IMG/VR virus record: IMGVR_UViG_2778261056_000006 | Span: 1 to 42,371 of that record | Direction: 5' to 3' (one strand) | From: a virus | Taxonomy: Duplodnaviria > Heunggongvirae > Uroviricota > Caudoviricetes | Length of the DNA: 42,371 nt | Shown: positions 1 through 42,371 of the stretch, piece after piece | How the letters are laid out: every line of letters begins with the position of its first letter | Position numbering within the stretch: position 1 is the first letter of the stretch | Notes under the pieces: model-generated | Told to the model about the DNA's origin: nothing | What the model saw: only the letters and a program-made list of their open reading frames with translations | Databases searched by the model: none | Translations under genes and position numbers: made by a program

Positions 1-243
1 TTAATTTATCTGCTTTTTATCCTCCCACTCTTTGATTGACTCAGAGCGCCAGCGGTTAGGGTTGCCGGGCCAGTCAGGGGGTGGGAACGGGCATACGAAG
101 CCCCGAGGCATTGTGTCTGCACTTTGCCATGACCAAAGGGTTTTGCGTGAAATTTTGTAGCGACTGGTCAGGTCTGACGTTACCAAAATATCATCCATAG
201 CTCTCTCCAGTTGCCCGTTCGGGCCATTCAAAATCTTTTTCAA
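1..243 (-). CDS. putative excisionase-like / AlpA-type DNA-binding protein
   Basis: 80-aa ORF with TTG start; small basic protein with winged-helix-like segment (ISRKTLWSW...GNPNRWRSESIKEW) in the xis position left of the recombination genes; assignment by motif recall only. Confidence 0.4.
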   Translation of the reverse strand: MKKILNGPNGQLERAMDDILVTSDLTSRYKISRKTLWSWQSADTMPRGFVCPFPPPDWPGNPNRWRSESIKEWEDKKQIN

Positions 244-482
244 CCAACCTGCCCGGGCAGGGAGCGGAGACGGCGCATGCCGGTCATCGCTGTGGCCACG
301 TAGCTCGCCTTTCGGTTCACCACCTCCACCCAGACTTTCACGCCTTCAACCTTCACCGTATAAGTCTCTTTCATCTTGCTTCGCCCATAGTCGCCATATG
401 TTTGCAAGTGAGCTGCCAGCGCGATGTCGCATGCTTGGCGAGCTAAAGGTGATTGCTTACTTCCTCGATTGATCAGTCGCAT
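240..482 (-). CDS. hypothetical protein
   Basis: 80-aa ORF with strong SD (AAGGAG 7 nt upstream of ATG at 482); its stop overlaps the start of the downstream ORF. Confidence 0.45.
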   Translation of the reverse strand: MRLINRGSKQSPLARQACDIALAAHLQTYGDYGRSKMKETYTVKVEGVKVWVEVVNRKASYVATAMTGMRRLRSLPGQVG

Positions 483-520
483 ATAATCTCCTTGAGGGAG
501 GGTTACCCCTCCCGGTCTCG

Positions 521-1639
521 TCAGGCCACGTATTCCGGTTTCATATCCGCCAGGGTGATGCTGAATTGATCGTGCAGTTCATCGCCTAAGTGACGCTTTG
601 AAGATGCAAGCATGCGCTCGGCTTCAGCGAACCGTTCGGCTGCATGCGGCTCGTCGGGCTGGGGCAGGGATTTAATAGCCTCCTCAACCTTGTTGCGTGC
701 ATCCACTAGGTAATAACGCTTTACGGCTTTGTTTTTCAGCTCGGTGAATAGTGCGGATCCCAGCGTAGCTTTCGCCGTTTCAATGTCGGCACGCAGCGAT
801 TTGGCGCTATCCACGTCCTGAGCAGATTCGATGCGTTCGCGGAAATCATCGGCAAGAGAGTCGACATTTACCGACGATTCCTGTGCGCTTTGCGTGGTTG
901 TGACGGTGTCACCTGAGATATCAGCCAGGCTAACGCGTTGCGGCGTTGGGTTGATCTCTTTTTCTGTGCGCTGTTCAATCTCATCAGGGGTGTACACACC
1001 AAGAACAACTGCAGGGCAATACAGGCGCGCCCAGTATTTGAGTGCCAGATAAGCGATCTGCTGTTTCGGGTTTGATACCCAAAGTGGAGAATTACGTGTG
1101 ATTACGCTGGAGAGGAAAACAGGCTCTCCCCAGGTGATATCACTTTCACCGCGAATAACGGCACCTACCCGTACCGACAGTCCTTGTTCATCAGCACTTT
1201 CCCAACCGCGTACCATTTCTTTCTTGTCGTACGTCCCGCCACCTTTCGCAGGCTTTTTAACGGTTATCTCGCGGCTGCTGGCACATTTCGACCAGTCGCC
1301 CTCGTACTCATAGTGAAAGCGGCCAACGATGGCGTTTGAGCTGGAGATCACCGCATTAACCAGTTGCGCTTCGTATCCCAGGACACCGTTAACCAGGTGC
1401 GTCTTTTGCGCCACGGCGTAAGGGTTCATACCCCACTGCATCGCCTGCATGATGATGGCCATGCAGTCTGCCGGATTGCCGCGGAGGTGCTCAGGCACCG
1501 TTACGGCTGCCTGTGCCATCAACCCGGCGACAGACTGAAGCTGGGTTAAAGCCTGCACGTTGAAAATGGCATTGCTGGCTGAGATCGTGTTTGGAGTCTG
1601 CTGTTCAGCGGTTACGATATTCGTGTTTTCCATCATCAT
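521..1639 (-). CDS. recT: RecT-family single-strand annealing recombinase
   Basis: 372 aa, immediately downstream of recE in the same operon; C-terminal region (NSPLWVSNPKQQIAYLALKYWARLYCP) resembles the RecT signature; three consecutive ATGs follow a GGGGA SD so exact start is ambiguous (1633-1639). Confidence 0.7.
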   Translation of the reverse strand: MMMENTNIVTAEQQTPNTISASNAIFNVQALTQLQSVAGLMAQAAVTVPEHLRGNPADCMAIIMQAMQWGMNPYAVAQKTHLVNGVLGYEAQLVNAVISSSNAIVGRFHYEYEGDWSKCASSREITVKKPAKGGGTYDKKEMVRGWESADEQGLSVRVGAVIRGESDITWGEPVFLSSVITRNSPLWVSNPKQQIAYLALKYWARLYCPAVVLGVYTPDEIEQRTEKEINPTPQRVSLADISGDTVTTTQSAQESSVNVDSLADDFRERIESAQDVDSAKSLRADIETAKATLGSALFTELKNKAVKRYYLVDARNKVEEAIKSLPQPDEPHAAERFAEAERMLASSKRHLGDELHDQFSITLADMKPEYVA

Positions 1640-1644
1640 TCCCC

Positions 1645-4600
1645 TTATGCCTGAGTACGCAGCGCTTCAAGGCGGCGCAGGTCGAAGTCGTTCAGTTCGT
1701 CGGTGTAGTCAGCAGTGATTGGCGCTGGCCATTCACCTGTGTCGAATCCGGTTGCGATATTGCGCATCGCTTTGCGGTACTCGAGCATACCCAGCTCCAG
1801 TAGTTCAGCGGATGCCTCGATGATGGCGATCCAGTGGTAGTTCTCGTCTTTGTTGACGAAAATCCAGAAGAACTGATCCAGCGCTGCGGTTTCGCAGTAC
1901 ATAGCCGCGCTCAGGTGATAATCACGTTCAATAATTTCCCGGTGTAGCCTGGCGCGCAGGCTTTCCTGCTTAACATTCCACATGCTGATGGTTTTCAGGT
2001 CTGCACCTATACGCACGCCATCCAGGTCGATCTCAAGGTCAGGGCGCACACGAACTTCCAAGCCCGTCTCCTCGTCAAAACCAAAGTAGCTCACCTCAAC
2101 GGCTCGGCTAGGGTGGGTCAGCAGCATGCCGGCGGTCGGGTGTGCCAGAAGCGCTTTTTGAATATTCAGCGCGGTGCTCAGCTGCTGGCGGGTGACCAGC
2201 ACTTTTCCTTCCGGGTTATCGCGCCAGGCATCCAGCAGTTCGTCGGCAAATACGGCATCTGGTTTGACTGCCTTCACGGCCTGGATCATGTCTGCTTTGG
2301 TACCGGACACTTTCAGTGGTGCCGGTTTCTGTGCTTCCTGAGCCACAAGGTCAGGGTTGATGATTGCCAACTGCTCCAGCAGCGCGTCACGGCTGCCGCT
2401 GGTTTTAACCGGCGGCGGCAGGGTGGCGTTGTACTCTTTAATGCATGCCTTCATTGCCGTCGCCGTCTGCTTCTGGTCACCATCAATACGCTGGAAGTCA
2501 GCTGGCAGCGCCATATAGTTCTGTGCCGTTTCTTCCAGGTTAGCGCCAAGCGGAACCTGCGGCGGCAGGGTGGCGTTGTACTCTTCCAGTAACACCTTGA
2601 TGTCGTCGGCAGACAGCAGCGCCGGCAGGCTGGCATTGTGCTCATCGATAAAGGCGCGCAGGGTCGCGGCCGTTGTGAATGCGCCTTCAGGGATCACCGG
2701 TTCAACGCTGAATTCTGCGTCCAGTAGTTCAGGCTGCAACGCCAGCGCATGCACCAAGTTGCCCATGTCCAGCACCGCTGAGCGCTCTTTGACGATGGTT
2801 TTCTCTACGTGGCGCGCATTGAAGTACATCAGCGAAACGCGCGCATCTTTCACCTGGGTTGAGCTGATGCCGTTGGCGGCGTGGTAAACCTCGTTTGGCA
2901 GCCCTTCATAGCGGCCTGGCTCGAAATAAGCGGGATAAACAACAGCCGGTTCGTCAGATTGCGCTTCTGGCTCGGTTTGTGCTGCAACTGGTTCGGTTTG
3001 GCTTACAGAATCGCTATTTTTGGCGACAGAATCCGTATTCTGGTTTACATCGTCCTTCTGGCTGGTATCTGACTCTTCACCAGACTCCAGACTGCTTTCG
3101 CCTGGCTGTACTTCATCACCAGCTTGTTTTTCATCACTGACAGTTTCTTGAACCTGCACATTGCTGGTGGTCTCCGTAGCCTTTTTCGTGCCATGAGTTG
3201 CTGAGTTCTGCAGCAAAGCCGTAACGTCGAATATTCCGTTGCCGACATTTTTAACCAGTTCTTGTTCGACTTTCTGCGGTTGTGCTGCCGCTTCCTCTGC
3301 GCGGCGGCGTGCTCCTTCTTCACGCACGCGTTGCAGGTTCTCTTCGTGAGTGCAGAAGGATTTGCGCGGAGACTCCTTACCTTCAGGTTGGGGAATTTCC
3401 TGTGCTGCGGGTTCAGCCTCATGCAACGGCAATAACTCGACCGCGGAATTGAACGCGGCTGTCATGGTCTGGTTAACAAATTCCAGGTGAGCGACAGGAG
3501 TTAAATGAATATTTTCCGGTGCGATACGTACCAGGTTAAAAATAGCCGTGCGGTTAACACCCAGAACGCCTGGCTGATTGCGCAGGATGTTGCTCCATGA
3601 TTTCCATGGTTCTTCTTTTTTGGTCACGATTTCTTTAGCGCGACGAAGAATGCTGCCCGGGATCTCGAAGTGGTTGAAGTCCATAGGCAGAAGGGCACAC
3701 GCAATCTCTAAATCGAGAGTGTCCAGTGTGTGGTGTGCGTCAGGTCCACGGTCAGTGACGTAACCGCCGTCGGCATTAGTGCCGGAATCAGTACGCTGCA
3801 CACTACTGATGCGATTACCGGCGGCCCATTCGCGAACGAGGATACCGCGGTCGATGTGATCTGTAGCGAACCACAATTTCAAAAACTGGATTAAGGTTGC
3901 GAGTTCAGGGATTTTTCCATCGACAGGGAAGACTTTCTTAACGGCATTCACGACTTTATGAATATCGTGCTCAATGGCTTTTTTGAATGCTTCCACATTC
4001 TCAGCTGCCAGCAGCAGGTTCTGGACGTACGCGTCATCGGTGTCCATCTCAAGGCGGACAATCTCATTTTTCTGCCCTGCGTCGATGTGATAGAGATATT
4101 CACCATCACCGATGAACTGAGCCAGTACGCGCTGGCGGAATGGCAGGGTGGCAACAACGATCAGGTTCGGTTGCTGTGTCTGCTGGGATTGCTCTTCGGT
4201 ATCGACTTCACCATCAACGACGCCACCTTCTGCCCGGCCGTTCTCGTCGGTCTGGATACCGTCCTCAACAGTGAGATCTTGACCCGTTGTAACGTCAGCA
4301 GCGTTGCTGGTTTCAGTTTTGAGCAACTGCAACTTACCACTGCGCCAGTCTTCTACCAGTTGATTGCGGTCACCGGCATCGGTGTTCACCCAGTCAGACA
4401 TGAATGCAGCGATCAATCTTGGTTCGTGCTCTTCGTCTGGTGTGAAAATGTCCTTAACCGCCCGAATCATTTTCCACTCAGCATTCAGGCTGAGTTTGGC
4501 GGTCGCGGGCACATCGTTCCTTGCCACAAGCAGGCTATGGAGATATGTATTGCCTTCATCCAGTGACATTTCGCTGGCAGCCAACTGCTGCTCTTTAGTG

Positions 4601-5034
4601 ACGTGGGTTTGGTATTTATCGTTCATCAGATGGACGGCAAAGCGGACCGCTGGAGTACGGTTTTCAACCGGGACAATTTCGGACGCAGTCGCATCTTCAA
4701 CGATTACGGTCGGAGTAGGTGTGTAGGGGGCGTCAACGGAACCAGTAGACACACCAGCGGCTTTTGGCAGCCAGGTGCGCCCATCGTCCTGAAGCTCGTA
4801 GCGATCACACCAGGTAAAATCAACTTCACCTTCTTTCGGCAGGCCGTCGACAACTGGGAAATCAGTGCGAATCGGTTTGGCGTAGTCCTTACCCCGACCT
4901 GTTTCGATACCTGCATCTTCCAGCGCAACATCCAGCATCAGATTGGCGCGAGCCTCGGTTTTAGCAGTGAACCAGACCACTGCATCTTGCTTTCCGGATT
5001 TCTGAGTGGCTTTAACCACATTAAAGAATTCCAT
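1645..5034 (-). CDS. recE: exodeoxyribonuclease VIII (RecE), enlarged variant
   Basis: 1129 aa; N-terminus (SGKQDAVVWF...FPVVDGLPKEGEVDFTWCDRYELQDDGRTW) and mid region (DRGILVREWAAGNRISSVQRTDSGTNADGGYVTDRG) closely match E. coli Rac RecE; C-terminal PD-(D/E)xK-like nuclease segment (RVRPDLEIDLDGVRIGADLKT). Confidence 0.8.
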   Translation of the reverse strand: MEFFNVVKATQKSGKQDAVVWFTAKTEARANLMLDVALEDAGIETGRGKDYAKPIRTDFPVVDGLPKEGEVDFTWCDRYELQDDGRTWLPKAAGVSTGSVDAPYTPTPTVIVEDATASEIVPVENRTPAVRFAVHLMNDKYQTHVTKEQQLAASEMSLDEGNTYLHSLLVARNDVPATAKLSLNAEWKMIRAVKDIFTPDEEHEPRLIAAFMSDWVNTDAGDRNQLVEDWRSGKLQLLKTETSNAADVTTGQDLTVEDGIQTDENGRAEGGVVDGEVDTEEQSQQTQQPNLIVVATLPFRQRVLAQFIGDGEYLYHIDAGQKNEIVRLEMDTDDAYVQNLLLAAENVEAFKKAIEHDIHKVVNAVKKVFPVDGKIPELATLIQFLKLWFATDHIDRGILVREWAAGNRISSVQRTDSGTNADGGYVTDRGPDAHHTLDTLDLEIACALLPMDFNHFEIPGSILRRAKEIVTKKEEPWKSWSNILRNQPGVLGVNRTAIFNLVRIAPENIHLTPVAHLEFVNQTMTAAFNSAVELLPLHEAEPAAQEIPQPEGKESPRKSFCTHEENLQRVREEGARRRAEEAAAQPQKVEQELVKNVGNGIFDVTALLQNSATHGTKKATETTSNVQVQETVSDEKQAGDEVQPGESSLESGEESDTSQKDDVNQNTDSVAKNSDSVSQTEPVAAQTEPEAQSDEPAVVYPAYFEPGRYEGLPNEVYHAANGISSTQVKDARVSLMYFNARHVEKTIVKERSAVLDMGNLVHALALQPELLDAEFSVEPVIPEGAFTTAATLRAFIDEHNASLPALLSADDIKVLLEEYNATLPPQVPLGANLEETAQNYMALPADFQRIDGDQKQTATAMKACIKEYNATLPPPVKTSGSRDALLEQLAIINPDLVAQEAQKPAPLKVSGTKADMIQAVKAVKPDAVFADELLDAWRDNPEGKVLVTRQQLSTALNIQKALLAHPTAGMLLTHPSRAVEVSYFGFDEETGLEVRVRPDLEIDLDGVRIGADLKTISMWNVKQESLRARLHREIIERDYHLSAAMYCETAALDQFFWIFVNKDENYHWIAIIEASAELLELGMLEYRKAMRNIATGFDTGEWPAPITADYTDELNDFDLRRLEALRTQA

Positions 5035-5174
5035 GTGAGATCCTCATTTTTGGGTGTTAGAATCCCCGGACCATTGATAGCGCCCATTGGGTTAACTTTG
5101 GTTTTAATGTTGTTTCCGGTGTAACTTTGGTCGGTGAGGCCGGACATGGCGGGCCCACTTCGGTGGGCTTTCGC

Positions 5175-5462
5175 TTAACTGACGGCTACGATCGCCTCAT
5201 TCATAAAATCTTGCTTGTATGTACGGTAGGTTCCCCAGCCGGCGTAATCGCTATCGCTGATTTTGAGTACCAGCAAGCTGATCTCCTCAATGGCGCAGTG
5301 CGGGCAATCAAACTTGCCAAGCACATAGCCACCGTCGAGAATGACTGTTGTTTCACCGTTTGTAGTTGAGTGAATAACGCCTGATACTTTCTTCTCGCAG
5401 TTGAATGCAGCCACTTCTTTATTCACTGCTTTCAGGTTCATTTCGATTTTTACGATTTCCAT
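5175..5462 (-). CDS. hypothetical early-left protein
   Basis: 95-aa ORF in the leftward early operon between recE and the PL-like promoter. Confidence 0.5.
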   Translation of the reverse strand: MEIVKIEMNLKAVNKEVAAFNCEKKVSGVIHSTTNGETTVILDGGYVLGKFDCPHCAIEEISLLVLKISDSDYAGWGTYRTYKQDFMNEAIVAVS

Positions 5463-5547
5463 AAAATCTCCAGTTGTTAAATTAAGGGTGTAAGAAGCCG
5501 CGCCAAATTAATGGCGAATTTTTCATTTCATATTTCAGGACTGCTAT

Positions 5548-5709
5548 TTAACTTTCGTGCGCCATCTGGTCGTATTCAGCGCATTGCTTAGAGCAATATT
5601 CTTTTTCTTTCTGTGCCAGTTGCGAACCGTTGAGATAGAGAAGGGTGCTCTTGATTACTTCCTCCGTTTTAACCGGCTTGCCGCAATATCCGCATTTCTT
5701 GTCTAACAT
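5548..5709 (-). CDS. small zinc-ribbon protein (YdaE-like position), absent from ORF track
   Basis: 53-aa ORF found by manual translation: MLDKKCGYCGKPVKTEEVIKSTLLYLNGSQLAQKEKEYCSKQCAEYDQMAHES; CxxC...CxxxC motif; strong SD GGAGG 5 nt upstream of ATG at 5709. Confidence 0.55.
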   Translation of the reverse strand: MLDKKCGYCGKPVKTEEVIKSTLLYLNGSQLAQKEKEYCSKQCAEYDQMAHES

Positions 5710-5720
5710 GACATCCTCCG

Positions 5721-6071
5721 CTAGTGGCTGAGTCCATGCCCCAGACCGTTCAGATAAACTTCAACCAGCAAATCCTTGGTGTAAGTCATCTCCACGCCGC
5801 GATGCAGATACAAACGTCCGCGAGCGTTAGCTGATGCCGTCCAGGTTGAGTCTTTGTGTTTGACGAGCATCCCCGGCTGAACTGCGCCGCGGTTTACCGT
5901 CTGTGTACCGTAGTGCTGATGAACCATGATGTTCTCCACTATTGCTGAGTGAACTTCGCTGGTGGTGCCGTGGTGCTGATCTTCACAGTTGAGCGTTTTA
6001 ACTCTGCAGTTCACCACCGCGAAGCTCACTCTGTGCTTTGCCCTTGTCGCCAGGCTGGCGGAACGTTTCAA
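5721..6071 (-). CDS. hypothetical protein, first gene of leftward operon (Kil-like position); start uncertain
   Basis: 116-aa ORF beginning with TTG; internal ATGs at residues 49 and 68 would give a 68- or 49-aa product; directly downstream of the PL-like promoter. Confidence 0.35.
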   Translation of the reverse strand: MKRSASLATRAKHRVSFAVVNCRVKTLNCEDQHHGTTSEVHSAIVENIMVHQHYGTQTVNRGAVQPGMLVKHKDSTWTASANARGRLYLHRGVEMTYTKDLLVEVYLNGLGHGLSH

Positions 6072-6170
6072 ACCTACTGCGCGTTAATCTCACCACCTCA
6101 TTCCGGTTTTCGTATGCCCCGGACGGCTACTTCGTGGGCGTCCTGCTTTGGTGGTTGTGTTGATGGAGTA

Positions 6171-6199
6171 AGTAAAACACCGCTTTACCATTAAGTCAA
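6171..6199 (-). promoter_or_regulatory. PL-like leftward promoter overlapped by operator OL (GTAAAACACCGCTTTAC at 6172-6188)
   Basis: On minus strand TTGACT(-35, 6199-6194)-17 bp-TTTACT(-10, 6176-6171); operator dyad GTAAA-N5-GCTTTAC overlaps spacer and -10; near-identical to the PR arrangement. Confidence 0.5.
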
Positions 6200-6261
6200 G
6201 CAATGCAGATTCAAAAGGTAAAGCATAGCTGTATGTTGGGCGAAATTTATCCAGATTAGAG

Positions 6262-6513
6262 ATGATTGCATCAACTAAAAGTGTGTATGATGAAAAAAAA
6301 CATCATTGGGGGTGGGATGTGGAAAAGTTCTACGTGGGTTACAACGATGTATGTCAGGCGGTAGGTAGAGCGACGCTGAATCTGATATCACATGGAGACG
6401 CGCCAACTACTGAGGCGATCATTTCAATGCTTGAGTCGCTGGGGGATATTGAGAAGAACGATTTTTGGCGGCAGGTGTTCAGGTTTGCTGCTGAGGAAGT
6501 GCGAAAAGGGTAG
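6262..6513 (+). CDS. hypothetical protein (rightward gene between OL and the repressor operon)
   Basis: 83-aa ORF with ATG start, convergent with the repressor operon, ends at a shared hairpin terminator. Confidence 0.5.
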   Translation: MIASTKSVYDEKKHHWGWDVEKFYVGYNDVCQAVGRATLNLISHGDAPTTEAIISMLESLGDIEKNDFWRQVFRFAAEEVRKG

Positions 6514-6518
6514 GCAAT

Positions 6519-6550
6519 AAAAAACCCGGCGCAGTGGCCGGATTATTTAC
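6519..6550. terminator. bidirectional intrinsic terminator between convergent genes
   Basis: A6 run, stem CCGGC(6526-6530)/GCCGG(6537-6541) with 6-nt loop, then AT-rich tail; U-run available on both strands. Confidence 0.55.
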
Positions 6551-7154
6551 TATTCTGAGGTGCAGGTGCAGGTGCAGGTGCAGGTGCAGGTGCAGGTGCA
6601 GGTTGTATTATCTCGACAGGTTTTAGATGAGATTGCACTTGGGGCAACGCGAGAATTACGGCAAGCAATGCTAAAATGGCACCAACCATCCACTGAAGAG
6701 TGGCTGATGTCGTCTTTAAACCATCGATCTGCCCTTTTAATCCTTCGATTTGTCCTTTTAGGCCAGTAAACTCACCATTAACCCCTGAAATCTGAGCTTT
6801 AATTTCCGACATAGAGGTATTCATTGCAGAAAACTGCTGCGCTTGAAAGGCCCTAAATTCAGCCATTTCACGCCGCATCTCGGCGGCCACTACATCCACC
6901 TCTGCTTTGTTCTGAGCAAACTTGGCGTCAAGTTCTTCCCTTGAGATACCCACAGCATCTACCTCAGCATCTTCGCCTTTAACAATGGTTTGACTTTTAG
7001 ATAATGGATTCGTTCTACTTTTCCCCATTTTTGTTAAAATCGGGTTTTTCGGTCGAATATTTACCACATCCGCTTTTTCATGATATGCGGGCATGTGAAA
7101 TGCGTCAACTTTGACGTCAGGCGACGAGGTTTTGCGAATTGAGGCTCCATCCAC
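6543..7154 (-). CDS. membrane-anchored coiled-coil protein with C-terminal (Pro-Ala)n tail
   Basis: 203 aa; heptad-like GLKGQIEGLKGQIDGLK, one predicted TM helix (WMVGAILALLAVILAL), then PAPAPAPAPAPAPAP encoded by a hexanucleotide repeat; GTG start at 7154 (alternative ATGs at residues 21 and 43). Confidence 0.55.
   Translation of the reverse strand: MDGASIRKTSSPDVKVDAFHMPAYHEKADVVNIRPKNPILTKMGKSRTNPLSKSQTIVKGEDAEVDAVGISREELDAKFAQNKAEVDVVAAEMRREMAEFRAFQAQQFSAMNTSMSEIKAQISGVNGEFTGLKGQIEGLKGQIDGLKTTSATLQWMVGAILALLAVILALPQVQSHLKPVEIIQPAPAPAPAPAPAPAPQNSK
6559..6602. repeat. hexanucleotide microsatellite (GGTGCA)7 = minus-strand (CCTGCA)n encoding (Pro-Ala)n
   Basis: Seven perfect tandem copies read directly from sequence, inside the 3' end of the 6543-7154 CDS. 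Confidence 0.9.
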
Positions 7155-7159
7155 TTAAA

Positions 7160-7465
7160 TTAATCCTGCTTTTTAAGTTCGCGCTCAAAGGGTTCAATGA
7201 GACCCGGATCCATAACAGTAGCATTAAGTATTGCTTGAGCCATGTTTTTTGCCATAGACATTGGTAGAGTGACTGAACTAGTAGCCTCAAGAAACATATT
7301 CACCCCAGCTTCAGTATTCGTTTCATCAGGAATGTTCAAGTTGTCGACCACATGTCTACAAAAAGTAATGTGGCAATAGGCATTATCTCCGACATTCATT
7401 CCAGTAGTTATAAAAACATCCGCAAATCCAGCGTTGTAGTCTTTAGATTTTTTGATTTCTGGCAT
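7160..7465 (-). CDS. hypothetical protein
   Basis: 101-aa ORF with SD AAGGAG upstream of ATG at 7465; co-oriented with the repressor genes. Confidence 0.55.
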   Translation of the reverse strand: MPEIKKSKDYNAGFADVFITTGMNVGDNAYCHITFCRHVVDNLNIPDETNTEAGVNMFLEATSSVTLPMSMAKNMAQAILNATVMDPGLIEPFERELKKQD

Positions 7466-7505
7466 ATCTCACTACTCCTTCATTTTAAGATGAAATTGTC
7501 TTGCA

Positions 7506-7916
7506 TTATTCCATATCACCCTTAATCCGCCGCCCCATATACTTGGCGTACAGTTCATCGAGTTCTTTCAATCGTAGAGATACGATCCGCAACATGTTCT
7601 GTTGTTCTTCTTCGTTTGGGAGTTGATTATAGAGTTCCAACAGTCTCCGTTCGTCGTGTCTCAAACCGTCCTTAGCATCCACGTCCTGACCTAGAACCCA
7701 CTCAAGACTTACGCCTAGCGCATCGGCAAGTTTTATTGCTGAGCTTTTTCCTATCGCTCCTCTGACAAACCAGTTGTTGACTGATTGTGCGCTCACACCA
7801 CAGATTCTCGCTATATCCGCTTTGGATATGCGCTTCTTCTCGATGATTTCATTTAACCGCCGAACCTGCGGGTTATCTGTTTGGTGTGTGTTTTTTCTCA
7901 TGTACAAGAGTATCAC
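7506..7916 (-). CDS. XRE-family HTH regulator, paralogue of the prophage repressor
   Basis: N-terminal HTH (ISKADIARICGVSAQSVNNWF), C-terminal segment nearly identical to the adjacent repressor (LELYNQLP.EEEQQNM.RI.SLRLKELDELYAKYM.RRI.GD); ORF starts at GTG 7916, first ATG at 7901. Confidence 0.65.
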   Translation of the reverse strand: MILLYMRKNTHQTDNPQVRRLNEIIEKKRISKADIARICGVSAQSVNNWFVRGAIGKSSAIKLADALGVSLEWVLGQDVDAKDGLRHDERRLLELYNQLPNEEEQQNMLRIVSLRLKELDELYAKYMGRRIKGDME

Positions 7917-7920
7917 TTAG

Positions 7921-8304
7921 CTAATCAGCATCGCCCCTGATTCTGCGATTCATGTACTTGGCATATAGTTCATCGAGTTCCTTCAGACGCAGGGAGAAGA
8001 TCCTTATCATATTCTGCTGTTCTTCTTCCGGTAACTGTCTGTAGAGCTCCAGAATACGTTGTTCATCAGGCTTAAGGCCATCCTTCTCTCCAACATCCTC
8101 ACCAAGTAGCCAGGGGACGGATACCCCAGCAGCATCAGCAACCGCTAATGCAGAACTTTTGCTGATTCTTCCTGTTTTGAACCAACTGGAAACAGCTTGC
8201 TTACTGACGCCAGCAACCCTGGCCATCTCTGTTTTAGAGAAACCTTTCCGGTTCAGTTCTGTAAGCCTGGAGATCAGCCCAGTAGTCATTGTGTTTTCGC
8301 TCAT
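7921..8304 (-). CDS. CI-like prophage repressor (short XRE-HTH type, no S24 peptidase domain)
   Basis: HTH (FSKTEMARVAGVSKQAVSSWF) plus C-terminal oligomerisation-like domain; divergent from the Cro-like gene across an operator region; in-frame ORF extends to 8388 but that would bury the operators in coding sequence, so ATG 8304 (or 8289) is the likely start, possibly leaderless. Confidence 0.6.
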   Translation of the reverse strand: MSENTMTTGLISRLTELNRKGFSKTEMARVAGVSKQAVSSWFKTGRISKSSALAVADAAGVSVPWLLGEDVGEKDGLKPDEQRILELYRQLPEEEQQNMIRIFSLRLKELDELYAKYMNRRIRGDAD

Positions 8305-8313
8305 TTCACTAGT

Positions 8314-8330
8314 GTAAATGATTGCTTTAC
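8314..8330. promoter_or_regulatory. operator site OR-a (GTAAATGATTGCTTTAC)
   Basis: 17-bp dyad GTAAA-N5-GCTTTAC, one of three copies in the window, just upstream of the repressor start. Confidence 0.55.
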
Positions 8331-8351
8331 CAGTAGGTAGGCATTCATTGA

Positions 8352-8380
8352 TTGACTCATTGGTAAAATGATGCTTTACT
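8352..8380 (+). promoter_or_regulatory. PR-like rightward promoter overlapped by operator OR-b (GTAAAATGATGCTTTAC at 8363-8379)
   Basis: TTGACT(8352-8357)-17 bp-TTTACT(8375-8380), followed by SD AAGGAGG and ATG 8402; operator overlaps spacer and -10. Confidence 0.6.
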
Positions 8381-8401
8381 TTTTCCATCTAAGGAGGTCC
8401 T

Positions 8402-8626
8402 ATGACTGGTATTGAGAAAGCTATTCAAAAGTTTGGCACAGGTGCGGCACTCGGAAGAGCGCTTGGATTTTCAAAAATGACAATTTCCAACTGGAAGAAA
8501 ACTGGCATTCCGCCCGATCACATTCGCTCTGTTTTTGAGCTTACGGGAGTCACCCCGCATGAGTTGCGGCCTGACTTATATCCCAATCCAACCGATGCCT
8601 TACCAGTGCAAGAAACGAGGGCATAA
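8402..8626 (+). CDS. Cro-like HTH regulator (YdaS-type)
   Basis: 74 aa; HTH (AALGRALGFSKMTISNWKK) and HELRPDLYP motif typical of Rac YdaS-type Cro analogues; strong SD; divergent from repressor. Confidence 0.7.
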   Translation: MTGIEKAIQKFGTGAALGRALGFSKMTISNWKKTGIPPDHIRSVFELTGVTPHELRPDLYPNPTDALPVQETRA

Positions 8627-8628
8627 CC

Positions 8629-9168
8629 ATGCAGTCACTGTCACTTCATCAAAATAGCGGATATCAACCGGCTGCGATGATAAATCGCAATCAACCTGTC
8701 TCGGTAGATAAACATGACCAGATCCGCGATGCCGTTCGTGCGTGGGCGGGTGTAGATGGTCAGGATGTCGTTTCTGCTCTGATCATCGAAGAGTACCAGG
8801 CTCAAGGGGGAGACGAGATCACTTTCCCTGATGACCTCAGCCGACAGCGTCAGAAGCTTTTCCGCTTTCTGGATAACCATTTCAACAGCGAACGGTACCG
8901 CGAAAACGTTCGCCAGCTGACTCCGGCAATCCTCGCTGTCCTGCCGATTGAATACCGCAATCGTCTGCTACCAGAAGACAACGTAATGGCTCGTCTGGCA
9001 AGGCTGGAGAAGGAAACCAGCGAAGCGAAGATTGCTGTCGCAATGGATGCGCCACGTCATCAGAAGCTGAAAGAGTTGAGCGAGGGGATCGTGGAGATGT
9101 ATCGCGTTGACCCTGGGTTAACCGGTCCGTTGATGGAAATAGTGCAGATTATGCTGGGGGCTATATGA
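8629..9168 (+). CDS. YdaT-like regulatory protein (CII position)
   Basis: 179 aa directly after the Cro-like gene (4-nt gap); position and loose motif resemblance to the Rac YdaT family. Confidence 0.5.
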   Translation: MQSLSLHQNSGYQPAAMINRNQPVSVDKHDQIRDAVRAWAGVDGQDVVSALIIEEYQAQGGDEITFPDDLSRQRQKLFRFLDNHFNSERYRENVRQLTPAILAVLPIEYRNRLLPEDNVMARLARLEKETSEAKIAVAMDAPRHQKLKELSEGIVEMYRVDPGLTGPLMEIVQIMLGAI

Positions 9169-9252
9169 CCGGTTCAAAAATGGCGAAAGCCGCGGTGCTC
9201 GAACACCAACGGCTTTCAGGTGCAAAAACAGTGCGTAATTGCGGAGAACAGT

Positions 9253-10161
9253 ATGTCAAACACCGCTGAAATAATCAATTTCCCAAATAAAACCGAACAA
9301 CCGGGAGGTCGTATGGCCGACCTGTCGAACGGGTATACCAAGGTCGCTAACGAGATCCAACAGCTTAAGCCTCGCCTGAGACTGTCAGGCCGGGAATGGC
9401 AATGTTTTGAGGCGGTGATCTGGCTTACCTACGGCTGGAACAAGAAACAGGACCGCGTGACAAATACGGTTATTGCCGAGCTTACGGGCCTGAGCGATAC
9501 GCATGTATCGGACGCGCTTAAGTCTCTCGCAGAACGCAAAATCATCTTTTCACAGAAGCAGGGCATGATGAAAATCGTCGGTGTAAACACTGACCTTTCA
9601 GCATGGATTTTAGACAAACCGGAAACGGGAAGAAAATTCCCGAAAACGGGAAAATCCTTCCCGAAATCAGGAATAACCTTCCCGAAAACGGTAGACACCC
9701 AATACAAGAACAAGAACAGTATTAAAAGATCTTCGTCCGAGAATTCTGACGAATCCTCTGACGCACGTCTGAAGAAATTTTTATCAACTCATCCTGAAGC
9801 TGCGGTCTACACACCATCCGGTGCGAAGTGGGGCTCTGCTGAAGACCTCGAGACAGCTAAGTGGATTTCCTCCAGGGTGAAGCTGATTAACCCAACCTGC
9901 AAAGCCCCGGACATGACCTCCTGGTCTAACACTGTTCGCCTGATGCGCCAGATAGACAACCGGTCGCACCAGGACATCTGCGCGCTGTATGACTGGGCTA
10001 GCAAACACCACTTCTGGCAGACCAACATCCTGAGTCCCGAAAGCCTGCGTAAGCAGTGGGACAAGCTGACAATGCAGCGTAACGCCGGAGGTGAGCAGCG
10101 CGCTGTCAAGCCAGATCTGGACTTCAACAACACTGACTGGGCCTATGGGGTGATCCGATGA
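9253..10161 (+). CDS. replication initiator, lambda O-like
   Basis: N-terminus (AEIINFP...LSGREWQCFEAVIWLTYGWNKKQDRVTNTVIAELTGL) aligns with the lambda O N-terminal domain; iterons inside the gene; ATG 9253 with GGAG SD preferred over upstream GTG 9220. Confidence 0.8.
   Translation: MSNTAEIINFPNKTEQPGGRMADLSNGYTKVANEIQQLKPRLRLSGREWQCFEAVIWLTYGWNKKQDRVTNTVIAELTGLSDTHVSDALKSLAERKIIFSQKQGMMKIVGVNTDLSAWILDKPETGRKFPKTGKSFPKSGITFPKTVDTQYKNKNSIKRSSSENSDESSDARLKKFLSTHPEAAVYTPSGAKWGSAEDLETAKWISSRVKLINPTCKAPDMTSWSNTVRLMRQIDNRSHQDICALYDWASKHHFWQTNILSPESLRKQWDKLTMQRNAGGEQRAVKPDLDFNNTDWAYGVIR
9616..9696. repeat. origin iterons: four ~14-18 bp repeats (core CCCGAAAACGGGAA) at ~21-bp spacing, followed by an A/T-rich segment to ~9735
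   Basis: Repeat cores at about 9619, 9639, 9660, 9681, each with internal dyad (CCCG..CGGG); they encode the FPKTGKSFPKSGITFPKT linker of the O-like protein, as in ori-lambda. Confidence 0.7.
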
Positions 10162-10847
10162 AATCTCTTGCAGAGCAGATGCGTAACCACGACCGCGAGC
10201 AGATGAGCCGCATGGCCCATAACCTGCCAGAGCAGTACCAGGAGTGCGCGCCGGTCGAGCAGGTGGCGCAGGTATTCAACAAGCTGTTCAACGAGCTGCG
10301 CGCCGCGTTCCCGGCCAGCATGGCGAACTTCCGCACCCAGGAAGACCTGAACGAATTCCGCCGTCAGTGGCTGCTGGCGTTTCAGGAGAACGGGATCCAC
10401 ACCATGGCTCAGGTCGATGCCGGCATGCGCATTGCCCGCCGCCAGGAGCGCCCATTCCTGCCGTCGCCGGGCCAGTTCGTCGCCTGGTGCAAGCAGAGCG
10501 GCGGCGCGCTGGGCGTCAACGTTGACCAGGTGATCGCCGAATACTGGGACTGGCGTAACCGCTCGTTCGAATTCATCTCCAGCGAGCAATTTCCATGGTC
10601 GCAGCCGGTCATGTACCACATTTGCGTAGAATTGCGCCACCGCAGCACCGAGCGCCAGTTAACGCATGGTGAACTGGCACGCGAGGCAGGCGATCTGCTG
10701 GACATGTGGGAAAGGCGCGTCACCGAGGGTAAGCCAGTGCCGCCGGTACGCCGGGCTATTGCCGCACCAGCTGCCGAGCAAGGGCCGACGCCGATCCAGC
10801 TGCTGCTGGCCAAGTACAACCGCAACAAGTCGAACGGGATGGTGTGA
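10158..10847 (+). CDS. replication protein P-like (helicase loader)
   Basis: 229 aa; MKSLAEQMRNHDREQMSRMAHNLPEQY...RPFLPSPGQFVAWC closely matches lambda P; start overlaps the O-like stop. Confidence 0.8.
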   Translation: MKSLAEQMRNHDREQMSRMAHNLPEQYQECAPVEQVAQVFNKLFNELRAAFPASMANFRTQEDLNEFRRQWLLAFQENGIHTMAQVDAGMRIARRQERPFLPSPGQFVAWCKQSGGALGVNVDQVIAEYWDWRNRSFEFISSEQFPWSQPVMYHICVELRHRSTERQLTHGELAREAGDLLDMWERRVTEGKPVPPVRRAIAAPAAEQGPTPIQLLLAKYNRNKSNGMV

Positions 10848-10848
10848 C

Positions 10849-11193
10849 ATGAACATAACAATCCGTGAGCAGGTGCTGGCAGCCCTGCGCAACAACCCAG
10901 GGTTGAACAACGCCAAACTGGCAGGGCTTATCGGCATGGACACCAAAAAGATATCCGGAACGGTGAGCACGCTGCTGGCAGACGGCCTGATCCGCTGCGA
11001 AGGAAAATACGGCCAGCGCCTTTACAGCCTGACCAGCTACGGAATGCGCTTCGCCCCTGACACGATACCTGGCATGAAGCAGGGTAAGTCGAAGTTAATT
11101 CAGCGGACGGACACAAACGTGATCTGCCAGGAGTGCCGCAACAGCGCGGCGATGAGAAGGGTATTGATGGTTTGGGGGAGGGTAGGGGTATGA
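10849..11193 (+). CDS. winged-helix DNA-binding protein (nin region)
   Basis: 114 aa from ATG 10849 (2 nt after P stop); the ORF track's upstream extension from 10666 lies inside P and is discounted. Confidence 0.5.
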   Translation: MNITIREQVLAALRNNPGLNNAKLAGLIGMDTKKISGTVSTLLADGLIRCEGKYGQRLYSLTSYGMRFAPDTIPGMKQGKSKLIQRTDTNVICQECRNSAAMRRVLMVWGRVGV

Positions 11194-11387
11194 AAATCGA
11201 AGATATCAAAAACGTTGCGGTGTTCTTCAATATGAACGGCAAGACAGTAGCGTTACGAATGGATGCTGAGCAGAAGCGGATCGTCGCATTAATGGCGCTT
11301 AACACGGCTGATGCTCGGGCAGAACTGATTGAAGTGCCGCACATGACTTTACCAGCAGACCCAGCCATGGAGGAGGCCGCCCAATGA
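11190..11387 (+). CDS. hypothetical protein
   Basis: 65 aa from ATG 11190 overlapping the previous stop (ATGA); translationally coupled chain. Confidence 0.45.
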   Translation: MKIEDIKNVAVFFNMNGKTVALRMDAEQKRIVALMALNTADARAELIEVPHMTLPADPAMEEAAQ

Positions 11388-11929
11388 GCAACATCGACAA
11401 ACGTGGATTACGGGAAGCAGCGGAGAAGGCGACGAAAGGCCGGTGGGCTGTTGAGTTCGACGATGAGATTTACTCCACTGACGGCGTGAACCATGAGCAA
11501 ATAGCCATGGTATTCAGTGAAAACGAAGCGCGTGATGCTGCATTTATCGCCGCAGCCAACCCCGCCACCGTGCTGGCACTGCTGGATGAGCTGGAAGCCG
11601 CAGAGAAGCGCATAGCAGAACTGGAGGCGCGTTCATTCAATCCAGCAATTCTGGATGTGGTAGCCGAACGTCAGCGGCAACAGTCGGTTGAAGGATGGAC
11701 TCCTGAACATGACAACGCATATCAAAATAGCGAATTAGCAGATGCAGCGGCTTGTTACGCAATTCATGCGCACAACCAAGGTTTCTCCACTCCAGCACAT
11801 TGGCCGTGGTCGCCTGATTGGTGGAAGCAATCAGGAGCACGCTGCGACTTGGTAAAAGCTGGCGCTCTTATTCTGGCAGAAATTGAACGCATTGACCGCG
11901 CCGCTGGCATTGGCGTGAAGGGGGAATGA
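11384..11929 (+). CDS. Ead/Ea22-like protein
   Basis: 181 aa; N-terminal LREAAEKATKGRW and coiled coil LLDELEAAEKRIAELEA resemble the ead/Ea22 family of lambdoid prophages. Confidence 0.5.
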   Translation: MSNIDKRGLREAAEKATKGRWAVEFDDEIYSTDGVNHEQIAMVFSENEARDAAFIAAANPATVLALLDELEAAEKRIAELEARSFNPAILDVVAERQRQQSVEGWTPEHDNAYQNSELADAAACYAIHAHNQGFSTPAHWPWSPDWWKQSGARCDLVKAGALILAEIERIDRAAGIGVKGE

Positions 11930-11930
11930 G

Positions 11931-12134
11931 ATGTCAAAGTCACCAATGAAACTCATGCTACGGGCATGGAACAAAGAGCTTAAAAATCCAGAATGGGGCA
12001 TGGGCAATCGTAAACACCGCAAAGCTTGTGCTCGTGATTTTGCCGGAGCCAGCATAGAAACCGATGCTGATATCCCTAACCAAGCCGAAGCAGATGACCG
12101 CCTGGCGGAAGAACTTACTTACTGGACGGACTAA
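11931..12134 (+). CDS. hypothetical protein
   Basis: 67-aa ORF, compact spacing within the nin-region operon. Confidence 0.4.
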   Translation: MSKSPMKLMLRAWNKELKNPEWGMGNRKHRKACARDFAGASIETDADIPNQAEADDRLAEELTYWTD

Positions 12135-12137
12135 CCC

Positions 12138-12587
12138 ATGACAACTAACCACCCGGCGCACGGTCATGTATCACTCGATCGCCTGCACCAGATACGCGAA
12201 ATACTCAGCAACGCAGCAGCACAAAGCGACGGCGGTAATCTCGGCTACGCAATGGCTGATGCTGTGAAGGTGATTGATGGAGTTCTGGAGTCGATGGCCC
12301 GTGAGCAAGTACGCCGTGAGCATGCTACATGGTCACAGGCTACTTTCGGCGATGTCGGTCCAGTTGGTCCGCTGAAGCACCTTTCCAAAGAAGCGCTCGA
12401 GGCGGCAGCTGAACCAAGTGACCTTACCGAATGGGCTGACATGCAATTCCTGTTATGGGATGCGCAACGTCGTGCCGGTATCAGTGATGAGCAGATTACC
12501 CTGGCGATGGTAGAAAAGTTGGCGGTTAACAAACAGCGCGAATGGCCTGAGCCGAAAGATGGTGAGCCGCGTCTGCACATCAAGTAG
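12138..12587 (+). CDS. DUF550 / MazG-like nucleotide pyrophosphohydrolase-type protein
   Basis: 149 aa; C-terminal EWADMQFLLWDAQRRAGISDEQITLAMVEKLAVNKQREWP resembles the DUF550 domain common in enterobacterial prophages. Confidence 0.45.
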   Translation: MTTNHPAHGHVSLDRLHQIREILSNAAAQSDGGNLGYAMADAVKVIDGVLESMAREQVRREHATWSQATFGDVGPVGPLKHLSKEALEAAAEPSDLTEWADMQFLLWDAQRRAGISDEQITLAMVEKLAVNKQREWPEPKDGEPRLHIK

Positions 12588-12640
12588 ACTCTTATGGATA
12601 ATTGAACCCTAATTCATTATGAACATAATAAGGAGTCCTT

Positions 12641-12961
12641 ATGTCTTACATAATGCCTGAAAAAGGCCAAATGAATGAATATGGAATTGAGGCTTTCGGG
12701 ATCCCGCTTACCAGTAGGCATGGAGTTGCGATGGAACTGTCTCAAATGCTACGTTTTTCTTACTATGTAGCTTCAGTTGGGCTTGTAAAATGTATTGAAA
12801 GTGTCTTCTATGATTCAGGCTCTTGCTGCTGTAATTTTGAATTTATTCCCGGGTTTAATGAGTATTCGGAGGAGGCAGAAAAAATTAGACAGTGCGCGCT
12901 ACGTTCGATTGGGCAATTTGAATGGTTCGGTATGATTGAACACGGCGACATCAACGGCTAA
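12641..12961 (+). CDS. hypothetical protein (AT-rich island)
   Basis: 106-aa ORF with SD AAGGAG, in visibly AT-rich DNA, followed by its own intrinsic terminator. Confidence 0.5.
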   Translation: MSYIMPEKGQMNEYGIEAFGIPLTSRHGVAMELSQMLRFSYYVASVGLVKCIESVFYDSGSCCCNFEFIPGFNEYSEEAEKIRQCALRSIGQFEWFGMIEHGDING

Positions 12962-12989
12962 GTGTTTAACTCCAATAGCAAACGAATAA

Positions 12990-13014
12990 AAGCCTCTAAG
13001 TTAGAGGTTTTTTA
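12990..13014 (+). terminator. intrinsic terminator
   Basis: Stem CCTCTA/TAGAGG with 4-nt loop followed by T5. Confidence 0.6.
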
Positions 13015-13216
13015 TGTCTGAAAGGTAGCATTACCAAGTCTATGGTTGCCTAGCTCAGTCAGGCTTGTATTTGGTTGCTTAGCAATCAACTCATGCGACA
13101 TGAGCGGGATCTTTCTAATCATCATTTTCGGTAAATGATTTTGGTTGCTTGGTTGACAAAATCGAGAAAATGCGAAAATATATGGTTTACGAATTCCAAA
13201 AAAAGCGAAACTTGAA

Positions 13217-13867
13217 ATGAGCGACAACCAGTTAGCACCTTGTTGGGAATTTCAGCCTTACCTTGCTGAAAGCAATGTTCGTCAGTTGTTAGCGGAAATT
13301 GCTAATGTACTCGAGCAATTGTACTACCACAAACACACACTGGACAGTAACTGGTCCGAAGGTGTAAGGGCTTATGATTGGGTCAGAAATCATTTGATTC
13401 AAAGTGAAGGGACACTGCCGGGTCTGGAAATGGTTTCGAAGGGACTGGATTATGTGGTTGCGTTAAATAAAGTGCCGCTGCAGTTCTCCAAAGATTGCAT
13501 TAATAACCCGAAGAAGAAGCATCGCCTTCTTCGAAATAGGGTGGAGCATGAGCAACTTTCATTGTTCGGTGAAACTGAAGCCGAGCAAGATATTACATGG
13601 CGGATCATCGCCGAACCATTTTTATCCGATGAAGAAGATGGCGAGCTGGAATCAACATTGCCTCGCTGGGAAGTGGCTTTAGTTGGGTTTAACGCATATG
13701 GTGCCCAGATCAGTATGGTTTCACACCAATCTACTGCTTCAGCGCCGCTTATGTCTCTTGATACCAACACTCTTCCGGATGAAGCTGAGATTGGCAAAGC
13801 CTCTCTTCGCCGCCGTAAAAAAGATCAAGATTTGGATGTGAGCAGTAATGGAACATCAAGTGAATGA
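13217..13867 (+). CDS. unknown protein, candidate effector/toxin partner of the downstream HTH-peptidase
   Basis: 216-aa ORF with no motif I recognise; 3' end overlaps the next gene by 20 nt; preceded by TTGACA -35-like element and 12-bp direct repeats TTTGGTTGCTT. Confidence 0.55.
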   Translation: MSDNQLAPCWEFQPYLAESNVRQLLAEIANVLEQLYYHKHTLDSNWSEGVRAYDWVRNHLIQSEGTLPGLEMVSKGLDYVVALNKVPLQFSKDCINNPKKKHRLLRNRVEHEQLSLFGETEAEQDITWRIIAEPFLSDEEDGELESTLPRWEVALVGFNAYGAQISMVSHQSTASAPLMSLDTNTLPDEAEIGKASLRRRKKDQDLDVSSNGTSSE

Positions 13868-14951
13868 CTTTGCTGAGTATCGTGGGGATAAGCTCAAATT
13901 AGCCAGAATGGCTGTTGGGCTCTCCTGCGAAGAGTTAGCGGAGAAAATTGGTAAAACAAAACAATTCGTTAGCAAATTGGAAAAAGGGTTTAAACCATCA
14001 GAACAGTTGTTAGAATTAATCTCATCTGCGCTGATGATTAAATCTGATTTCCTATTTACTGAACGAAAATATGCTTTAGAAAGCGATGTTTGCCATTTTC
14101 GGAGTAAAAAATCGAGAACCCAAACATTAACCAATAGTGTTCTGGCAAGGGCGGAGATTCTTAACATTATAATCTCTGCCGTTGAGGGAGAAATCGAGTT
14201 TCCTGATGTTTTCATACCTGAGCACCCCGGTGCTGAATTGCTGACTCCAAATGATATTGAACGTGTAGCGGAAGACTGCAGAAGAGCATGGAACTTAGGG
14301 CTGGGACCTATATCCTCAATGGTCAAACTGGCTGAGAGTTTGGGGGTTATTGTTGCTCATGTGACAGGAGTGGATGACCGCGTAGATGCTTTTACTGTTC
14401 ATAACAACAGGCCAGTAATCATCCGAAATAACGTCAAAAAGAGTATATGCAGATTCCGATCAGATTTAGGTCACGAATTGGGGCACTTGGTTATGCACGA
14501 AGGTATAACCACAGGAGATAAAGTGACTGAATCGCAAGCGGATCGTTTTTCAAGCGCGTTGCTAGTTCCTCGATTGTCCTTTATTAAAGAGTTTCCCCGT
14601 ATACGAGGAAGACAGTTCGATTGGAACGCCCTAGTTGAGTTTAAGCTTCGGTGGAAGATTAGTCTTAAAATGTGCATTTACCGAGCAACAACTCTAGGCC
14701 TGCTGACGCAGGAGCAGGCAAGAACAGGTTATATGCATTTGAACTCTAAAGGATATACGAAAGTTGAACCAGGAGATGAATTTATTCGCCCGGAAGAACC
14801 GAGTATGTTAGCTGAGGCGATTGAAATGCTGGATGATGCAACATGGATGAGCATTCTCATGAAAACTGGTTTAAGCCAGGAGTTGGTTAGGGAGTTATTC
14901 TCGGTAAACCGCCCACTGTCAAATCCAAGAAATCTACTTCAACTGGTTTGA
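13848..14951 (+). CDS. fused XRE-family HTH + ImmA/IrrE (COG2856, Peptidase_M78-type) zinc metallopeptidase
   Basis: 367 aa; N-terminal HTH (LKLARMAVGLSCEELAEKIGKTKQFVSKLEKG); HExxH zinc motif HELGHLVMH in the C-terminal domain. Confidence 0.8.
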   Translation: MEHQVNDFAEYRGDKLKLARMAVGLSCEELAEKIGKTKQFVSKLEKGFKPSEQLLELISSALMIKSDFLFTERKYALESDVCHFRSKKSRTQTLTNSVLARAEILNIIISAVEGEIEFPDVFIPEHPGAELLTPNDIERVAEDCRRAWNLGLGPISSMVKLAESLGVIVAHVTGVDDRVDAFTVHNNRPVIIRNNVKKSICRFRSDLGHELGHLVMHEGITTGDKVTESQADRFSSALLVPRLSFIKEFPRIRGRQFDWNALVEFKLRWKISLKMCIYRATTLGLLTQEQARTGYMHLNSKGYTKVEPGDEFIRPEEPSMLAEAIEMLDDATWMSILMKTGLSQELVRELFSVNRPLSNPRNLLQLV

Positions 14952-14967
14952 CTCAAAGCTTGTAATA

Positions 14968-14994
14968 AACCCGCTATATGCGGGTTTTTTCTTT
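14968..14994 (+). terminator. intrinsic terminator
   Basis: CCCGC-tatat-GCGGG followed by T6. Confidence 0.7.
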
Positions 14995-15113
14995 CTGGTA
15001 GCGCGCTGTGGTAACGCTGTGCCTCCAGCGCTCGCTGAGGCGCTGGTGCGTGCTAATTTGCCGGAGCTTTGTCAGCAGAAACAAATAGCGGCGTAATAAA
15101 ACATTGCTAATTC

Positions 15114-15141
15114 AACCCGCTACGGCGGGTTTTCTTTTTTT
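15114..15141 (+). terminator. second intrinsic terminator with the same stem sequence
   Basis: CCCGC-tacg-GCGGG followed by TTTTCTTTTTTT; coordinates approximate. Confidence 0.6.
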
Positions 15142-15203
15142 AATACTGACAGAAAATTAACAATTTGTGCTCTTAAAACGTTGATCATTTCCGTGCATAG
15201 GTA

Positions 15204-15223
15204 TACTGTATAAAAACACAGTA
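15204..15223. promoter_or_regulatory. LexA box (SOS operator) upstream of dinI homologue
   Basis: TACTGTATAAAAACACAGTA, a near-consensus CTGT-N8-ACAG site, 19 nt upstream of the dinI ATG and overlapping the likely -10. Confidence 0.8.
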
Positions 15224-15241
15224 CATGCAATGGAGGCTATT

Positions 15242-15475
15242 ATGAAAGTTGAATTAACCATTGATCGCATGAAAGAACTTCCTAAAGGCGCAGTACCAGC
15301 ACTGGAGAAAGAACTGCTTAAGCGCCTGAATGATCACTATGACAATTGCAGGCTCACAATCCGCCGTGCCGGGTCCGATGGGTTAAGTGTTTTTGGTGGT
15401 GACAAGGACGATAAAAAGAAAATTGAATCAATCCTCCAGGATACCCGGGAAAGCGCTGACGACTGGTTTTATTAG
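15242..15475 (+). CDS. dinI: DinI-family protein
   Basis: 77 aa from ATG 15242 (SD GGAGG 5 nt upstream); aligns along its length with E. coli DinI (…LSV.G..K.DK..I..ILQ.T.ESADDWF). Confidence 0.85.
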   Translation: MKVELTIDRMKELPKGAVPALEKELLKRLNDHYDNCRLTIRRAGSDGLSVFGGDKDDKKKIESILQDTRESADDWFY

Positions 15476-15478
15476 AAT

Positions 15479-15505
15479 TGCGCTTAAGGCTGGCGCGCAT
15501 TTTTC
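15479..15505 (+). terminator. possible weak terminator after dinI
   Basis: TGCGC...GCGCA stem with long loop followed by T5; weak. Confidence 0.3.
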
Positions 15506-15592
15506 AGAATACCGCAATTTGCGTAACCCTCTGATGCTGCTGCCGACAATCTTTAATCGCGTCTGTTAGTCGCTCGAAGGGAGAACATAAAT

Positions 15593-15841
15593 GTGAGTGA
15601 TTCAGCTTTGCAAACGTCAGAAGACAACTGGTATGACATTGTAAGAAGGTCTGACGGCTGCGTGGTGTTTAGCTTTCCTTCATCGGGCAGGCATCTAATT
15701 TATCGCGTCAATGGCATGGTTTCTATGCGGCCTTTGCTGGATGATGAAGAGGTCTTTACTCCTAATGGTTTTATGCAATTTATCCGCCGTCTCGGCTACC
15801 GGGTAACACCACCTTCTGATAATATGAAATCAACGGTCTGA
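15593..15841 (+). CDS. hypothetical protein downstream of dinI
   Basis: 82-aa ORF with GTG start and SD GAAGGGAG; no recognisable motif. Confidence 0.45.
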   Translation: MSDSALQTSEDNWYDIVRRSDGCVVFSFPSSGRHLIYRVNGMVSMRPLLDDEEVFTPNGFMQFIRRLGYRVTPPSDNMKSTV

Positions 15842-15875
15842 ACAACCGTAACCTACTGCGCCACGGAGAGAAACC

Positions 15876-16475
15876 ATGGCGCACGAACTACAACTCATTA
15901 AGCAGTCCTCAGGAATTCTGATCCCCGCTACGCCGGAGACCAGCGATATTCTGCAATCAAAAATCAAACTTGGTGCCGTATTGGTAGCCGAATTTCGTCA
16001 GGTGAGGAATCCAGCATTCCATCGCCGTTTCTTTGCGCTCCTGAATCTCGGGTTTGAATACTGGGAACCCACCGGTGGGGCGATTTCTTCCAATGAACGT
16101 AAATTGGTGACCGGGTACGCTAAATTCCTCGCGGCATTTGGTGGAAACGAAGGCGCACTGCTGGATGCTGCCGAGCAGTATCTGGACCGTATCGCCGATA
16201 AGCGCGCCGGTAGTATCAGCATCTGCAAATCCTATGACGCATATCGTGCATGGGTGATCATCGAGTCTGGCCACTACGACGCCATACAGCTTCCCGACGG
16301 CACCCTTCGCAAACACCCCCGCAGCATTGCCTTTGCCAACATGGACGAAACCGAGTTCCAGCAGCTGTACAAAGCCGCGCTCGATGTTCTGTGGCGCTGG
16401 GTATTGTCCCGGGCATTCAAGGACCAGCGTGAAGCGGAAAACGCCGCATCGCAGCTCATGAGCTTTGCGGGGTGA
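15876..16475 (+). CDS. hypothetical nin-region phage protein (possibly DUF1367-type)
   Basis: 199-aa ORF with SD; family suggestion from recall only. Confidence 0.5.
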   Translation: MAHELQLIKQSSGILIPATPETSDILQSKIKLGAVLVAEFRQVRNPAFHRRFFALLNLGFEYWEPTGGAISSNERKLVTGYAKFLAAFGGNEGALLDAAEQYLDRIADKRAGSISICKSYDAYRAWVIIESGHYDAIQLPDGTLRKHPRSIAFANMDETEFQQLYKAALDVLWRWVLSRAFKDQREAENAASQLMSFAG

Positions 16476-16681
16476 TGGCGATGAAATATTCCTGGTTCCA
16501 CCATCACGAATGCACAACCGATCAGGCCGACGAGCTGGTGGCCAGTTACCGTCGTCGTGGCGCCACGGTAGAACGTAGCCTGAATCGCGACAACATCACC
16601 TGGACTATCAGCGCAAAATTGCCTGAATGCGAGCATCCGGCGCGTACACCAAGAACCTTTCGACAAAAGGTCTGGGGGTGA
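16472..16681 (+). CDS. hypothetical small protein
   Basis: 69-aa ORF whose start overlaps the previous stop (ATGA). Confidence 0.4.
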   Translation: MMAMKYSWFHHHECTTDQADELVASYRRRGATVERSLNRDNITWTISAKLPECEHPARTPRTFRQKVWG

Positions 16682-16683
16682 TT

Positions 16684-17295
16684 ATGGCTAAGTTACCGCG
16701 CCGGAAGTGCGCCAACAAGGAATGCCGCCAGTGGTTCAATCCAGTACGCGACACGCAGACCGTCTGCGGTTATGAGTGCGCCAGCGCCGTCGGGAAAGAG
16801 CAGACCAGAAAAGCCCGGGAGGCTGCACAACGCAAAGAGTCTGCCAAGCAGCGCGCCACTGAGAAGAAAGAACGTGCAGCCTGGCGCCAGCGTAAAGCTG
16901 CAGTTAAGCCGCTGAAGCACTGGATTGACCTGACGCAGCGTGCCGTAAATGACATTTGCCGCGAGACGGAGTTGGCGGAGGGGCGGGGCTGTATTTCCTG
17001 CGGAACTAAAACGGCGTTCGCCTGGCATGCTGGCCATTATCGGACTACGGCAGCCGCTGGGCATCTGCGCTTCACTCGCTTCAACATCCATCTTCAGTGT
17101 GATGTCTGCAACGTCTACAAATCCGGGAATATCGAAGCATACCGAGCCGCGCTGGTGGAACGTTATGGCGAAGAGCTGGTACTAGCGCTCGAGAACAATA
17201 ACGCTCCGCATCGTTGGACTATTGAAGAACTGAAGGAAATCAGACTGACCGCGCTGGCTGACCTGCGCGCGCTGAAAAAGCAGGAGGCAGCATGA
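16684..17295 (+). CDS. ninG: NinG / Rap-family recombination protein
   Basis: 203 aa from ATG 16684; Cys-rich pattern (CANKEC...CGYEC...CISCG...CDVCN) and position before Q match lambda NinG. Confidence 0.7.
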   Translation: MAKLPRRKCANKECRQWFNPVRDTQTVCGYECASAVGKEQTRKAREAAQRKESAKQRATEKKERAAWRQRKAAVKPLKHWIDLTQRAVNDICRETELAEGRGCISCGTKTAFAWHAGHYRTTAAAGHLRFTRFNIHLQCDVCNVYKSGNIEAYRAALVERYGEELVLALENNNAPHRWTIEELKEIRLTALADLRALKKQEAA

Positions 17296-17429
17296 CATTC
17301 GAATCCTATTTTGCCGATCACCTCCGCGTTCGTTGGCAACGATTGCGCTTATACCACTTTCCGGGCTCTGTGCTGACGGATTACCGAATACTGAAGAACT
17401 ACATCAAAACCATAGGCGGTGCAGTATGA
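17292..17429 (+). CDS. small ORF between ninG and Q (45 aa), absent from ORF track
   Basis: ATG 17292 overlaps the ninG stop (ATGA), strong SD AGGAGG 4 nt upstream, stop overlaps the Q-like start (ATGA); MTFESYFADHLRVRWQRLRLYHFPGSVLTDYRILKNYIKTIGGAV. Confidence 0.35.
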   Translation: MTFESYFADHLRVRWQRLRLYHFPGSVLTDYRILKNYIKTIGGAV

Positions 17430-18115
17430 ATACTCAATTTCTCGAATACGTGCGCCAGCAGTTGATGGTGGCCACCGCCGATTTAAGTGGTGCGACGAAA
17501 GGGCAGTTGATGGCGTGGCTTGAAAACGCGCAGTTCGATACGGGAACGTTTAAACGTAAAAAGCCTCGAGTGCTGGATGAAGTGACCGGGGAAATGATTA
17601 CGCTGGATAACCCGCCAATACCGGGCAAGCAGTCGCATGCCAAGGGTTCGCATATTCCCCTGGTGCAGCCGGTTGAATACTCCAGCGCATCGTGGCGCCG
17701 CGCACTGATGTCACTCGAAGAACACCAGAAAGCGTGGCTGCTATGGAACTATAGCGAGAACGTGCGCTGGTGCTATCAGGTGGAAATCACTCAATGGGCG
17801 TGGGCAGAGTTCCGGGAGCAGCTCGGCGCGAAGAAGGTGGCCGGCAAAACGATGGAGCGCCTGAAGAAGCTTGTCTGGCTCGCGGCTCAGGACGTGAAAG
17901 CAGAGCTGGCAGGGCGTGAGATGTACGAATATCAGGCGCTGGCGTCGCTGGTTGGCGTAACGCCAAAAAACTGGTCAGAGACCTTTACTGACCGCTGGGT
18001 TGAGATGCGCAGCATCTTCCTGCGACTGGATAGCGGGGCTTTATTGCAGGTTACGCGATCACGTTCACAACAAAAGGCGACAAATTTAGACTCAAGTCTT
18101 GCAAAACTGGATTGA
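17426..18115 (+). CDS. putative late-gene antiterminator (Q-like)
   Basis: 229 aa from ATG 17426; synteny (after ninG, before a promoter/terminator pair and the lysis genes); no Zn-finger Cys cluster, so family is uncertain. Confidence 0.5.
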   Translation: MNTQFLEYVRQQLMVATADLSGATKGQLMAWLENAQFDTGTFKRKKPRVLDEVTGEMITLDNPPIPGKQSHAKGSHIPLVQPVEYSSASWRRALMSLEEHQKAWLLWNYSENVRWCYQVEITQWAWAEFREQLGAKKVAGKTMERLKKLVWLAAQDVKAELAGREMYEYQALASLVGVTPKNWSETFTDRWVEMRSIFLRLDSGALLQVTRSRSQQKATNLDSSLAKLD

Positions 18116-18180
18116 AACGCATATATTTCATGTAAATCTGATATCGTCGCCATAGCTTCGTAGGTCGACAAAGAATTAAG

Positions 18181-18207
18181 AACCCGCCATCGAGCGGGTT
18201 TTTTGTC
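18181..18207 (+). terminator. intrinsic terminator downstream of Q-like gene
   Basis: CCCGC-catcga-GCGGG followed by T6. Confidence 0.65.
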
Positions 18208-18304
18208 GAAACTTTGTTTTTATATTTGGATTGTTACGTGCATCAAAAAAGATGATGAATAATCCAAAAAAGCCGTTTTTATGAGCTTTTAATCCCTTTT
18301 TTAC

Positions 18305-18334
18305 TTGTCAAATCTGTAATTGACTCGCTATAGT
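18305..18334 (+). promoter_or_regulatory. candidate late promoter (PR'-like)
   Basis: TTGTCA-18 bp-TATAGT, about 35 nt upstream of a terminator hairpin; resembles the lambda PR'/tR' arrangement. Confidence 0.35.
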
Positions 18335-18365
18335 CTGTTTAGTTCTTTATCAAAAAGACTCTTTT

Positions 18366-18392
18366 AAAGCCTCGTTTTGAGGCTTTTCGTGT
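18366..18392 (+). terminator. tR'-like terminator shortly downstream of candidate late promoter
   Basis: AAGCCTC-gtttt-GAGGCTT followed by T-rich tract. Confidence 0.5.
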
Positions 18393-18473
18393 ATTTAAAG
18401 ACCGTAAATCACTACATCTTGTGTTTGTTGTTTTGTTTTTGAGCTAGATGTAGCTATAACGAGGGACAAAATC

Positions 18474-18674
18474 ATGGGCGCTGCAGAATTTTACGAAAAA
18501 GTAGGTATTAAATCAGAGGAACTCCATAAAGGTGAATCTGTACAACACTATGCTATGCGCGTTCTTGCTCAGCAAGACGACCAGGCTATACGTAGTGGTG
18601 TTCTATACTCCTACAGCACTGTAAGTTCAGTTGAAGCTGTAGAGCAACAATCTCATCAACTGTACTCATATTGA
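18474..18674 (+). CDS. hypothetical small protein (Q-lysis moron)
   Basis: 66-aa ORF with SD GAGGG, in AT-rich DNA. Confidence 0.45.
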   Translation: MGAAEFYEKVGIKSEELHKGESVQHYAMRVLAQQDDQAIRSGVLYSYSTVSSVEAVEQQSHQLYSY

Positions 18675-18686
18675 TAAAAGAAGAAC

Positions 18687-19586
18687 ATGCCAAATTGGAT
18701 AGACGTGTTGGGCGAGATGGGTACTATTGCTCAACGTACACCAGCGGATGAGGTTCGCCACAAGTACTTACGAGAGTTGTCGAAGCATACAGGCCGAAAC
18801 GTAATTTCATATTACTCAGGCTTCCTCCAGAAGGGGGGGCCTGGGTTGCAGCATTTAATACAAATGTCAGATGACGATAAAAATGGTCTTATGTCAGCCA
18901 TTAACGGCTTAGACACGTCATTAGGGCTGGATATCTTGCTTCATACCCCAGGGGGAGATATTGCAGCATTGGAATCTATTGGTCATTATCTTCGTTCAAA
19001 ATTTGGGACCAATATCCGGGCAATTGTTCCTATGATCTCAATGAGTTGTGGGACCATGTTGGCTTGCTGTGCCGAACAGATTGTATTGGGCAAACAGTCA
19101 AATTTGGGGCCAATTGATCCGCAGCTTGGTGGTTTATCATCTCATGCGATCATAGAAGAGTATGAGCGAGCTAAGAAAGAGATTTCTGAAAATGCTGCAG
19201 CGATCCAATGGTGGCAATTTACTCTTCAAAAGCTAAACCCGACTCTCATTGGTGAATGTGAAAAGGCTATTGTTTGGGCTAATGAAATAGTACAAAAATG
19301 GCTGTGTACTGGTATGTTTGCAGGTCATGCTAACGCTCAAGATAAGGCTAAGCGAATTTGTGATGAGCTAAACAATCATCATACAACCTATGCGCATGCT
19401 AGACATATTCATCTGGATAAAGCGCAAAGCATTGGTTTGAACATTATGGAGCTGGAGAGCGACCAAACTCTGCAGGATCTTGTGCTGACTATACATCATT
19501 GCTACATGCATTCATTTGGTACGAGTCCTGCTGCGAAAATTATTGAAAATCATAATGGCAGCACGATGATGTGGAATATTCGCTAA
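18687..19586 (+). CDS. SDH-family ClpP/crotonase-fold serine protease
   Basis: 299 aa; LHTPGGD motif and overall pattern typical of S49/SDH ClpP-fold peptidases; sits between Q and the holin. Confidence 0.6.
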   Translation: MPNWIDVLGEMGTIAQRTPADEVRHKYLRELSKHTGRNVISYYSGFLQKGGPGLQHLIQMSDDDKNGLMSAINGLDTSLGLDILLHTPGGDIAALESIGHYLRSKFGTNIRAIVPMISMSCGTMLACCAEQIVLGKQSNLGPIDPQLGGLSSHAIIEEYERAKKEISENAAAIQWWQFTLQKLNPTLIGECEKAIVWANEIVQKWLCTGMFAGHANAQDKAKRICDELNNHHTTYAHARHIHLDKAQSIGLNIMELESDQTLQDLVLTIHHCYMHSFGTSPAAKIIENHNGSTMMWNIR

Positions 19587-19609
19587 ACGATATATCCTCG
19601 AATCACATA

Positions 19610-19636
19610 AGGCCACCTTCGGGTGGCCTTTTTTAT
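19610..19636 (+). terminator. intrinsic terminator
   Basis: 7-bp stem GGCCACC/GGTGGCC with UUCG tetraloop, followed by T7. Confidence 0.8.
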
Positions 19637-19680
19637 TCCCCTCATTCCTGAGAGGACTCACAGCAATAAGAGGGGGCTTA

Positions 19681-20076
19681 ATGTCCGATCCTGTTTCTGG
19701 CACTACGGTCGCGGCTGGTGGCCTGATGGTAGCCAGCGTATTTGGTCTTGCAACCGGTATTGATTATGGCGTGGTATTTGGCGCATTCGCTGGTGCAGTA
19801 TTTTATGTAGCGACAGCGGCAAATATCACACGAGTACGATTGATTGCTTACTTCATGACGTCATTCATTGTTGGCGTTCTTGCCGCTGGACTGGTGGGTT
19901 CAAAGCTGTCACAGGCTACCGGGTATAGTGACAGACCATTAGACGCACTTGGTGCTGTTGTAGTGGCGGCGATGACAATCAAAGTGCTCACATTTTTCAA
20001 CAGTCAGGATTTGGGAAGCCTGTTCAGTATTCTTTCGCGATTCCGTGGAGGAGGGGCCAGCAATGGTAACAAGTGA
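19681..20076 (+). CDS. holin (three predicted TM segments)
   Basis: 131-aa hydrophobic protein heading the lysis cassette; SD AGAGGGGG. Confidence 0.6.
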   Translation: MSDPVSGTTVAAGGLMVASVFGLATGIDYGVVFGAFAGAVFYVATAANITRVRLIAYFMTSFIVGVLAAGLVGSKLSQATGYSDRPLDALGAVVVAAMTIKVLTFFNSQDLGSLFSILSRFRGGGASNGNK

Positions 20077-20344
20077 TCCGTCAGCGATGGTGAATGCAGG
20101 TATTTGTGCGGTCATCGTCCTTGTCCTGATGTTCTACCAGCGTGAAGGGGCAAGACATCGCCCCGCTATATCATTGCTGGCGTACTTCGTTGTGCTGGTT
20201 TATGCCAGCGTTCCATTCCGATATCTGTTCGGCCTCTACCAGGAGTCACACTGGATGGTGGTCATCGTAAACCTTCTTATTTGCGCTGCCGTGTTATGGG
20301 CTCGTGGGAATGTGGCGCGTCTCGTTGATACGCTGAGGCATTAA
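20063..20344 (+). CDS. second holin-like membrane protein
   Basis: 93 aa from ATG 20063 (SD GGAGGAGGGG), three hydrophobic segments, immediately upstream of the endolysin. Confidence 0.5.
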   Translation: MVTSDPSAMVNAGICAVIVLVLMFYQREGARHRPAISLLAYFVVLVYASVPFRYLFGLYQESHWMVVIVNLLICAAVLWARGNVARLVDTLRH

Positions 20345-20961
20345 TGAACCAATCACAATTTCAACAGGCGGCTGGTGTAAGCGCCGGGTTAGCTACGCGC
20401 TGGTTTCCGCACATTGACGCGGCAATGAAAGAGTTCGGCATTGTTAAGCCTGAAGACCAGGCAATGTTTATTGCTCAGTCAGGACATGAATCAGCGGGAT
20501 TCTCTGCGCTGGTGGAGAGCTTCAACTACACCCCAGCCGCTCTGCTGACCACATTTGGACGCCGCATTACGAACTATCAGGCATATATGCTTGGGCGTGA
20601 CAAAGAAAAAGGGCACGTAGCCAATCAGCCAGCCATTGCAAATCTGGTGTACAGCAATCGCCTCGGTAACAAAGCATCAGGCGATGGGTGGAAATATCGT
20701 GGCCGTGGGCTGATTCAGATTACCGGTCTTGATAATTACCGCCGCTGCGGAACGGGATTAAAACTGGATTTAGTCAGTAATCCTGAGTTGCTGGAAAAGG
20801 ATATCAACGCGGCACGTTCAGCTGCATGGTTCTACGCCACCAGCGGATGCCTGAGCTATTCCGGCGATCTGGTTCGCATCACCCAGATCATCAATGGTGG
20901 ACAGAACGGCATTAACGACCGTCGTGCACGCTACGCCAAAGCAAAAGCCGCACTGGTATGA
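20344..20961 (+). CDS. endolysin, glycoside hydrolase family 19 (chitinase-like lysozyme)
   Basis: 205 aa; AQSGHESAGF...YRGRGLIQITGLDNY pattern characteristic of GH19 phage endolysins. Confidence 0.8.
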   Translation: MNQSQFQQAAGVSAGLATRWFPHIDAAMKEFGIVKPEDQAMFIAQSGHESAGFSALVESFNYTPAALLTTFGRRITNYQAYMLGRDKEKGHVANQPAIANLVYSNRLGNKASGDGWKYRGRGLIQITGLDNYRRCGTGLKLDLVSNPELLEKDINAARSAAWFYATSGCLSYSGDLVRITQIINGGQNGINDRRARYAKAKAALV

Positions 20962-20968
20962 GGTCGCT

Positions 20969-21244
20969 ATGGGACTTGAAATGATTATCGGCCTGGCTGT
21001 TGCTGTGCTGGCTGCAATTGCAGGTGCTTTTGGTCTGGGTAAATCGCGCGGTACTAACATCGCTGAGACAAAAGCGGACCAGCAACGCACTGAAGAACGT
21101 GCAACAGCTACTGAAGCTGTTGCTGAACGCCGGGTAGAAACAACGAAAGAGGCCAGCAATGTACAGCAGAGTGTTAACCATATGCTTGGCGACGATGTTG
21201 ATCGTGAGCTGCGCAACAACTGGACCCGCCCCGGTAGTCGTTGA
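20969..21244 (+). CDS. i-spanin (Rz-like)
   Basis: 91 aa from ATG 20969; N-terminal TM helix then charged coiled-coil-like periplasmic region; the ORF track's longer form starts inside the endolysin gene. Confidence 0.55.
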   Translation: MGLEMIIGLAVAVLAAIAGAFGLGKSRGTNIAETKADQQRTEERATATEAVAERRVETTKEASNVQQSVNHMLGDDVDRELRNNWTRPGSR

Positions 21245-21410
21245 TACCGCCTGTGATTGGGTAAAGCCCATCTATCTTACTGACCACGATATTGCCGTTA
21301 TGGATAAGCAGACGAAGCGCGACATCCTAGTGCATAACAAAGCATGGAAGGTGAACTGTAATCCCAAAAAGGTAAAGACGAGCACTCTAAAATTTGTGGA
21401 CAAGCCATGA
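21159..21410 (+). CDS. o-spanin lipoprotein (Rz1-like), overlapping the i-spanin 3' end in another frame
   Basis: Signal peptide with lipobox (LIVSC), Pro-rich mature region with conserved Cys; typical overlapped spanin pair; start may be an internal ATG. Confidence 0.55.
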   Translation: MYSRVLTICLATMLIVSCATTGPAPVVVDTACDWVKPIYLTDHDIAVMDKQTKRDILVHNKAWKVNCNPKKVKTSTLKFVDKP

Positions 21411-21472
21411 AGTACCCGTTATCCTTTCTATAGGATTCCAAAGGAATACCATAGGAAACCAAAGGTAACATT

Positions 21473-21724
21473 ATGGCAAAAACATATTTCCCCATCGAAG
21501 ACTCTGTAGAGTTAGTGACAGCATCTAAACCACACCCAAGTAACACGCATTACAAAGTTTCTCGTGGAACTGAAATCTGGGATGGTGAAAATGTTGAGGT
21601 AATCAAAGTTCAGATGGTTTACAACGGCGAAGTGGCCGGAAGAAGAAGCCCTTCATATCCCGTTGGGACTGATGATTATCAACGTGTCCATTTAGCTATA
21701 GAAAAAATCATCAGGTCAAGATAA
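21473..21724 (+). CDS. hypothetical protein (post-lysis moron)
   Basis: 83-aa ORF in AT-rich DNA followed by its own terminator. Confidence 0.5.
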   Translation: MAKTYFPIEDSVELVTASKPHPSNTHYKVSRGTEIWDGENVEVIKVQMVYNGEVAGRRSPSYPVGTDDYQRVHLAIEKIIRSR

Positions 21725-21730
21725 AAGCAA

Positions 21731-21755
21731 AAGGTCGCTTAGGCGGCCTTTTTTC
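21731..21755 (+). terminator. intrinsic terminator
   Basis: GGTCGC-ttag-GCGGCC followed by T6. Confidence 0.7.
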
Positions 21756-21962
21756 ATCGATAATACATTCACTGGGTTATATCCAATCCCGTGGTTGAGA
21801 GGCATGCTGTATTGCTACTCGACTAACTGCATTACAGAAAGCATTCACTGAGTGCCTGCGATAATGCAAATTGACGGACTCGTCAGAAATCCTTTACAAA
21901 ACATGATGTTGAATTAAATTGTTGCGTGGGTTAGCTTGAGGTTAGTTCACACAGGAGGTCAT

Positions 21963-22205
21963 ATGTCACAATCAGCGCTTGCTACTGAATTAGAACTCAC
22001 TGACGATGAGTTGGATTCCATACCTCTATCACCTGAAGACCTTGAGGAGAATACAGGGCATTCAGGCGATATGGTATATGAGTACTATTTCTATGTTCCC
22101 GATACTACCCCTGAAGATATTCTTAGCAAGAAAGGATGGGAAATAGGTGAGTGTGTTTACTTATCTATTAATGTTTTTGATGACCCGGATTCGGAGCAAG
22201 AATAG
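21963..22205 (+). CDS. small highly acidic protein (DNA-mimic-like composition)
   Basis: 80 aa from ATG 21963 (SD AGGAGG); by eye about a quarter of residues are Asp/Glu with only two Lys; own terminator. Confidence 0.5.
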   Translation: MSQSALATELELTDDELDSIPLSPEDLEENTGHSGDMVYEYYFYVPDTTPEDILSKKGWEIGECVYLSINVFDDPDSEQE

Positions 22206-22221
22206 AACGATAAGCATAATG

Positions 22222-22245
22222 CACCGCCTCCGGGCGGTTTTTTTA
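22222..22245 (+). terminator. intrinsic terminator
   Basis: CCGCC-tccg-GGCGG followed by T7. Confidence 0.75.
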
Positions 22246-22266
22246 TGTCAGTACACTGGAGCGTTT

Positions 22267-22908
22267 ATGGCAACACTCAAAGACCTTTCTCAGCAATTAA
22301 AGAAGGTACAAAAGCAGGTGCCATATGCTACAGCACTAGCTATGACAAAAGTTGTTCGTCAAATAGAAACGGCACAGAAAACAGCGTTCGAACGACATCT
22401 GGAGAGCCCGACACCGTTTACCGTTAAATCAGTTGGTTCGGTGGCGGCAAGGAAGAACAACCTGACTGCAAAGGTTTTTGTCCGCGATACCGCGGCTGGT
22501 TATCTGGAACCATTCGAGTTAGGTGGAGAGCATAAGCTCAATAGCCAAGCGCTATTGAACCCCAAGAACGTCAAGCTAAACAAATACGGCAACATGCCGC
22601 GTAATAAGCTCTCACAGCTCAAAGCAAAGCCAAACGTATTTATTGGTGACGTTGGTGGCGTGAATGCCGTGTGGCAGAGAAAAAAGCCGAAAATCAAAAA
22701 AGGGAAGAAACGGGCAAAACGTTCTCCGAACGGCACGCGCAGAGACAAGATTAAGCAACCTGCACCAAAATTGCTCATTCGGTTTGGAGACGCGCTTCCA
22801 GTCAAACCAACGCTCGGCTATATGGACAGGGCAAACACCATGGTCAACGCATTGTTACCCTCAGCGCTGCACCAGGCGATTGCTGAGGCGATCAGCTCGG
22901 CCAGATAG
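22267..22908 (+). CDS. hypothetical basic protein upstream of cos
   Basis: 213 aa from ATG 22267; Lys/Arg-rich centre (KKPKIKKGKKRAKR); the ORF track's upstream extension is discounted. Confidence 0.5.
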   Translation: MATLKDLSQQLKKVQKQVPYATALAMTKVVRQIETAQKTAFERHLESPTPFTVKSVGSVAARKNNLTAKVFVRDTAAGYLEPFELGGEHKLNSQALLNPKNVKLNKYGNMPRNKLSQLKAKPNVFIGDVGGVNAVWQRKKPKIKKGKKRAKRSPNGTRRDKIKQPAPKLLIRFGDALPVKPTLGYMDRANTMVNALLPSALHQAIAEAISSAR

Positions 22909-22998
22909 CCCCCCAGGGGTTTTGGGTCCTTCCTGAGCCTTTTGTAAGGCACGGGCATTGCGCGCCGCGGTGTTTTCCTAGCTACAACTTTCAGATTT

Positions 22999-23150
22999 GT
23001 GTCCCATGTCCCACCTCTGGCGATCATTACGGACACCTCGCCAGCTCTGGCTATTCCAGTTTATTCCAGTGGGACATTCTGGTGGGACATGGCAAAAATG
23101 TCCCAGGCGAATGTCCCACCCCAGAAAATGTCCCAGGTGATGTCCCATGA
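22999..23150. repeat. cos region: array of at least 8 GTCCCA(N)/TGGGAC motifs in both orientations plus a CTGGCG-N16-CGCCAG dyad (candidate cosB and cosN)
   Basis: Motifs at 23001, 23008, 23069(rev), 23082(rev), 23098, 23111, 23128, 23140, directly upstream of and overlapping the small-terminase start. Confidence 0.55.
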
Positions 23151-23716
23151 CCACGATGAACCAGAGTCAGTACGCACAACATTCAGGTGTGGATCGCAAA
23201 ACAATTGGTCGGTGGATTAAAGCCGGGCGCTTCATTGTGATGGACGGAGACCTGATTGACGTAGAGGCCAGCGATGCGGCATTGAAGAAAAACCGCGATG
23301 GCAAAGACCCGCGCGCCTCGAACGCGAAGAAAAAGAAAACTCCCGTCGTTAGCGATAACGATGATGACGGTGATGAAATCAATAAAACTGTCCGCCAGAT
23401 AATGCTCACTGAAGGGGCAGATCTTTCGAGAGAGGAAGCGGGACGTATCCGCGAGAATTACATGGCCCTGCAGGCAAAGCTGCAGTATGAAAAAGACAGC
23501 GGCCAGCTTATTGAGCTGACAGCAGCCGAGGAGGTTTTATTCAACGCCTTTCGCCAACAGCGTGATGCCTGGCTTAACTGGCCGTCCAGGGTGGCGCCGC
23601 TAATGGCTGCTGATCTGGATGTACCGGCGGACAGGATGACAGAGGTGCTGATTGAACATGTCCACAAACACATCTCAGTCCTCGGAGAGCCAGAGTTTAA
23701 CCCGGCAGAAGATTGA
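23147..23716 (+). CDS. terminase small subunit (Nu1-like)
   Basis: 189 aa; N-terminal HTH (SQYAQHSGVDRKTIGRWIKAGRF) comparable to lambda Nu1; overlaps the start of the large subunit as in lambda. Confidence 0.6.
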   Translation: MTTMNQSQYAQHSGVDRKTIGRWIKAGRFIVMDGDLIDVEASDAALKKNRDGKDPRASNAKKKKTPVVSDNDDDGDEINKTVRQIMLTEGADLSREEAGRIRENYMALQAKLQYEKDSGQLIELTAAEEVLFNAFRQQRDAWLNWPSRVAPLMAADLDVPADRMTEVLIEHVHKHISVLGEPEFNPAED

Positions 23717-25781
23717 GCGTCTTGAATTAAGCGTCCGCAAAGGCTGGACACCCCCGCCGCGTATCAGTGTGCCGCAGTGGGCAGATGACTATCGTAAGCT
23801 GGCAAAAGAGGCTGGGAGCACTTCGGGAAACTGGGAAACATCGACGGTAGAAATTGCCCGCGGACCGATGCTTGCCGCGACGGAGTCCGGGGTTCATATC
23901 ATCACTGTAATGTGCTGTACCCAGTTGATGAAGACAGCACTGCTGGAAAACCTTTTTGGCTATTTTGCCCACCTCGATCCTTGTCCGATACTGCTGCTGC
24001 AGCCGAAAGAAGAAGCCGCTGAACAGTTTTCGAAAGAGCGTATTAGCCCGCTGGTAAGGGTGACGCCGGTACTGCGTAAAATCATCGGTGATTCGAAACA
24101 GAAAAGCTCGAAAGAAACCATTCTTTACAAGGCGTTCACTGGCGGATTTCTGGCGCTGGCGGGTGCTGGTAGCCCTGATAACCTTGCGCGTCGTCCGATT
24201 CGTGTCCTGCTGGCGGATGAAGTGGACAAGTACCCGATAACCCGCGAAGGCGATCCAATTGCGCTGGCCGAAGAGCGTACAGCGACATTTGGCCTGACCT
24301 GGCTGTCTGTACGCGCCTGTTCGCCGACGGTGGAGGATGAGAGCCGCATTGCTGACAGCTACGCCGACTCCGATCAGCGCCGGGCATCTGTGGTTTGCCC
24401 GCACTGTGGCCACCGCCAGTTCCCCGACTTTTTCAAACACGTTCAGTGGCCGAAAGAGGGAGATAAACACCTGACTAAATCGGCGATGCTCTATTGCGAA
24501 TGCTGTGGTAGTGGCTGGTCCGAAGGACAGCGCCTCAGAGCTCTGCAAACTATTCGATGGCATCAGACGCGCCCATTTGAGTGCTGCGGGGAGCGGCACT
24601 CACCGCTGATGGATTATGACCTTGCCTGGCGGGCGGCAGACGAGGGCAGCGTTGAAAAGGTCTGGCAATGGTCAGAGTCGGAACGGCATGCGGTCTATCG
24701 CGCAATCTGCCCCTCCTGTGGAAAGGAGGCAGTCGATAACCACCACGCGGGGTACCAGGCATCCAAGCTTTTCAGCCCCTGGCAAAAAGATAAGCCGTCG
24801 GATATTGCGAAAAAATATATCGATGCGAAGGGCGATCCGGATAAGGAACAGGCGTGGTGGAATACCCAGATGGGGCTTCCGCACCGACCTAATCATGGGA
24901 AACAGCTCCCTGTTGATGTTCTGCTGGCGCGCCGGGAAATATTTCCGGCCGTCGTTCCGGACGGGGTGGCATTGTTAACAGCTGGAGTTGATACCCAGGA
25001 CGATCGCTTCGAAATTACGATCACCGGCTGGGGGAGAGATGAAGAATCGTGGTCGGTCGCGCATGACGTTATTTATGGTGACCTTGAGACGGAAGAACCC
25101 TGGAAGCGACTGGATGCATACCTGAAACAGATCTGGCGACGTGGTGACGGGCGCGGCCTGAATATCATGGCAACGTGCATGGACTCCGGTGGCCACCATA
25201 CGCAGAAGGTATACGAATTCGCCAAAGAGCGTCTTGGCCGTCGTGTCTGGGCAATTAAGGGGGAGTCTGCACAGGGAGGTAAACGCAATCCTGTCTGGCC
25301 GACCAAACGACCATCATCGAAAAGCAAAGCCAGTTTCCGCCCTGTCATTCTGGGGGTTAACTCAGCGAAAGACGTGATACGCGGTCGCCTGCATCTTGAG
25401 CCACCCAAACCTGGCGCCGCCGCTGCGGGTTATATGCATTTTCCTGACGATCGCGATCTCGGGTACTTCAATCAGCTGCTGGCGGAGCGACTGGTTTACA
25501 AAGTCATTTCCGGGCAGCGGTACAGTATCTGGGAAGCAATACCAGGACGAGCTAACGAAGCGCTTGACTGCCTCGTTTACAGCTATGCCGCGCTGTGCGG
25601 TCTCAAACATATGGGGTTAAAACTCAACGTCCGGGCCGCCAACCTCGAAGCCGATCCGGATAAGTTCCTGCCAGCGCCAGTTGGACAGGAAGAAAAAATC
25701 AATTACGAGCTGCCGGGTGCGGTTATTGAAGAACCAGCGCCGGTCAAACGTAAGCGAATATCGCAACTCCTGCCGAAATAA
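23658..25781 (+). CDS. terminase large subunit (lambda GpA family)
   Basis: VALLTAGVDTQDDRFEITITGWGRDEESW and ANEALDCLVYSYAAL match conserved lambda gpA segments; first ATG at 23658 (ORF track begins at TTG 23652). Confidence 0.85.
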   Translation: MSTNTSQSSESQSLTRQKIERLELSVRKGWTPPPRISVPQWADDYRKLAKEAGSTSGNWETSTVEIARGPMLAATESGVHIITVMCCTQLMKTALLENLFGYFAHLDPCPILLLQPKEEAAEQFSKERISPLVRVTPVLRKIIGDSKQKSSKETILYKAFTGGFLALAGAGSPDNLARRPIRVLLADEVDKYPITREGDPIALAEERTATFGLTWLSVRACSPTVEDESRIADSYADSDQRRASVVCPHCGHRQFPDFFKHVQWPKEGDKHLTKSAMLYCECCGSGWSEGQRLRALQTIRWHQTRPFECCGERHSPLMDYDLAWRAADEGSVEKVWQWSESERHAVYRAICPSCGKEAVDNHHAGYQASKLFSPWQKDKPSDIAKKYIDAKGDPDKEQAWWNTQMGLPHRPNHGKQLPVDVLLARREIFPAVVPDGVALLTAGVDTQDDRFEITITGWGRDEESWSVAHDVIYGDLETEEPWKRLDAYLKQIWRRGDGRGLNIMATCMDSGGHHTQKVYEFAKERLGRRVWAIKGESAQGGKRNPVWPTKRPSSKSKASFRPVILGVNSAKDVIRGRLHLEPPKPGAAAAGYMHFPDDRDLGYFNQLLAERLVYKVISGQRYSIWEAIPGRANEALDCLVYSYAALCGLKHMGLKLNVRAANLEADPDKFLPAPVGQEEKINYELPGAVIEEPAPVKRKRISQLLPK

Positions 25782-25789
25782 GGAAAATC

Positions 25790-26053
25790 ATGTTCAACCG
25801 GAACACCAGCCTGCTTGCCGGCGCAATGACTGACGATCAGCTCAGGGATGCGCTTGCGAAAGCTCAGCAGGCGTACATTGATTTAGCAACCGGGAGCCAC
25901 GGTGTTTCGTTTTCCTATACGCAGGGAGACGGGACGCGATCAGTGTCCTATCAGCAAAGCACCCTGGCTGATCTGCTGGCCCTGATTCAACTTCTGCAGG
26001 CGCAACTGGGGATTATCTCTCGTCCCCGGAAACCAGCGAGGTTTAGATTCTGA
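25790..26053 (+). CDS. head-tail joining protein (gpW-like)
   Basis: 87 aa between terminase and portal; size, position and loose similarity to lambda W. Confidence 0.6.
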   Translation: MFNRNTSLLAGAMTDDQLRDALAKAQQAYIDLATGSHGVSFSYTQGDGTRSVSYQQSTLADLLALIQLLQAQLGIISRPRKPARFRF

Positions 26054-27690
26054 TGAATAAAGTACAGATACTGGGCTCTGATGGGCAGCCGTTGCGACAG
26101 CAGCGTCCCTCTATGCTGGTGGGGGGGAGCCGCGTACCTTATGACGCAGCTGACTCTTTCAGCGATCAACTGGCGAACTGGCAACCCGCGCTGTGGTCCC
26201 CGGACAATGAAATTAACATTTACCGGGATCGCATCGTGTCCCGCGCACGCGATCTGGTCCGTAATGACGGCTGGGCAAACGGTGCGGTCACACGTCTGCT
26301 GGATAATGCGGTTGGTGCCAACTTCCGCCCCATCATGAAACCCGATTACCGTGTTCTCAGAATGATCACCGGAAACAAGGCGTTTGATGCGTCCTGGGCG
26401 GAAGAGTACGGAAAAGCACTGGACGGGCACTGGCGGACCTGGAGTAACGATCCTGGCCGGTATTGTGATGTTGAACGAAAACTCACCGTGTCGCAGATGT
26501 TACGCCTGGGATTTCGTCACAAGCTTATTGACGGGGATGCTCTGGCCATTCTCCAGTACAGAACTGACAGGCTTGGTCCCGGAAGAGGGCGTTACGCCAC
26601 CACGGTACAGATTGTCGATCCTGACCGCCTCAGTAATCCTCAGCAGAATTTCGATATGCCAAATGTCCGTGGTGGCGTTGAAATTGATGCGGACGGTGCG
26701 CCGGTTGCTTACCACATCAGGGAGGCCCATATCGGTGACTGGTGGAGCGGGGCTAAAACCATGACGTGGCAGCGTATCCCGCGTGAAACTGACTGGGGCC
26801 GCCCGCATGTGGTTCACGATTTTGATCATGAGCGTGGCGCGCAGCACCGTGGTAACGGCATCCTGACTCCGGTTATTCAGCGTCTGAAAATGCTGGTGAA
26901 GTATGACCAGAGTGAGCTTGAGGCAGCAATTCTTAATGCCATATTTGCCGCTTACATTGAGTCACCCTATGACCCTGCGATGGTTCAGTCTGCCCTGGGC
27001 GAGACCTATGACGAGTCGGAGTTAGGCACTTATCAGGACGGGCGTGTTGAGTTCCATAACGATCGGCGTCTGACACTTCAGAATGGTGCCCGAATGCCCA
27101 TTCTTTATCCTGGTGAGAAAATCACGACGGTTAACGCGGCGCGGCCCTACAGCAATTTTGAAGTCTTCGAATCTGCTGTTCTCCGTAATTTTTCTTCAGG
27201 AACAGGGTTGTCCCCACAGCAGGTCACCCAGGACTGGTCTGACGTTAACTACAGTTCTGCACGCTCCTCGTTGCTGGAGGCATGGAAAACACTGACTCGC
27301 CGCCGGGACGATTTTTCTACCGGCTTCGCTCAGCCCATTCTCACCGCCTTTGTTGAAGAAGTTCACGACAATGAGGATTTACCCCTGCCCGCAGGCGCAC
27401 CTGATTTTGTTGACGCCAGAGCCGCGTATTCTCGCGCGCGCTGGATGGGGCCAGGGCGCGGCTGGGTGGATCCGGTTGCAGAGAAAAAAGGCGCCATTCT
27501 TGGTCTGGATGCCGGACTTTCCACCCTCGAGATTGAGGTGGGTGAAAACGTCGGTGAAGACTGGGAAGAAGTGCTTGATCAGCGCCAGAGAGAAATTGAG
27601 TCATGTCTTAAACGCGGATTACCGCTTCCGAGCTGGGCACAGGCTGACCAGTTTGCGAGCCAGACCATTACCGATCCGGAGGAAAAGTGA
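26053..27690 (+). CDS. portal protein (lambda gpB family)
   Basis: 545 aa; ARDLVRNDGWANGAV and LEAAILNAIFAAYIESPYD align with lambda B. Confidence 0.85.
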   Translation: MNKVQILGSDGQPLRQQRPSMLVGGSRVPYDAADSFSDQLANWQPALWSPDNEINIYRDRIVSRARDLVRNDGWANGAVTRLLDNAVGANFRPIMKPDYRVLRMITGNKAFDASWAEEYGKALDGHWRTWSNDPGRYCDVERKLTVSQMLRLGFRHKLIDGDALAILQYRTDRLGPGRGRYATTVQIVDPDRLSNPQQNFDMPNVRGGVEIDADGAPVAYHIREAHIGDWWSGAKTMTWQRIPRETDWGRPHVVHDFDHERGAQHRGNGILTPVIQRLKMLVKYDQSELEAAILNAIFAAYIESPYDPAMVQSALGETYDESELGTYQDGRVEFHNDRRLTLQNGARMPILYPGEKITTVNAARPYSNFEVFESAVLRNFSSGTGLSPQQVTQDWSDVNYSSARSSLLEAWKTLTRRRDDFSTGFAQPILTAFVEEVHDNEDLPLPAGAPDFVDARAAYSRARWMGPGRGWVDPVAEKKGAILGLDAGLSTLEIEVGENVGEDWEEVLDQRQREIESCLKRGLPLPSWAQADQFASQTITDPEEK

Positions 27691-28553
27691 ATCTACCCCA
27701 TCTGGCCCAGCGATTATTTAACACCCCGCTGGCGCTGCACCCGAGTAAAGCCGAAGTCATCATGGCATCCGTAATGGACCGATTTGGTATCAGTAAAATC
27801 GAATCTTCTCTTGCCATGGAGGATGACTGGTACGGATATGACGATAACCGGGGACGTGAATCCCGTAGTGATCCGGGTTATGACAATGTGCTGGGTGTCG
27901 CCGTCATCCCGATATGCGGAACGCTGGTGCAAAAACTGGGCAGTCTGCGTCCGTACAGTGGAATGACAGGGTATGACGGCATTCGTCAGGCGTTTCTTAC
28001 TGCGATGGAAGATCCCGACATTTCGGGCATTTGCCTGGATATCGACTCACCCGGCGGCGAGGTCGCTGGATGCTTCGATCTGGTTGATGTCATTTACGGC
28101 TCCCGGGGGAAAAAGCCTATCCATGCCATTCTGACGGAAAGCGCTTATTCCGCTGCGTATGCCATTGCCAGTGCAGCGGACCGGATTTCTGTTCCGCGCA
28201 CCGGCGGAGTGGGTTCTGTGGGTGTGATCACCATGCACCTTGACTGGACGCAGCGGATTAAAGATGACGGTCTTAAAGTTACGATCATCACCTATGGATC
28301 CCGCAAGGCTGAAGGTTCGCCGCTGAGAGAGTTGTCAGATGAAGCTCTGGCCGCCATCCAGCAGGACATTAACACCATGGGCGAATTGTTTGTGAACACT
28401 GTTGCCAGAAACCGGGGGATTAGCGCAAAGGTTATAAAAAGTACCCAGGCCGCCTGTTTTATGGCTGCTGATGGCGTTGAAATTGGACTGGCTGATGAGG
28501 TGTGTCCTCCTGACGCTGCGTTCAAAAACTTACTTGAAAAAACAGGAGCCTGA
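27687..28553 (+). CDS. head maturation protease (S49 / ClpP-fold, gpC-like)
   Basis: 288 aa; DIDSPGGEV motif; position after portal; GTG start with SD GGAGG. Confidence 0.8.
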   Translation: MNLPHLAQRLFNTPLALHPSKAEVIMASVMDRFGISKIESSLAMEDDWYGYDDNRGRESRSDPGYDNVLGVAVIPICGTLVQKLGSLRPYSGMTGYDGIRQAFLTAMEDPDISGICLDIDSPGGEVAGCFDLVDVIYGSRGKKPIHAILTESAYSAAYAIASAADRISVPRTGGVGSVGVITMHLDWTQRIKDDGLKVTIITYGSRKAEGSPLRELSDEALAAIQQDINTMGELFVNTVARNRGISAKVIKSTQAACFMAADGVEIGLADEVCPPDAAFKNLLEKTGA

Positions 28554-28554
28554 A

Positions 28555-29145
28555 ATGGCAAAGAAAAAGACGTTTAGTTTTGCTCACCTCATTGGTCTTG
28601 GCCCTTCCGCTTCTGAGGAAGAAGAGGATAAAAAAGCCAAAAAAGCGAAAGCCCGTCGCGCGGAAGAGGACGAGCGCGAAGATGATGCCGATGATGATGA
28701 GCGCGACGACGACGCGGAAGAAGACGAACGCGACGATGATGCTGAAGATGACGGCGATGATCCGGATGCGTCAGAAGATGATGATTCTGAAGACGACGGC
28801 GACGACGATCGCAAAGAGAGTAAGGCGGTAAAAAATGCACGCGCTGCTGAGCGTAAACGCTGCGCCCGTATTTTCGGCAGTAAGCATGCAGCTGCGAATC
28901 CTTCACTGGCCGCGTCACTGGCTTTCAATACCGGGATGAGTTCTGCGGCAGCAATTAATGTCCTAGCCTCTTCGGCTCCGGCCGCAGCCGCATCTCAGCC
29001 ATCCCGTAAACGCTCTCTCGATCAGCGTATGCAGGAAAGCCACCAGGTCCGGCTTAATCCGGATAGCGGACAGAAAGAGACCGGAAAGTCTGCGCTGGTA
29101 AGTAAAATGACCGGCCTCTACAACTCCACAAGAGGAGAGAAATAA
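28555..29145 (+). CDS. acidic low-complexity head protein (scaffold-like, Nu3 position)
   Basis: 197 aa from ATG 28555; long Asp/Glu-rich repeats (DDERDDDAEEDERDDDAEDD). Confidence 0.5.
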   Translation: MAKKKTFSFAHLIGLGPSASEEEEDKKAKKAKARRAEEDEREDDADDDERDDDAEEDERDDDAEDDGDDPDASEDDDSEDDGDDDRKESKAVKNARAAERKRCARIFGSKHAAANPSLAASLAFNTGMSSAAAINVLASSAPAAAASQPSRKRSLDQRMQESHQVRLNPDSGQKETGKSALVSKMTGLYNSTRGEK

Positions 29146-29549
29146 TGGATCAGTTTGGTCAGAATGCGTTTGCGCCTGGCATGAAGAGCGCGCTGTTTGT
29201 TCCGGATCAGCTTGTCGCTGGCACGCTCCAGCTGGTGACTGACACCGGGATCATTACGGGCGGTGCCTTTAAGCGTGGTACTGTCCTGGGCCTGGTGGCT
29301 GCCAGCGGGAAATACACGCAATGTGTGAAAACGGCTGAAGATGGCAGTCAGTTACCCGTTGCTATTCTGGTTGATGATGTTGATGCATCGTCTTCCGATC
29401 AGAACGGCGGCCTGTATCTGATGGGGGAATTCAACCAGCACCGAATTATTTTTGATAACTCCTGGACGACCGCTGACCTGAAAAAAGCGCTCCGACCGCT
29501 GGCTATCTTCCTGAAAGACAGTGACCAGGCACCTGTAACCACCTCCTGA
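29145..29549 (+). CDS. head decoration protein (gpD-like)
   Basis: 134 aa; position between scaffold and major capsid; strong SD AGAGGAGAGA; loose similarity to lambda D. Confidence 0.55.
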   Translation: MDQFGQNAFAPGMKSALFVPDQLVAGTLQLVTDTGIITGGAFKRGTVLGLVAASGKYTQCVKTAEDGSQLPVAILVDDVDASSSDQNGGLYLMGEFNQHRIIFDNSWTTADLKKALRPLAIFLKDSDQAPVTTS

Positions 29550-29646
29550 TTTCCCCCACGGCTCTCCTGACGAATGCTTTAACCGGCAGGGGCTGGCTCG
29601 TTTAAATTTTTTGCCAGCTGCGGCTGGCACTATCAAGAGACTGAAT

Positions 29647-30696
29647 ATGGAAAATGTTTTTGATACCAGCGTGCTGGTGCAGGTTGTTCCTAACCTGAAA
29701 ACCAGTCAGAACTGGCTGCTCGATCGCTTCTTCCCGAATGTCGTGACTTACGAGACTGAAGAAGTGGCGATTGATGTTGATGTCGGCCTGCGTCGTATGG
29801 CGCCGTTCGTCTCCCCGCTGGTGGAAGGTAAGCTGGTCGAATCCCGTAAATACCAGACCAATACCTTCAAACCGGCATACATCAAAGATAAGCGCGCTCC
29901 GGACCTGCGCAAACCTATCCGCCGCCAGATTGGTGAGCGTATTGGCGGGGAATATACCGCTGCCGAGCGCGAAATGCTGAACCTTCAGTTTGAAATGACT
30001 GACCAGATTGACATGATCAACCGTCGTCTGGAATGGATGGCGGCGAGTGCGCTGGTGTCTGGGACCGTAACCGTCGCCGGGGAGGGCTATGAAACTAAGG
30101 TGGTGGATTTCGGGCGTGCTTCGGATCTGACCATCACTCTTAGCGGCTCGGATAAATGGCCACTGACCGTTGCAGCTGGCGCTACCAATACCCAGCCATC
30201 AGATGACATTGAAATCTGGCAGACTACTTTCCTGAAAGAGTCCGGCTCTGTCGCCACGGATCTGGTCTTTACGAATAAGTCATGGCGTGCATTCCGACTG
30301 GATACCACCATCAAGGATAACGCCATTACATTCCCGGCGCTGAGCCCGTTTGGTAACCAGATTAACGCCGGCCCACAGGTAATGAAGGGCGCAATTTATA
30401 AAGGGCGCTGGGGTAACTTTGACCTCTGGTTATATAACGACTGGTTTATTGACCCGCTGGACAACGTCGAGAAGCCTATGATCCCCGATGGCGCTGTCAT
30501 TATGAGTGGTGCCGATCTGATGGGTACCCGCGCCTTTGGCGTTATCCTGGACCCGGCTTTCAACTACGGTCCGCTGGCTTATGCGCCAAAATCCTGGGTG
30601 AAAGAAGATCCAGCCCAGCGTCTTATCCTGATGCAATCCTCCCCGCTGGTTATTCCGAGCCGGGTAAATGCATCCCTCTGCGCAACGGTGGTCTGA
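29647..30696 (+). CDS. major capsid protein (lambda gpE family)
   Basis: 350 aa from first ATG 29647; N-terminus (LLDRFFP) and overall pattern match lambda E. Confidence 0.8.
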   Translation: MENVFDTSVLVQVVPNLKTSQNWLLDRFFPNVVTYETEEVAIDVDVGLRRMAPFVSPLVEGKLVESRKYQTNTFKPAYIKDKRAPDLRKPIRRQIGERIGGEYTAAEREMLNLQFEMTDQIDMINRRLEWMAASALVSGTVTVAGEGYETKVVDFGRASDLTITLSGSDKWPLTVAAGATNTQPSDDIEIWQTTFLKESGSVATDLVFTNKSWRAFRLDTTIKDNAITFPALSPFGNQINAGPQVMKGAIYKGRWGNFDLWLYNDWFIDPLDNVEKPMIPDGAVIMSGADLMGTRAFGVILDPAFNYGPLAYAPKSWVKEDPAQRLILMQSSPLVIPSRVNASLCATVV

Positions 30697-30697
30697 T

Positions 30698-31078
30698 ATG
30701 GCAAAACAACCTAATACCGGGCTGGCTGATGATCTGAATGCAGAAGGATCTGCCAAAGACGGCCTGAGCGTTGACAACCTGAATGCTGGCGATAACACCC
30801 AGGAAAAACAGCCTTTGAGCAAAACAGATGATGCCGAATTGTCTGTTGATGACGATGGTGGTGACGAAAAATCCGGAGACACTGAATCGCAGGAGTATGT
30901 GGTGTTGAAAGGGAATTGCATTCGTCATGACGGGGAGATGTACCGCGAAAATATGCGCATCCCTGTAACCGGCAAAGATGCTGAGCGTCTTCTGCAGTCC
31001 GGCGTTATTGCTGATGTTGATGTGCTTCGTAAGCGAGTTCTTGCTTCTCAGCCATCAGTTTCAGTTACGACAGGGTAA
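30698..31078 (+). CDS. hypothetical head protein (FI-like position)
   Basis: 126 aa from ATG 30698 (2 nt after capsid stop); acidic N-terminal half. Confidence 0.4.
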   Translation: MAKQPNTGLADDLNAEGSAKDGLSVDNLNAGDNTQEKQPLSKTDDAELSVDDDGGDEKSGDTESQEYVVLKGNCIRHDGEMYRENMRIPVTGKDAERLLQSGVIADVDVLRKRVLASQPSVSVTTG

Positions 31079-31082
31079 TGAC

Positions 31083-31442
31083 ATGGGCGTGGACTGGGAT
31101 TCTCATCTTCTGAGTCCGCTGCATGATGTCTTTGGCGATGAGCACGAGTACCGTCCACGTAACGGTACTCCTTTTACAATTAACGGGATTTTTGACCGTG
31201 GTTATGCGCAGGTTGCTGAAAACCTTGATGGCGATTCAGAAATTAACACCTCCAGCCCGATGTTGGGTGTGCGCGATGCTGAATTTCGCAAGCTGGGTAA
31301 ATCGCAACCTGCTGTATCTGACCGGGTATTTATAAAGACGGTCGGTGGTCACATCATCAATCAGTTATTTGTTGTGTCAAACGTCGAACCCGACAGTCAT
31401 GGCGGATCTCGTCTTGTCCTCAATGTGGTAAAACCGCGATGA
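31083..31442 (+). CDS. head-tail connector / head completion protein (FII-like)
   Basis: 119 aa from ATG 31083; pattern (GIFD...EVEPDSHGGSRLVL) resembles lambda FII-type proteins. Confidence 0.5.
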   Translation: MGVDWDSHLLSPLHDVFGDEHEYRPRNGTPFTINGIFDRGYAQVAENLDGDSEINTSSPMLGVRDAEFRKLGKSQPAVSDRVFIKTVGGHIINQLFVVSNVEPDSHGGSRLVLNVVKPR

Positions 31443-31984
31443 ATTCAGCAGCGATACGGCAAATGGTTGTCACTGCACTAACCGGGACAACCAGCGCGGG
31501 CGACCGCGTATTCTCTCCACGCGACTGGTCAACTTCACCAGATATGTATCCTGTGTTGTTGGTTCAGACGCCTTTTGAACAGAAAAAATCACAGGGGCGT
31601 AATACCCCTGCTTTTACCACCCTCACCACTGTCAGGATCACTGGGCGCGTTCAGGAGTATGACGGCGATACAGTGGATGATGGAGCCATGCGGGCAGAGC
31701 TGGCGCTTGAAAGCCTTCGCGAGCAGGTGGAGCGCGCGGTGATCAACAGCTACGAACTGACGCGGAATATTCAGAAATACGCGGAAGTTCGTTCAACCAT
31801 CAATGTTGATTCAGAAGGAGAGGCCCATATGGGGCAGCTTCTTTTCGAGATCGACATAGAGCATTACCAGGGGCCGGAAGATTTTTATCCTGTCCAGTCG
31901 GTTCCCCTTGAGGGCATGGATATTGCGGTCGATATGCCAGACGGCACAGTTAAACCGGGTATCAGCCTCAATCTTCAGGAGTAA
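31439..31984 (+). CDS. putative neck / tail completion protein
   Basis: 181-aa ORF overlapping the previous stop; position between head completion and tail sheath. Confidence 0.45.
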   Translation: MNSAAIRQMVVTALTGTTSAGDRVFSPRDWSTSPDMYPVLLVQTPFEQKKSQGRNTPAFTTLTTVRITGRVQEYDGDTVDDGAMRAELALESLREQVERAVINSYELTRNIQKYAEVRSTINVDSEGEAHMGQLLFEIDIEHYQGPEDFYPVQSVPLEGMDIAVDMPDGTVKPGISLNLQE

Positions 31985-31987
31985 TCC

Positions 31988-32185
31988 ATGTTTGTTAAGC
32001 CGAACAACGGGCTCAGCGTTCGCTGCCCCGTCAAGGGCATCCCATTGCCTAAAGAGGGTGCTGAAGTACCTGACAATATTTTCTGGCGTCGCCGTCTGAG
32101 CGATGGGGACGTGATCCTCTCTAAAAAGGATGAGGGCGCGCCAGAGAAACAATCATTACCTAAAAAAGCGGGAGAAAATGAATGA
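31988..32185 (+). CDS. hypothetical small protein preceding tail sheath
   Basis: 65-aa ORF, tightly packed, overlaps the sheath start. Confidence 0.45.
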   Translation: MFVKPNNGLSVRCPVKGIPLPKEGAEVPDNIFWRRRLSDGDVILSKKDEGAPEKQSLPKKAGENE

Positions 32186-33684
32186 CCGTACCTTTCGCTC
32201 GTGTTCCCGATAACCTGCGGGTAGGGCTTTTCTTCGTTGAGTTTGATAACTCAATGGCGAATAACGCCACTGCCACGCAGCGCACCCTGCTTATCGGTGG
32301 GATGCTCAGTACCGGCTCAACCCCCCCTGGTATTCCGCAGCGAGTTTCCTCTTCGGATACCGTCGGTGAGCTGACAGGAAAAGGGGGAATTCTGCAGGCC
32401 ATGATGGCGGCGTATCAGAAAAATGATACCGCAGCCGAAGTCTGGATCCTGCCGCTGGAGGAAGACTCCGATTCCATGGTGGCTGCAACCGGCACCATTA
32501 AAGTGAGCAGCGCACCGACGGCAACCGGAGTGATCTCCCTTTATATTGCTGGTGAGCGCATTCAGTTGACCGTTGTAGCAACAGATACGGTGGCAGCGAT
32601 CGCCACCTCTCTGGCCGCGGCGATTAACGCAAAAACCACGCTACCTGTAACCGCAAGTGCGACTACGGATACCGTAACCCTGACCGCGAAGAATCTTGGT
32701 GCTACGGGTAATGGGATCGACATTCGCCTGAACTTCCTCGGCTTACCTGGAGGCGAGTCCACACCTGCAGGCCTGGAACTGACGATTACTGCTATGTCTA
32801 ACGGAGTCGGGGCTCCGGATATTACCGGCGAGCTGGCAAACCTGCAGGATCGGACATTCGATTTCATCATCAACCCTTACGACGATACAACCTCGTTGAA
32901 TGTGATGAAGGAGTTCCTGTCAGACACTGGCGGTCGCTGGGCATGGGACAAGCAGCTTTATGGCCATTCCTTTGGTACCACCACCGGGACTTACGCCCAG
33001 CTCGGTACCAAAGGTGAGCTGCGCAATAACCAGCATGAGACCCTGCTGGGCGTAAATAAATCGCCGTCCCCTTCCTGGGCATGGTCTGCAGCTTACACCG
33101 GCGCAGCTGCGGTGAGTCTGCGTAATGACCCCGGCCGCCCGCTACAGTCGCTCGCTGTTCAGGGGGTGCTTGCGCCAGAACTGCAGGATCGCTTTGAGCT
33201 GACCGAGCGTAACAATCTGCTGTACAGCGGCATTTCGACATTTACGGTCGATGACGATGGCACGGTGCGCATTGAAAACCTGATCACCACCTACCAGAAA
33301 AACAGCTATGGCGATGCAGATGACAGTTATCTGGAAGTGGAGACGCTGTTCAGCCTGATGTTTGTGACCCGCTACCTGCGCACAGCGGTGACCAGCAAGT
33401 TTGGCCGTATGAAGCTTGCTGCGGATGGAACCCGATTTGCACCTGGCGCGGCGATCGTCACGCCAAACATTATCAAGGCCGATCAGATTGCCGAGTACCA
33501 GACTCTGGTATGGAACGGTTATGCGCAGGATGCGGAGGCATTCGCAAAAAATATCATCGTCGAGCAGAACGCCAAAAATCCGAACCGCGTCGATGTGCTG
33601 TGGCCGGGAACCCTCATGAACCAGTTGCGCATTTTCGCGCTGCTCAATCAGTTCCGCACTCGGGCTGAATCAACAGGAGCTTAA
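32182..33684 (+). CDS. contractile tail sheath protein (Mu gpL-like)
   Basis: 500 aa; size and position ahead of tube, chaperone and tape measure; SD GGAG. Confidence 0.65.
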   Translation: MTVPFARVPDNLRVGLFFVEFDNSMANNATATQRTLLIGGMLSTGSTPPGIPQRVSSSDTVGELTGKGGILQAMMAAYQKNDTAAEVWILPLEEDSDSMVAATGTIKVSSAPTATGVISLYIAGERIQLTVVATDTVAAIATSLAAAINAKTTLPVTASATTDTVTLTAKNLGATGNGIDIRLNFLGLPGGESTPAGLELTITAMSNGVGAPDITGELANLQDRTFDFIINPYDDTTSLNVMKEFLSDTGGRWAWDKQLYGHSFGTTTGTYAQLGTKGELRNNQHETLLGVNKSPSPSWAWSAAYTGAAAVSLRNDPGRPLQSLAVQGVLAPELQDRFELTERNNLLYSGISTFTVDDDGTVRIENLITTYQKNSYGDADDSYLEVETLFSLMFVTRYLRTAVTSKFGRMKLAADGTRFAPGAAIVTPNIIKADQIAEYQTLVWNGYAQDAEAFAKNIIVEQNAKNPNRVDVLWPGTLMNQLRIFALLNQFRTRAESTGA

Positions 33685-33687
33685 ACG

Positions 33688-34059
33688 ATGGCAGGTGATA
33701 CTACTAACCGCCTGGCGGGAACCGCCTATGTCACTGTTAACGGTGTGACGGTAATGGTGGAGGGCTCGTTTAAATACCAGGCTGCCACCGTAAACCGTAC
33801 CACCCTGACAGGGATGGATGGTGTGCACGGATATAAGGAAAAACCTGTGGCGCCATACATTTCTGCCCGACTGCGTGACAGTGGCGGAACGAATGTGCAG
33901 GGCTTTAACCAGCAGACGAACGTCAACGTGATCGCCGAGCTGGCTAACGGGAAAACTATCATTGGCCGTTCACTCTGGACGGTCAACGTCCAGGAAGTGG
34001 AAAGCGAAGATGCAGTATTTGATGTTCGCTGGGAAGGCCGCGACGTAACGGAGAACTAA
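33688..34059 (+). CDS. tail tube protein
   Basis: 123 aa directly after the sheath gene. Confidence 0.6.
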   Translation: MAGDTTNRLAGTAYVTVNGVTVMVEGSFKYQAATVNRTTLTGMDGVHGYKEKPVAPYISARLRDSGGTNVQGFNQQTNVNVIAELANGKTIIGRSLWTVNVQEVESEDAVFDVRWEGRDVTEN

Positions 34060-34060
34060 G

Positions 34061-34339
34061 ATGGCTGAGATTGAACGCGTTAAAACCATTCCATTAACCG
34101 TAGCGCTGGATGATGCTGCGGAGAAGACCACTTATACGCAGCTGGAGCTGAAAGCACCCACGCTAAGCCAGGCTGAGCAGTTTTACGAGAAACAGGCTGC
34201 GTCAACGTCGCTCGCGGCGATGCGCCTGCTTATTGCGCTGGTTTCCGGTACGCGTGAAAGCGTACTGCAGCCGATGGATTTTCTCGACTTCCGTAAGTGT
34301 GAGGAGTATCTGCTCAGTTTTTTGACCTGGAAGCCCTGA
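34061..34339 (+). CDS. tail assembly chaperone (gpG-like), 0-frame product
   Basis: 92 aa immediately upstream of the tape measure gene; ends just after a TTTTTTG slippery heptamer. Confidence 0.6.
   Translation: MAEIERVKTIPLTVALDDAAEKTTYTQLELKAPTLSQAEQFYEKQAASTSLAAMRLLIALVSGTRESVLQPMDFLDFRKCEEYLLSFLTWKP

Positions 34340-42371: not shown

Follow-up and report, generated by a model that had tools for sequence, protein, structure and literature searches.

Putative repressor operators in the immunity region of a Gifsy-3/mEp237-type prophage

Introduction

In phage lambda, the repressor and cro genes are divergent, the operators overlap PR and PL, the repressor mRNA is leaderless and a moron slot follows the repressor gene. 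Each lambda operator contains three adjacent 17-bp sites, cooperative binding to OR1 and OR2 activates PRM, and the prophage is induced by RecA-stimulated cleavage of the 237-aa CI protein, which has an S24 domain. The Gifsy-3 and Gifsy-1 prophages of S. Typhimurium ATCC14028 have short, non-cleavable helix-turn-helix (HTH) repressors, GfhR and GfoR, which are ~61–66% alike and have different operators (Lemire, Figueroa-Bossi and Bossi 2011, PMC3121763). In S. Typhimurium SL1344 / 4/74, the repressor of Gifsy-1 is stated to be identical to GfhR (PMC3121763). These prophages further have a promoter situated between two in-frame AUGs, as described for gfhR, and, apart from the immunity region, a LexA box-dinI-antirepressor-irsA-type operon (PMC3121763); a recE/recT left operon is present as well. 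The operator sequences of GfhR and GfoR are neither printed in that paper nor found in the literature searched.

CP-933P of E. coli O157:H7 has Cro and CII-like proteins of the YdaS and YdaT families, well-conserved palindromes over PRM and PR, a PL that has both its −35 and its −10 in common with PR, and cargo genes just downstream of the repressor gene (Jurenas et al. 2021, PMC8630535; PMC9986795). Its short repressor, PaaR2, is without a peptidase domain and is made from a leaderless mRNA mapped by 5' RACE (PMC8630535). In E. coli K-12, the cryptic prophages Qin (DicA/DicC) and Rac (RacR/YdaS) have short repressors of the same broad family; the OR of Qin has two dyads 50 bp apart (TTAG-N6-CTAA), and Rac has three sites ~26 bp apart (TTAGGC-N3-GCCTAA). 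The small antirepressor Rem relieves repression by DicA (PMC10448788).

Here, we describe the immunity region of a prophage in a 42,371-nt stretch of DNA, the whole of which was analysed and is called the window. The region has, or is predicted to have, the first set of lambda features named above but differs from lambda in the second, with two sites per control region, 49 and 46 bp apart. It is similar, or predicted to be similar, to Gifsy-3 and Gifsy-1 in every feature listed, except that the two repressor types are found there in two prophages and here in tandem in one. The likeness to CP-933P covers all the points given, that to PaaR2 being by description rather than by alignment, and one difference is the predicted antirepressor route, which is not described for CP-933P. 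The short repressors are shared with Qin and Rac and the two-dyad OR with Qin, whereas the dyad sequences of both, the site arrangement of Rac and the cryptic state of the two prophages are different.

The repressor (gp39), OL, OR and cro of mEp237 (NC_019704 / JQ182730) are identical to those of the window, so mEp237 is predicted to be homoimmune with the window prophage; this identity also bears out an earlier claim that the dyads pin down immunity specificity. Identity in the early region of mEp237 is 97.5% across 43% of the first 25 kb, and the differences include other small genes between the repressor and OL, among them an extra HTH regulator, and a diverged second repressor allele, gp38. 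The operators are not annotated in the mEp237 record.

Results

The 17-bp dyad GTAAANNNNNGCTTTAC (GTAAA-N5-GCTTTAC) has exactly three matches in the whole window, all on the + strand (OR1, OR2 and OL1 in Table 1), as the initial annotation had stated. None is expected, and none of 100 dinucleotide-preserving shuffles contained a match. When the core was relaxed to GTAAA-N7-TTTAC with up to one mismatch, only three extra matches appeared, in coding or unrelated sequence, against 0.77 expected in total. The three repeats are almost certainly DNA sites for the repressor that silences the prophage. The exact matches, their conserved positions and the matching promoters agree with the earlier proposal that the dyads mark OL and OR.

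Table 1 Features of the immunity region and of the SOS operon in the window.
Feature	Positions	Strand	Description
PL	6171–6199	−	TTGACT 6199–6194, 17-nt spacer, TGt, TTTACT 6176–6171; hexamers invariant
OL1 dyad	6172–6188	.	GTAAAACACCGCTTTAC; over PL spacer and −10; exact motif match and PWM match
OL2, degenerate 17-mer	6218–6234	.	GTAAAGCATAGCTGTAT; 46 bp from OL1; PWM rank 4, 12.4 bits
Second HTH paralogue, 131 aa	7506–7901	−	19 nt past repressor stop; 61% identical to repressor
Repressor, 127 aa	7921–8304	−	HTH and conserved C-terminal domain; Pfam HTH_3, Phage_CI_repr
Candidate repressor-promoter −10	8311–8316	−	TACACT; 6 nt before ATG 8304
OR2 dyad	8314–8330	.	GTAAATGATTGCTTTAC; 49 bp from OR1; overlaps candidate repressor-promoter −10
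PR	8352–8380	+	TTGACT 8352–8357, 17-nt spacer, TGc, TTTACT 8375–8380; both hexamers invariant in relatives
OR1 dyad	8363–8379	.	GTAAAATGATGCTTTAC; over PR spacer and −10; exact motif match; PWM 22.9 bits
Cro-like gene, YdaS family, 74 aa	8402–8626	+	Pfam YdaS_toxin PF15943 4.5e-12 (46 bits, cut-off 30); weaker P22_Cro; PHROG transcriptional repressor
CII-like gene, YdaT family, 179 aa	8629–9168	+	Pfam YdaT_toxin PF06254 2e-25 (89.5 bits, cut-off 21); PHROG CII-like activator 7e-57
LexA box	15204–15223	+	TACTGTATAAAAACACAGTA; 5' of dinI operon; same layout in Salmonella L011 and Gifsy prophages (PMC3121763)
dinI homologue	15242–15475	+	First gene of operon; Pfam DinI 3.6e-23; PHROG DinI
82-aa ORF, candidate Gifsy-type antirepressor	15593–15841	+	By position only: between dinI and DUF1367

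A PWM scan of the whole 42 kb, a check suggested with the initial annotation, gave only four credible sites and no further strong copy. The fourth site, OL2, does not rise above chance by score alone (median best score of the shuffles, 11.7 bits), and we accept it because of its position and conservation: Salmonella (GTACAGCTTTGCTTTAC) and Klebsiella each have a counterpart that is likewise 46 bp from OL1. The half-site that had been suspected near 6217 (GGTAAAGC, 6217–6224) is thus real and is part of this degenerate 17-mer. Other PWM matches, at 3501, 13174 and 14665, are at chance level and were rejected. By analogy with the equally spaced palindromes of CP-933P, we also looked for an additional OR site halfway from OR2 to OR1 and found none. 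The two OR sites are ~4.7 helical turns apart and the two OL sites ~4.4, so simple same-face cooperation is not evident. Between OR2 and OR1, the sequence TAGGTAGGCAT (8334–8344) is invariant in relatives.

TTGACT-N17-TTTACT has exactly two matches in the whole window, PR and PL, and three matches were found with up to one mismatch versus 0.19 expected. An alignment of PR and PL that starts at the −35 hexamer shows the same base at 32 of 44 positions, with TGn immediately before the −10 in each. PR reads into the Cro-like gene, with a predicted transcript start near 8387 followed by a Shine-Dalgarno sequence (AAGGAGG) and ATG 8402, and PL, with a predicted start near 6164, reads into a kil-ydaE-recE-recT operon. 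PR and PL both escaped a generic sigma-70 promoter scan of 5900–8700, which requires an A at position 2 of the −10, where TTTACT has T; this T at a normally invariant A position counts against the promoter calls, which we base on the exact shared TTGACT-17-TGn-TTTACT and its conservation. The earlier statement that each dyad overlaps a near-identical promoter holds for OR1 and OL1, while OR2 overlaps a different, leftward −10-like hexamer. The −35 of this candidate repressor promoter is very poor (TACCTA), and the hexamers TACAAT, TATTCT or TAGAAT are found 6–8 nt before the repressor ATG in Salmonella, PHB10, Kp4865-4, SEN34 and L002. The PL leader is conserved; a structured RNA or nut-like element was rejected there, given the lack of a stable fold (z = +1.5) and of any Rfam match.

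The resident repressor is 100% identical to mEp237 gp39 and 79–92% identical to proteins of 155 aa that abound in Salmonella prophages. HTH_3 and Phage_CI_repr are its only domain matches, with none to an S24 peptidase or Ala-Gly cleavage module. The DicA model gives a weak full-length match (E 9e-8) below its own cut-off, and a search of solved structures for a relative returned only spurious ubiquitin matches and a weak HTH match. A ParA-like gene follows some of the Salmonella 155-aa homologues (83–88% identical), as in Gifsy-1 and Gifsy-3, and in the mEp237 record gp39 is noted as similar to ACY87915 of strain 14028S. From this annotation note and the locus-tag ranges, rather than from an aligned GfhR sequence, we tentatively infer orthology with GfhR.

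Two start codons, at 8304 and 8289, had been considered for the repressor. ATG 8304 is the conserved start, as the corresponding M29 of the long form is invariant among homologues, and the 8289 start was rejected since its Met is not conserved. The mRNA is probably leaderless, as had been suspected, because the −10-like hexamer lies 6 nt upstream of ATG 8304. An in-frame 155-aa long form could start at ATG 8388, and this frame is open in all of the best 120 homologues listed. We consider it unlikely to be the main repressor because its start falls within the PR initial transcribed region and because the only well-conserved residues of the 28-aa extension, VKHHFT and KAIIY, are OR1 and OR2 read in frame. 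Since most of OR lies inside this conserved long frame, the conservation of OR could be partly coding.

In Salmonella and Klebsiella loci with a 79–86% identical repressor, the dyads are at the same places, with an OR pair 49 bp apart and OL1 accompanied by a degenerate OL2 46 bp away. The dyad arms and promoter hexamers are invariant while the interiors, including the interior bases of OR1, and the flanks vary, and OL1 is conserved across the OL regions of both genera despite different downstream genes. The spacing is also retained in five heteroimmune relatives (OR pair 48–49 bp apart in five of five; OL pair 46–47 bp in all four with OL located), in which the dyad sequence changes together with the repressor HTH. 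The dyad is GTAAAY..GGTTTAC in PHB10 and 1368KP (for the second OL site of PHB10, the only match is to the related TAAAC motif, with one mismatch), TAAGC..GCTTA in SEN34, TAAAC-N5-GTTTA in L002 and ST974 (four copies each) and RTAAA-N7-TTTAY in Kp4865-4 (OR pair only). L002 represents a natural swap: it shares the 6320–7901 backbone with the window at ~98%, yet OL and OR are both different in it. The repressor recognition helix is invariant in every case in which the dyad arms are.

L002 and L018 have the orthologue of the second HTH paralogue as their only repressor, and four TAAAC-N5-GTTTA sites are present in each. From this, the second paralogue is predicted to recognise TAAAC-N5-GTTTA, which has no match in the window even with one mismatch allowed. 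Equal binding by either paralogue, which the initial annotation had envisaged, is therefore not expected. The C-terminal domains of the two repressors are ~82% identical, and tandem repressor pairs in which the second allele is exchangeable are seen repeatedly, namely in mEp237, in E. coli TC24 and 1368KP, and in Salmonella phage SEN34.

The right operon is of the YdaS/YdaT type, with a YdaS-family gene at the Cro position followed by a YdaT-family gene at the CII position. The best match to the YdaT operator TTGATT-N6-AATCAA has two mismatches and does not exceed chance (8677–8694; four such matches found versus 2.3 expected), and this YdaT has diverged from the characterised one. Farther downstream, a hairpin with a T-run precedes the LexA box, and the order terminator-LexA box-dinI-82-aa ORF-DUF1367 is the same in Salmonella L011, as in a Gifsy-type operon. 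The 82-aa ORF has no family annotation in domain or PHROG searches; its counterpart in L011 is 94% identical and lies beside the same repressor type.

Discussion

We conclude that the dyads very likely serve as operators in an immunity region of the Gifsy-3/mEp237 type. The 127-aa repressor is predicted to bind the four 17-bp sites as a dimer in the lysogen, with GTAAAGC as the consensus half-site. Occupancy of OR1 and OL1 over the spacer and −10 of the extended −10 promoters PR and PL would block RNA polymerase, silencing the cro, cII-like and replication genes rightward and kil and recET leftward. Negative autoregulation should follow from the overlap of OR2 with the −10 of the candidate leaderless promoter of the repressor gene itself. 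OL2, which lies upstream of PL beside a small divergent ORF, would be a weak site. Upon DNA damage, LexA would leave its box and allow transcription of the dinI-ORF82 operon, whose small antirepressor would remove the repressor from the DNA; the same sites would then probably be used by the YdaS-type Cro. Binding, transcription starts, autoregulation and the role of the antirepressor are all predictions from the sites, their conservation and co-variation with the HTH, and the gene families. By analogy with the Gifsy prophages, induction is predicted to occur via the LexA-controlled antirepressor and not via RecA-stimulated cleavage (PMC3121763).

The dyads could instead serve mainly the YdaS-type Cro, or Cro and the repressor to an equal extent. 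In CP-933P, the footprints of PaaR2 and of YdaS fall in one intergenic region and overlap both promoters (PMC8630535), and the N-terminal two-thirds of cro changes with the immunity type, as the repressor HTH does. However, the repressor recognition helix stays constant with the dyad arms, and Cro alone would not need the OL sites; we regard this alternative as unlikely. Use by Cro would in any case complement rather than replace the repressor sites, because lambdoid Cro and CI share operators. Far less probable is that the repeats reflect ancestry or coding constraint and not protein binding, with PR and PL as duplicated cassettes and the OR copies kept for VKHHFT and KAIIY in the long form. 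The in-frame reading of OR1 and OR2 as the only well-conserved residues of the extension would fit this, and so would the 32 of 44 positions shared by PR and PL, which include bases outside the dyad. Yet OL1 and OL2 are non-coding and keep their arms across genera while the flanks diverge, OR2 has the dyad without a TTGACT promoter, and the sites are two-fold symmetric. In heteroimmune relatives, moreover, the offsets are kept while the dyads differ in step with the HTH, which would not be expected of a passive duplicate.

We see almost no likelihood of a lambda-style switch, in which a cooperative repressor activates its maintenance promoter, OL and OR loop together and RecA-stimulated cleavage induces. 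The gene order resembles that of lambda in that the repressor and cro genes diverge, a cII-like gene is present and PL lies on the far side, and in CP-933P low PaaR2 activates PRM and PaaR2 forms octamers (PMC8630535). In contrast, the repressor here has only 127 aa and no S24 peptidase domain, each control region has two sites 46–49 bp apart instead of three adjacent ones (no third site by PWM), and the site nearest the repressor gene covers its −10 rather than lying beside the −35. In addition, Gifsy repressors are not cleaved (PMC3121763), and a LexA-dinI-antirepressor operon is present. The initial annotation had described lambda OR/OL logic with another operator; operators at PR and PL and divergent repressor and cro genes support this description, but there are two spaced sites per region, four in all. 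The switch is an ordinary member of the Gifsy/mEp237 family, lambda-like only in outline.

Tentatively, and as something possible rather than probable, the second paralogue may be an 'immunity moron': a working repressor in the lysogen-expressed slot after the resident repressor gene, with the TAAAC-N5-GTTTA operators of heteroimmune phages as its only targets. Immunity of the lysogen would then extend to two phage types, and a single LexA-controlled antirepressor would switch both repressors off, which is suggested by the similarity of their C-terminal domains. Alternatively, the paralogue may bind the resident operators weakly, as the arms differ only as TAAAG versus TAAAC, may form heterodimers with the resident repressor, or may act as a buffer for the antirepressor.

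In summary, the analysis provides an operator map (four sites, three promoters and the repressor start) for a class of enterobacterial prophages that is very widespread yet little dissected; this immunity type, Gifsy-3/mEp237, is present in hundreds of Salmonella assemblies, and these operator sequences were not found in print in the literature searched. The general picture of such switches is unchanged by the map. The comparison also yields a small recognition code, in which the arms TAAAG, TAAAC and TAAGC each pair with particular HTH variants, and this code could predict the homo- or heteroimmunity of Gifsy-like prophages straight from sequence.

Probable operator dyads and promoters at OL and OR

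An exact search of all 42,371 bases found GTAAA-N5-GCTTTAC at OL1, OR2 and OR1 only, and none of 100 dinucleotide-preserving shuffles of the window contained a match, in agreement with the three copies of a 17-bp dyad described in the initial annotation. The near-identical promoter claimed at both operators was also found, as exact copies of TTGACT-N17-TTTACT at PR and, on the opposite strand, at PL. Aligned from the -35 element, the two stretches have the same base in 32 of 44 positions; in each, TGn directly precedes the -10 element and the sequence continues with TCCATC. Because a generic promoter scan listed neither PR nor PL, as TTTACT has a T at the most conserved A of the consensus, we infer these promoters from the exact duplication, the extended -10 and the conservation rather than from a score. 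The gene-level picture, a Cro-like gene rightward and recE/recT leftward, is correct according to the ORF and family calls.

Salmonella and Klebsiella loci were scanned for the dyad. Every locus scanned has a perfect pair, 49 bp apart, before the repressor and, beyond the accessory genes, one perfect dyad on the far side. At 46 bp from the far-side dyad lies a one-mismatch site, GTACAGCTTTGCTTTAC, in Salmonella and a two-mismatch site in Klebsiella. OL2 (GTAAAGCATAGCTGTAT), which includes the possible half-site noticed near 6217, is the same element; this is supported by position and conservation, its score (12.4 bits, shuffle median 11.7) alone being not above chance. The alignments show no variation in the dyad arms, TTGACT or TTTACT, in contrast to the dyad interiors and flanks. 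The arms and hexamers are also invariant in the non-coding OL, although the genes downstream of PL differ among loci.

Features of the window
Feature	Position	Strand	Remark
isrB match	5076-5173	+	Rfam, 38.2 bits
PL-kil leader	5929-6163	-	~235 nt
PL	6171-6199	-	TTGACT-N17-TTTACT
OL1	6172-6188		perfect dyad
OL2	6218-6234		degenerate site
Small ORF	6262-6513	+	divergent from PL
Bidirectional terminator	6523-6544		at end of small ORF
Coiled-coil ORF	6543-7154	-	203 aa
(GTGCAG)7	6560-6601		tandem repeat
Second paralogue	7506-7901	-	131 aa; 61% identical to repressor
Repressor	7921-8304	-	127 aa; HTH_3 + Phage_CI_repr; no peptidase domain
TACACT	8316-8311	-	-10-like hexamer
OR2	8314-8330		perfect dyad
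TAGGTAGGCAT	8334-8344		between OR2 and OR1
PR	8352-8380	+	TTGACT-N17-TTTACT
OR1	8363-8379		perfect dyad
Cro-like gene	8402-8626	+	YdaS family
CII-like gene	8629-9168	+	YdaT family
ATGATAAATCGCAATCAA	8677-8694		5' end of YdaT-like gene
Two-gene cassette	13217-14951	+	nin-like region
LexA box TACTGTATAAAAACACAGTA	15204-15223	+	near-consensus; after terminator-like hairpin
LexA box to 82-aa ORF	15204-15841	+
isrJ match	18131-18203	+	Rfam, 58.7 bits

Co-variation of dyads and repressors

In more distant relatives, whose repressors are 55-78% identical, the site geometry is kept and the dyad sequence is changed. The repressor HTH shifts in step with the dyad: the window type has SKQAVSSW, the type of the E. 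coli locus L002 has SAQSVNNW, and the remaining types have TPQAVNGW or TPQSVNGW. The C-terminal half is nearly invariant across immunity types. The window and L002 share ~98% identical DNA from OL to the second repressor, and OL and OR differ together. Such a joint change should be seen for operators and not for passive repeats, and it is mainly for this reason that the dyads are very probably the operators of this immunity region.

Dyads and their spacing in heteroimmune relatives
Locus	Dyad	OR	OL
Salmonella phage SEN34	TAAGC..GCTTA	3397, 3446 (49 bp)	4378, 4425 (47 bp)
Phage PHB10	GTAAAY..GGTTTAC	3400, 3448 (48 bp)	5212; second near 5259 only as one-mismatch TAAAC-type match
E. coli 1368KP	GTAAAY..GGTTTAC	3425, 3473 (48 bp)	1425, 1472 (47 bp)
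E. coli L002	TAAAC-N5-GTTTA, four perfect copies	3350, 3397 (47 bp)	1574, 1620 (46 bp)
Klebsiella phage ST974	TAAAC-N5-GTTTA, four perfect copies	47 bp	46 bp
Klebsiella phage Kp4865-4	RTAAA-N7-TTTAY	3409, 3457 (48 bp)	not located

Predicted start and promoter of the repressor

The repressor start had been placed at 8304 or 8289, possibly leaderless. All aligned sequences keep M29 (ATG 8304), whereas relatives carry Q, L, P or S in place of the Met at 8289, which argues for 8304. TACACT lies 6 nt 5' of this ATG, with no Shine-Dalgarno sequence. Because a -10-like hexamer 6-8 nt before the repressor ATG recurs in relatives (TACAAT-N6-ATG in Salmonella, PHB10 and Kp4865-4, TATTCT-N6-ATG in SEN34, TAGAAT-N8-ATG in L002), a leaderless or nearly leaderless repressor mRNA would appear to be a family trait. 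The predicted start agrees with gfhR of Gifsy-3, whose main promoter lies between two in-frame AUGs, both functional (Lemire et al., PMC3121763), and with PaaR2 of CP-933P, leaderless by 5' RACE and N-terminal sequencing (Jurenas et al., PMC8630535). The overlap of OR2 with the repressor's candidate -10 suggests negative autoregulation. The -35 of this promoter is poor; TAGGTAGGCAT stands at its expected position, agrees with the consensus at 2/6 positions and is invariant in E. coli, Salmonella and Klebsiella, with varying neighbours.

With an in-frame 28-aa upstream extension (ATG 8388, 155 aa), the repressor has hundreds of homologues; of the 120 best, 118 have a length of 154-156 aa. Read in frame, OR1 (VKHxFT) and OR2 (KAIIY) account for the conserved residues of the extension. 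On induction, the long GfhR* form is made from a promoter further upstream (PMC3121763). By analogy with PRE of CP-933P, which is activated by YdaT (PMC9986795), a long repressor form may arise from a PRE-like leftward promoter. No convincing YdaT site was found in the window. ATGATAAATCGCAATCAA, whose position parallels lambda PRE, has two mismatches to the published YdaT operator TTGATT-N6-AATCAA and is not above chance.

Comparison with lambda and induction

The initial annotation saw lambda OR/OL logic reproduced. The outline is indeed lambda-like: repressor and cro diverge, operators cover PR and PL, the repressor message is predicted to be leaderless, and there is a post-repressor cargo slot. 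The architecture and the predicted route of induction differ, however: at OR and at OL, two sites 46-49 bp apart take the place of three adjacent ones, and the repressor, unlike lambda's, is predicted not to cleave itself. Every site covers a promoter's spacer and -10 element, which makes OR, and probably OL, resemble a pair of promoters placed back to back. In the wider family, the OR dyads number two in Qin, 50 bp apart, and three in Rac, at ~26 bp; CP-933P has four palindromes at equal spacing and the same hexamers in PL as in PR (PMC8630535).

The repressor lacks an S24 domain, and its only named family match, to DicA, is weak and full-length. The LexA box precedes a DinI homologue, an 82-aa ORF without annotation and a DUF1367 gene. 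This operon recurs in a Salmonella prophage that has the window's repressor type, where the small ORF is 94% identical. This is the dinI-antirepressor-irsA arrangement that drives Gifsy induction without repressor cleavage (Lemire et al., PMC3121763), making the 82-aa ORF a candidate antirepressor by position only.

Surrounding genes

The O- and P-type replication genes come after the CII-like gene, and kil, ydaE, recE and recT lie leftward of 6171. High conservation of the PL-kil leader extends to all related loci, heteroimmune ones included; its RNA fold is not significant (z = +1.5) and it has no Rfam match. The small ORF, conserved from GTG 6319 and weakly similar to a 68-aa Salmonella gene in the matching position, has a possible promoter (TTCAAA-16-TATGTT) beneath OL2. 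The (GTGCAG)7 repeat encodes the (Pro-Ala)n C-terminal tail of the coiled-coil ORF; it is clearly longer in L002, elsewhere 98% identical, and therefore varies in copy number. Matches to two Salmonella island sRNAs, isrJ and, marginally, isrB, exceed the Rfam gathering score. The cassette, in which a 216-aa ORF that matches no family precedes a 367-aa HTH + Peptidase_M78 (ImmA/IrrE-like) protein, may be a regulatory or defence moron.

Distribution of the immunity region and the second repressor

In coliphage mEp237, the repressor is 100% identical and the OL, OR and cro sequences are the same as in the window. The repressor-OR-cro stretch is present at a coverage of at least 80% in 2 of 5,426 complete E. 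coli genomes, one of which, TC24, matches it at 100%. Homologues of the repressor share 83-88% identity with it in Salmonella, 92% in Citrobacter and 79% in Klebsiella. Module junctions lie within genes, at 7921-8139 (against the comparison locus L023) and 8560-8626; E. coli 1368KP shares the repressor C-terminal domain at ~99% and has a different HTH domain, and many O157, O26 and O103 prophages match only in the last ~60 nt of cro. Our literature search found GfhR only in Lemire et al. (PMC3121763) and these operator sequences printed in no paper, so the operator map is new as annotation; the immunity system is typical of a family already described and identical to that of a sequenced phage.

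The second paralogue starts 19 nt past the first repressor's stop, with no Shine-Dalgarno sequence and GATACT 7 nt upstream. Tandem repressor pairs also occur in mEp237, TC24, 1368KP and SEN34, and in other relatives this slot holds HicAB, HipA-like, ParA-like or protease cargo. The only repressor of L002 is the orthologue of the second paralogue (DNA identity 99.5% over the gene), and the four TAAAC-N5-GTTTA sites of L002 occupy OL and OR positions; the comparison locus L018 has four copies too. Neither the window nor the mEp237 OL-OR segment has a match to TAAAC-N5-GTTTA, even with one mismatch. The L002-type OR/cro segment has full-length matches in 9 of 5,426 complete E. coli genomes. As the operator arms differ by one base (TAAAG vs TAAAC), the paralogue may cross-bind weakly to resident-type operators. 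It is plausible that the second paralogue has a heteroimmunity function, and it may extend immunity to a second phage type.

Follow-up and report, generated by a model that had tools for sequence, protein, structure and literature searches.

The region at 6262-7916 of the 42,371-nt window (the whole stretch of DNA that was analysed) carries a two-gene module in which a 101-aa soluble protein is the obligate upstream partner of a 203-aa membrane protein, a tail-anchored coiled coil belonging to the HK97 gp48 family. The region is best explained as the distal PRM (lysogenic) operon of a lambdoid prophage of the Rac/Gifsy/mEp237 type. From its position, the role that we consider likeliest for the pair is that of a prophage-encoded exclusion or abortive-infection (Abi) device, a proposal to which we give an even chance of being correct. 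The same interval holds a second repressor and a separate convergent small gene.

Layout of the predicted repressor operon

The ORF coordinates of all four genes described in the initial annotation were reproduced in the window (Table 1). That annotation had placed the genes in the slot equivalent to lambda rexAB. Because OL and PL lie immediately to the left of the region, the accessory genes do lie between the repressor and PL/OL, and the arrangement extends to many other prophages. PL mirrors PR, the two promoters having a common -35/spacer/-10 arrangement. In the window, the pattern GTAAA-N7-TTTAC occurs three times without a mismatch (at 6172, 8314 and 8363), and six matches with at most one mismatch were found against 0.77 expected. 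From this pattern we infer that the sites are operators.

The operon would run from HTH1, the resident repressor, through HTH2, the 101-aa partner and the 203-aa protein to the terminator, with PL/OL beyond it. Its genes have ribosome sites, are separated by gaps of 4-40 nt and share a single terminator, the sole one on the minus strand between 8388 and 6500. This hairpin shares nucleotides with the 203-aa stop codon. As proposed earlier, it is a shared and bidirectional terminator, which is strong in the direction of the repressor operon (minus strand) and weaker in that of the small gene (plus strand). The Providencia homologue has an equivalent terminator at its end. An Rfam scan of 5400-8700 gave one chance-level match only. 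The slot is variable, being occupied by different cassettes in relatives. GC content of the two pair genes is 39% and 46%, versus 51% for the window, a moron-like composition.

This geometry bears on the possibility, an outcome named by the initial annotation itself, that PL transcribes the pair and that its genes are ordinary N/kil/cIII-type early functions of the lytic cycle. Such a reading fits the early-left neighbourhood, with kil 600 bp away, but it is contradicted because PL fires away from the pair, which is located upstream of this promoter and has its own terminator. The pairs of HK97, HK542 and Providencia also precede PL and N. We regard this explanation as extremely unlikely.

Table 1. 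Positions of genes, signals and protein features in and around the slot (window coordinates; residues where indicated)
Feature	Position	Strand	Description
PL promoter	6171..6199	-	-35 TTGACT 6199-6194, 17-nt spacer, -10 TTTACT 6176-6171; left boundary of slot
Putative operator OL1	6172-6188		GTAAAACACCGCTTTAC; inside PL
Imperfect second operator-like site	6218-6234		GTAAAGCATAGCTGTAT; near PL/OL
Convergent small gene	6262..6513	+	83-aa ORF from ATG 6262; 64-aa conserved core from GTG 6319
Bidirectional intrinsic terminator	6523..6544	both	hairpin AATCCGGCCACTGCGCCGGGTT plus TTTTTTATT on minus strand
203-aa protein	6543..7154	-	tail-anchored coiled-coil protein, HK97 gp48 family; phrog_5820, hydropathy, AF2
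Parts of 203-aa protein	residues		disordered variable head 1-67; SREEL 71-75; helical stalk 72-150; TM ~152-172; (PA)7 tail
Predicted headless isoform	6543-6953	-	136 aa
Hexanucleotide repeat (GGTGCA)7	6559..6600	-	encodes C-terminal (Pro-Ala)7, predicted periplasmic
Predicted internal RBS and start	6951..6965	-	GAGG 6965-6962, in-frame GTG 6953-6951 (Val68)
101-aa soluble partner, class A	7160..7465	-	AAGGAG ribosome site; stop 5 nt before 203-aa start
HTH2	7506..7901	-	Cro/CI-type repressor, 131 aa, no S24 domain; also readable from GTG 7916
HTH1	7921..8304	-	resident repressor next to cro; ORF to 8388; start probably Met29 at 8304
OR region	8314..8380	+	putative operators GTAAATGATTGCTTTAC 8314-8330 and GTAAAATGATGCTTTAC 8363-8379
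PR	8352-8380	+	TTGACT (8352-8357), 17-nt spacer, TTTACT (8375-8380)

The membrane protein and its linked partner

Hydropathy analysis, AF2 and the hexanucleotide repeat bore out the earlier description of the 203-aa protein as a coiled coil with a single TM helix and a (Pro-Ala)n tail. The single strongly hydrophobic segment (residues ~152-172) has a mean Kyte-Doolittle value of 2.3. AF2 predicted helices at residues 72-125 and 133-169 in a weak model (pLDDT 54). As there is no signal peptide, the head and stalk are expected to lie in the cytoplasm. The number of Pro-Ala units in otherwise identical proteins is 5 (P0001), 7 (window), 11 (L003) or 14 (L002), and the tail appears dispensable because it is missing from several homologues. 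Head-region dN/dS was 0.16-0.72 where measurable, in estimates that are saturated and indicative only.

Neither pair protein showed homology to RexA or RexB (Pfam, PADLOC and NCBIfam, at the thresholds used) or matched the SieB and SieA families (Pfam, PHROGs and PADLOC). To this extent the initial annotation, which had recognised no match to RexA/RexB, SieB or other families familiar to it, was right. The proteins are not orphans, however, since a profile search assigned the 203-aa protein to phrog_5820 (function unknown; E 8.2e-46, 157 bits, residues 45-181). This PHROG is also matched by HK97 gp48, the HK542 206-aa protein and a P22-like 192-aa protein, and tblastn linked HK97 gp48 to the 203-aa protein directly (E 7e-16). 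Residues R72, E74, E85, M93, G158, L161 and P171 are invariant in the family alignment (24 sequences). Searches of Pfam, NCBIfam and PADLOC with the 203-aa protein gave sub-threshold coiled-coil matches only.

A coiled-coil stalk with a single C-terminal TM anchor is also found in DUF1640/CCDC90-like proteins (PF07798; MCUR1/CCDC90B type), for which we know of no assigned bacterial function. The 203-aa protein scored 21.2 bits against PF07798 (E 2.9e-4), below the cut-off of 33.5, and several of its homologues carry a precomputed PF07798 match. The SREEL motif of the family sits where DUF1640 has its beta-layer motif, at the stalk start (PMC4786415). By analogy with DUF1640, the stalk would probably be trimeric.

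The predicted internal ribosome site and GTG lie at the junction of head and stalk, and translation from this GTG would yield a headless isoform. An in-frame ATG or GTG was present 2-7 codons before SREEL in all 41 unique family genes. A strict Shine-Dalgarno sequence together with an internal start was found in 35 of the 41, versus 1.1% of background windows, and the database gene calls for P0016 and L016-type proteins begin at the internal start. Because the Shine-Dalgarno motif overlaps conserved Glu codons, its conservation could be partly at the protein level. The short form, if made, could co-assemble with the long form.

The 101-aa partner was predicted to fold into three beta-strands and a C-terminal helix (AF2, a weak model with pLDDT 64.6). 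A Foldseek search of BFVD with this model gave no match at E <= 0.001, and no family match was found in Pfam, PHROG, NCBIfam or PADLOC. There were 21 homologue clusters, with 34 invariant columns, and at 50% identity the family formed no more than 8 clusters in a set of 1.84 billion proteins. BLASTP against HK97 gp49 gave a weak match (27% identity over 64 aa); the family profile gave gp49 a marginal 18.7 bits, in an alignment that spans the ITF-x-RH motif and that of the C-terminal helix.

HK97 gp49/gp48 and the 'immunity region' ORFs of HK225 and HK542/HK244 resemble the window pair in three respects: their membrane proteins are also members of phrog_5820, a small partner gene precedes the membrane gene in a unit of two, and the position is directly after the repressor and before PL. 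They differ in the head region, that of gp48 being unlike the 203-aa head, and in the partner, HK97-type partners falling into PHROGs 26809, 5893 and 4231 whereas the class of the window partner has no PHROG. A literature search found no functional study for HK97 gp48/gp49, the HK244/HK542 pair or DUF1640 in prophages.

The interval behind the repressor holds rexAB in lambda and bstA in BTP1. The pair was adjacent and co-oriented in 56/56 loci, with the soluble gene first, the membrane gene second and 5-nt gaps or overlaps in all of them. An adjoining partner ORF was present in 45/45 IMG/VR loci, and the order repressor, partner, membrane protein was found in 11/11 hand-checked loci. A lysogeny repressor stood immediately upstream in 41 of the 44 assessable IMG/VR loci (26-27 S24 cI, 7 short HTH and 7 Mnt/Arc); in the other three the pair was an opposite-strand moron inside late genes, with no repressor nearby. 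It lies directly behind cI in HK97, HK542, HK244 and a Klebsiella phage, and behind cI or short HTH repressors in Providencia, Serratia, Salmonella, Enterobacter and Buttiauxella prophages, its hosts being gut Enterobacterales. In P22-like prophages it lies between mnt and gene 16, the slot that sieA occupies in P22 (PMC10461980). The interval from the repressor to N is known as a place where morons are found (PMC7067206). We infer, from operon geometry only, that the pair is made in the lysogen, because it is placed almost always directly behind the repressor that maintains lysogeny.

Coupling to repressors of three unrelated kinds (S24 cI, short HTH and Mnt) would also be expected of a modulator of lysis-lysogeny or induction, such as lambda RexA or 434 Hex; the pair could, for example, tether or sequester a regulator at the membrane. 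The precedent is 434 Hex, which is encoded on the PRM transcript and affects repressor cleavage (PMC3564112). We consider a modulator quite unlikely, since the pair is a late-region moron without a nearby repressor in three loci, the same core stands behind repressors with quite different inactivation mechanisms, and close relatives such as mEp237 lack the pair.

Head type and partner family varied together. Eight partner clusters were found overall, with zero head clusters shared between them, and the adjusted agreement of head and partner clustering (ARI) was 0.89, or 0.79 on 35 unique pairs. For P0010 a class B partner was forecast from the head type alone and then confirmed. Since a change of head type goes with a change of partner family, whereas stalk and anchor are constant, the partner is predicted to bind the disordered head of the membrane protein. 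Linkage of adjacent DNA, instead of binding, could also account for the co-variation.

Co-variation of partner and head is likewise a property expected of an addiction or toxin-antitoxin-like module, in which the 203-aa protein would be a membrane toxin and the upstream, translationally linked partner its antidote, the pair stabilising the prophage instead of acting on other phages. The order of a small soluble gene before a membrane gene, closely spaced in all loci, is consistent with such a module, as are weak XhlA/holin-like PHROG matches of the L019 variant of the membrane protein. We nevertheless judge it unlikely: no toxin-antitoxin family was matched in Pfam, PADLOC or NCBIfam, placement follows the lysogeny repressor instead of generic mobile-element positions, and a prophage held by a repressor has little need of an addiction module there. 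Modules of the toxin-antitoxin type are, however, also able to abort infections.

A head and partner that can be swapped point to an arms-race target and not to a fixed host function. This argues against a lysogenic-conversion factor for host envelope physiology or virulence (cf. lambda bor and lom) with no anti-phage role. Such a reading might otherwise be favoured: the membrane protein is presumably expressed in lysogens of gut Enterobacterales, and its Pro-Ala tail is polymorphic and predicted to lie in the periplasm. Moreover, the tail is dispensable and nearly the whole protein is predicted to be cytoplasmic. We think a conversion factor very unlikely.

Comparison with known exclusion systems

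The initial annotation saw in these genes the design of superinfection-exclusion and abortive-infection systems. The membrane protein and its soluble partner are real and correctly positioned; for the exclusion/Abi function, no homology, defence-model match or paper was found in support. PADLOC 2.0 gave only a coiled-coil-type LmuB match (E 0.035) for the window pair and no match below E 0.01 for the HK97, HK542 and P22-like pair members. If the pair is an exclusion/Abi device, the stalk with its anchor would act as the effector at the membrane. The partner and head would determine specificity or keep the complex inactive, and the ratio of long to short isoforms would tune the device, as in SieB/Esc and S107/S105.

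The pair shares with lambda RexA/RexB a slot that follows the repressor on the predicted PRM transcript, precedes PL/OL and ends at a terminator, and each consists of one soluble and one membrane component. The phenotype of RexAB is abortive infection with membrane depolarisation. In HK542 and HK244, which are lambda-immunity phages, the pair stands at the lambda rexAB position itself. RexB has several TM helices, whereas the 203-aa protein combines one C-terminal anchor with an extended coiled coil.

SieB/Esc of P22 and lambda is, as the pair is expected to be, prophage-expressed and membrane-associated. It differs in that sieB is located in the PL operon and not behind the repressor, and in having no sequence homology to the pair; no antisense RNA was identified in the region of the pair. 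SieB has a second, shorter polypeptide from within the same reading frame (PMC7067206), a nested design that the predicted internal start in the 203-aa gene resembles. P22 SieA and the pair occupy the same slot in P22-like prophages, and both would be inner-membrane proteins expressed from the prophage. SieA is polytopic, works alone and blocks DNA injection (PMC10461980); in contrast, the 203-aa protein has one TM helix, is mostly cytoplasmic and has an obligate partner, and the two are not homologous.

As a recurrent, uncharacterised occupant of both the rexAB slot and the P22 sieA slot, the pair stands out as a strong candidate for a prophage defence family that would be new. HK97, which is fully tractable as a model phage, carries the pair, so the exclusion/Abi hypothesis can be tested at once. 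Mechanistic handles are provided by a stalk and anchor that stay constant, a head and partner that can be exchanged, and the predicted nested isoform. A broader form of the proposal, which we advance tentatively as a possibility, is that the pair represents a widespread and so far unrecognised Abi/exclusion switch linked to repressors (cI, short HTH or Mnt). It would comprise a trimeric tail-anchored coiled coil in two nested isoforms, with a swappable partner and head sensing, or being triggered by, different invading phages and an isoform ratio gating membrane damage. In this prophage it would be accompanied by a stowaway repressor of another type. If this is true, one lysogenic operon would combine immunity to two immunity groups with an exclusion device.

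The second repressor and the convergent gene

HTH1 probably starts at Met29, because both OR operators would otherwise lie inside its coding sequence. The alignment of HTH1 with HTH2 starts at this residue, and a -10-like TACACT is found just upstream of the corresponding ATG. HTH2 had initially been described as an accessory repressor paralogue with bounds 7506-7916. Paralogy was upheld by 61% identity to HTH1, the start was moved to ATG 7901 as the most likely position, and the accessory status was not sustained. HTH2 matched the Pfam families HTH_3 (34 bits, cut-off 23) and Phage_CI_repr (25.4 bits, cut-off 22), and was 100% identical to the sole repressor of the E. coli 2022CK-00450 prophage, where it is divergent from cro. 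To judge from these sequence matches, HTH2 is a full repressor belonging to another immunity type, a stowaway and not an accessory of the pair.

Phage of the 2022CK-00450 type has four perfect TAAAC-N5-GTTTA operators; no such site was found in the window, even with one mismatch. The HTH2-type repressor occurs in E. coli solo in 11 genomes and in tandem in 4. HTH2 most likely makes the lysogen immune to a second immunity group as well. HTH2 may also cross-bind the resident operators, which is conceivable because the HTH1 and HTH2 operator types share a TAAA-N7-TTTA scaffold. An assignment of the window OL to the HTH2 type, with one repressor per operator region, was rejected: the OL site is of the HTH1 type and identical to that of mEp237. 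The tandem repressors suggest a simple route for prophages to widen their immunity, and may be a snapshot of new immunity specificities arising.

The convergent 83-aa gene had been grouped with the accessory genes. It is unrelated to the two-gene module and is conserved at the same position. The ORF is present as described; its conserved core is limited to 64 aa. Most of the 19 homologue clusters have proteins of 64-66 aa starting MEKFYVGY, and the first 19 codons of the 83-aa ORF are not conserved among homologues. The 83-aa protein had no direct match to PF10965 (DUF2767) in Pfam, and BLASTP gave no match to neighbouring 'FumD'-type proteins; profile-profile comparison alone linked them. With hhalign, the 83-aa family matched small proteins at the equivalent convergent position in other prophages at 92.8% probability, and one of these is a bona fide DUF2767 protein (127.8 bits). 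The product is thus predicted to be a distant DUF2767/YdhZ ('FumD')-like helical protein. The gene is also present in mEp237, where it is unannotated.

Early region and repressors

The early region of the window matched that of coliphages mEp237 and HK225, and more distantly that of Gifsy-1 and Gifsy-2. All four ORFs reported in the initial annotation were found. A motif search of the window revealed three perfect copies of GTAAA-N7-TTTAC (6172-6188, 8314-8330, 8363-8379) and six copies with at most one mismatch, against 0.77 expected. Two of the perfect copies (6172 and 8363) each overlap the spacer and -10 element of a TTGACT-17-TTTACT promoter; by sequence, the leftward promoter (towards kil) is evidently PL and the rightward one (towards cro) PR. 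The mapped operators and promoters bear out the proposed placement of the accessory genes between the repressor and PL/OL. The alternative that they are ordinary N/kil/cIII-type early genes fails, because they lie upstream of PL, which fires leftward to kil, and cannot be PL-driven. Gaps between the minus-strand genes are only 4-40 nt and the ribosome site of the 101-aa gene is AAGGAG; co-transcription from PRM is thus predicted as the natural reading. This gene series ends in a hairpin that makes a good minus-strand intrinsic terminator, the sole one between PRM and PL. We infer that the pair of 101-aa and 203-aa genes is expressed in the lysogen.

Features of the early region and of the 203-aa gene
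Feature	Position	Strand
RecE	1645-5034	-
YdaE-like	5548-5709	-
kil	5721-5927	-
Untranslated leader between PL and kil (about 240 nt)	5928-6165	
PL/OL	6171-6199	-
Small convergent gene	6262-6513	+
Terminator	6523-6544	both
203-aa gene	6543-7154	-
(GGTGCA)n repeat	6559-6600	
Predicted internal start, GTG (Val68)	6953-6951	-
Internal Shine-Dalgarno, GAGG	6965-6962	-
Promoter-like TTGACG-17-TATCAT	7080-7108	-
101-aa gene	7160-7465	-
HTH2	7506-7901	-
HTH1 (ORF to 8388)	7921-8304	-
OR/PR	8314-8380	+
cro (YdaS-like)	8402-8626	+
cII (YdaT-like)	8629-9168	+

HTH2, the second repressor, had been described as an accessory paralogue. It is indeed 61% identical to HTH1, the resident repressor next to cro, with nearly identical C-terminal halves; the accessory role did not hold. 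A prophage of E. coli 2022CK-00450 has, as its sole repressor, a protein 100% identical to HTH2; the gene faces cro across OR, with the same 101-aa and 203-aa genes behind it. That phage type has four perfect TAAAC-N5-GTTTA palindromes (two OR, two OL), also present in two more prophages with HTH2-type repressors; none was found in the window, even with one mismatch. Identity to a sole repressor elsewhere and the lack of its operators here indicate that HTH2 belongs to a different immunity group, is intact as a repressor and is carried behind the resident HTH1. In a survey of 5,426 complete E. coli genomes, 11 had the solo HTH2 arrangement and 4 had the tandem junction; mEp237 has a second repressor (73% identical) at the same place. 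On the simplest reading, HTH2 would extend immunity. Because HTH1- and HTH2-type operators are built on a common TAAA-N7-TTTA scaffold, HTH2 could also bind resident operators to some extent. HTH1-HTH2 heterodimers through the shared C-terminal half are possible as well.

Annotations usually make the HTH1 ORF 155 aa long; the HTH2 alignment and the OR operator positions indicate a start at Met29 (8304). A -10-like TACACT just upstream of Met29 suggests that the PRM transcript may be leaderless or near-leaderless, as in lambda. The PL-kil leader shows >95% identity among the window, mEp237 and two E. coli prophages despite differing operators and immunity genes, and includes segments that resemble GC-rich hairpins. 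An N gene is absent. The leader could be a regulatory or antitermination RNA.

The convergent gene, previously grouped with the accessory set, is absent beside the pair in the HK97, Providencia and P22-like versions and is therefore not part of the module; it belongs to the Rac/Gifsy-type backbone. Its homologues are mostly 64-66 aa, and the 19 extra N-terminal codons in the window are not conserved. Profile comparison related the family (92.8% probability) to small helical proteins that related prophages encode in this convergent position, one being a true DUF2767/YdhZ (PGAP name 'FumD'). In mEp237 an intact 83/64-aa convergent gene (L001 about 3180-3430; record about 30090-30340) is unannotated in both GenBank records.

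Anatomy and placement of the two-gene module

The initial annotation recognised no family for these proteins. This stood for the 101-aa protein, which had no match in family libraries, and not for the 203-aa protein, which matched phrog_5820 (E 8e-46); tblastn of phage genomes identified relatives in HK97 (gp48), HK225, HK542/HK244 and two Klebsiella phages. Among 5.8 billion protein clusters searched, 34 were related, all from Enterobacterales and named 'hypothetical' or, rarely, 'DUF1640'. The family alignment showed a variable N-terminal region (the head), an invariant SREEL motif, a conserved helical stalk, one TM helix and a variable tail, often Pro-rich and in some members missing. In the AF2 model, residues 1-71 are disordered and 72-125 and 133-169 form helices. 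The single TM helix noted initially was confirmed close to the C-terminus; because no signal peptide was detected either, the protein should be tail-anchored, its bulk cytoplasmic. The stalk may be trimeric, by analogy with DUF1640 (PMC4786415). The coding sequence of the (PA)n tail, (GGTGCA)n, is an in-frame hypervariable microsatellite with 5, 7, 11 or 14 units in otherwise identical genes/proteins of different strains. The tail is missing from several homologues and is therefore not the core of function.

The 101-aa protein has 21 homologue clusters with 34 invariant columns, and its profile retrieved only 8 clusters from 1.84 billion representative proteins. Its AF2 model (pLDDT 64.6) has three beta-strands and a C-terminal helix.

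A small co-oriented gene abuts the start of every examined homologue of the 203-aa protein. The order is cI, gp49 (88 aa), gp48 (216 aa), PL, N in HK97; cI, 88 aa, 182 aa in a Klebsiella phage; and cI-S24, 150 aa, 188 aa, terminator, N in a Providencia prophage. HK542, which has lambda immunity and lambda-like PRM/PR/PL, carries cI, 144 aa, 206 aa, PL, its pair occupying the place of lambda's rexAB. Serratia, Enterobacter, Salmonella, E. hormaechei and Buttiauxella have a like layout behind S24 or short HTH repressors. P22-like E. coli prophages have mnt, 95 aa, 192 aa and 75 aa, then ejection-protein genes, which puts the pair in the sieA position of P22 (PMC10461980).

An IMG/VR scan revealed an abutting partner ORF in 45 of 45 loci, and the next upstream co-oriented gene was a repressor in 41 of 44 assessable ones (26-27 S24 cI type, 7 short HTH, 7 Mnt/Arc). 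In the other three the pair stands alone on the opposite strand within the tail and head gene cluster, the classic moron arrangement; the repressor-to-N interval is itself a recognised moron site (PMC7067206). In one IMG/VR contig (L037 2468-3471), a class A-like 96-aa partner and a 235-aa protein whose tail is (PA)8 are encoded within the tail/head gene cluster but on the strand opposite to it, adjoining a lipoprotein gene. No repressor is nearby; thus, the module can function as a free-standing moron.

The content of the slot between repressor and PL/OL varies: gp34-gp37 in mEp237, the HK97 immunity block with gp49 and gp48 in HK225, a single 117-aa gene in one E. coli prophage, and a 149-aa/136-aa pair in another (23CRST046, L019 1944-2806). 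Of the latter two proteins, the first weakly matched phrog_5893; the second has a coiled coil and a C-terminal TM helix, and matched phrog_2990 and, weakly, XhlA/holin-like proteins. They probably represent a more distant version of the module's two-gene design. The exact window pair occurred in 3 of the 5,426 E. coli genomes and diverged relatives in about 60 more. GC content of the pair is 39% and 46%, vs 51% for the whole window.

Head-partner co-variation and the internal start signal

Partners fell into 8 BLAST clusters, chiefly class A (96-101 aa, with the window's protein), class B (141-162 aa, phrog_5893), class C (92-108 aa, phrog_4231) and the gp49 class (88 aa, phrog_26809). Heads, taken as all residues ahead of SREEL, clustered as partners did, no head cluster being common to two partner clusters (ARI 0.89 for 56 loci, 0.79 for 35 unique pairs); the stalk and anchor are homologous across all partner classes. 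For the homologue P0010, a class B partner was predicted from head type alone and then found (64% identity to the HK542 partner). This co-variation fits binding of the partner to the head, although linkage of adjacent DNA alone would give the same pattern. The head ORF is open in all classes, with dN/dS < 1 where measurable, indicating that the long form is translated.

All 41 unique family genes have an in-frame ATG/GTG at 2-7 codons ahead of SREEL, and in 35 it is preceded by a strict Shine-Dalgarno motif (GGAG, GAGG or AGGA) that partly overlaps conserved Glu codons; the same combination occurred in 1.1% of other 7-codon windows of these genes. On visual inspection, a good motif was spaced 5-9 nt from the start codon in about 18-20 of 24 distinct boundary sequences, and each of the four multi-member classes was represented among these. 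In the window, GAGG and GTG predict a 136-aa protein consisting of stalk, TM helix and tail, and some database gene calls (e.g. P0016, 136 aa) begin exactly at the internal start. We infer that this short isoform is made; the predicted nesting resembles sieB/esc and the lambda S107/S105 pair.

Within the head-coding part, a promoter-like site (10/12 matches) precedes the predicted internal start and could drive a transcript encoding only the short isoform; by itself the site is statistically indistinguishable from chance. In lambda, PLIT gives a separate transcript for rexB.

Predicted function

No function for HK97 gp49/gp48-type genes was found in defence models, curated families or the papers searched. 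Since the sequencing of the HK97 genome they have stood on record as unnamed ORFs. The module resembles RexAB in position and two-part design and SieB/Esc in its predicted nested product, with homology to neither; it was therefore classed, as a predicted function, as a repressor-linked prophage accessory or exclusion module. Rival readings cast the pair as an addiction-like toxin and antidote, as a modulator of the lysis-lysogeny switch or as an envelope conversion factor. We prefer a prophage exclusion or abortive-infection device, to which we give about an even chance. On this view, the variable partner and head would determine specificity or hold the complex inactive, and the anchored stalk would act on the membrane. 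The 75-aa protein that follows the pair in a P22-like E. coli prophage (L006 5608-5835; two predicted TM helices, phrog_7294) may supply a third component in these prophages.

Follow-up and report, generated by a model that had tools for sequence, protein, structure and literature searches.

In-frame copy-number variation of a hexanucleotide repeat encoding the Pro-Ala tail of a predicted prophage membrane protein

Results

Organization of the locus

The window, that is, the whole stretch of 42,371 nucleotides that was analyzed, carries a leftward string of genes headed by two tandem repressor genes, and the repeat lies in the last gene of this string, behind a small partner gene (Table 1). 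The repressor genes are divergent from a cro-like gene at 8402-8626. At the other end, the hairpin at the stop codon is common to the repeat-bearing gene and to the convergent plus-strand open reading frame (ORF) 6262-6513, and it was kept downstream of homologues of the gene. No minus-strand terminator was found between the repressor genes and position 6544. A promoter-like site inside the coding sequence (7108-7080) was rejected as a promoter, since such sites were no commoner than in shuffled sequences (2 found, 4.6 expected).

Table 1. Coordinates of the features at the repeat-bearing locus
Feature	Position	Strand	Basis
Perfect hexanucleotide array (GGTGCA)7 / (CCT GCA)7 encoding (Pro-Ala)7, residues 185-198; variable part	6559..6602	-	Sequence, Tandem Repeats Finder, shuffles, allele survey
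Coding sequence, 203 aa, GTG start; disordered N terminus, coiled coil, Gly-rich heptads, C-terminal transmembrane helix, Pro-rich tail	6543..7154	-	ORF, phrog_5820, alignment, AlphaFold2
Long alpha-helix, residues 72-125, conserved core SREELDAKLAQNKAEV...AEMRREMAEFRAFQAQQF, presumed coiled coil	6780..6941	-	Alignment, AlphaFold2, weak PF07798 match
21-bp tandem repeat, 2.2 copies, heptads GLKGQIE/GLKGQID just ahead of the transmembrane helix	6715..6760	-	Tandem Repeats Finder
Predicted transmembrane helix, residues 148-169 (TTSATLQWMVGAILALLAVILA...)	6648..6713	-	AlphaFold2 helix
Tail motif PVEIIQP, residues 179-185, local form of the family strand motif, directly N-terminal to the repeat	6600..6620	-	Tail comparison
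C-terminal PQNSK with terminal Lys	6546..6560	-	Tail comparison
Partner gene, 101 aa, 5 nt ahead of the repeat-bearing gene, invariant YCxITFCRH motif	7160..7465	-	ORF, synteny
Two tandem DicA-like helix-turn-helix repressor genes (7921-8388 and 7506-7916), head of the leftward gene string	7506..8388	-	NF007257 below cutoff; PGAP and Pfam in relatives
GC-rich hairpin flanked by T-runs, overlapping the stop of 6543..7154; bidirectional terminator	6523..6544	.	Hairpin search

In approximately 60 related loci, the gene pair was found downstream of three unrelated repressor types and, where N was present, upstream of N. The pair was found in E. coli, Citrobacter, and relatives, and the cassette was 98 to 100% identical between prophages whose flanks were 82 to 92% identical; since the identity of the cassette is far above that of its flanks, the cassette appears to move as a module. 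In a transcriptome study (PMC7067206), the repressor-to-N region of lambdoid prophages was described as a place where accessory genes expressed in lysogens are commonly found. Because the repeat-bearing gene is on the same strand as the repressor genes and directly downstream of them, with no intervening terminator, it would, by analogy with that study, plausibly be expressed in lysogens.

The partner protein showed weak similarity to HK97 gp49, and no Pfam, PHROG, NCBIfam, or PADLOC family was found for it. Its AlphaFold2 model (pLDDT of 64) consisted of three strands and a helix, and a Foldseek search of this model against the PDB returned nothing at an E value of 0.001 or lower, with all TM-scores at 0.35 or less.

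Family and architecture of the repeat-bearing protein

The repeat-bearing protein matched the phrog_5820 profile with an E value of 8.2e-46 and HK97 gp48 with a tblastn E value of 7e-16, and by sequence comparison it is a distant homologue of HK97 gp48. The family profile found 311 representatives among 1.84 billion proteins, and the named relatives were all from Enterobacterales; in the E. coli relatives, RefSeq/PGAP annotated the same GTG-started coding sequence. A hydrophobic C-terminal segment was present in 121 of 146 family representatives, and the residues W155, G158, L161, A165, and P171 were conserved in the family alignment. The N terminus was variable across the family, and the Gly-rich heptads numbered one, two, or three depending on the lineage. 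The AlphaFold2 model of the window protein, which was of low confidence (pLDDT of 59), combined a helix, a transmembrane helix, and disorder.

Neither a signal peptide nor a lipobox was found in the protein. Given the absence of a signal peptide and a large charged N-terminal part, the simplest reading is a tail-anchored protein of the inner membrane, in which the coiled coil would be cytoplasmic and the tail most likely periplasmic rather than on the cell surface. The preliminary description had spoken of a surface protein, a label that the predicted C-terminally anchored inner-membrane architecture does not support.

Searches for known domains gave little beyond this architecture. Pfam returned only subthreshold coiled-coil matches, and the NCBIfam matches were likewise subthreshold (an SH3-plus-anchor model, SMC, and IcmG), while the PADLOC defence models gave only a chance-level match to LmuB (E = 0.035). 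The best hit of the sequence-profile search against the PDB (E = 1.4e-4) was to a "conserved membrane protein" and covered only the Gly-rich and transmembrane part. The score against PF07798 (DUF1640/CCDC90-like) was 21.2 bits, below the gathering cutoff of 33.5; several family members carry precomputed PF07798 matches, however, and the relationship to DUF1640 is therefore likely to be distant rather than absent.

A perfect in-frame hexanucleotide array

The plus strand at 6559-6600 reads directly as (GGTGCA)7, and partial units extend the array. Tandem Repeats Finder called the array at 6558-6603, with a period of 6, 7.7 copies, 100% matches, no indels, and a score of 92, and no other long, perfect array of short period occurred in the 42-kb window. 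Thus, the seven perfect copies encoding (Pro-Ala)7 that had been reported at the 3' end of 6543-7154 were confirmed, and the position given for them (6559-6602) was right to within a base or two. When the three-unit GGTGCA pattern was searched for with up to 2 mismatches allowed, 5 overlapping matches were found, all at the array, compared with an expectation of 0.00 from 100 dinucleotide-preserving shuffles.

On the minus strand the sequence is read as CAA (CCT GCA)7 CCT CAG AAT AGT AAA TAA, which gives Q(PA)7PQNSK followed by the stop codon. This segment forms residues 184-203 of the 203-aa ORF 6543..7154 and is preceded by the residues ...KPVEIIQ; the (PA)7 codons occupy 6561-6602, and the array begins 15 residues past the predicted transmembrane helix (residues 148-169). 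Since the unit is two codons long, the gain or loss of a unit never breaks the frame. The unit contains a self-complementary TGCA core, and the single-strand hairpin potential of the array was -8.4 kcal/mol at 7 units and -20.5 kcal/mol at 14 units. The array is also crossed by two out-of-frame ORFs, plus-strand 6560-6769 and minus-strand 6550-6693, and these were rejected as coding alternatives, as they yield (VQ)n and (CT)n and are without homologues. No RNA family was found at the array with Rfam. A part in the terminator was also rejected for the array, the terminator hairpin at 6523-6544 being separate from it.

The place of the repeat within the tail

The tail comparison took in 103 representatives of the family, each with 12 or more tail residues. 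The median tail length was 31 residues, and the tails were composed of 20% Pro, 16% Gln, and 11% Ala. A hydrophobic strand motif, QP-[IVT]-[VI]-[IV]-[QYN]-[VIT]-[PQ], was found in 64 of the 103 tails. Lys was the last residue in 67 of them and lay within the last 3 residues in 86, compared with a tail-wide Lys frequency of 6.4%. Between the motif and the C terminus, family members had 2 to 36 residues (median, 17), while the repeat alleles spanned 9 to 33 residues and the window protein had 19. The Pro-Ala repeat therefore replaces, in the window protein, the segment that in the family is a Pro/Gln-rich spacer. Some family members had no tail at all.

Other lineages showed different solutions at this place. 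One carried a perfect array that uses another Pro codon, (CCA GCA)6; in another, every other residue was Pro, encoded by a mixture of codons (APAPSPAPAPGP); and a third had (Thr-Gln)5 at the same spot of the tail. The alternative-codon array, the mixed-codon X-Pro tail, and the (Thr-Gln)5 run together hint at protein-level selection for an extended tail of alternating X-Pro, which counts against pure neutrality of the tail.

Copy number among relatives

The window-type alleles carried 3, 4, 5, 6, 7, 8, 9, 11, or 14 units, that is, nine length classes, all of them in frame, and outside the array the gene differed by only 0 to 2 bases in 570 nt among all of the window-type loci compared. The gene was rare in E. 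coli (3 of 5,426 complete genomes), and the three RefSeq complete genomes carried 14, 11, and 11 units with identical flanks, versus 7 units in the window. Arrays of 8, 9, and 6 units were present in viral contigs and in Citrobacter pasteurii CIP 55.13. The metagenome scan yielded one further allele only, with 8 units in one contig, and the single-protein scan of species-representative genomes gave a match in 2 genomes only. Members of the same 90% protein cluster had 3, 4, and 5 units, and two 8-unit arrays in this cluster were each interrupted by a single change, from Pro to Arg or from Pro to His. Two further members of the cluster (P0045 and P0046) had aberrant C termini of the kind typical of contig breaks at repeats. 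All complete alleles terminated in ...PQNSK or ...QNNK, and no frameshifted alleles were seen. The exact 7-unit protein was absent from a collection of 15 billion sequences.

The commonest allele had 5 units; it was present in at least 24 contigs from 6 prophage backgrounds, in a gene otherwise identical to that of the window, and although repeat collapse by some short-read assemblers keeps a small probability for Logan k=31 contigs, 5 units were also found in megahit k119 and NCBI assemblies. The sharing of this allele by many contigs and backgrounds indicates that the instability of the array is moderate rather than extreme, and that the array is mutable yet not different in every isolate. 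In the sister lineages, which include the one ending in ...QNNK, the arrays had 2 to 8 units. The short arrays of a Salmonella lineage were nearly fixed: 9 sequences, representing more than 100 contigs, had (AP)2, and 3 had (AP)3. No alleles below 2 to 3 units were seen among the alleles surveyed.

Two lineages without the DNA repeat served as controls. The HK97-type gene was nucleotide identical over 651 nt in 23 loci, and in the second repeat-free lineage the genes differed by 0 to 5 single-nucleotide polymorphisms and were always 561 nt long. Thus, the frame-preserving, slippage-prone length polymorphism that the preliminary description had anticipated was borne out, with 3 to 14 units against 0 to 2 nucleotide differences elsewhere in the gene, 2 to 8 units in the sister lineages, and invariant homologues where the repeat was lacking. 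The tandem array is a coding variable-number tandem repeat (VNTR), with perfect copies beyond chance expectation and near-identical alleles that differ in copy number while the frame is kept. Its mutability far exceeds that of the surrounding gene and rises with array length, and the length changes come as whole units; this combination is the signature of slippage, and we infer the mutation rate of the array only from isolate-to-isolate comparison.

Discussion

The reading that we favor, with a probability of roughly 0.68, is that the array is a slippage-driven, in-frame VNTR that alters the length of a periplasmic Pro-Ala spacer, without any on/off effect and with the changes tolerated within the range seen in the family. 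Units would be gained and lost by replication slippage, possibly helped by weak single-strand hairpins formed by the TGCA core, and Pro-Ala pairs would in this way be added or removed between the PVEIIQP motif and the C-terminal ...QNSK. The repressor transcript would supply the protein in lysogens along with the 101-aa partner, the two genes forming an accessory cassette at the position of lambda rexAB, and the Pro-Ala run would act as an extended, semirigid spacer of approximately 0.6 nm per unit if fully extended. Tolerance of the length changes is suggested by the overlap of the repeat alleles (9 to 33 residues) with the family range (2 to 36 residues), and the loosely constrained spacer length, together with the existence of tailless members, favors nearly neutral drift within a permitted range as the most likely account of the length polymorphism. 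Since every allele is in frame, the Pro-Ala array is not an on/off contingency switch, and the contingency locus raised in the preliminary description did not hold in its classical sense.

An adaptive role of the length variation seems to us doubtful, at well under half the weight of the favored reading. It would make the array a graded contingency locus, in which copy number sets the periplasmic reach of the terminal Lys or of a partner bound to the motif, and in which slippage gives lysogen populations a standing set of tail lengths on which selection could act, for instance by incoming phages or colicins. It gains from the fact that the repeat falls just between the motif and the terminal Lys, both of them conserved in the tail, from the persistence of X-Pro periodicity with different codons elsewhere and of a (TQ)5 array at the same place, and from an allele range that matches the family spacer range and has a lower edge at 2 to 3 units; the cassette, moreover, lies at a locus where lambdoid prophages carry exclusion or defence genes (PMC7067206). 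However, no match in PADLOC, Pfam, NCBIfam, or the PDB assigns a function to the protein, some family members have no tail, and one allele, with 5 units, predominates across backgrounds, while a family spacer as loose as 2 to 36 residues speaks for tolerance rather than tuning.

The remaining explanations are far less probable still. That copy-number differences arose from collapse or expansion of the repeat during assembly or sequencing is very unlikely, even if many alleles came from short-read drafts and metagenome assemblies and two cluster members (P0045 and P0046) end aberrantly. The arrays are just 18 to 84 bp long, below ordinary read length, the three RefSeq complete genomes give 11, 11, and 14 units, the differences are always whole units and never frameshifts, and repeat-free homologues from the same kinds of assemblies are invariant. 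Pro-Ala and other X-Pro runs are common as rigid linkers, and the recurrence of the 5-unit allele in many isolates could be taken as a sign of a rigid linker of constant length, in which the perfection of the DNA repeat is incidental. Such a linker would require an identical copy number in all relatives, and the comparison showed otherwise; nine length classes among otherwise identical alleles contradict it, as does the absence of the exact 7-unit protein from 15 billion sequences, and hardly any weight is left for it. We give equally little credence to a role of the array at the DNA level, as a protein-binding array, part of a terminator, a recombination site, or a coding sequence in another strand or frame. 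The array does lie near a bidirectional terminator and is crossed by ORFs in other frames, but the terminator hairpin (6523-6544) is outside it, the alternative ORFs are (VQ)n or (CT)n without homologues, and Rfam found nothing at the array; the Pro-Ala frame, on the other hand, continues a protein that is conserved end to end, and related lineages retain the peptide and not the DNA unit.

Coding VNTRs of this kind are already known, whereas the locus itself has no description in the literature searched. Six-base-pair coding VNTRs are used in the MLVA typing of E. coli O157 and Salmonella, and several of them lie in prophage ORFs. The array described here resembles them in being a perfect hexanucleotide array in an enterobacterial prophage ORF that undergoes whole-unit, frame-preserving slippage between near-identical strains. 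No description of the present locus, of its repeat unit, or of the gene was found in the literature searched, which included work on DUF1640, HK97 gp48/gp49, and prophage VNTRs. The contingency loci of Haemophilus, Neisseria, and Campylobacter likewise combine a simple repeat of high mutability with a gene whose accessory product is associated with the envelope. Those loci switch genes on and off, however, while here the unit is a multiple of three and the array lies at the 3' end of the coding sequence, so that protein length alone changes.

The homologue HK97 gp48 has the same architecture: its coiled coil is followed by a C-terminal transmembrane helix, and its tail is rich in Pro, Ser, and Gln, contains PIIIQVP, and ends in ...APKQ. 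In HK97 the gene is located between cI and N, behind a small partner gene (gp49), at the locus that in lambda holds rexA-rexB. In contrast to the window gene, gp48 has no DNA repeat and showed no length variation (23 identical loci). The lambda proteins RexA and RexB are alike to the cassette in position but not related to it in sequence. A published account (PMC4786415) describes DUF1640 as a family of prokaryotic and organellar membrane proteins whose stalk starts with a beta-layer motif. Like the window protein, members of the DUF1640/CCDC90-like family (PF07798; MCUR1 family) have a coiled-coil stalk that leads into a C-terminal transmembrane helix, but the PF07798 model lacks the Pro-rich extracytoplasmic tail.

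The array is a clean natural example of a coding repeat that evolves faster than its gene by orders of magnitude, in a mobile accessory cassette of prophages, and it could serve as a high-resolution marker for typing prophages of this family. Protein clustering and annotation are liable to split this one gene into many alleles. The locus also draws attention to a pair of genes that many lambdoid prophages, among them HK97, carry at the rexAB position; the probably periplasmic tail encoded there has a conserved plan of strand motif, Pro-rich spacer, and terminal Lys, and the natural alleles with 2 to 14 Pro-Ala units offer a ready-made length series for work on the function of the tail.

Analogies for such a tail exist among envelope proteins. 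X-Pro spacers occur in TonB (Glu-Pro/Lys-Pro) and in the Ala-Pro hinge of OmpA, and rigid Pro-Ala or X-Pro runs are also found as lipoyl-domain linkers. By analogy only, the alternating X-Pro run of the window protein would be expected to be extended, stiff, and periplasmic as in TonB and OmpA. However, TonB consists of an N-terminal anchor, a spacer, and a globular domain, whereas here the X-Pro spacer stands alone, with the anchor before it and just 5 residues after it, and OmpA likewise differs from the window protein in having a globular domain after the spacer. The length of Braun's lipoprotein, Lpp, sets the spacing of the envelope, and its C-terminal Lys is linked to peptidoglycan. The window protein also ends in Lys (K203), again a likeness by analogy only, but Lpp is lipid anchored in the outer membrane, whereas the window protein is predicted to be helix anchored in the inner membrane and has no lipobox.

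A more speculative reading, which we regard as improbable, combines these features. The two-gene cassette would be a lysogen-expressed envelope or exclusion module whose tail is a tether of defined reach, with the repeat setting that reach in 2-residue steps; the strand motif might dock a periplasmic partner, and the terminal Lys might contact the cell wall or be cross-linked to it in the manner of Lpp. If true, this would amount to heritable, graded contingency variation of a tether between the inner membrane and the wall. A duller alternative for the terminal Lys is protection: the tail-specific protease favors apolar C termini, and a Lys at the end could spare a disordered tail in the periplasm from its attack.

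Tail design and repeats of the membrane protein

The proteins of the family share a conserved design C-terminal to the predicted membrane helix, made up of a strand motif, a C-terminal Lys and a Pro/Gln-rich stretch. The strand motif, QP-[IVT]-[VI]-[IV]-[QYN]-[VIT]-P, was present in 64 of the 103 tails, and Lys was the final residue in 67 of the 103, while it made up 6.4% of tail residues overall. The tails were rich in Pro and Gln, with a median length of 31 residues, and their design had no match to any known motif. The terminal Lys is reminiscent of Lpp or, alternatively, of protection from the tail-specific protease.

At the tail position that the Pro-Ala array occupies in the window, other lineages carried dipeptide repeats of their own (loci L009 and L010, both 4300-4390, and the family protein P0015). 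One was a perfect (CCA GCA)6 array, another a (Thr-Gln)5 run, and a third, APAPSPAPAPGP, was imperfect and used mixed codons. Thus, dipeptide repeats arose or were kept at this one position more than once. The second tandem repeat of the gene encodes the heptads GLKGQIE/GLKGQID, immediately N-terminal of the membrane helix, and heptads of this kind numbered one, two or three in related lineages, so that stalk length, too, is altered by repeat gain or loss.

The 5' part of the same gene contained a promoter-like site, and such sites were no more numerous than expected by chance. Some Salmonella annotations (family proteins P0007 and P0052) begin the protein only at its conserved core.

Features of the repeat-bearing gene, its neighbors and other parts of the window
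Feature	Position	Strand	Details
isrB (Salmonella island sRNA)	5076-5173	+	Rfam, 38.2 bits, exceeds gathering score
Tail	6546-6647	minus	CDS 6543-7154; compared with tails of family proteins P0062-P0199
21-bp tandem repeat	6715-6760	minus	CDS 6543-7154; second tandem repeat of the gene
Promoter-like site	7080-7108	minus	TTGACG, 17-nt spacer, TATCAT; 10/12 matches
Partner gene, 101 aa	7160-7465	minus	Adjoins repeat-bearing gene
DicA-like helix-turn-helix repressor genes	7506-7916, 7921-8388	minus	Two in tandem, paralogous
21-bp unit CCGAAAACGGGAAAAACCTTC, 3.5 copies	9619-9691		Within replication-protein ORF 9220-10161
isrJ (Salmonella island sRNA)	18131-18203	+	Rfam, 58.7 bits, exceeds gathering score
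27-bp repeat, 3.4 copies	28663-28753		Within ORF 28471-29145, virion-gene region

Partner gene and exchange of the cassette

In every case, the partner gene immediately preceded the gene of the repeat-bearing family. Its product has two invariant segments, YCxITFCRH (Cys31, Cys36 and His38) and PMSMAxNMAQAILN; it belonged to no family in Pfam, PHROG, NCBIfam or PADLOC, a fold search gave no match, and it showed weak similarity to HK97 gp49.

The block at 6296-7909, which holds a repressor gene, the partner gene and the repeat-bearing gene, was 98 to 100% identical among E. coli and Citrobacter prophages, with only 82 to 92% identity in their adjoining recE and replication regions. The block is a mosaic module that was recently exchanged. 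Additionally, the C-terminal halves of the two DicA-like paralogues were near-identical, and relatives carried both repressor genes, the first only or the second only, which suggests that the immunity modules adjoining the cassette were swapped or duplicated.

Other repeats and RNA matches

The repeat in the replication-protein ORF resembles the origin iterons of replication genes of the lambda O type, and the 27-bp repeat encodes an Asp/Glu-rich stretch. The region in which the recE-like gene starts lies opposite the isrB match.

Follow-up and report, generated by a model that had tools for sequence, protein, structure and literature searches.

Superinfection immunity is usually described as a matter of one repressor serving one immunity group. 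Downstream of the lambda repressor gene, the cI-rexA-rexB operon carries cargo that is expressed in the lysogen. In Bacillus subtilis, the regulator SinR combines an XRE helix-turn-helix (HTH) with a C-terminal helical oligomerization module and is inactivated by binding of a small antagonist, SinI.

The closest described counterparts of the locus considered here are the GfoR and GfhR repressors of the Salmonella Gifsy prophages, whose induction pairs a non-cleavable repressor with a LexA-controlled antirepressor (PMC3121763, Lemire 2011). The antirepressors GfoA and GfhA were each found experimentally to inactivate both GfoR and GfhR, and the phages are nonetheless heteroimmune; the two repressors coexist stably in strain ATCC14028, with their immunities kept separate (PMC3121763). 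GfoR is a dimer, the GfoR–GfoA complex behaves as an A2B2 tetramer, and gfhR contains two functional in-frame AUGs with a promoter between them (PMC3121763). A further point of comparison is PaaR2 of the cryptic prophage CP-933P in E. coli O157:H7, a short CI analogue that lacks a peptidase motif, is accompanied by YdaS and YdaT, undergoes leaderless translation, and is followed by paaA2-parE2 cargo (PMC8630535).

In Salmonella, the two repressor types reside in two separate prophages and each acts at its own operators, whereas the window (the whole stretch of DNA analyzed, 42,371 nucleotides) appears to hold both types in a single operon in which only the first gene, B, has predicted operators. 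We favor, with moderate confidence, a model in which A and B are autonomous Gifsy-type repressors of different operator specificity, the second conferring superinfection immunity, with induction by an antirepressor. The tandem layout is absent from PMC3121763 and from the literature that we found, and searches for work on tandem, orphan, or dual-immunity repressors, or on the repressors of phages mEp237 and SEN34, returned nothing relevant.

Two short repressors in one putative lysogenic operon

An earlier note on this DNA described two adjacent short XRE repressors that share a C-terminal motif and lack an autocleavage domain. That description holds: both genes are present on the minus strand (Table 1), and the quoted motif is found. 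Pfam HTH_3 matches both proteins (E = 2.8e-8 for A and 6.6e-7 for B), as does Phage_CI_repr, whose cut-off both pass, while neither has a Pfam match to Peptidase_S24. The two proteins are small (about 130–155 aa), their chains end approximately 55 residues past the HTH domain, and they do not qualify as S24/LexA-type repressors. The AlphaFold2 model of B consists only of helices (pLDDT 84.5), with a five-helix HTH domain that Foldseek matches to the DNA-binding domains of SinR, 434, and P22 C2, followed by a helical hairpin at residues 79–122 rather than a beta-rich peptidase fold. Because neither A nor B has an S24 domain, RecA-stimulated self-cleavage is not expected. Aligned by BLASTP, the two share 61% identity over 129 aa (E = 6e-54), rising to 78–81% in the last 54 residues. 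No third copy or fragment turned up elsewhere in the window in a sensitive tblastn search that used the C-terminal domain as query.

Table 1. Positions of the repressor genes, their neighbors, predicted regulatory sites, and the SOS-controlled cassette in the window.
Feature	Position	Strand	Remarks
Predicted B-type operator in OL, GTAAAACACCGCTTTAC	6172..6188		Imperfect second site at about 6218-6234
Intrinsic terminator	6544-6523	-	Closes the lysogenic operon
Cargo orf203	6543..7154	-	Downstream of A; matches phrog_5820 (function not known)
Cargo orf101	7160..7465	-	Downstream of A; ORF
Repressor A	7506..7901	-	131 aa, ATG start (MRKNTHQ); putative GfoR type, other immunity group
Spacer between B stop and A ATG	7902..7920	-	19 nt
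Repressor B, short form	7921..8304	-	127 aa (MSENTM); ORF and Pfam; putative resident GfhR-type immunity repressor adjoining OR
In-frame 5' extension of B	8305..8388	-	ATG at 8388 gives a 155-aa form; overlaps OR and the divergent promoters
Predicted B-type operator in OR, B-proximal, GTAAATGATTGCTTTAC	8314..8330		Overlaps putative -10 of the leftward maintenance promoter
Predicted B-type operator in OR, cro-proximal, GTAAAATGATGCTTTAC	8363..8379		Between putative PR -35 (TTGACT, 8352-8357) and -10 (TTTACT, 8375-8380)
Cro-like YdaS-family regulator	8402..8626	+	Divergent from B; Pfam YdaS_toxin, E = 4.5e-12
CII-like YdaT-family regulator	8629..9168	+	Pfam YdaT_toxin, E = 2e-25
LexA box, TACTGTATAAAAACACAGTA	15204..15223	+	Perfect CTGT-N8-ACAG at 15206-15221; just 5' of dinI; terminator-like hairpin before the box
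dinI	15242..15475	+	Pfam DinI, E = 3.6e-23; phrog_189
GfoA-like small antirepressor	15593..15841	+	82 aa, GTG start; phrog_340; gfoA primer matches

Sequence comparison places both A and B in the GfoR/GfhR family, an established group of Gifsy repressors that are non-cleavable (PMC3121763, Lemire 2011). A is 74% identical to the repressor of locus L073, with a near-identical HTH, and the L073 gene exactly matches both published gfoR primers (le144 and le145). Elsewhere, A stands alone: the sole, operator-adjacent repressors of L002, L004, and L027 are 100% identical to it, and 11 E. coli genomes as well as 41 IMG/VR contigs have it, at ≥92% identity, as their only repressor. B shares 87–91% identity with repressors that stand alone in Gifsy-like prophages of Salmonella and is 100% identical to the first repressor of mEp237, where it is paired with a different second gene. 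Like gfhR, it has two in-frame AUGs, and the operators and promoters lie between the two; most homologues are annotated in the longer form. This layout, together with Salmonella homologues of about 90% identity, suggests that B is GfhR-like.

The Cro-like regulator is 100% identical to that of mEp237 and 47–56% identical to the cro products of the single-repressor loci L002–L008, or 47–49% for the sole-A prophages among them. B diverges from ydaS-ydaT across 97 bp (8305–8401), the same length as the corresponding intergenic region of PaaR2 (PMC8630535), a likeness of layout. Unlike the present locus, PaaR2 has the operator consensus GTTTAGTAA, with no second repressor and no antirepressor described (PMC8630535).

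Co-transcription of the two repressor genes is suggested by the absence of any minus-strand terminator between B and the one that ends the operon. By consensus scan and sequence, the 19-nt spacer contains no terminator, clear Shine-Dalgarno sequence, or convincing promoter; a -10-like GATACT lies 7 nt 5' of the A start codon, without a -35 element. The gene has an alternative GTG start at 7916. A looks leaderless in its native setting and, lacking a clear Shine-Dalgarno sequence, may be poorly translated as an internal cistron. The cargo genes orf101 and orf203 also come after A in L002 and L023. Variable cargo follows the repressor in Salmonella prophages with a sole B-type repressor, such as a ParA-like gene, as next to the S. 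Typhimurium proteins about 90% identical to B, or HipA_2 with DUF3037. A occupies the slot directly after the maintenance repressor, as cargo does in lambda cI-rexA-rexB, but would be an immunity repressor of another phage group and not an abortive-infection or exclusion protein.

Operators and induction

Operators predicted for the two repressors set them apart. The A-type motif derives from conservation and not from footprints, and the putative promoter hexamers at OR were read by eye from the sequence. The palindrome GTAAA-N7-TTTAC occurs in three perfect copies in the window, two in OR and one in OL, compared with about 0.8 expected by chance with one mismatch allowed. B-type sites recur at the same OR positions in 14 Salmonella B-type loci, mEp237, and L024, and the equivalent OL site is found in mEp237 and the Salmonella B-type loci. 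B therefore has predicted operators at both OR and OL, the pattern that marks a resident repressor.

For the A type, a perfect TAAAC-N5-GTTTA is present in the OR of 76/76 loci whose only repressor is an A-clade protein, taken here as 73–100% identical to A. Two OR sites occur in all but one of these loci and two more in OL in nearly all, giving 2–4 per locus at fixed positions. Across the 42,371-base window, this motif is found zero times at ≤1 mismatch, and matches with two mismatches are scattered, mostly within coding regions. With its predicted operators absent from the prophage, A would not be running the phage's own switch. Both kinds of site are built on an identically spaced core, TAAA-N7-TTTA; what separates them is chiefly a single inner base in each half-site, together with the flanking positions. 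Given this similarity, A may bind the operators of B weakly. The presence or absence of cognate operators could provide a simple annotation rule for separating resident from passenger repressors.

A LexA-controlled dinI–antirepressor operon, an induction device that the earlier note had passed over, lies outside the immunity region, several kilobases to its right, with the same order of LexA box, dinI, and small GTG-initiated antirepressor gene as in the Gifsy phages. The published primers for gfoA align here at 15597 (pp866, 1 mismatch in 17) and at 15802 (pp867, 2 mismatches in 22). A cassette of 100% identity is found in E. coli 2022CK-00450, approximately 7 kb from A, the only repressor there; those of the tandem prophages are 98–99.7% identical. 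Taken across loci, one antirepressor cassette accompanies A alone, B with an alternative second gene (A'), and an alternative first gene (C) with either A or A'.

Both repressors are probably switched off by this SOS-controlled antirepressor and not by self-cleavage. Binding of the antirepressor to A gains indirect support from the identical cassette in prophages that have no other repressor. The Salmonella precedent is close, as the two Gifsy repressor types likewise are small XRE/CI-type proteins without a cleavage domain, have a common C-terminal module but different operators, and are acted on by the same antirepressors. The proteins of this family are modular, with a variable DNA-binding half and a C-terminus that is conserved in every member examined, sole repressors included, with SLRLK.LDE.Y.KYM.RR invariant. 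This conserved half is probably a shared module for oligomerization or antirepressor docking; since the C-terminal half is common to both repressors, one antirepressor could still release both. A PDB sequence search with the C-terminal domain gave nothing significant, and Foldseek matched the HTH domain only (E of 0.025 or worse), so that no solved structure of the C-terminal domain was found. The fold match to SinR is weak and essentially confined to the HTH (E = 0.04, query TM-score 0.37). We found no homology to SinR/SinI in the C-terminal hairpin or the antirepressor, and no SinI/SinR-style sequence signal between the antirepressor and the repressor C-terminus, leaving SinR as an analogy only.

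Origin and role of the second repressor

Loci with one repressor and loci with two both exist. A is found alone in many prophages, while tandems are rare, occurring in 4/5,426 complete E. coli genomes and 5/80 IMG/VR loci, the latter set retrieved with the family alignment as query, and in phages mEp237 and SEN34. A genome-contig search with A alone returned 5 loci, all with a single repressor. In mEp237 (JQ182730, genes 038 and 039), B, cro, OR, and the junction are identical to those of the window; its second gene, A', is 72.5% identical to A, and the cargo genes differ. SEN34 (KT630649, genes 42 and 43) has the same layout at greater distance, with a B-clade gene first and an A-clade gene second (60–78% identity). 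In both phages, the second gene is annotated simply as "hypothetical protein" or "putative DNA-binding protein," with no reported function.

Immunity-module exchange between related phages, and not local duplication, is the best reading of how A came to lie behind B. Synonymous sites between A and B are saturated. {B, C} and {A, A'} occur in all four pairings, and the 19-nt junction is identical in each, as it is in all E. coli-type tandems. B and C are 99% identical at the nucleotide level in the C-terminal half and 59% in the N-terminal half.

Our favored model assigns the two proteins separate tasks. B, the promoter-proximal GfhR-type repressor, would act at GTAAA-N7-TTTAC in OR and OL as the phage's own immunity repressor. 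A, the promoter-distal GfoR-type protein, would be a complete repressor of the other immunity group that stands outside this phage's switch and is read from the same transcript as B, at the place that lysogen-expressed cargo takes in related prophages. Most likely it would give the lysogen immunity to superinfecting GfoR-type phages, and any co-resident prophage of that type would be additionally repressed. Upon DNA damage, LexA would leave its box at 15204–15223 and the GfoA-like antirepressor would be made, which would then bind and inactivate both A and B without cleaving them, probably through the shared C-terminal helical hairpin. We infer that A is expressed in lysogens, that it acts in trans for immunity, and that the C-terminal module is where the antirepressor docks. 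The earlier note had offered three roles for the second copy: to tune, to antagonize, or to extend the specificity of the first. Extension fits best, with A as a seemingly complete repressor of another immunity group whose operators are missing here.

A stronger version of this model is tentative, and we hold it as possible rather than probable. It takes A to be a selected anti-phage defense gene, namely an orphan repressor from an abundant other group that has no operator of its own and is expressed from the resident operon. The lysogen would be immune to two groups while a single antirepressor serves both repressors, and the C-terminal segment would act as a recombination joint for swapping DNA-binding halves and stacking repressors. 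The locus suggests that a temperate phage can broaden the protection of its host by keeping a foreign repressor as cargo. If true, repressor genes would join the defense cargo borne by prophages, and a docking module kept uniform by recombination would help explain why the antirepressor crosstalk of the Salmonella Gifsy phages is maintained.

A serious rival to the immunity reading, although in our judgment a rather unlikely one, is that A is a neutral relic: an A-type phage acquired a foreign B-OR-cro module, the old repressor was pushed downstream, and it remains intact only because the event is recent, with no selected role and decay to follow. Leftward from A, the stretch comprising A, orf101, and orf203 is 92–95% identical to its counterpart in sole-A prophages; the homology stops about 8 nt 5' of the A start codon and picks up again within cro/ydaT at 8542. 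These two breakpoints fit such a replacement, as do the rarity of tandems and the lack of a clear Shine-Dalgarno sequence for A in its new context. Truncated C-terminal repressor fragments 3' of the repressor genes of mEp237 (L001 3628–3762) and L068 resemble decayed earlier copies; they indicate that displaced repressors can decay, which counts against strong selection. The A' alleles found in tandems are separated by 5 synonymous and 5 non-synonymous differences, too few to judge selection and with no clear sign of constraint. Against a relic, the second-position ORF is intact in every copy examined (the window, mEp237, TC24, PCP06171, AR_0118, 1368KP, SEN34, and five IMG/VR contigs), and the identical junction is maintained across the four gene combinations. 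In addition, the more distant SEN34 carries a comparable tandem, and A' is only ever second among the 5,426 E. coli genomes. Moreover, a protein identical to working repressors would, if expressed at all, confer immunity whether selected or not. Should A prove to be a relic, the locus would still be a clean record of how one immunity module replaces another in lambdoid phages.

We regard as improbable a role in which A modulates B, either through mixed dimers or oligomers formed via the C-terminus or as a sponge for the antirepressor, and so tunes repression strength or the SOS threshold. Identity between A and B is about 80% over the C-terminal 54 residues, the final helix is nearly invariant, and oligomers have precedent in the GfoR dimer and its tetramer with GfoA (PMC3121763) and in the octamers reported for the related CI analogue PaaR2 (PMC8630535). 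The occurrence of one cassette with all four repressor arrangements presumably reflects recognition of the shared module, in which case A must compete with B for the antirepressor. The earlier note had argued from the near-identical C-terminus to hetero-oligomers, an argument that loses its force here: the segment is family-wide and present in sole repressors too, and hence provides no pair-specific evidence for A–B hetero-oligomers, which may nonetheless form, or for co-adaptation of the two proteins. B-type repressors stand alone in the sampled Salmonella prophages, as A does in many others, and GfoR and GfhR share a cell in ATCC14028 with separate immunities (PMC3121763). Nor was there a solved C-terminal structure from which mixed assembly could be argued. 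The similarity between A and B is old and maintained by protein-level selection: their C-terminal DNA is only 67–76% identical, and its synonymous sites are saturated.

That the pair arose by recent local tandem duplication, with the DNA-binding half diverging in place, is already contradicted and hardly credible: the two genes do lie next to each other on one strand and are more alike in the C-terminal half, but the saturated synonymous sites (proportion of differences 0.78–0.97 in both halves) and the low C-terminal DNA identity rule out both a recent duplication and gene conversion, other genomes encode A at 100% identity as a sole repressor accompanied by operators and a cro of its own, and B is 100% identical to the first repressor of mEp237, whose second gene differs.

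Predicted operators of the two repressors

Two adjacent short XRE repressors, as proposed in the earlier note, were confirmed by ORF, BLASTP, and Pfam analyses. Proteins A and B, encoded in tandem with B nearer the right operator region (OR), are 61% identical across a 129-aa alignment (E = 6e-54) and 78–81% identical across the final 54 residues, and each matches Pfam HTH_3 and Phage_CI_repr. The AlphaFold2 model of B is all helical (mean pLDDT 84.5), comprising an HTH domain (2–66), a linker, and a helical hairpin (79–89 and 93–122). A Foldseek search of the PDB matched the HTH part alone (SinR, C-proteins, and 434/P22 repressor domains; E ≥ 0.025), and sequence searching retrieved no PDB match for the C-terminal part.

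Coordinates of the repressor locus and the LexA-controlled region
Feature	Position	Strand	Remarks
Repressor A	7506..7901	−	131 aa; ATG start (MRKNTHQ...)
Repressor B	7921..8304	−	127 aa (MSENTM...)
YdaS-type cro gene	8402..8626		Divergent from B
YdaT-type cII-like gene	8629..9168		Same side as cro; replication genes next
orf101	7160..7465	−	Cargo downstream of A
orf203	6543..7154	−	Cargo downstream of orf101; phrog_5820 match
Intrinsic terminator	6544-6523		Bidirectional; ends leftward operon
RmrT	13217..13867	+	E = 2.4e-26
RmrA	13848..14951	+	E = 1.6e-106; HTH domain and M78/IrrE-type peptidase
LexA box	15204-15223		Perfect, TACTGTATAAAAACACAGTA; terminator-like hairpin precedes
dinI homologue	15242..15475		Pfam DinI, E = 3.6e-23
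Antirepressor ORF	15593..15841		GTG start, 82 aa; published gfoA primer matches

A search for repeats in OR and to the left of the operon revealed the palindrome GTAAA-N7-TTTAC, perfect at 8314 and 8363 in OR and at 6172 in the left operator region (OL); chance predicts ~0.8 matches per whole window even with one mismatch allowed. It recurs at equivalent positions in 14 Salmonella B-type loci, phage mEp237, and E. coli TC24. Loci with a sole A-clade repressor (n = 76; protein 73–100% identical to A) carry a different palindrome, TAAAC-N5-GTTTA, which is perfect in the OR of all 76 and present there twice in all but one, with the copies ~27 and ~74 nt ahead of the ATG. Two more copies occupy the OL of almost all these loci, irrespective of intervening cargo. 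No match to TAAAC-N5-GTTTA was found in the 42,371 bases of the window, even with one mismatch allowed, or in any other tandem or B-type locus examined. Because the B-type motif is present at OR and OL whereas the A-type motif is missing window-wide, the window is predicted to hold operators for B and none for A.

Both motifs have a TAAA-N7-TTTA core with equal spacing, so weak cross-binding of A and B to each other's operators is possible. They differ in their flanks and at a single inner base of each half-site, and it can be argued that this suffices for discrimination, since Gifsy-1 and Gifsy-3 are heteroimmune by experiment (PMC3121763). The OR sites of C, another repressor type found in tandems, read TAAAT-N5-GTTTA (~3415-3431 and ~3464-3480 in locus L023; same in L025). 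They have one exact half-site in common with the A-type motif, so in C + A tandems these resident sites might be partly recognized by passenger A or bound by C/A heterodimers.

We propose that B would control the prophage switch at OR and OL, while A would be a passenger in a lysogen-expressed slot of the B operon that, if translated, would repress incoming or co-resident GfoR-type phages. DNA damage would remove LexA from its box, and the resulting antirepressor would inactivate A and B. Taken whole, this reading is, in our judgment, rather probable. The repressor family and its induction mechanism are already known; we found no literature description of two heteroimmune Gifsy-type repressors in one operon with a single operator set. 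The tandem layout also occurs, unremarked, in the published mEp237 and SEN34 genomes, and the locus offers a clear, cheap experimental test.

The lysogenic operon and expression of A

B, A, orf101, and orf203 look like one leftward lysogenic operon, as no minus-strand terminator was found ahead of the intrinsic one that ends it. The inferred PR (−35 TTGACT, 8352-8357; −10 TTTACT, 8375-8380) has an operator between its elements. The −10-like TACACT of the leftward maintenance promoter ends 6 nt before the B ATG, implying a transcript with little or no leader; leaderless translation has been demonstrated experimentally for the analogous repressor PaaR2 (PMC8630535).

Expression of A, which would require read-through and translational coupling, is the weak point of the passenger reading. 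The A ATG follows the B stop by 19 nt, and A expression is doubtful because no Shine-Dalgarno sequence precedes it. A could instead be a neutral relic of module replacement, an explanation that we consider credible though unlikely. Displaced repressors can evidently decay, given the truncated C-terminal fragments downstream in mEp237 (L001 3628-3762) and locus L068 (4125-4247). These isolated fragments lie past intact repressor genes, retain the C-terminal 41–45 residues only (47–59% identity to B), and seem to be what is left of repressors displaced earlier.

orf101 and orf203, which lack Pfam and PADLOC matches, accompany A in L002 (an E. coli 2022CK-00450 prophage), L004, and L023, in the slot where related prophages hold defense or toxin-antitoxin cargo. 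At the C-terminal end of orf203 (6558-6603), a hexanucleotide recurs in perfect tandem array, (AGGTGC)n; the array encodes the Pro-Ala repeat PAPAPAPAPAPAPAP and could vary in length. An 83-aa ORF (6262-6513, plus strand) lies between OL and the terminator, convergent with the operon; its sole PHROG match is weak (phrog_33151, E = 2e-4).

The shared C-terminus and SOS induction

The earlier note argued that proteins without an S24 domain would not undergo RecA-stimulated self-cleavage. This is supported: neither A nor B has a Pfam S24 match, and the window encodes the known Gifsy device that replaces self-cleavage. Lemire et al. 2011 (PMC3121763) showed that the Gifsy repressors GfoR, GfhR, and GtgR stay uncleaved during induction and are inactivated by small antirepressors, whose operon also carries dinI, is under LexA control, and lies apart from the immunity region. 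In the window, gfoA primers match the antirepressor ORF at 15597 (1 mismatch/17) and 15802 (2 mismatches/22). By sequence, A is classed as GfoR-type because it is 74% identical, with a near-identical HTH, to the repressor of IMG/VR locus L073, where both gfoR primers match exactly (second codon and just beyond the stop). Assignment of B as GfhR-type is indirect, relying on very common Salmonella proteins (87–91% identity) and the gfhR layout of two in-frame AUGs, here including an ATG at 8388 (155-aa form), with promoter and operators in between.

The shared C-terminus, previously read as a sign of A–B partnership, proved nonspecific: it is conserved in every family member examined, sole repressors included, and its tail variants reshuffle independently of HTH type. 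We hold it improbable that A tunes B, whether via mixed oligomers or as a sink for antirepressor, although A–B hetero-oligomers are possible. The LexA-dinI-antirepressor cassette is 100% identical to that of the 2022CK-00450 prophage, in which A, ~7 kb away, has no second repressor beside it, and 98–99.7% identical in prophages with B + A', C + A, and C + A' (A' being a further allele). A single antirepressor allele thus appears to serve repressors with differing HTH domains. Either antirepressor, GfoA or GfhA, inactivates GfoR as well as GfhR despite the heteroimmunity of those phages, and the two repressors coexist in ATCC14028 with separate immunities (PMC3121763). Cassette sharing and this crosstalk point to the C-terminal hairpin as a probable common oligomerization or antirepressor-docking module.

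The 28-codon in-frame extension of B (8305-8388, minus strand; MEKVKHHFTNESINECLPTGKAIIYTSE) overlaps OR and both promoters, stays open in Salmonella, Citrobacter, and Klebsiella homologues, and resembles the GfhR* isoform, which accumulates upon induction. Directly upstream of the LexA-dinI-antirepressor operon, two overlapping genes (RmrT and RmrA) match the RosmerTA anti-phage defense system.

Occurrence and origin of the tandem

Related prophages mostly carry one copy. Of 5,426 complete E. coli genomes, 11 hold A alone and four hold tandems, with A' in second position only; of the 80 IMG/VR loci most similar to A, 75 have a single repressor and five are tandems, all of the SEN34 type. A itself recurs at 100% identity as the only repressor in L002, L004 (Citrobacter pasteurii), and L027 (an IMG/VR contig), whose cro partners are just 47–49% identical to the window's. 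B-type proteins are sole repressors in Salmonella, where the cargo that follows them varies (examples are a ParA-like gene and HipA_2 with DUF3037). Identity between the window and L002 or L004 is 92–95% across a stretch that starts on the OL side, includes A, and stops at 7909; the sequences then diverge over B, OR, and cro, and homology is regained at 8542.

Recent duplication is scarcely credible, as the synonymous differences between A and B (proportion 0.78–0.97) are saturated in both halves, which contradicts a local duplication; non-synonymous differences are much lower in the C-terminal half (0.17). This saturation argues for old paralogues joined by recombination. Tandems elsewhere are B + A' (mEp237, TC24, PCP06171), C + A (1368KP), C + A' (AR_0118), and D + E (SEN34 and five IMG/VR contigs). 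The junction (stop codon, 19 nt, ATG) is identical in each of the four pairings of B or C with A or A', indicating a single origin. C and B are 99% identical at the nucleotide level in the C-terminal half versus only 59% in the N-terminal half, which argues that homologous recombination later reassorted the alleles, using the conserved segment that encodes the C-terminus as its joint.

Identity to E. coli 1368KP (98.6%) stops at 8139, the HTH/linker boundary within B, and homology to sole-A prophages restarts within cro; these breakpoints, 8139 and 8542, are sharp mosaic joints, and the exchange between them took in only the DNA-binding half together with OR and the greater part of cro.

Follow-up and report, generated by a model that had tools for sequence, protein, structure and literature searches.

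A clamp-binding-type motif in the toxin of a probable RosmerTA pair from an Escherichia coli lambdoid prophage

Two overlapping genes in the window very probably form a prophage-borne RosmerTA toxin-antitoxin pair of the Vmi480/Vmi470 subtype, with a toxin (RmrT) and an antidote/regulator (RmrA) that would be expressed from a common promoter, the toxin being held in check by the antidote and by host ClpX/ClpP. The window is the whole stretch of DNA that was analysed (42,371 nucleotides, virus record IMGVR_UViG_2778261056_000006), and the element that hosts the pair is an E. coli lambdoid prophage, with the pair located in the nin region. The earlier note had read the genes as a two-gene toxin-antitoxin or defence-type module, had named RosmerTA as the closest comparison, and had proposed to run both genes through PADLOC. 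This check returned RosmerTA (RmrT + RmrA), the comparison was thus apt, and together with the homology to Vmi480/Vmi470 the result argues for a module of the expected kind. The suggestion that the system was undescribed did not survive, because PADLOC calls RmrT PDLC03929 (E 2.4e-26) and RmrA PDLC03943 (E 1.6e-106), and because the related toxin Vmi480 was validated in 2015. As a catalogue entry the pair adds little, since automatic annotation with PADLOC or DefenseFinder would already give it the label RosmerTA. What is new here is that the best-conserved segment of the toxin, QLSLF, is a clamp-binding consensus. The features of the locus are collected in Table 1.

Table 1. Features of the RosmerTA locus, in window coordinates
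Feature	Position	Strand	Basis or remark
Mobile RosmerTA cassette: promoter/operator, rmrT, rmrA	13150..14951	+	homology limits, flank diversity
Tandem motif copy 1, GGTTGAC…GCGAAA, candidate RmrA operator	13150..13177	+	overlaps -35
-35 box TTGACA	13153..13158	+	perfect; invariant in 6 diverged loci
Candidate weak -10 AAATAT, 17-nt spacer	13176..13181	+	read from sequence
Tandem motif copy 2, GGTTTAC…GCGAAA, candidate RmrA operator	13183..13210	+	just downstream of -10
rmrT, Vmi480-family toxin, 216 aa	13217..13867	+	ORF read from sequence; PADLOC RmrT PDLC03929, Vmi480 homology, phrog_5786
Q113-L-S-L-F117 codons, β-clamp-binding-type motif in toxin	13553..13567	+	exact match to QL[S/D]LF
rmrT/rmrA gene overlap	13848..13867	+	20 nt, putative translational coupling
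rmrA antidote/regulator, 367 aa: XRE HTH, M78 Zn-peptidase, C-terminal region	13848..14951	+	ORF read from sequence; PADLOC, Pfam
HExxH zinc-binding motif H209-E-L-G-H213 (in HELGHLVMH)	14472..14486	+	read from sequence
Intrinsic terminator 3' of rmrA	14967..14997	+	terminator scan; folding z -3.3; local context, outside mobile unit

The match of the 216-aa protein to the RmrT model PDLC03929 (PADLOC-DB 2.0.0) extends over residues 7-207, which align with positions 5-193 of the 198 in the model, and the protein also belongs to phrog_5786 (E 7e-82). In a BLASTP comparison, residues 12-179 are 26% identical to Vmi480 (P0190; E 2e-16). P0190 agrees with Vmi480 in the published length and in the primer-derived termini, and the P0190 cluster includes VMD_06480. 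In a profile search with the toxin, P0080 from Vibrio was found as a homologue (E 1.7e-13), and PDLC03929 was matched by every distant toxin relative tested. No match to a structural or housekeeping phage family appeared in the database searches, consistent with the expectation of the earlier note, and no significant fold similarity was found for the predicted structure. The searches of Pfam, NCBIfam and PDB with the toxin sequence returned no match either, and the protein is annotated as 'hypothetical' everywhere. These two observations would suit an undescribed toxin-antitoxin or defence system, with the 216-aa protein as a new effector family. Such a system is hardly credible, since PDLC03929 and phrog_5786 already exist, and since the family member Vmi480 (VMD_06480) was validated as a toxin (PMC4671572) and is in wide use as a counter-selection marker.

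The downstream gene was correctly recognized in the earlier note as a fused XRE-HTH/M78 antidote or regulator with an intact HELGHLVMH motif. In Pfam, residues 16-62 of the 367-aa protein match HTH_3 (E 3e-9) and residues 176-280 match Peptidase_M78 (E 1.3e-10), and the HExxH motif is intact in all 49 complete rmrA copies from viral contigs. PDB sequence matches relate the HTH to those of the 434 repressor and SinR. In addition to PDLC03943, 13 further RmrA models of PADLOC match. The protein is 47% identical to the Vmi470 homologue from a Vibrio fluvialis locus (E 3e-122), the start codon region of which matches the published vmi470 primer with 5 mismatches, and 29% identical to the verified RmrA of E. 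coli OLC-716 (E 3e-35, HELGH aligned). The partners of the distant toxin relatives likewise score best on PDLC03943, by a margin of more than 100 bits. The NCBIfam 'spr1629 family repressor/antitoxin' is matched at E 7e-46, with 157 bits against a cut-off of 335. Weaker PADLOC matches are to capP (E 2e-14) and capH (E 3e-5).

The latter matches raise the question of a regulatory role. ImmR/ImmA, IrrE/DdrO and CapH/CapP are pairs of two separate proteins that control another operon (for ICE excision, DNA repair and CBASS, respectively). Like RmrA, they combine an XRE HTH with an M78/COG2856 protease domain, and the PHROGs label of the family is 'transcriptional regulator'. The pair could thus be a switch of the ImmR/ImmA or CapH/CapP type that acts on prophage induction or on a gene nearby, in which case the 216-aa protein would be a regulatory partner and not a toxin. 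We consider this very improbable. The two domains are fused in one protein that is paired with a toxin, instead of being encoded by separate repressor and protease genes, and capP scores about 300 bits below the RmrA models. With repressor, cro-like and YdaT genes at another place (L001 15305-16579, window ~7894-9168), the prophage possesses an immunity region of its own, away from the pair in the nin region. Moreover, expression of the homologous upstream protein Vmi480 by itself is lethal. No regulated neighbour accompanies the pair, and since the two genes are transferred together among unrelated sites and prophages, there is no fixed neighbour for them to regulate. For a RosmerTA antidote, the ImmR/ImmA-type pairs nevertheless suggest, by analogy, a way for an M78 domain to detect a signal and then inactivate an HTH.

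The RosmerTA cassette is exchangeable 'moron' cargo. Homology with an approximately 80%-identical E. coli variant covers exactly 13150-14951 and ends at the rmrA stop codon, and among 51 loci the cassette has 11 types of left flank and 13 types of right flank. Sister prophages with identical neighbouring genes carry other cargo at this site, and the pair is therefore not part of the conserved core of the phage lineage, which would have spoken against the reading of the earlier note. In each of 50 viral contigs an overlapping RmrA gene follows the toxin gene; the overlap is 20 nt in 48 of them and 17 nt in the other two. The arrangement also occurs in Serratia, Xenorhabdus, Yersinia, Vibrio and Pseudomonas; the overlap is 14 nt in Xenorhabdus and Yersinia, and in Vibrio the genes are separated by a 5-nt gap. 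At least three alleles of the cassette exist in E. coli, and about 5% of its complete genomes have one of them, but none of 50,697 sequenced phage records contains the module. Relatives of the cassette in prophage moron/defence hotspots adjoin NACHT and AAA_15/SMC-type ATPase genes, and in other prophages the cassette is found next to the addiction-type gene hokD.

The conservation pattern suggests that the two genes form a bicistronic operon with a promoter of its own. Among 6 diverged loci, sequence conservation starts abruptly at 13151, and each of the 50 viral-contig loci has TTGAC upstream of its toxin gene. The -35-like element of the earlier note is a perfect TTGACA. We infer the weak -10 box, AAATAT, from the sequence, since a consensus scan made no promoter call at 13153-13181. 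This putative promoter is straddled by a 28-nt direct repeat (family D1), the two copies of which are 79% identical. Across relatives, the GGTTnAC and GCGAAA blocks are kept and the spacers vary, and both copies are retained in 44 of 50 viral loci. The tandem repeat at 13150-13210 is thus a candidate operator of RmrA, and binding of the RmrA HTH to it would lead to autorepression. The earlier note had assigned the operator role to two 12-bp direct repeats near 13070 and 13140. Two exact copies of TTTGGTTGCTT are indeed present at 13070 and 13140; the repeat is 11 nt long, not 12. It is statistically ordinary, because at least two matches (with at most one mismatch) occur in 32% of shuffles. 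The copies lie upstream of the start of conservation, outside the conserved unit, and were absent from all relatives compared. An operator role for them is thus not supported, and the conserved tandem motif is a different one.

Both open reading frames were recovered with the 20-nt overlap that the earlier note had described. The overlap may couple translation of the two genes, an architecture conserved in 50 of 50 loci, and as a consequence of this coupling the antidote would be produced alongside the toxin. By homology, RmrT would be lethal and RmrA would neutralize it, as shown for other RosmerTA pairs and for Vmi480/Vmi470 of the mobilisable genomic island MGIVmi1 of Vibrio mimicus. There, Vmi480 on its own is lethal, and Vmi470, a partner with HTH and Zn-peptidase domains, neutralizes it (Luo et al. 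2015, PMC4671572). The toxins are homologous along their full length, share the PADLOC RmrT model and are 26% identical; in both pairs the toxin gene comes first, the antidote has an HTH and a Zn-peptidase domain, the sizes are similar (198/362 aa compared to 216/367 aa here), and mobile elements are the carriers. In contrast, the sequences have diverged, the 20-nt overlap is replaced by a 5-nt gap in Vibrio, and a lambdoid prophage takes the place of the mobilisable genomic island.

The RosmerTA class was defined together with the verified E. coli OLC-716 system, for which phage defence was observed (Millman 2022, 10.1101/2022.05.11.491447), and a ΔrmrA mutant of which was not transformable (10.1101/2022.05.11.491447). 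Like the pair in the window, it is a two-gene operon called by PADLOC as RmrT + RmrA, with an XRE HTH and an M78 domain in RmrA. However, the antidote belongs to subfamily PDLC03949 instead of PDLC03943, and the toxin is unrelated (PDLC03935 instead of PDLC03929), with no similarity between the verified OLC-716 RmrT and the window toxin (E 0.93). In Gordonia phage Kita, RosmerTA also defends against phage, and RmrT is a membrane depolariser (PMC10440598). Release of the toxin, for example upon phage infection, would stop growth and result in a defence of the abortive-infection type, as shown in these two other RosmerTA systems. For the pair in the window such a role appears somewhat more probable than its absence. 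As the phage-defending RosmerTA systems have unrelated toxins, neither the defence function nor the toxin target can be transferred with confidence.

Restraint of the toxin would also require host ClpX/ClpP. A Vmi480-like toxin-antitoxin pair in a prophage of E. coli E101 makes clpP essential (10.1101/2020.05.25.114553), and in the pneumococcal RipAB pair, a Rosmer TA, the antidote needs ClpX (10.1101/2025.09.02.673660). In Pectobacteriaceae the need is correlative: in Tn-seq data, rmrA scores as essential, and clpX does so only in those strains that have RosmerTA (10.64898/2025.12.09.693261).

The essentiality of rmrA in Tn-seq is also classic addiction behaviour, and the pair might be a pure addiction or stabilisation module that serves only to maintain the prophage, by post-segregational killing, and plays no part against phages. 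The description of Vmi480/Vmi470 simply as a toxin-antitoxin pair of a mobilisable genomic island, the vicinity of hokD in other prophages, and the result of our literature search, in which no phage-defence test was found for the PDLC03929 subtype, all point in this direction. On the other hand, plasmid-style addiction would bring little gain to an integrated prophage, phage defence is known from two RosmerTA systems that share the antidote architecture, and the cassette is found in prophage moron/defence hotspots, where it has NACHT and AAA_15/SMC-type ATPase genes as neighbours. We therefore regard a pure addiction module as rather unlikely, and note that addiction and defence roles are compatible with each other.

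With respect to the target of the toxin, the QLSLF segment offers a lead. In an 80-sequence alignment of the family, Q113 and E110 are 90% conserved, and a clamp-binding-type motif is present at the aligned site in 43 members in its strict form and in 63 in a loose form; the strict motif is thus missing in 37 of the 80. Of the shuffles, 8% have a strict motif at any position. The clamp-binding consensus is QL[S/D]LF, and QLSLF itself binds the E. coli clamp with sub-micromolar affinity (PMC12309361). Clamp-binding motifs also take the forms QxxLF and QLxLxL, in exposed or flexible segments. The toxin RipA of RipAB (Spr1630/Spr1629, Streptococcus pneumoniae) targets the hydrophobic pocket of DnaN (10.1101/2025.09.02.673660), the site that a QLSLF motif would occupy. 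RipAB resembles the pair in the window in its antidote architecture and in the toxin being in an operon with the antidote, and its need for ClpX has a counterpart in the need for ClpP of the Vmi480-like pair from E. coli E101. Unlike the pair described here, it is chromosomal, resides in a Gram-positive host, and has competence induction as the known read-out. As no NCBIfam or Pfam model matched the window toxin, this comparison via models detects no relationship to RipA. A further precedent may be SocAB, the type VI pair of Caulobacter crescentus. In this system, described by Aakre et al. in 2013, the toxin reportedly binds the β-clamp pocket and blocks replication, ClpXP reportedly keeps it harmless, so that clpXP is essential, and SocA is said to be a proteolytic adaptor with neither an HTH nor an M78 domain. 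We propose SocAB (also summarised in 10.1101/2025.09.02.673660) as a functional analogy only, as no sequence relationship is expected.

Tentatively, we suggest that Vmi480-type RmrT toxins might be β-sliding-clamp poisons, the QLSLF segment of which would dock in the DnaN pocket, with RmrA and ClpXP as restraints. A literature search found no statement of this kind for the Vmi480-type RmrT toxins. Arrest of replication through the clamp by the released toxin would be possible to a similar, or marginally greater, degree. In the predicted model, QLSLF forms the end of a helix that runs into a low-pLDDT loop, and the segment could alternatively serve in packing or in contact with RmrA. It is improbable that the toxin is not a clamp binder but a PD-(D/E)xK restriction-endonuclease-like nuclease that degrades DNA: the 80-sequence alignment was searched for conserved acidic and lysine residues at the β2-β3 strands, and none were found, with D78 and K92 being variable. 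If the toxins do poison the clamp, the essentiality of ClpX/ClpP in several species would be tied to a single mechanism, the sequence-unrelated Rosmer toxins RipA and the Vmi480 family would converge with SocB on one target, and a widespread prophage-borne module would act as a replication-arrest switch for abortive infection in about 5% of E. coli strains. The minimal cassette 13150-14951, its candidate operator and the point-mutable QLSLF make the toxin activity, phage defence by this subtype, the role of the M78 peptidase and the link to ClpXP directly testable in E. coli K-12.

The cassette lies in an island that is AT-rich, as the earlier note had judged, with a GC content of 0.40-0.47 at ~12600-15800 and of 0.51-0.65 in both flanks. 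Its neighbours are replication, ead and DUF550 genes on one side, and dinI, DUF1367 and ninG genes on the other. Hairpins at the terminator positions that had been given as about 12990, 14968 and 15114 were found as well. In addition to the one that follows rmrA, with its hairpin at 14967-14987, a second was called by the scan at 15114-15131, and the hairpin at 12988-13012 is weaker than these two; in folding, all three surpass shuffled sequences (z -3.1 to -3.6).

The two plus-strand genes that the earlier note put forward as a candidate undescribed toxin-antitoxin or anti-phage module are present as reported, with an overlap of 20 nt. The 367-aa product of the second gene combines, in one chain, HTH_3 at the N-terminus (residues 16-62, E 3e-9) with Peptidase_M78 (residues 176-280, E 1.3e-10), and contains the expected HELGHLVMH sequence, with the HExxH motif at residues 209-213. 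The system itself is already covered by the RosmerTA models of PADLOC-DB. The 216-aa protein matches the RmrT model PDLC03929 (E 2.4e-26) from residue 7 to residue 207, which covers positions 5-193 of the 198 in the model, and the 367-aa protein matches the RmrA model PDLC03943 (E 1.6e-106) as well as 13 more RmrA models. In the definition of Millman et al., the antitoxin of RosmerTA is a Zn-peptidase and the function of its toxin is unknown; these authors were unable to make a ΔrmrA mutant (10.1101/2022.05.11.491447). The earlier comparison with RosmerTA was thus well chosen, but understated, since the models match both genes: judged by homology, the pair is a RosmerTA system of the Vmi480/Vmi470 subtype, and not merely its closest analogue. 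Strong homology to validated systems argues firmly for both the class membership and the toxin-antitoxin function. The PHROGs families of the pair are phrog_5786 ('unknown') and phrog_2439 ('transcriptional regulator'), and the NCBIfam search gave a sub-threshold match to the 'spr1629 family repressor/antitoxin' (E 7e-46).

Within the class, the verified RmrA of E. coli OLC-716 and the window RmrA share 29% identity over 300 residues (E 3e-35), with HELGH aligned. In contrast, the OLC-716 RmrT is unrelated to the window toxin (E 0.93) and matches another model, PDLC03935. For each of four antidotes that accompany PDLC03929-type toxins, PDLC03943 is the best model by a margin of more than 100 bits; for the OLC-716 antidote, it is PDLC03949. 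By these profile scores, the antidote subfamily tracks the toxin subfamily.

The proposal of a new effector family did not hold either, since the toxin belongs, by sequence, to the family of Vmi480 from Vibrio mimicus. An exhaustive profile search of 1.84 billion representative proteins detected 88 relatives at E ≤ 0.001, nearly all of about 200 aa. Those that could be named are from Vibrio, Aeromonas, Pseudomonas and kin, all are annotated as 'hypothetical', and all tested relatives match PDLC03929. Luo et al. showed that vmi480 (VMD_06480, 198 aa) kills E. coli, that the gene downstream of it, vmi470 (362 aa, HTH and Zn-peptidase), rescues the cells, and that vmi470 alone cannot be deleted (PMC4671572). 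The termini of Vmi480, derived from the cloning primers published in the same work, are MTKKPEFY… and …QKKVSDE. The database protein that we take to stand for Vmi480 (P0190) has exactly these termini and this length, and its 90%-identity cluster includes '671076.VMD_06480'. The window toxin is 26% identical to it across the folded part (E 2e-16). A Vibrio fluvialis locus has the published Vmi480/470 architecture, with a 5-nt gap and a 361-aa antidote, and the start of each gene matches its vmi480/vmi470 primer with 4-5 mismatches. This V. fluvialis antidote and the window RmrA share 47% identity (E 3e-122).

Related systems link the class to the Clp machinery and, in one case, to the DNA polymerase sliding clamp. 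One study describes RipAB (Spr1630/Spr1629) of S. pneumoniae as a Rosmer TA; the mutations that suppress its toxin lie in the hydrophobic pocket of DnaN and abolish the two-hybrid interaction, and its antidote is functional only with intact ClpX (10.1101/2025.09.02.673660). A prophage pair of E. coli E101, 33%/42% identical to Vmi480/470, makes clpP essential (10.1101/2020.05.25.114553). In Pectobacteriaceae, strains with RosmerTA require rmrA, and they are also the only ones in which clpX is essential (10.64898/2025.12.09.693261). The Rosmer toxin of Gordonia phage Kita is instead a membrane depolariser (PMC10440598), so that targets differ between Rosmer toxin families. The E101 pair of Rousset et al. 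(WP_001179380.1 / WP_000481765.1) was not found by a sensitive DNA search. A T46S suppressor has been reported for its toxin (10.1101/2020.05.25.114553). Candidates for this toxin with Thr46 (33-37% identity to Vmi480) were rejected, as they proved to be Pseudomonas or Aeromonas proteins. Representatives with Thr46 read DDTNWTRG, and the window toxin has serine 47 at the aligned position (NWSEG). As a guess, T46 of the E101 toxin may be the residue that directly follows the conserved Trp/Tyr in the block D-x-x-W-(T/S)-x-G.

None of the 80 aligned members of the toxin family matches Pfam, the comparison of the toxin with NCBIfam gave nothing meaningful, and a profile search of the PDB gave no match at E values up to 10. 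The AlphaFold model calculated with the 80-sequence alignment is confident (pLDDT 83, pTM 0.73). It combines two long helices at the N-terminus with a sheet of six to seven strands, and its C-terminal tail is disordered. The residues conserved in the alignment are D43, W46, G49, R51, Y53, V86, P87, F90, P98, E110, Q113, L116, W128, R129, E133 and G157. A PD-(D/E)xK nuclease was discarded as the leading hypothesis, since the alignment shows no conserved catalytic motif. The best-conserved segment is E110-x-x-Q113-L-S-L-F117. QLSLF matches exactly the consensus for β-clamp binding, given as 'QL[S/D]LF or more generally QxxLF', and its affinity for the E. coli clamp is sub-micromolar (PMC12309361). 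At the aligned site, 43 of the 80 members have a strict clamp-binding-type motif and 63 a looser form; the strict motif occurs anywhere in only 8% of composition-matched shuffles. Vmi480 differs in reading QISLEL, which fits the QLxLxL hexapeptide form. In the model, QLSLF lies at the end of a short helix and is followed by a low-confidence loop. It is possible, with the balance tilting somewhat against it, that the toxin arrests growth by occupying the β-clamp pocket through QLSLF. A [V/I][E/D][L/I]xxP motif, with a basic stretch and next an acidic one behind it (AEIGKASLRRRKKDQDLD in the window toxin), occurs in the predicted disordered C-terminal tail of about half of the family. This motif could perhaps serve for contact with RmrA or as a signal for cleavage or degradation; as it is defined by a loose regular expression, its support is weak.

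The upstream DNA of six diverged loci is unrelated until window position ~13150, and strongly conserved from GGTTGACAAAA to the ATG. The conserved part includes the TTGACA -35-like element of the earlier note, which is invariant. The direct repeats TTTGGTTGCTT, which had been proposed as operators, do occur as two exact copies, but they are 11 nt long instead of 12, and statistically unremarkable. Both are in the unconserved upstream part and absent in the relatives, and they were therefore rejected as operators. The conserved part contains another, imperfect direct repeat of 28 nt, with one copy over the -35 element and the other just after a weak -10 element (AAATAT). A comparison of 17 distinct upstream sequences shows that the GGTTnAC and GCGAAA blocks of this repeat are retained and that the spacers vary. 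The tandem copies are candidate operators, through which the RmrA HTH domain may autorepress the operon. The cassette would then be an autorepressed, translationally coupled operon, in which RmrA, probably together with ClpXP, would hold RmrT inactive. Loss of this control, plausibly upon phage infection, would free the toxin and stop growth. The trigger and the toxin target in this model are inferred, as are the defence phenotype and the part played by the peptidase.

Location of the features discussed (window positions; L002 to L015 are retrieved genomic loci with their own coordinates)
Feature	Location	Strand	Remark
Promoter-like sites	12574-12629		accompany 106-aa ORF
106-aa Cys-rich ORF	12641-12961	+	
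Upstream hairpin	12988-13012		accompanies 106-aa ORF
TTTGGTTGCTT copies	13070 and 13140		
RosmerTA cassette	13150-14951		-35 box to rmrA stop codon
28-nt imperfect direct repeat	13150-13177 and 13183-13210		candidate operators
-35 element	13153-13158		
-10 element	13176-13181		
Toxin gene (rmrT)	13217-13867	+	216 aa
Codon of toxin Ser47	13355-13357		
Toxin C-terminal tail	13730-13864		residues 172-216
Antidote gene (rmrA)	13848-14951	+	367 aa
First downstream terminator	14967-14987		
DNA methyltransferase remnant	14998-15096		3' part of gene
Similarity to phage mEp237	15030-15150		92.6% identity
Second downstream terminator	15114-15131		
Second AT-rich island	18474-19586	+	GC 0.35-0.44
Third E. 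coli allele	L015 1962-3720		E. coli O157:H7 G5295, also H97-H100; strongly diverged
NACHT/NB-ARC protein	L007 6049-7923		624 aa
SMC_N/AAA_15 ATPase	L010 5555-6600		Vibrio
hokD	L002 5747-5902; L015 3900-4055		two E. coli prophage types
ParE/Phd	L006 7449-8049		Xenorhabdus

The earlier note had also considered that the genes might be part of the conserved core of this phage lineage. The distribution of the cassette speaks against this. A variant of ~80% identity is present in ~280 complete E. coli genomes, and its homology with the window begins and ends exactly with the cassette; one copy is in a Rac-like prophage, adjoining hokD. The sensitive DNA search also detected a third E. coli allele (toxin WP_001138877.1, 41% identical; antidote WP_000418464.1) beside hokD in O157:H7 and related prophages. 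As this diverged allele exists besides the others, the E. coli pan-genome has at least three cassette alleles, in ~5% of complete genomes. In Serratia, Xenorhabdus, Yersinia, Vibrio, Pseudomonas and one further prophage, the gene after that of the toxin always encodes HTH_3 and Peptidase_M78 domains; the sites vary (the nin region, the Q-holin interval, by a NACHT gene, by a tail-fibre invertase, or by an AAA_15/SMC-type ATPase). A scan of IMG/VR viral contigs with a 13-sequence toxin alignment gave 50 contigs, and in each of these the toxin gene is directly followed by an RmrA gene in the same orientation. The two genes share 20 nt in 48 contigs and 17 nt in the other 2, and HExxH is intact in all 49 complete RmrA copies. 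The flanking DNA of the cassette is of 11 types on the left and 13 on the right. Sister prophages with identical neighbour proteins (e.g. WP_016066204/5, DinI WP_089640348.1) have other cargo at the same site, such as a 330-aa hypothetical protein with YdcA, an exoribonuclease remnant with unknown genes, or tRNA-Ile. The varied flanks and sites and the alternative cargo indicate that the cassette is an autonomous mobile unit and not lineage core. A tblastn search of 50,697 sequenced phage records did not find the toxin; two E. coli plasmids carry it. Elsewhere, the cassette has defence- or TA-type neighbours (see table), so that its sites fit defence and addiction hotspots.

The region is 100% identical to a prophage in 4 complete E. 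coli genomes, and 99.4% identical in a 5th (n=5,426). In NZ_CP104681, the prophage adjoins kch; its early genes are lambdoid (RecET, repressor/cro/YdaT, O/P replication genes, NinG, Q), and its tail genes are of myovirus type. The pair lies in an island that is AT-rich, as had been noted by eye (GC 0.40-0.47 at ~12600-15800, versus 0.51-0.65 in both flanks), and bounded by a DUF550 gene on one side, and a methyltransferase remnant and then dinI on the other. Of the three terminators expected there, the two downstream ones were called by a scan and the upstream hairpin is weaker; all three fold better than shuffled controls (z -3.1 to -3.6). An Rfam scan of the island found nothing above threshold, and its two sub-threshold matches are terminator hairpins. 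In a megablast search of sequenced phage genomes with the island, the only matching sequence was that of the methyltransferase remnant and terminator in phage mEp237. The remnant, a RefSeq pseudogene, is flanked by the two downstream terminators, which are similar to each other. As it is also kept in sister prophages with other cargo, it marks the scar of an old deletion within a cargo hotspot.

The island also contains, separate from the TA pair, a Cys-rich ORF of 106 aa, which matches phrog_29216 (E 1e-75). It has no match in Pfam, PADLOC or NCBIfam, and none by tblastn in the 50,697 phage records. It looks like an independent moron, since the five near-identical E. coli prophages are the only ones in which it accompanies the pair. 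The second AT-rich island, between the Q antiterminator and holin genes, contains a 66-aa ORF and the gene of a ClpP-like serine proteinase of the SDH type (299 aa; PF01972, E 2e-21); neither product matches PADLOC. It is another moron, in the classic late-promoter cargo position.

Follow-up and report, generated by a model that had tools for sequence, protein, structure and literature searches.

A probable Escherichia coli prophage counterpart of the Gifsy induction switch of Salmonella: dinI–antirepressor–irsA operon with a LexA box

The operon and its control region

The window analysed here, a stretch of 42,371 nucleotides, comes from a prophage that is closely related to phage mEp237. The 3.3 kb tested (positions 13200–16500) match the E. 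coli 2022CK-00450 chromosome with 100% identity. Along the DNA the order of elements is a terminator, a LexA box with a promoter, dinI, a small ORF with a non-ATG start codon and irsA (DUF1367), all on the forward strand. The four elements named in a preliminary description of this DNA (box, dinI, an 82-aa ORF and a hairpin) are all present where it had placed them.

The LexA (SOS) box TACTGTATAAAAACACAGTA occupies positions 15204–15223, overlaps the −10 element and is separated by 18 nt from the ATG of dinI. It is the sole site in the window with at most 3 mismatches from the LexA consensus TACTGTATATATATACAGTA; 0.01 such sites are expected by chance, and only one of 100 shuffles had any. It is important to note that the core motif CTGT-N8-ACAG alone is weak evidence, since the window contains two copies of it where 0.63 would be expected. 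The second occurrence, at 14395 inside rmrA, has more than 3 mismatches from the 20-mer consensus and is ascribed to chance. The LexA-box part of pp752 (TACTGTATATAAACACAGTA), a published promoter primer for Gifsy-1(14028), differs from TACTGTATAAAAACACAGTA at 1 of 20 positions. The dinI boxes of the Gifsy prophages have LexA heterology indices of 3.9–4.6, on a scale where values below about 6 speak for strong binding. Over 37 related loci the arms TACTGT and ACAGT are more than 90% conserved, and the spacer and flanks are variable. The preliminary description had proposed a CTGT-N8-ACAG SOS box over a likely −10, and this holds: the site overlaps TATACT and the full 20-mer is unique in the window.

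The putative sigma-70 promoter PdinI (15181–15207) was read from the sequence. It has −35 TTGATC (15181–15186), a 15-nt spacer and −10 TATACT (15202–15207). Its layout (TTGAnn-N15-TATACT) is conserved with Gifsy-1 and Gifsy-2, where the counterpart is TTGAAT-N15-TATACT, and with most of the 37 related loci. A generic promoter scan reported no promoter at this place because its rule demands a spacer of 16–18 nt. We regard this result as an artefact of the spacer rule and accept the conserved layout instead. In Gifsy-1 and Gifsy-2 the box lies 19 bp upstream of dinI, as compared to 18 nt here, and nalidixic acid induces dinI 23-fold and 14-fold, respectively (PMC8072944).

Just upstream of the promoter there is a strong intrinsic terminator, a stem-loop with a T-run (15114–15141, detected by terminator scan and folding), which would insulate the SOS promoter from transcription that arrives from further upstream. 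Its 7-pair stem (15114–15131) contains 5 GC pairs and is followed by TTCTTTTTTT. The predicted free energy is −12.8 kcal/mol (z = −4.17), and none of 200 shuffles was equally stable. A palindrome that resembles a terminator is likewise found immediately 5' of the LexA box in Gifsy prophages (Lemire, Figueroa-Bossi & Bossi 2011, PMC3121763), and that of Gifsy-1 and Gifsy-2 aligns with 15114–15131.

The first gene of the operon is a phage dinI paralogue (15242–15475), which starts at the ATG at 15242 and not at the ATG at 15230. Its product matches Pfam DinI over the whole domain (E = 3.6e-23); an alignment with E. coli DinI along the full length had been noticed earlier. It also matches phrog_189 (1.2e-24), annotated as RecA filament binding protein DinI, and its RefSeq label is 'DinI family protein'. 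The match to NCBIfam PRK10597 covers residues 1–76 with 83.1 bits and does not reach the equivalog cut-off of 111, so we assign the gene to the DinI family as a phage paralogue rather than as the chromosomal orthologue. The third gene is an irsA homologue (15876–16475; Pfam DUF1367, E = 2.5e-91). The Gifsy-1 irsA deletion primer pp644 matches 15870–15907, and 26 of the 30 related loci have an irsA homologue immediately 3' of the gene for the antirepressor.

The module was found in 52 of 5,426 complete E. coli genomes, i.e. about 1%. Previously it has been shown for Gifsy-1 of Salmonella D23580 that one SNP, located in the −10 element of PdinI-gfoA, is enough to abolish induction and the production of phage (PMC5322425). 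By this precedent the module described here could be present and yet non-functional, either with a silent promoter or in a cryptic prophage, the box and genes being relics. We consider this very improbable. The −10 TATACT and the box are intact, as are the Shine-Dalgarno sequences and each of the three ORFs, and 50 of the 52 module-bearing E. coli genomes have these elements unchanged or nearly unchanged. Moreover, mEp237, an isolated and viable plaque-forming phage, has the same module at 98.4% DNA identity. A whole-word literature search for mEp237 found no study of its induction.

The probable antirepressor gene and its transcription

The second gene (15593–15841) encodes a protein of 82 aa and starts with GTG, 9 nt downstream of the Shine-Dalgarno sequence AAGGGAG (15577–15583). 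Published gfoA primers for Gifsy-1 of strain 14028 (PMC3121763, Table S1) match both ends of the gene: 20 of 21 nt at the 5' end (15594–15614) and 36 of 37 nt at the 3' end (15785–15821). In D23580 the gfoA gene is STMMW_26391, and in 14028S it is the ORF that lies between STM14_3210 and irsA. Over its 82 aa the protein shares 91% identity with a Salmonella protein, P0001, whose start, MSNSALQK, is that of GfoA, and it belongs to phrog_340. The identity to the characterised GfoA is thus based on 58 nt of primer sequence together with Salmonella homologues. The C-terminal tails differ, being ...PPSDNMKSTV here and ...PPSDI as implied for GfoA by the tagging primer. As judged from these matches, the 82-aa gene is homologous to GfoA/GfhA, an antirepressor whose function has been proven by experiment. 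The earlier proposal of this gene as an antirepressor candidate is borne out to that extent by the primers at both ends and the 91% identity; calling it an unknown gene was not correct, since a GfoA homologue is only unannotated.

A null BLASTP result against GftA of LT2 (STM2621.1n/STM1020.1n) had suggested a non-homologous gene. This suggestion was rejected: the primers in Table S1 of PMC3121763 indicate that the relevant comparator is GfoA of 14028 and not the LT2 allele. GftA is only distantly related to the protein studied here. BLASTP finds nothing between them, the two fall into different PHROGs (4847 for GftA, 340 here), and a profile of the 82-aa family gives a colinear alignment to GftA with E = 3.2e-4 and 23% identity.

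Structure adds no independent support for a binding mode, because the confidence of the model is moderate and structural neighbours are lacking. More specifically, the AlphaFold2 model has a pLDDT of 64.9 and consists of four strands and a C-terminal helix. No match at E ≤ 0.001 was obtained with Foldseek against the PDB, no fold was assigned, and a sequence search of solved structures with the 82-aa protein gave nothing. When 1.84 billion representatives were searched with a profile, just 40 hits were obtained, and among these there is neither a fusion to DinI nor a link to other antirepressor families.

In Gifsy phages there is genetic and biochemical proof that a GfoA-type protein is sufficient for induction and binds the repressor (PMC3121763). 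It could be argued that the 82-aa protein has another role, for example as a partner of DinI or IrsA in recombination or repair, and that the repressors are inactivated otherwise, e.g. by M78 cleavage as in the ImmA/ImmR system of ICEBs1. An HTH-M78 (ImmA/IrrE-like) metallopeptidase with a Peptidase_M78 domain is indeed encoded at 13848–14951, 300 nt upstream of the promoter. Against this, PADLOC identifies the M78 protein and its upstream partner as RmrA (1.6e-106) and RmrT (2.4e-26) of the Rosmer defence/toxin-antitoxin system. The rmr pair is followed by its own terminator according to the terminator scan, and it is missing at this position in mEp237 and from most E. coli genomes with the dinI module. 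Furthermore, the 82-aa gene is homologous to a gene for a protein with proven antirepressor activity, and no other antirepressor of the Ant/KilAC type was found among the early-region ORFs tested. A different role for the 82-aa protein is in our opinion highly unlikely. The Rosmer pair itself is inserted just upstream of the operon and is not part of it.

The SOS signal would reach the antirepressor gene through dinI and a spacer of 117 nt (15476–15592). The preliminary description had noted a weak hairpin with a T-run between the two genes. The hairpin exists (15479–15497, followed by CATTTTT) and it is weak, which does not make it a credible terminator: its free energy is −8.6 kcal/mol (z = −0.47), 60 of 200 shuffles fold equally well, and the T-run is lost in close relatives. 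For comparison, terminators nearby reach −12.8 kcal/mol and z of about −4.2. The T-run has just 5 T and begins after a CA dinucleotide. The spacer as a whole has a minimum free energy no better than shuffles (z = +0.61), and RNAalifold on 13 spacers predicts 7 pairs with zero covariation. There is no Rfam match over the spacer; five weak matches (E 0.3–0.87) all lie at 14964–15140. An 11-codon upstream ORF (ATG at 15534) was rejected, as it has no Shine-Dalgarno sequence and lacks conservation in Enterobacter-type spacers.

If the hairpin and T-run (15479–15503) did end the LexA-controlled transcript, dinI would be the sole SOS gene and the 82-aa gene would be expressed from early phage transcription only, with no part in relaying the SOS signal. 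The terminator scan does report this site. The block 15431–15575 is about 89% identical to Gifsy-1 and Gifsy-2 of LT2, and the hairpin is kept in Gifsy-1, Gifsy-2, SEN34 and some Citrobacter prophages. Its stability is, on the other hand, that of shuffled sequence, and the T-run or the stem is lost in prophages of C. sedlakii, C. pasteurii and C. werkmanii, whose antirepressors are 90–94% identical to the one described here. Other relatives have spacers of 41–63 nt or overlapping genes and no hairpin. The hairpin of Gifsy-2 (LT2) differs from that of the locus by one loop base; yet PBAD placed upstream of dinI induces the Gifsy-2 prophage, gftA being the sole gene required (PMC3121763). In Gifsy-2, then, transcription passes through a near-identical hairpin. 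Restriction of the SOS response to dinI is thus very unlikely. It is probable that dinI and the antirepressor gene are co-transcribed here, as suggested by the short-spacer relatives and by the fact that neither an internal promoter nor a credible terminator is present. For Gifsy phages it is established that the two genes are transcribed together and that this depends on SOS and LexA (PMC3121763, PMC5322425, PMC8072944). The hairpin with its short T-run could lower expression of the antirepressor gene.

In other Enterobacteriaceae all 30 GfoA-like loci have an upstream LexA box (4 mismatches or fewer), and at each of the 24 loci with dinI it stands 16–20 nt before the dinI ATG. The remaining six have no intact dinI, and the box is still found 80–330 nt upstream of the antirepressor gene. 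At four of these (80–171 nt) no gene lies between the box and the antirepressor gene, an arrangement that also speaks against dinI being the sole SOS gene. Gifsy-type operons have a small ORF of about 73–82 aa with a non-ATG start between dinI and irsA, and this position is occupied also in mEp237, SEN34, PHB10, Chris1, SPN3UB and Klebsiella phages. The invariant LexA box over 30 species-level loci is a clean comparative confirmation of the model of 2011.

The tandem repressors

Both repressor genes lie about 7 kb upstream of the dinI operon, on the reverse strand. The operator-proximal, GfhR-like repressor (7921–8388) can be read in two forms, a long one of 155 aa from 8388 and a short one of 127 aa from the ATG at 8304. 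Published Gifsy-3 gfhR primers match both in-frame starts (19 of 21 nt at 8388 and 14 of 15 nt at 8304). The protein is 100% identical to gp39 of mEp237, whose annotation notes a similarity to a regulator from S. Typhimurium 14028S. The second, tandem repressor of the GfoR/GfhR family (7506–7916) has an ORF of 136 aa with a probable start at the ATG at 7901 (131 aa). It has no operator region of its own. Domain content is restricted to HTH_3/Phage_CI_repr in the first and an HTH in the second, and neither matches Peptidase_S24 in a domain search at E ≤ 0.01. The earlier statement that the prophage repressors lack a cleavable domain therefore agrees with our results: both are short HTH-only proteins.

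A divergent cro-like gene (8402–8626, forward strand; phrog_35 at 2e-19) starts 13 nt from the long form of the operator-proximal repressor. The operator/promoter region must be confined to 8305–8401.

We infer that the operator-proximal repressor is the target of the antirepressor. A GfhR-like repressor occurs in 10 of 12 phages that carry a GfoA-like gene, and at 21 of the 30 genome loci a GfhR/GfoR-like repressor is encoded within 10 kb. In the closest relative, mEp237, the repressor is 100% and the antirepressor 98.8% identical, and the most distant phages are low on both (repressor and antirepressor 31% and 44% in Chris1, 32% and 38% in SPN3UB). This co-occurrence of the genes supports the view that the 82-aa protein may bind a GfhR-type repressor and release it from DNA.

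The two repressors are 62% identical paralogues, the identity being 48% over the HTH half and 77% over the C-terminal one. As they diverge mainly in the HTH half and are alike in the C-terminal half, one antirepressor may govern both. The product of 7506–7916 resembles the single operator-proximal repressor of other prophages, with 99% identity in Citrobacter youngae, 98% in C. sedlakii and 94% in Raoultella. The Citrobacter prophages in which the sole repressor is 98–99% identical encode antirepressors 94–98% identical to that of the window. It is possible that the second repressor is a further target or a sink of the antirepressor and alters or buffers the response. A bolder reading, which we put forward tentatively and hold to be rather unlikely, is that it is a captured orphan repressor, governed together with the first one by a single antirepressor. 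Its role would be either immunity to a heteroimmune phage that is lifted on SOS, or that of a sink that raises the threshold of induction. If the immunity role is true, the lysogen is protected against a second phage type and SOS lifts both immunities together. Two tandem Gifsy-type repressors, the most unusual feature of this prophage, are also present in mEp237 and SEN34.

A probable Gifsy-type induction switch

The box, the gene order, the homologies and the conservation across relatives are established for this locus. Control by LexA, co-transcription and binding of the repressor are known from experiments with Gifsy phages and probably apply here by analogy. Taken together, the locus is very likely the SOS-sensing module of a Gifsy-type lambdoid E. 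coli prophage, in which a GfoA/GfhA-family antirepressor relays the LexA signal to a GfhR-type repressor. In the lysogen, LexA bound at 15204–15223 would occlude the −10 and start region of PdinI, and the terminator just upstream would stop read-through. After DNA damage, activated RecA would lead to self-cleavage of LexA and PdinI would fire, giving a single transcript of dinI, the 82-aa gene and the irsA homologue. The antirepressor would then bind the short non-cleavable repressor encoded at 7921–8388, and probably also its tandem paralogue (7506–7916). Release of the repressor from its operators without proteolysis would open the early promoters and lead to lytic growth. The switch would be reversible on replenishment of LexA.

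The operon is an E. coli prophage copy of the Salmonella Gifsy induction switch, unannotated until now, of a system that is itself known. This system was published in 2011 for the Gifsy prophages; the locus is a rediscovery and opens no new question. Proteins of this kind, once recognised, would account for the way in which about 1% of complete E. coli genomes and many prophages of Citrobacter, Enterobacter, Klebsiella and related genera sense DNA damage, a point of relevance to the induction of prophages by quinolones and other drugs that trigger the SOS response. The practical value lies in the annotation of such proteins as GfoA-type antirepressors. Pfam and NCBIfam have no family for the antirepressor, RefSeq WP_016066207.1 is labelled 'hypothetical protein', and the PHROGs of the antirepressor (340/1813) and of GftA (4847) are all marked 'unknown function'. 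Among 37 database relatives, 25 carry a name from the source, and all 25 are hypothetical or uncharacterised.

The layout is the same as in dinI-gfoA-irsA of Gifsy-1 and dinI-gfhA-irsA of Gifsy-3 in S. Typhimurium ATCC14028 (PMC3121763), and the gene order is that of Gifsy-1, -2 and -3, in agreement with the Gifsy-like LexA-controlled dinI-antirepressor operon that the preliminary description had invoked. Here as in Gifsy-1 and Gifsy-3 the module is situated 3' of the replication genes and not within the immunity region, and the repressors are short non-cleavable proteins of the GfoR/GfhR family. In contrast to Gifsy-1 and Gifsy-3, the host here is E. coli, the backbone is mEp237-like, the antirepressor has 82 aa and a GTG start, two tandem repressor paralogues are found instead of one, and the Rosmer pair is inserted. 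The dinI-gftA operon of Gifsy-2 (GftA/GftR) has identical architecture, and the 3' end of dinI and the spacer, hairpin included, share about 89% DNA identity. Its repressor GftR is of a different type, about 28–30% identical.

Rem of the Qin prophage in E. coli K-12 is a small prophage antirepressor of DicA, a short repressor of the DicA/Gifsy type (Ragunathan & Vanderpool 2023, PMC10448788). Rem has no detectable similarity to the GfoA-family profile, and its gene in MG1655 has hokD and ydfU as neighbours, not dinI. Tum of coliphage 186 and AntC of N15 likewise bind a non-cleavable repressor and are encoded by LexA-repressed genes at a distance from the immunity region. Tum, with 146 aa, is a fusion protein in which the second half resembles DinI (PMC3121763), whereas here DinI and the antirepressor are encoded by separate genes in the opposite order. 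Repressors of the Lambda CI/LexA type (Peptidase_S24) share the coupling of prophage induction to RecA activation. Unlike these, the repressors of the window have no S24 domain, and the signal would pass via LexA and the antirepressor in a manner that is in principle reversible.

The SOS box, dinI and the intergenic hairpin

In the Gifsy prophages of Salmonella, dinI, a small antirepressor gene and irsA form a LexA-repressed operon with a terminator-like palindrome in front (Lemire et al. 2011, PMC3121763). The small gene is necessary and sufficient for induction of Gifsy-2 (gftA) and of Gifsy-1 and Gifsy-3 of strain 14028 (gfoA and gfhA), and its product binds the uncleaved repressor, an A2B2 complex being probable (PMC3121763). 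In Gifsy-1 of D23580, one SNP in the −10 element of PdinI-gfoA abolishes phage production and its repair restores phage (PMC5322425). All sequence-testable defining features of such an operon are found in the window, and the operon is an unannotated member of this known system. Every element of the preliminary description is present at its stated position. We observe directly the box, the order of the genes, the homologies and how these are conserved.

The best explanation, which we regard as very probable, is a LexA-controlled dinI-antirepressor-irsA switch acting on a GfhR-type repressor without cleavage. LexA at 15204-15223 would block PdinI, and the upstream terminator would stop read-through from the defence genes and early phage transcription. 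Once SOS has removed LexA, the dinI-antirepressor-irsA transcript would be made, the 82-aa protein would bind the GfhR-type repressor and take it off its operators uncleaved, and the early operons would then open. LexA control, co-transcription and repressor binding come from the Gifsy experiments, and we infer their transfer to the window locus.

The proposed textbook CTGT-N8-ACAG SOS box over a likely −10 was confirmed: the 20-mer TACTGTATAAAAACACAGTA at 15204-15223 overlaps TATACT (15202-15207), which is spaced 15 nt from TTGATC (15181-15186), and the dinI ATG at 15242 is 18 nt past the end of the box. The core by itself is weak evidence for a LexA box, because the window holds two where 0.63 would be expected. 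With at most three mismatches from the LexA consensus TACTGTATATATATACAGTA, the full 20-mer stands alone in the window (0.01 such sites expected; 1 of 100 shuffles has any). The other core, CTGTTCATAACAACAG at 14395-14410 within rmrA, was rejected as a LexA site: it has more than three mismatches from the 20-mer consensus and fits the chance expectation of 0.63.

The product of the dinI gene (15242-15475) covers the complete Pfam DinI domain (E=3.6e-23), which agrees with the homology along its length described before, and it also matches phrog_189. Since its product scores 83 bits against the NCBIfam equivalog for chromosomal DinI, below the cut-off of 111, the gene is a phage paralogue. DinI residue 69 (15446-15448), in the conserved C-terminal motif ETWESADDWFY, is Arg (CGG) here, Arg in Salmonella phage SEN34 too, and Trp (TGG) in coliphage mEp237, Gifsy and most relatives.

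A weak hairpin with a T-run had also been noted between dinI and the 82-aa gene, and it is indeed present at 15479-15497, followed by CATTTTT. Termination of the transcript at this hairpin would be an alternative to the switch, and we consider it very improbable. The fold is weak (−8.6 kcal/mol, z=−0.47; 60 of 200 shuffles are equally stable), and the terminators at 14967-14987 and 15114-15131 reach −12.8 kcal/mol (z about −4.2) with no shuffle as stable. The T-run is broken in C. sedlakii and the stem is lost in C. pasteurii and C. werkmanii, whose antirepressors are 90-94% identical to that of the window, as is that of C. sedlakii; in other lineages the dinI-antirepressor spacers are 41-63 nt or the genes overlap. 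Moreover, the hairpin in Gifsy-2 of LT2 differs by one loop base, and a PBAD promoter in front of dinI is still able to induce this prophage (PMC3121763). Given the weak fold, the loss in relatives and the Gifsy-2 induction, the hairpin is a mild attenuator at most.

The long-class spacer (15476-15592 in the window) is better conserved than the flanking genes. Compared to Gifsy-1 and Gifsy-2 of S. Typhimurium LT2, identity is about 89% in the spacer, as in a 145-nt block of dinI 3' end plus spacer, while divergence seems clearly greater in the dinI body and the antirepressors hardly align. Long-class spacers (window and related loci L002, L007, L010 and L013-L026), from E. coli to Enterobacter and Raoultella, all retain the elements TCGC..GCG and GCGTC..GTCGCT unchanged. 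Neither Rfam nor covariation analysis revealed an RNA element in the long-class spacer, and none of its upstream ORFs is convincing. The spacer could represent a junction left by recombination, or a regulatory site that has escaped recognition.

The 82-aa gene between dinI and irsA

The 82-aa ORF at 15593-15841 has a GTG start 9 nt after AAGGGAG. The LT2 prophages Gifsy-1 and Gifsy-2 have a 73-aa gene, also starting with GTG, between dinI and a DUF1367 gene. BLASTP of the 82-aa protein against the LT2 allele GftA gave no match. GftA is the wrong comparator, because GfoA and GfhA are only distantly related to it (PMC3121763). Both ends of gfoA are defined by the Table S1 primers of the same paper (PMC3121763): 20 of 21 nt of the 5' primer ATGAGTAATTCAGCTTTGCAAAA agree with 15594-15614, and 36 of 37 nt of the 3' tagging primer with 15785-15821. 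The primer used to delete irsA falls on 15870-15907, at the start of the irsA/DUF1367 homologue (15876-16475), and the window box has one difference in 20 positions from the LexA-box part of the promoter primer for Gifsy-1(14028). Among the database relatives, Salmonella proteins starting MSNSALQK, exactly as the gfoA primer encodes, are 91% identical to the 82-aa protein over all its residues. A colinear alignment of the family profile with GftA (E=3.2e-4) pairs residues 5-68 with 5-70, in agreement with the distant relationship stated in PMC3121763. Based on the primer matches, the Salmonella relatives and the profile alignment, 15593-15841 is assigned to the GfoA/GfhA family of antirepressor genes, and its earlier proposal as an antirepressor candidate is strengthened.

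The only visible difference from GfoA is the C-terminal tail (...PPSDNMKSTV in the window, ...PPSDI as implied by the tagging primer), which is variable across the GfoA-like family and of low confidence in the predicted model. Note that an ATG-TGA start-stop pair at 15591-15596 overlaps the GTG start (15593) and could compete with initiation, reducing antirepressor translation; SEN34 has a TTG start and no such pair.

The value of the assignment lies mainly in annotation transfer. GfoA-type proteins are in PHROGs 340 and 1813 and GftA in PHROG 4847, all three marked 'unknown function', and Pfam and NCBIfam have no model for GfoA-type or GftA proteins (window 15593-15841; related locus L002, 3151-3372). 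A source name is carried by 25 of the 37 database relatives, and all 25 are called hypothetical or uncharacterised. Clustering at 50% leaves 40 representatives of the GfoA-like proteins, which is a narrow family.

Repressors and the upstream Rosmer pair

Two adjoining repressor genes lie on the minus strand, the first at 7921-8388 (155 aa) and the second at 7506-7916 (136 aa). Both products have an HTH_3/Phage_CI_repr domain and neither has Peptidase_S24, as expected from the earlier statement that the repressors lack a cleavable domain. Primers for gfhR match the first repressor at ATG 8388 (19/21 nt) and at ATG 8304 (14/15 nt), both in frame, and these two starts mirror the long and the short form that GfhR takes in Gifsy-3 (PMC3121763); its C-terminal end reads ...AKYMNRRIRGDAD, compared to ...AKYMSRRIKGEGA in GfhR. 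Since only 13 nt separate the long-form start (ATG 8388) from the divergent cro-like gene (8402-8626), the predicted operators and maintenance promoter must lie in 8305-8401, inside the 5' part of the long repressor ORF. Such an intragenic promoter matches that reported for gfhR/gfhR* in Gifsy-3.

The second repressor shares 62% identity with the first (48% over the HTH half, 77% over the C-terminal half), lies 4 nt downstream of it (19 nt from ATG 7901) and lacks a separate operator region. Prophages of C. youngae, C. sedlakii and Raoultella each have a single, operator-proximal repressor, to which the second repressor is 99%, 98% and 94% identical, respectively. Because the antirepressor of the C. 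youngae prophage is 98% identical to that of the window, one antirepressor type would evidently serve both repressor types, similarly to the cross-reaction of GfoA and GfhA with GfoR and GfhR. The tandem arrangement is also present in mEp237 and SEN34. Heterotypic immunity is one possible role of the second repressor, and buffering the antirepressor as a sink is another. Downstream in the leftward operon, 6543-7154 (minus strand) encodes a 203-aa protein with a C-terminal (PA)8 repeat and no family match in Pfam and PADLOC-type searches.

Immediately upstream of the SOS operon, on the plus strand, is a Rosmer defence/toxin-antitoxin pair, RmrT (13217-13867, PADLOC 2.4e-26) and RmrA (13848-14951, HTH + M78 peptidase, PADLOC 1.6e-106), followed by the terminator 14967-14987. 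Its M78 peptidase could be thought to cleave the repressor, with the small gene having some other function; we give this very little credence. The DNA match between mEp237 and the window begins at 15030 with none upstream, and in mEp237 only a small hypothetical gene precedes dinI. Other E. coli genomes that lack the dinI module have copies of the Rosmer pair with about 80% identity. Next to the pair, between the two terminators, a 3' fragment of a DNA methyltransferase (14998-15096, RefSeq pseudogene) appears to be a scar of its insertion.

Occurrence and conservation of the module

Over the 3.3 kb tested (13200-16500), the window shares 100% identity with the E. coli 2022CK-00450 chromosome, where RefSeq names the genes 'DinI family protein', 'hypothetical protein' (WP_016066207.1) and 'DUF1367 family protein'. 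The module is present in 52 of 5,426 complete E. coli genomes, and the dinI-irsA region and GfoA homologues were noted earlier in Escherichia, Citrobacter, Klebsiella and Enterobacter (Lemire et al., PMC3121763). Over 15030-15900, identity is 98.4% with mEp237, a coliphage that has been isolated, and 85% with SEN34. In phage records the GfoA-like gene is always between dinI and DUF1367 or a nin-region gene, and 10 of the 12 phages with it have a GfhR-like repressor. The closest relative, mEp237, has a 100% identical repressor (gp39) and a 98.8% identical antirepressor, and a literature search found no studies of its induction; the most distant phages are low on both (repressor/antirepressor: Chris1 31%/44%, SPN3UB 32%/38%).

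A scan of one genome per species gave 30 loci, in Citrobacter, Enterobacter, Klebsiella, Kluyvera, Atlantibacter, Leclercia, Raoultella and others. DUF1367 is directly downstream in 26, dinI directly upstream in 24, and a GfhR/GfoR-family repressor is within 10 kb in 21. All 30 have an upstream LexA box with at most four mismatches, which ends 16-20 nt before the dinI ATG in each of the 24 loci with dinI. Across 37 distinct sequences, conservation exceeds 90% in the arms TACTGT and ACAGT, while the central spacer and flanks vary, a pattern expected under selection on LexA binding. The chance that the module of the window is a silent relic seems very slim to us. Six of the 30 loci lack an intact dinI: one has a decayed dinI, one a different small ORF, and in four the interval between box and antirepressor gene is gene-free. 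Because all six keep the LexA box, 80-330 nt upstream of the antirepressor gene, the constant LexA-controlled cargo is, as judged from these comparisons, the antirepressor and not dinI.

Follow-up and report, generated by a model that had tools for sequence, protein, structure and literature searches.

An AT-rich two-gene cassette encoding a predicted ClpP-fold serine protease and a small partner protein at the Q-lysis junction of a lambdoid phage

Lambdoid Q proteins are specific for their own promoters. For the SDH family of serine proteases (PF01972) the described succession of catalytic residues is Ser, Asp, His. In Gifsy-1 the short RNA isrK is located directly 3' of antQ, a Q-like gene, and is read through into the downstream genes (PMC4825925). 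The locus analysed in this work comes from an E. coli prophage sequence of 42,371 nucleotides (IMG/VR record IMGVR_UViG_2778261056_000006; the whole stretch is called the window below) and brings together a Q gene, an isrJ/isrK-type RNA and a gene for an SDH-type protease. The features of the region are the following:

17429-18115, + strand: Q antiterminator gene (PF06323, E 1e-101; phrog_304), context outside the cassette
18099-18127, + strand: Q-proximal sigma-70 promoter TTGCAA-17-TATATT (9/12 in the scan), overlapping the Q stop codon
18131-18203, + strand: isrJ/isrK-type short RNA of 73 nt (Rfam RF01393, isrJ), ending in an intrinsic terminator
18205-19636, + strand: inserted accessory cassette (moron), delimited by prophage identity breakpoints and GC content
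18305-18334, + strand: predicted cassette promoter TTGTCA-18-TATAGT (10/12 consensus positions), the best sigma-70 match in the region
18366-18392, + strand: leader hairpin P1, terminator-like, with an 8-bp stem (hairpin 18366-18386) followed by UUUUCGUGUAUUU
18412-18453, + strand: leader element P2, with arms CTACATCTTGT (18412-18422) and GCTAGATGTAG (18443-18453)
18474-18674, + strand: small partner protein, 66 aa, acidic and soluble (phrog_25714)
18687-19586, + strand: SDH-type ClpP-fold serine protease, 299 aa, candidate triad Ser120, Asp144, His237
19609-19636, + strand: cassette terminator, 9-bp GC-rich stem, UUCG loop and U tract
19681-20344: two holins, downstream of the cassette
20344-20961: GH19 endolysin, after the holins

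The Q-lysis junction and the expression signals of the cassette

The initial annotation described an AT-rich moron in the slot between Q and the holin, closed by a strong UUCG-loop terminator, and this layout was borne out by the genes found on both sides, by related prophages and by base composition. The early genes are shared with the ET881 prophage, whose Q gene is 99 % identical and whose isrJ element is followed directly by other lysis genes; the identity of this prophage with the window (99 %) stops at 18204. On the other side, TST3 shares the holins and the GH19 endolysin without carrying the cassette, and its identity (97.7 %) begins at 19636; the cassette is absent from KFu022 as well. 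In E. coli Nissle the cassette is present at 80 % nucleotide identity after the strain's own Q gene and before different genes, with homology spanning about 18260-19637. In TST3 and in Nissle alike the boundary falls directly 3' of the terminator, whose hairpin was placed at 19609-19630. The GC content of 18205-19636 is 0.408, in comparison to 0.511 (whole window), 0.546 (Q) and 0.515 (lysis genes), and is the minimum among all 1432-nt windows. Within these limits the order of parts is promoter, a leader of approximately 130 nt with P1 and P2, the 66-aa ORF, 12 nt, the 299-aa protease ORF and the terminator. The segment thus has the attributes of a moron: its own predicted promoter and terminator, a deviating base composition, absence from close relatives and presence in unrelated phage backbones.

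The promoter at 18099-18127 is probably the late promoter of this phage, equivalent to pR'. It is kept beside the same type of Q in the E. coli Nissle prophage and also in Enterobacter, Klebsiella and Gifsy-1 phages without the cassette. The match to the isrJ family (58.7 bits versus a gathering score of 37, covering model positions 1-75 of 75) begins 4 nt 3' of the -10 hexamer of this promoter, and the terminator of the RNA consists of a stem at 18183-18198 and a U tract at 18199-18204. The isrJ/isrK-type RNA is the tR'-like element of the Q type present here, and the cassette was inserted just 3' of the probable late promoter/terminator unit of the phage.

The case for the promoter at 18305-18334 comes from its conservation in related cassettes, since the promoter scan as a whole did not exceed chance (5 sites versus 3.7 +/- 1.9 expected). 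Across 35 distinct cassettes of enterobacteria, Proteus and Aeromonas, both hexamers are conserved, as is their distance from the leader hairpin. The leader is conserved in its pairing as well. Over 31 leaders, 95.6 % of cells in P1 are paired, and compensatory changes occur in 4 of its 7 pairs (CCUC/GAGG, CUCC/GGAG and CCCGC/GCGGG). In P2, located immediately 5' of the Shine-Dalgarno sequence and with a variable loop of about 20 nt between its arms, 88 % of cells are paired; pair 107-136 occurs as AU, GC, CG, GU and UG, and pair 104-139 as CG or UA. When the leaders were considered jointly (n=31), 91 % of cells were paired in comparison to 26-54 % in slid controls, and the covariation score was reached by 0 of 500 shuffles. 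P2 does not appear in the minimum-free-energy fold of the single sequence, and it may be a palindromic DNA operator rather than an RNA hairpin. A comparison of the leader with Rfam gave only sub-threshold chance matches.

The protease and its small partner

The 299-aa protease with an HTPGGD motif (residues 86-91) was recognized already in the initial annotation, which proposed profile-HMM searches and structure prediction to examine its fold and catalytic residues; both point to a ClpP fold with the predicted catalytic Ser, Asp and His in place. The protein belongs to PF01972 (76.6 bits versus a gathering score of 31.3), with residues 22-253 aligned to profile positions 35-244 of 286. Ser120 lies in M-S-x-G-T, Asp144 in G-P-x-D-P-Q and His237 in H-x-R-H; all three are invariant in alignments of 22 and 32 sequences, and their predicted order agrees with that given for the family. 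His86, His270 and His271 are also invariant in the 32 sequences, which are 52-82 % identical to the protease. In the structural model (pLDDT 88.7, with His237 in a low-confidence loop) ClpP was the top match in both fold searches, consistent with a ClpP/crotonase-like fold, and residues 152-280 of the model form an additional helical domain in the C-terminal part. A search of PDB sequences gave no match at E up to 1. From its sequence the protease is predicted to be cytoplasmic, with intact catalytic residues.

In RefSeq this exact protein is named 'SDH family Clp fold serine proteinase'. Since its score against the NCBIfam equivalog NF047768 (Clp_like_SDH), 91.3 bits, is far below the 250-bit cut-off, it represents a distinct subfamily, related to that equivalog group. 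More than 7,800 relatives were found in the protein database at E of 1e-5 or better, and members approximately 50 % identical range from E. coli to Methanosarcinaceae, Patescibacteria and Akkermansia. The literature search on PF01972 and on SDH/ClpP-like/S49 proteases in connection with defence brought no functional account, and no paper describing the protease-partner pair was found in the literature searched.

The upstream gene was annotated initially as a 66-aa unknown. The ORF itself was confirmed; the label was not, as the product turned out to be a conserved partner of the protease, encoded obligately next to it. A single-sequence search gave 4 clusters and no phage record (tblastn), as for an orphan, a picture overturned by the profile search. 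The iterated profile, which matched the 66-aa ORF at E 4e-8 before its inclusion, found 121 relatives at E < 1e-3 among 11,520 ORFs from 176 loci. All 121 adjoin a protease gene on the same strand, 108 upstream of it and 13 downstream, with none elsewhere, and the intergenic gaps are mostly -8 to +14 nt. No partner was detected by the profile at 48 of 167 loci, although a small ORF carrying a variant of the motif is present at many of these. The two genes are obligately paired across bacteria, archaea and phages.

The conserved core of the partner reads F/Y-x3-G-I ... F/Y-A ... G-V-x-Y-S-x-[GS]-T. Modelled alone, the protein is poorly ordered (pLDDT 61), with a disordered tail at residues 50-66. 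Its dN/dS of 0.04-0.24 indicates purifying selection, and 215 cluster representatives were found among 1.84 billion proteins. No Pfam domain and no name were found for it. Fusions of partner and protease were not seen among 302 retrieved proteins (0 cases), the long matches being over-extended ORF calls.

Distribution and possible roles of the pair

Of 5426 E. coli genomes, only 28 contain most of the cassette. Its upstream neighbours in viral contigs are Q proteins from three unrelated families, its downstream neighbours holins from five families, and in Mu-like prophages it follows Mor or C. The Pseudomonas copy lies beside an integrase and a tRNA gene, convergent with the integrase, and the Proteus copy at a prophage end, after the tail-fibre genes and convergent with them. 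Porphyromonas and Gordonia phages also carry the cassette, and some chromosomal or archaeal copies have no phage genes nearby. Other copies adjoin HicAB, or Fic and YafQ genes, and TIR genes are sometimes found in the vicinity. The 150 nearest neighbours, taken from diverse genomes, were heterogeneous; the few matches to defence or mobility functions, counted without a baseline, were restriction-modification, a Gabija GajB-like helicase, a defence-associated reverse transcriptase (DRT), integrase and resolvase. A scan of PADLOC-DB 2.0 gave no family for the protease or the partner at E up to 1. About 4 close copies were found in 72,556 plasmid records, and the interpretation of the module as a plasmid-addiction system is weakened by this rarity.

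Taken as a whole, and with moderate confidence, the region is best explained as an autonomous, horizontally mobile two-gene accessory cassette with a possible role in conflict between phage and host or between phages. The parts of this explanation differ in strength. It is very probable that the pair is a mobile accessory module with its own expression signals, and it is likely that the partner acts directly on or with the protease. A role in conflict or defence is suggested more tentatively. The partner is most likely the cognate regulator of the protease, either a pseudo-substrate inhibitor or a substrate. It could dock on the protease via the conserved 'V-x-Y-S-x-S/T' segment and the flexible tail and, if made first and in excess, would keep the protease latent. 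In the lysogen the cassette would be transcribed weakly from its own promoter, with most transcripts halting at P1, and strong transcription of the cassette would occur when a Q-modified polymerase reads through from upstream. The pair could then function as a toxin-antitoxin-like or abortive-infection-like conflict module of benefit to the prophage, for example by excluding other phages. An extension of this proposal is doubtful at present: bacteria, archaea and their phages may share a very widespread, so far overlooked conflict system that is proteolytic and has two components, the partner and the SDH protease, with the partner restraining the ClpP-fold protease until infection or stress. 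Removal of the partner would free the protease to cleave host or invader proteins and lead to aborted infection or exclusion of rivals.

An alternative explanation, an unlikely one, is that the pair helps the lytic cycle. The genes would be expressed as late genes solely through Q antitermination and the protease would be active during lytic growth, in the timing of lysis, in processing of a phage or host protein or in degradation of a host defence protein (counter-defence). The cassette is co-oriented with the late operon, in lambdoid as in Mu-like prophages the lysis genes come directly after it, and a Q-modified polymerase would override the terminator-like hairpin that follows the cassette promoter. 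However, cassette and leader are also found where no late transcript arrives, as at the Proteus prophage end, beside the Pseudomonas integrase and in chromosomal or archaeal contexts without nearby phage genes. Moreover, the cassette has its own conserved promoter and near-identical phages do without the cassette.

The absence of a signal peptide or transmembrane segment from both proteins argues against a second, improbable alternative, in which the protease would cleave the small ORF product as a precursor to a short signalling or antimicrobial peptide. No transporter, receptor or modifying enzyme was found as a conserved third gene in the neighbourhoods surveyed. A precursor would fit the obligate adjacency to the protease, the strictly kept C-terminus of the enterobacterial partners (L-Y-[ST]-Y) and the succession of a conserved core and a variable, Ser/Thr-rich disordered tail, but the tail beyond the core is not conserved between clades.

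It is very improbable that the signals within the cassette constitute the late control region. In the initial annotation TTGTCA-18-TATAGT was a candidate late promoter, the hairpin at 18366-18392 was tR'-like and expression of the pair was deduced to depend on Q; on this view the promoter would be the Q-dependent one, the hairpin tR' and the pair simply the first late genes. Both sites do exist, the promoter match at 18305-18334 and the hairpin at 18366-18386, and the best sigma-70 match in the region with a hairpin about 35 nt later does resemble a late promoter and its terminator. The assigned role did not hold, as the Q unit was placed at 18099-18204, with a promoter and a terminated RNA directly after Q that are retained in cassette-less phages. 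The signals at 18305 and 18366 are kept with the cassette beside the three unrelated Q families, in Mu-like prophages and at prophage ends, a distribution at odds with a Q protein that is specific for the promoter belonging to it. Judged from this conservation, they are the predicted promoter and leader hairpin of the cassette itself. Since they occur without Q, expression of the pair need not depend on Q, and the dependence deduced earlier from the placement of the genes was not supported; Q read-through into the cassette from upstream is plausible.

That the enzyme serves this phage group in structure or assembly, as a protease of prohead maturation, was rejected as practically negligible in probability: there is a weak, sub-threshold likeness to ClpP-related head maturation models (NF045542, E 0.0049; phrog_53, E 0.0084), but a separate lambda-type S49 protease at 27687-28553 adjoins the portal gene and has no significant similarity to the cassette protease in BLASTP, and the cassette is located away from the cluster of head genes, is missing in close relatives and occurs in non-phage contexts, in agreement with the non-structural nature proposed initially.

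Returning to the two-gene accessory cassette, what looked like a lone 'hypothetical protease' becomes, once the pairing is recognized, one half of a defined system of two parts. The naming of the SDH protease was already in RefSeq; the small partner had previously gone unnoticed as a conserved protein. E. coli Nissle 1917, a probiotic strain that has been studied extensively, carries one copy. If the pair is a defence or exclusion module, it would add a ClpP-fold protease effector to prokaryotic immunity and be relevant to phage therapy and to how stable engineered Nissle strains are. If the wider conflict system exists, it would represent a new class among immunity or addiction modules based on proteases, and its enterobacterial form would carry a new structured cis-regulatory leader. 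The corrected wiring, in which the late promoter belongs to an isrJ-type unit separate from the moron promoter and its attenuator-like leader, bears on lambdoid Q-lysis junctions generally.

Comparison with known systems

The cassette protease shares with the PF01972/NCBI SDH family the Ser, the Asp (in G-P-x-D-P-Q) where ClpP has His, the downstream His and the predicted ClpP fold, whereas a conserved small partner is mentioned in no family description found. Identity to ClpP, SppA (S49) and NfeD/STOPP proteases is 10-17 %. In contrast to these, the cassette protease has neither an ATPase partner nor a membrane anchor and differs in the order of catalytic residues and in the modelled C-terminal helical domain; its partner, which is soluble and about 60 aa long, has no relationship to stomatin or SppI.

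Like type II toxin-antitoxin and abortive-infection modules (e.g. the Lit protease of e14), the pair forms a compact two-gene unit of patchy, horizontally transferred distribution, found in accessory slots of prophages. As in these modules, the small upstream gene is tightly coupled to the second gene or overlaps it, and the order is sometimes inverted. This likeness is one of genetic layout, and unlike known defence systems the pair has no counterpart in PADLOC. Unlike classic addiction modules the cassette is seldom carried by plasmids, and a DNA-binding fold, as found in typical type II antitoxins, is not recognisable in the partner. To our knowledge no ClpP-fold toxin has been described.

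The likeness to other morons of the Q-lysis region lies in the slot and in the AT-rich cargo provided with its own promoter and terminator. What is carried here is a pair made up of a protease and its partner instead of a toxin, an antirepressor or a methylase, and the cassette leader matches no Rfam family. IsrK is a trans-acting RNA. As in the antQ-isrK-orf45-anrP region of Gifsy-1, a terminated short RNA of the isrJ/isrK type directly follows Q (PMC4825925), and the layout of the cassette itself, a promoter, a short terminated leader, a small ORF and an effector gene, resembles that of isrK-orf45-anrP.

Boundaries of the insert and the Q-linked late promoter unit

The prophage in the window belongs to E. 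coli, and the region between Q and the lysis genes was found at 99.9-100 % identity in seven complete genomes, for example in strain 2022CK-00450, where it lies next to kch. The features considered are:

end at 18115, Q gene (PF06323)
18099-18127, promoter TTGCAA-17-TATATT, immediately 3' of Q
18131-18203 (+), 73-nt element with a terminal terminator, full-length match to Rfam isrJ (RF01393)
18305-18334, promoter-like element
18366-18386, hairpin (P1 in the leader)
18474-18674, 66-aa ORF, after Q
18687-19586, 299-aa ORF, followed 3' by two holin genes and then a GH19 endolysin gene
19609-19630, terminator
27687-28553, lambda-type S49 head protease gene of the prophage, adjoining the portal gene

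By alignment, 18205-19636 is an insert. Identity with ET881, a related prophage without the cassette, ends at 18204, and identity with TST3, another cassette-less relative with the same holins and endolysin (97.7 %), begins at 19636. The copy in the E. coli Nissle prophage, aligned over ~18260-19637 at 80 %, was placed 3' of Nissle's own Q and 5' of a methyltransferase gene and different lysis genes. Among 5426 complete E. coli genomes, most of the region was present in just 28, many of them Nissle derivatives. The GC content of 18205-19636 is 0.408 versus 0.511 for the window, the minimum among all same-size windows, which bears out the AT-rich island perceived by eye in the initial annotation; the promoter-like element, hairpin and terminator described there were also all found.

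Other stretches of low GC (0.39-0.46) occur at 12501-15500, 7001-8500 and 35001-36500 and may be further accessory inserts; the first carries ead/Ea22-like, DUF550 and HTH/ImmA-like genes according to the annotation of an identical prophage locus (L001). The integration site of the prophage (1-1213) adjoins kch, and at the same site strain KFu022 (L176) has a decayed relative in which a truncated RecE is fused to a Q remnant and an isrJ-type element and lysis genes are retained. An Rfam isrB match (RF01386) at 5076-5173 (+), close to the RecE/RecT genes in the early-left region, barely exceeded its gathering score (38.2 vs 35).

The promoter at 18305 had been taken for a candidate late promoter, and the hairpin at 18366-18392 for a tR'-like terminator. 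This assignment is contradicted by the isrJ match (58.7 bits, gathering score 37; isrK, RF01394, also matches weakly) and by the conservation of the Q-linked unit at 18099-18204 in phages without the cassette. The Q-proximal stretch of ~90 nt is kept beside the related Q of Nissle and in cassette-less Enterobacter, Klebsiella and Gifsy-1 phages, and in ET881 it stands after a 99 % identical Q, with different lysis genes immediately 3' of it. The related isrK RNA of Gifsy-1 is encoded directly 3' of the Q-like antQ gene, and its terminator is read through by transcription into downstream genes (PMC4825925). Because of this conservation after Q and the Gifsy-1 precedent, 18099-18204 is regarded as the pR'/tR' equivalent, and the RNA from 18131-18203 is apparently the short, terminated transcript that the late promoter of this Q type produces.

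The protease and its small partner

The claim that the 299-aa product is an SDH-type ClpP-fold protease was upheld. It scored 76.6 bits with PF01972 (SDH_protease; gathering score 31.3) and matched phrog_11747 with an E value of 9e-127; its score against the NCBIfam equivalog NF047768 was below the cut-off (91 vs 250 bits). Two alignments, with 22 and 32 homologues, showed the motifs His86-Thr-Pro-Gly-Gly, Met119-Ser120, Gly141-Pro-x-Asp144-Pro, His237-x-Arg239-His240 and His270-His271 to be invariant, so that Ser120, Asp144 and His237 are all preserved; the family takes its name from the Ser-Asp-His order of these residues. Asp144 sits where ClpP has its catalytic His (I-D-P-Q vs I-H-Q-P). 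The AlphaFold2 model (pLDDT 88.7, pTM 0.85) was confident apart from the loop with His237, and its best Foldseek match was ClpP (E 2.5e-4, TM-score ~0.6 on the target). Sequence search from the protease detected no solved structures, and no transmembrane segment was found in it. A role as the head protease is contradicted by the separate S49 gene, whose product showed no significant BLASTP similarity to the cassette protease.

A single-sequence search with the 66-aa protein yielded four clusters only. Inspection of ~160 loci encoding protease relatives revealed, in the majority, an ORF of 55-75 aa directly upstream of the protease; the gap is usually -8 to +14 nt. A profile started from the clearest members was iterated over all 11,520 ORFs of 176 loci and converged at 121 matches (E < 1e-3). 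All of them adjoin the protease in the same orientation: 108 lie upstream of it and 13 downstream (chiefly in Clostridia-type loci), and no match lies anywhere else. The profile recovered the window's ORF at E 4e-8 prior to its inclusion. The partner was detected in 119 of the 167 loci with sufficient upstream DNA, and in many of the remaining loci a short ORF bears a variant of the motif. When 1.84 billion representatives were searched exhaustively with HMMER, 215 partner clusters emerged (E <= 1e-3), nearly all of 52-80 aa and none bearing a Pfam domain or a name.

The shared pattern comprises an N-terminal F/Y-x3-(G/N)-I/L, a central F/Y-A, F-K-K/R-C-S/T-I/L in most clades, and V/I-x-Y-S/T-x-S/T-S/T with a nearly invariant Tyr, followed by a variable tail that ends with L-Y-S/T-Y in enterobacteria. 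The dN/dS of the partner family is 0.04-0.24. As judged from these comparisons, the 66-aa ORF is a conserved partner of the protease. Modelled alone it was poorly ordered (pLDDT 61), residues 50-66 forming a disordered tail. One homologue (P0262, 169 aa as called) has a tandemly duplicated core, CSILEYKQIYYSS then SILEYKQISYSSSTS. In a Pseudomonas clade (L006 of Pseudomonas simiae, ~5950-5985; L007, L008, L149 and L151) the gap between partner and protease is 52-72 nt and holds a terminator-like GC-rich hairpin with a T run (AAAAGCCCGG...CCGGGCTTTTTT), which looks like an internal attenuator and, from its place between the genes, would tend to yield more partner than protease.

Expression signals of the cassette

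Leaders were compared in 35 distinct enterobacterial, Proteus and Aeromonas copies whose proteases are 58-94 % identical to that in the window. All 35 share one layout: a promoter (TTGTCA, TTGTAT or TTGCAA, then TATAGT or TATATT), P1 (a GC-rich hairpin with a U tract), a CGTATCT motif and P2 (18412-18453 in the window), an inverted repeat of CTACATNTNGT, ~20 nt and ACTANATGTAG immediately 5' of the Shine-Dalgarno sequence. In four loci (L016, L131, L135 and L140) TGTGGATAA, the reverse complement of the DnaA-box consensus, lies between the -35 and -10 motifs, ~60-70 nt 5' of P1; the window's spacer has TGTAATTGA instead, only a partial match to that consensus.

In an alignment of 31 sequences, 91 % of the cells in P1 and P2 formed standard pairs versus 26-54 % when the partners were slid by 1-3 columns. 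Cells with compensatory changes numbered 62 versus 21.9 in shuffles, and the covariation score was 0.333 versus a shuffle mean of 0.164, neither value being reached in 500 shuffles. Since pairs with two-sided changes were not above chance (8 vs a mean of 7.0; 162 of 500 shuffles reached 8), support for the helices rests on the former three measures. RNAalifold independently predicted both helices; P2 was absent from the minimum-free-energy fold of the window's single sequence. G-U and U-G pairs favour an RNA hairpin for P2, but as its arms are strongly conserved in sequence it may instead be a DNA operator.

The same signals occur beside three unrelated Q families (PF06323, PF03589 and PF06530), 3' of Mor in an Aeromonas Mu-like prophage and at the end of a Proteus prophage, convergent with tail-fibre genes. 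The comparisons show that the region is an autonomous accessory cassette of two genes, inserted 3' of the probable true late promoter unit. It brings a predicted promoter, a structured leader and a terminator of its own and encodes a catalytically intact protease, modelled as a ClpP fold, and a cognate small protein.

Genomic settings and possible function of the pair

Relatives of the protease number > 7,800 (E <= 1e-5), and members ~50 % identical are spread over Pseudomonadota, Clostridia, Planctomycetota, Verrucomicrobiota, Patescibacteria and Methanosarcinaceae, which implies frequent horizontal transfer. Within phages and prophages the pair occupies accessory slots: between Q and lysis genes in lambdoid prophages, between Mor or C and lysis genes in Mu-like prophages, beside an integrase and a tRNA gene, after tail fibres, beside HicAB, and 3' of the tail genes in a Gordonia phage. 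In other settings it is found near Fic and YafQ or resolvase and RadC genes. Among the 150 genes nearest to the pair in diverse genomes, no constant third gene was found; these neighbours, listed without a baseline, gave only scattered matches to restriction-modification, Gabija GajB-like helicase, defence-associated reverse transcriptase (DRT), integrase and resolvase. Plasmids seldom carry close copies. The plasmid-borne protease copy nearest to that of the window (92 % identity; NZ_CP083847.1, 12162-13015, a 42.9-kb Enterobacter asburiae 'plasmid') aligns in four pieces with no annotated gene beneath, and may have been disrupted on what would be a phage-plasmid.

In L009, an Aeromonas hydrophila Mu-like prophage bearing the pair, a TIR_2 domain gene (3784-4578, -) lies on the opposite strand just 5' of Mor and the pair and could be an adjacent moron with a defence role. 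The small early genes of this prophage also include a type II hammerhead ribozyme among them (RF02276, 68.5 bits; 2707-2776, +).

The protease family and the moron concept are known, and RefSeq already names this protein; for its obligate partner, for the leader structure and for the breadth of the pairing, no description was found in the literature searched. The main rival to a conflict function, a purely lytic-cycle role as the Q-lysis slot might suggest, is weakened by cassette copies that exist beyond the reach of any late transcript. Processing of the small ORF product as a precursor in peptide maturation is possible, but export or receptor genes are lacking. The small protein probably acts directly on the protease as inhibitor or substrate; expression from the cassette promoter would be low in the lysogen, with P1 as an attenuator, and would be raised by Q read-through during lytic growth. 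The proposed role of the pair is a conflict function that would resemble that of toxin-antitoxin or abortive-infection modules. Tentatively, and against the odds in our judgement, the pair could be a protease-based conflict system that forms a class of its own.
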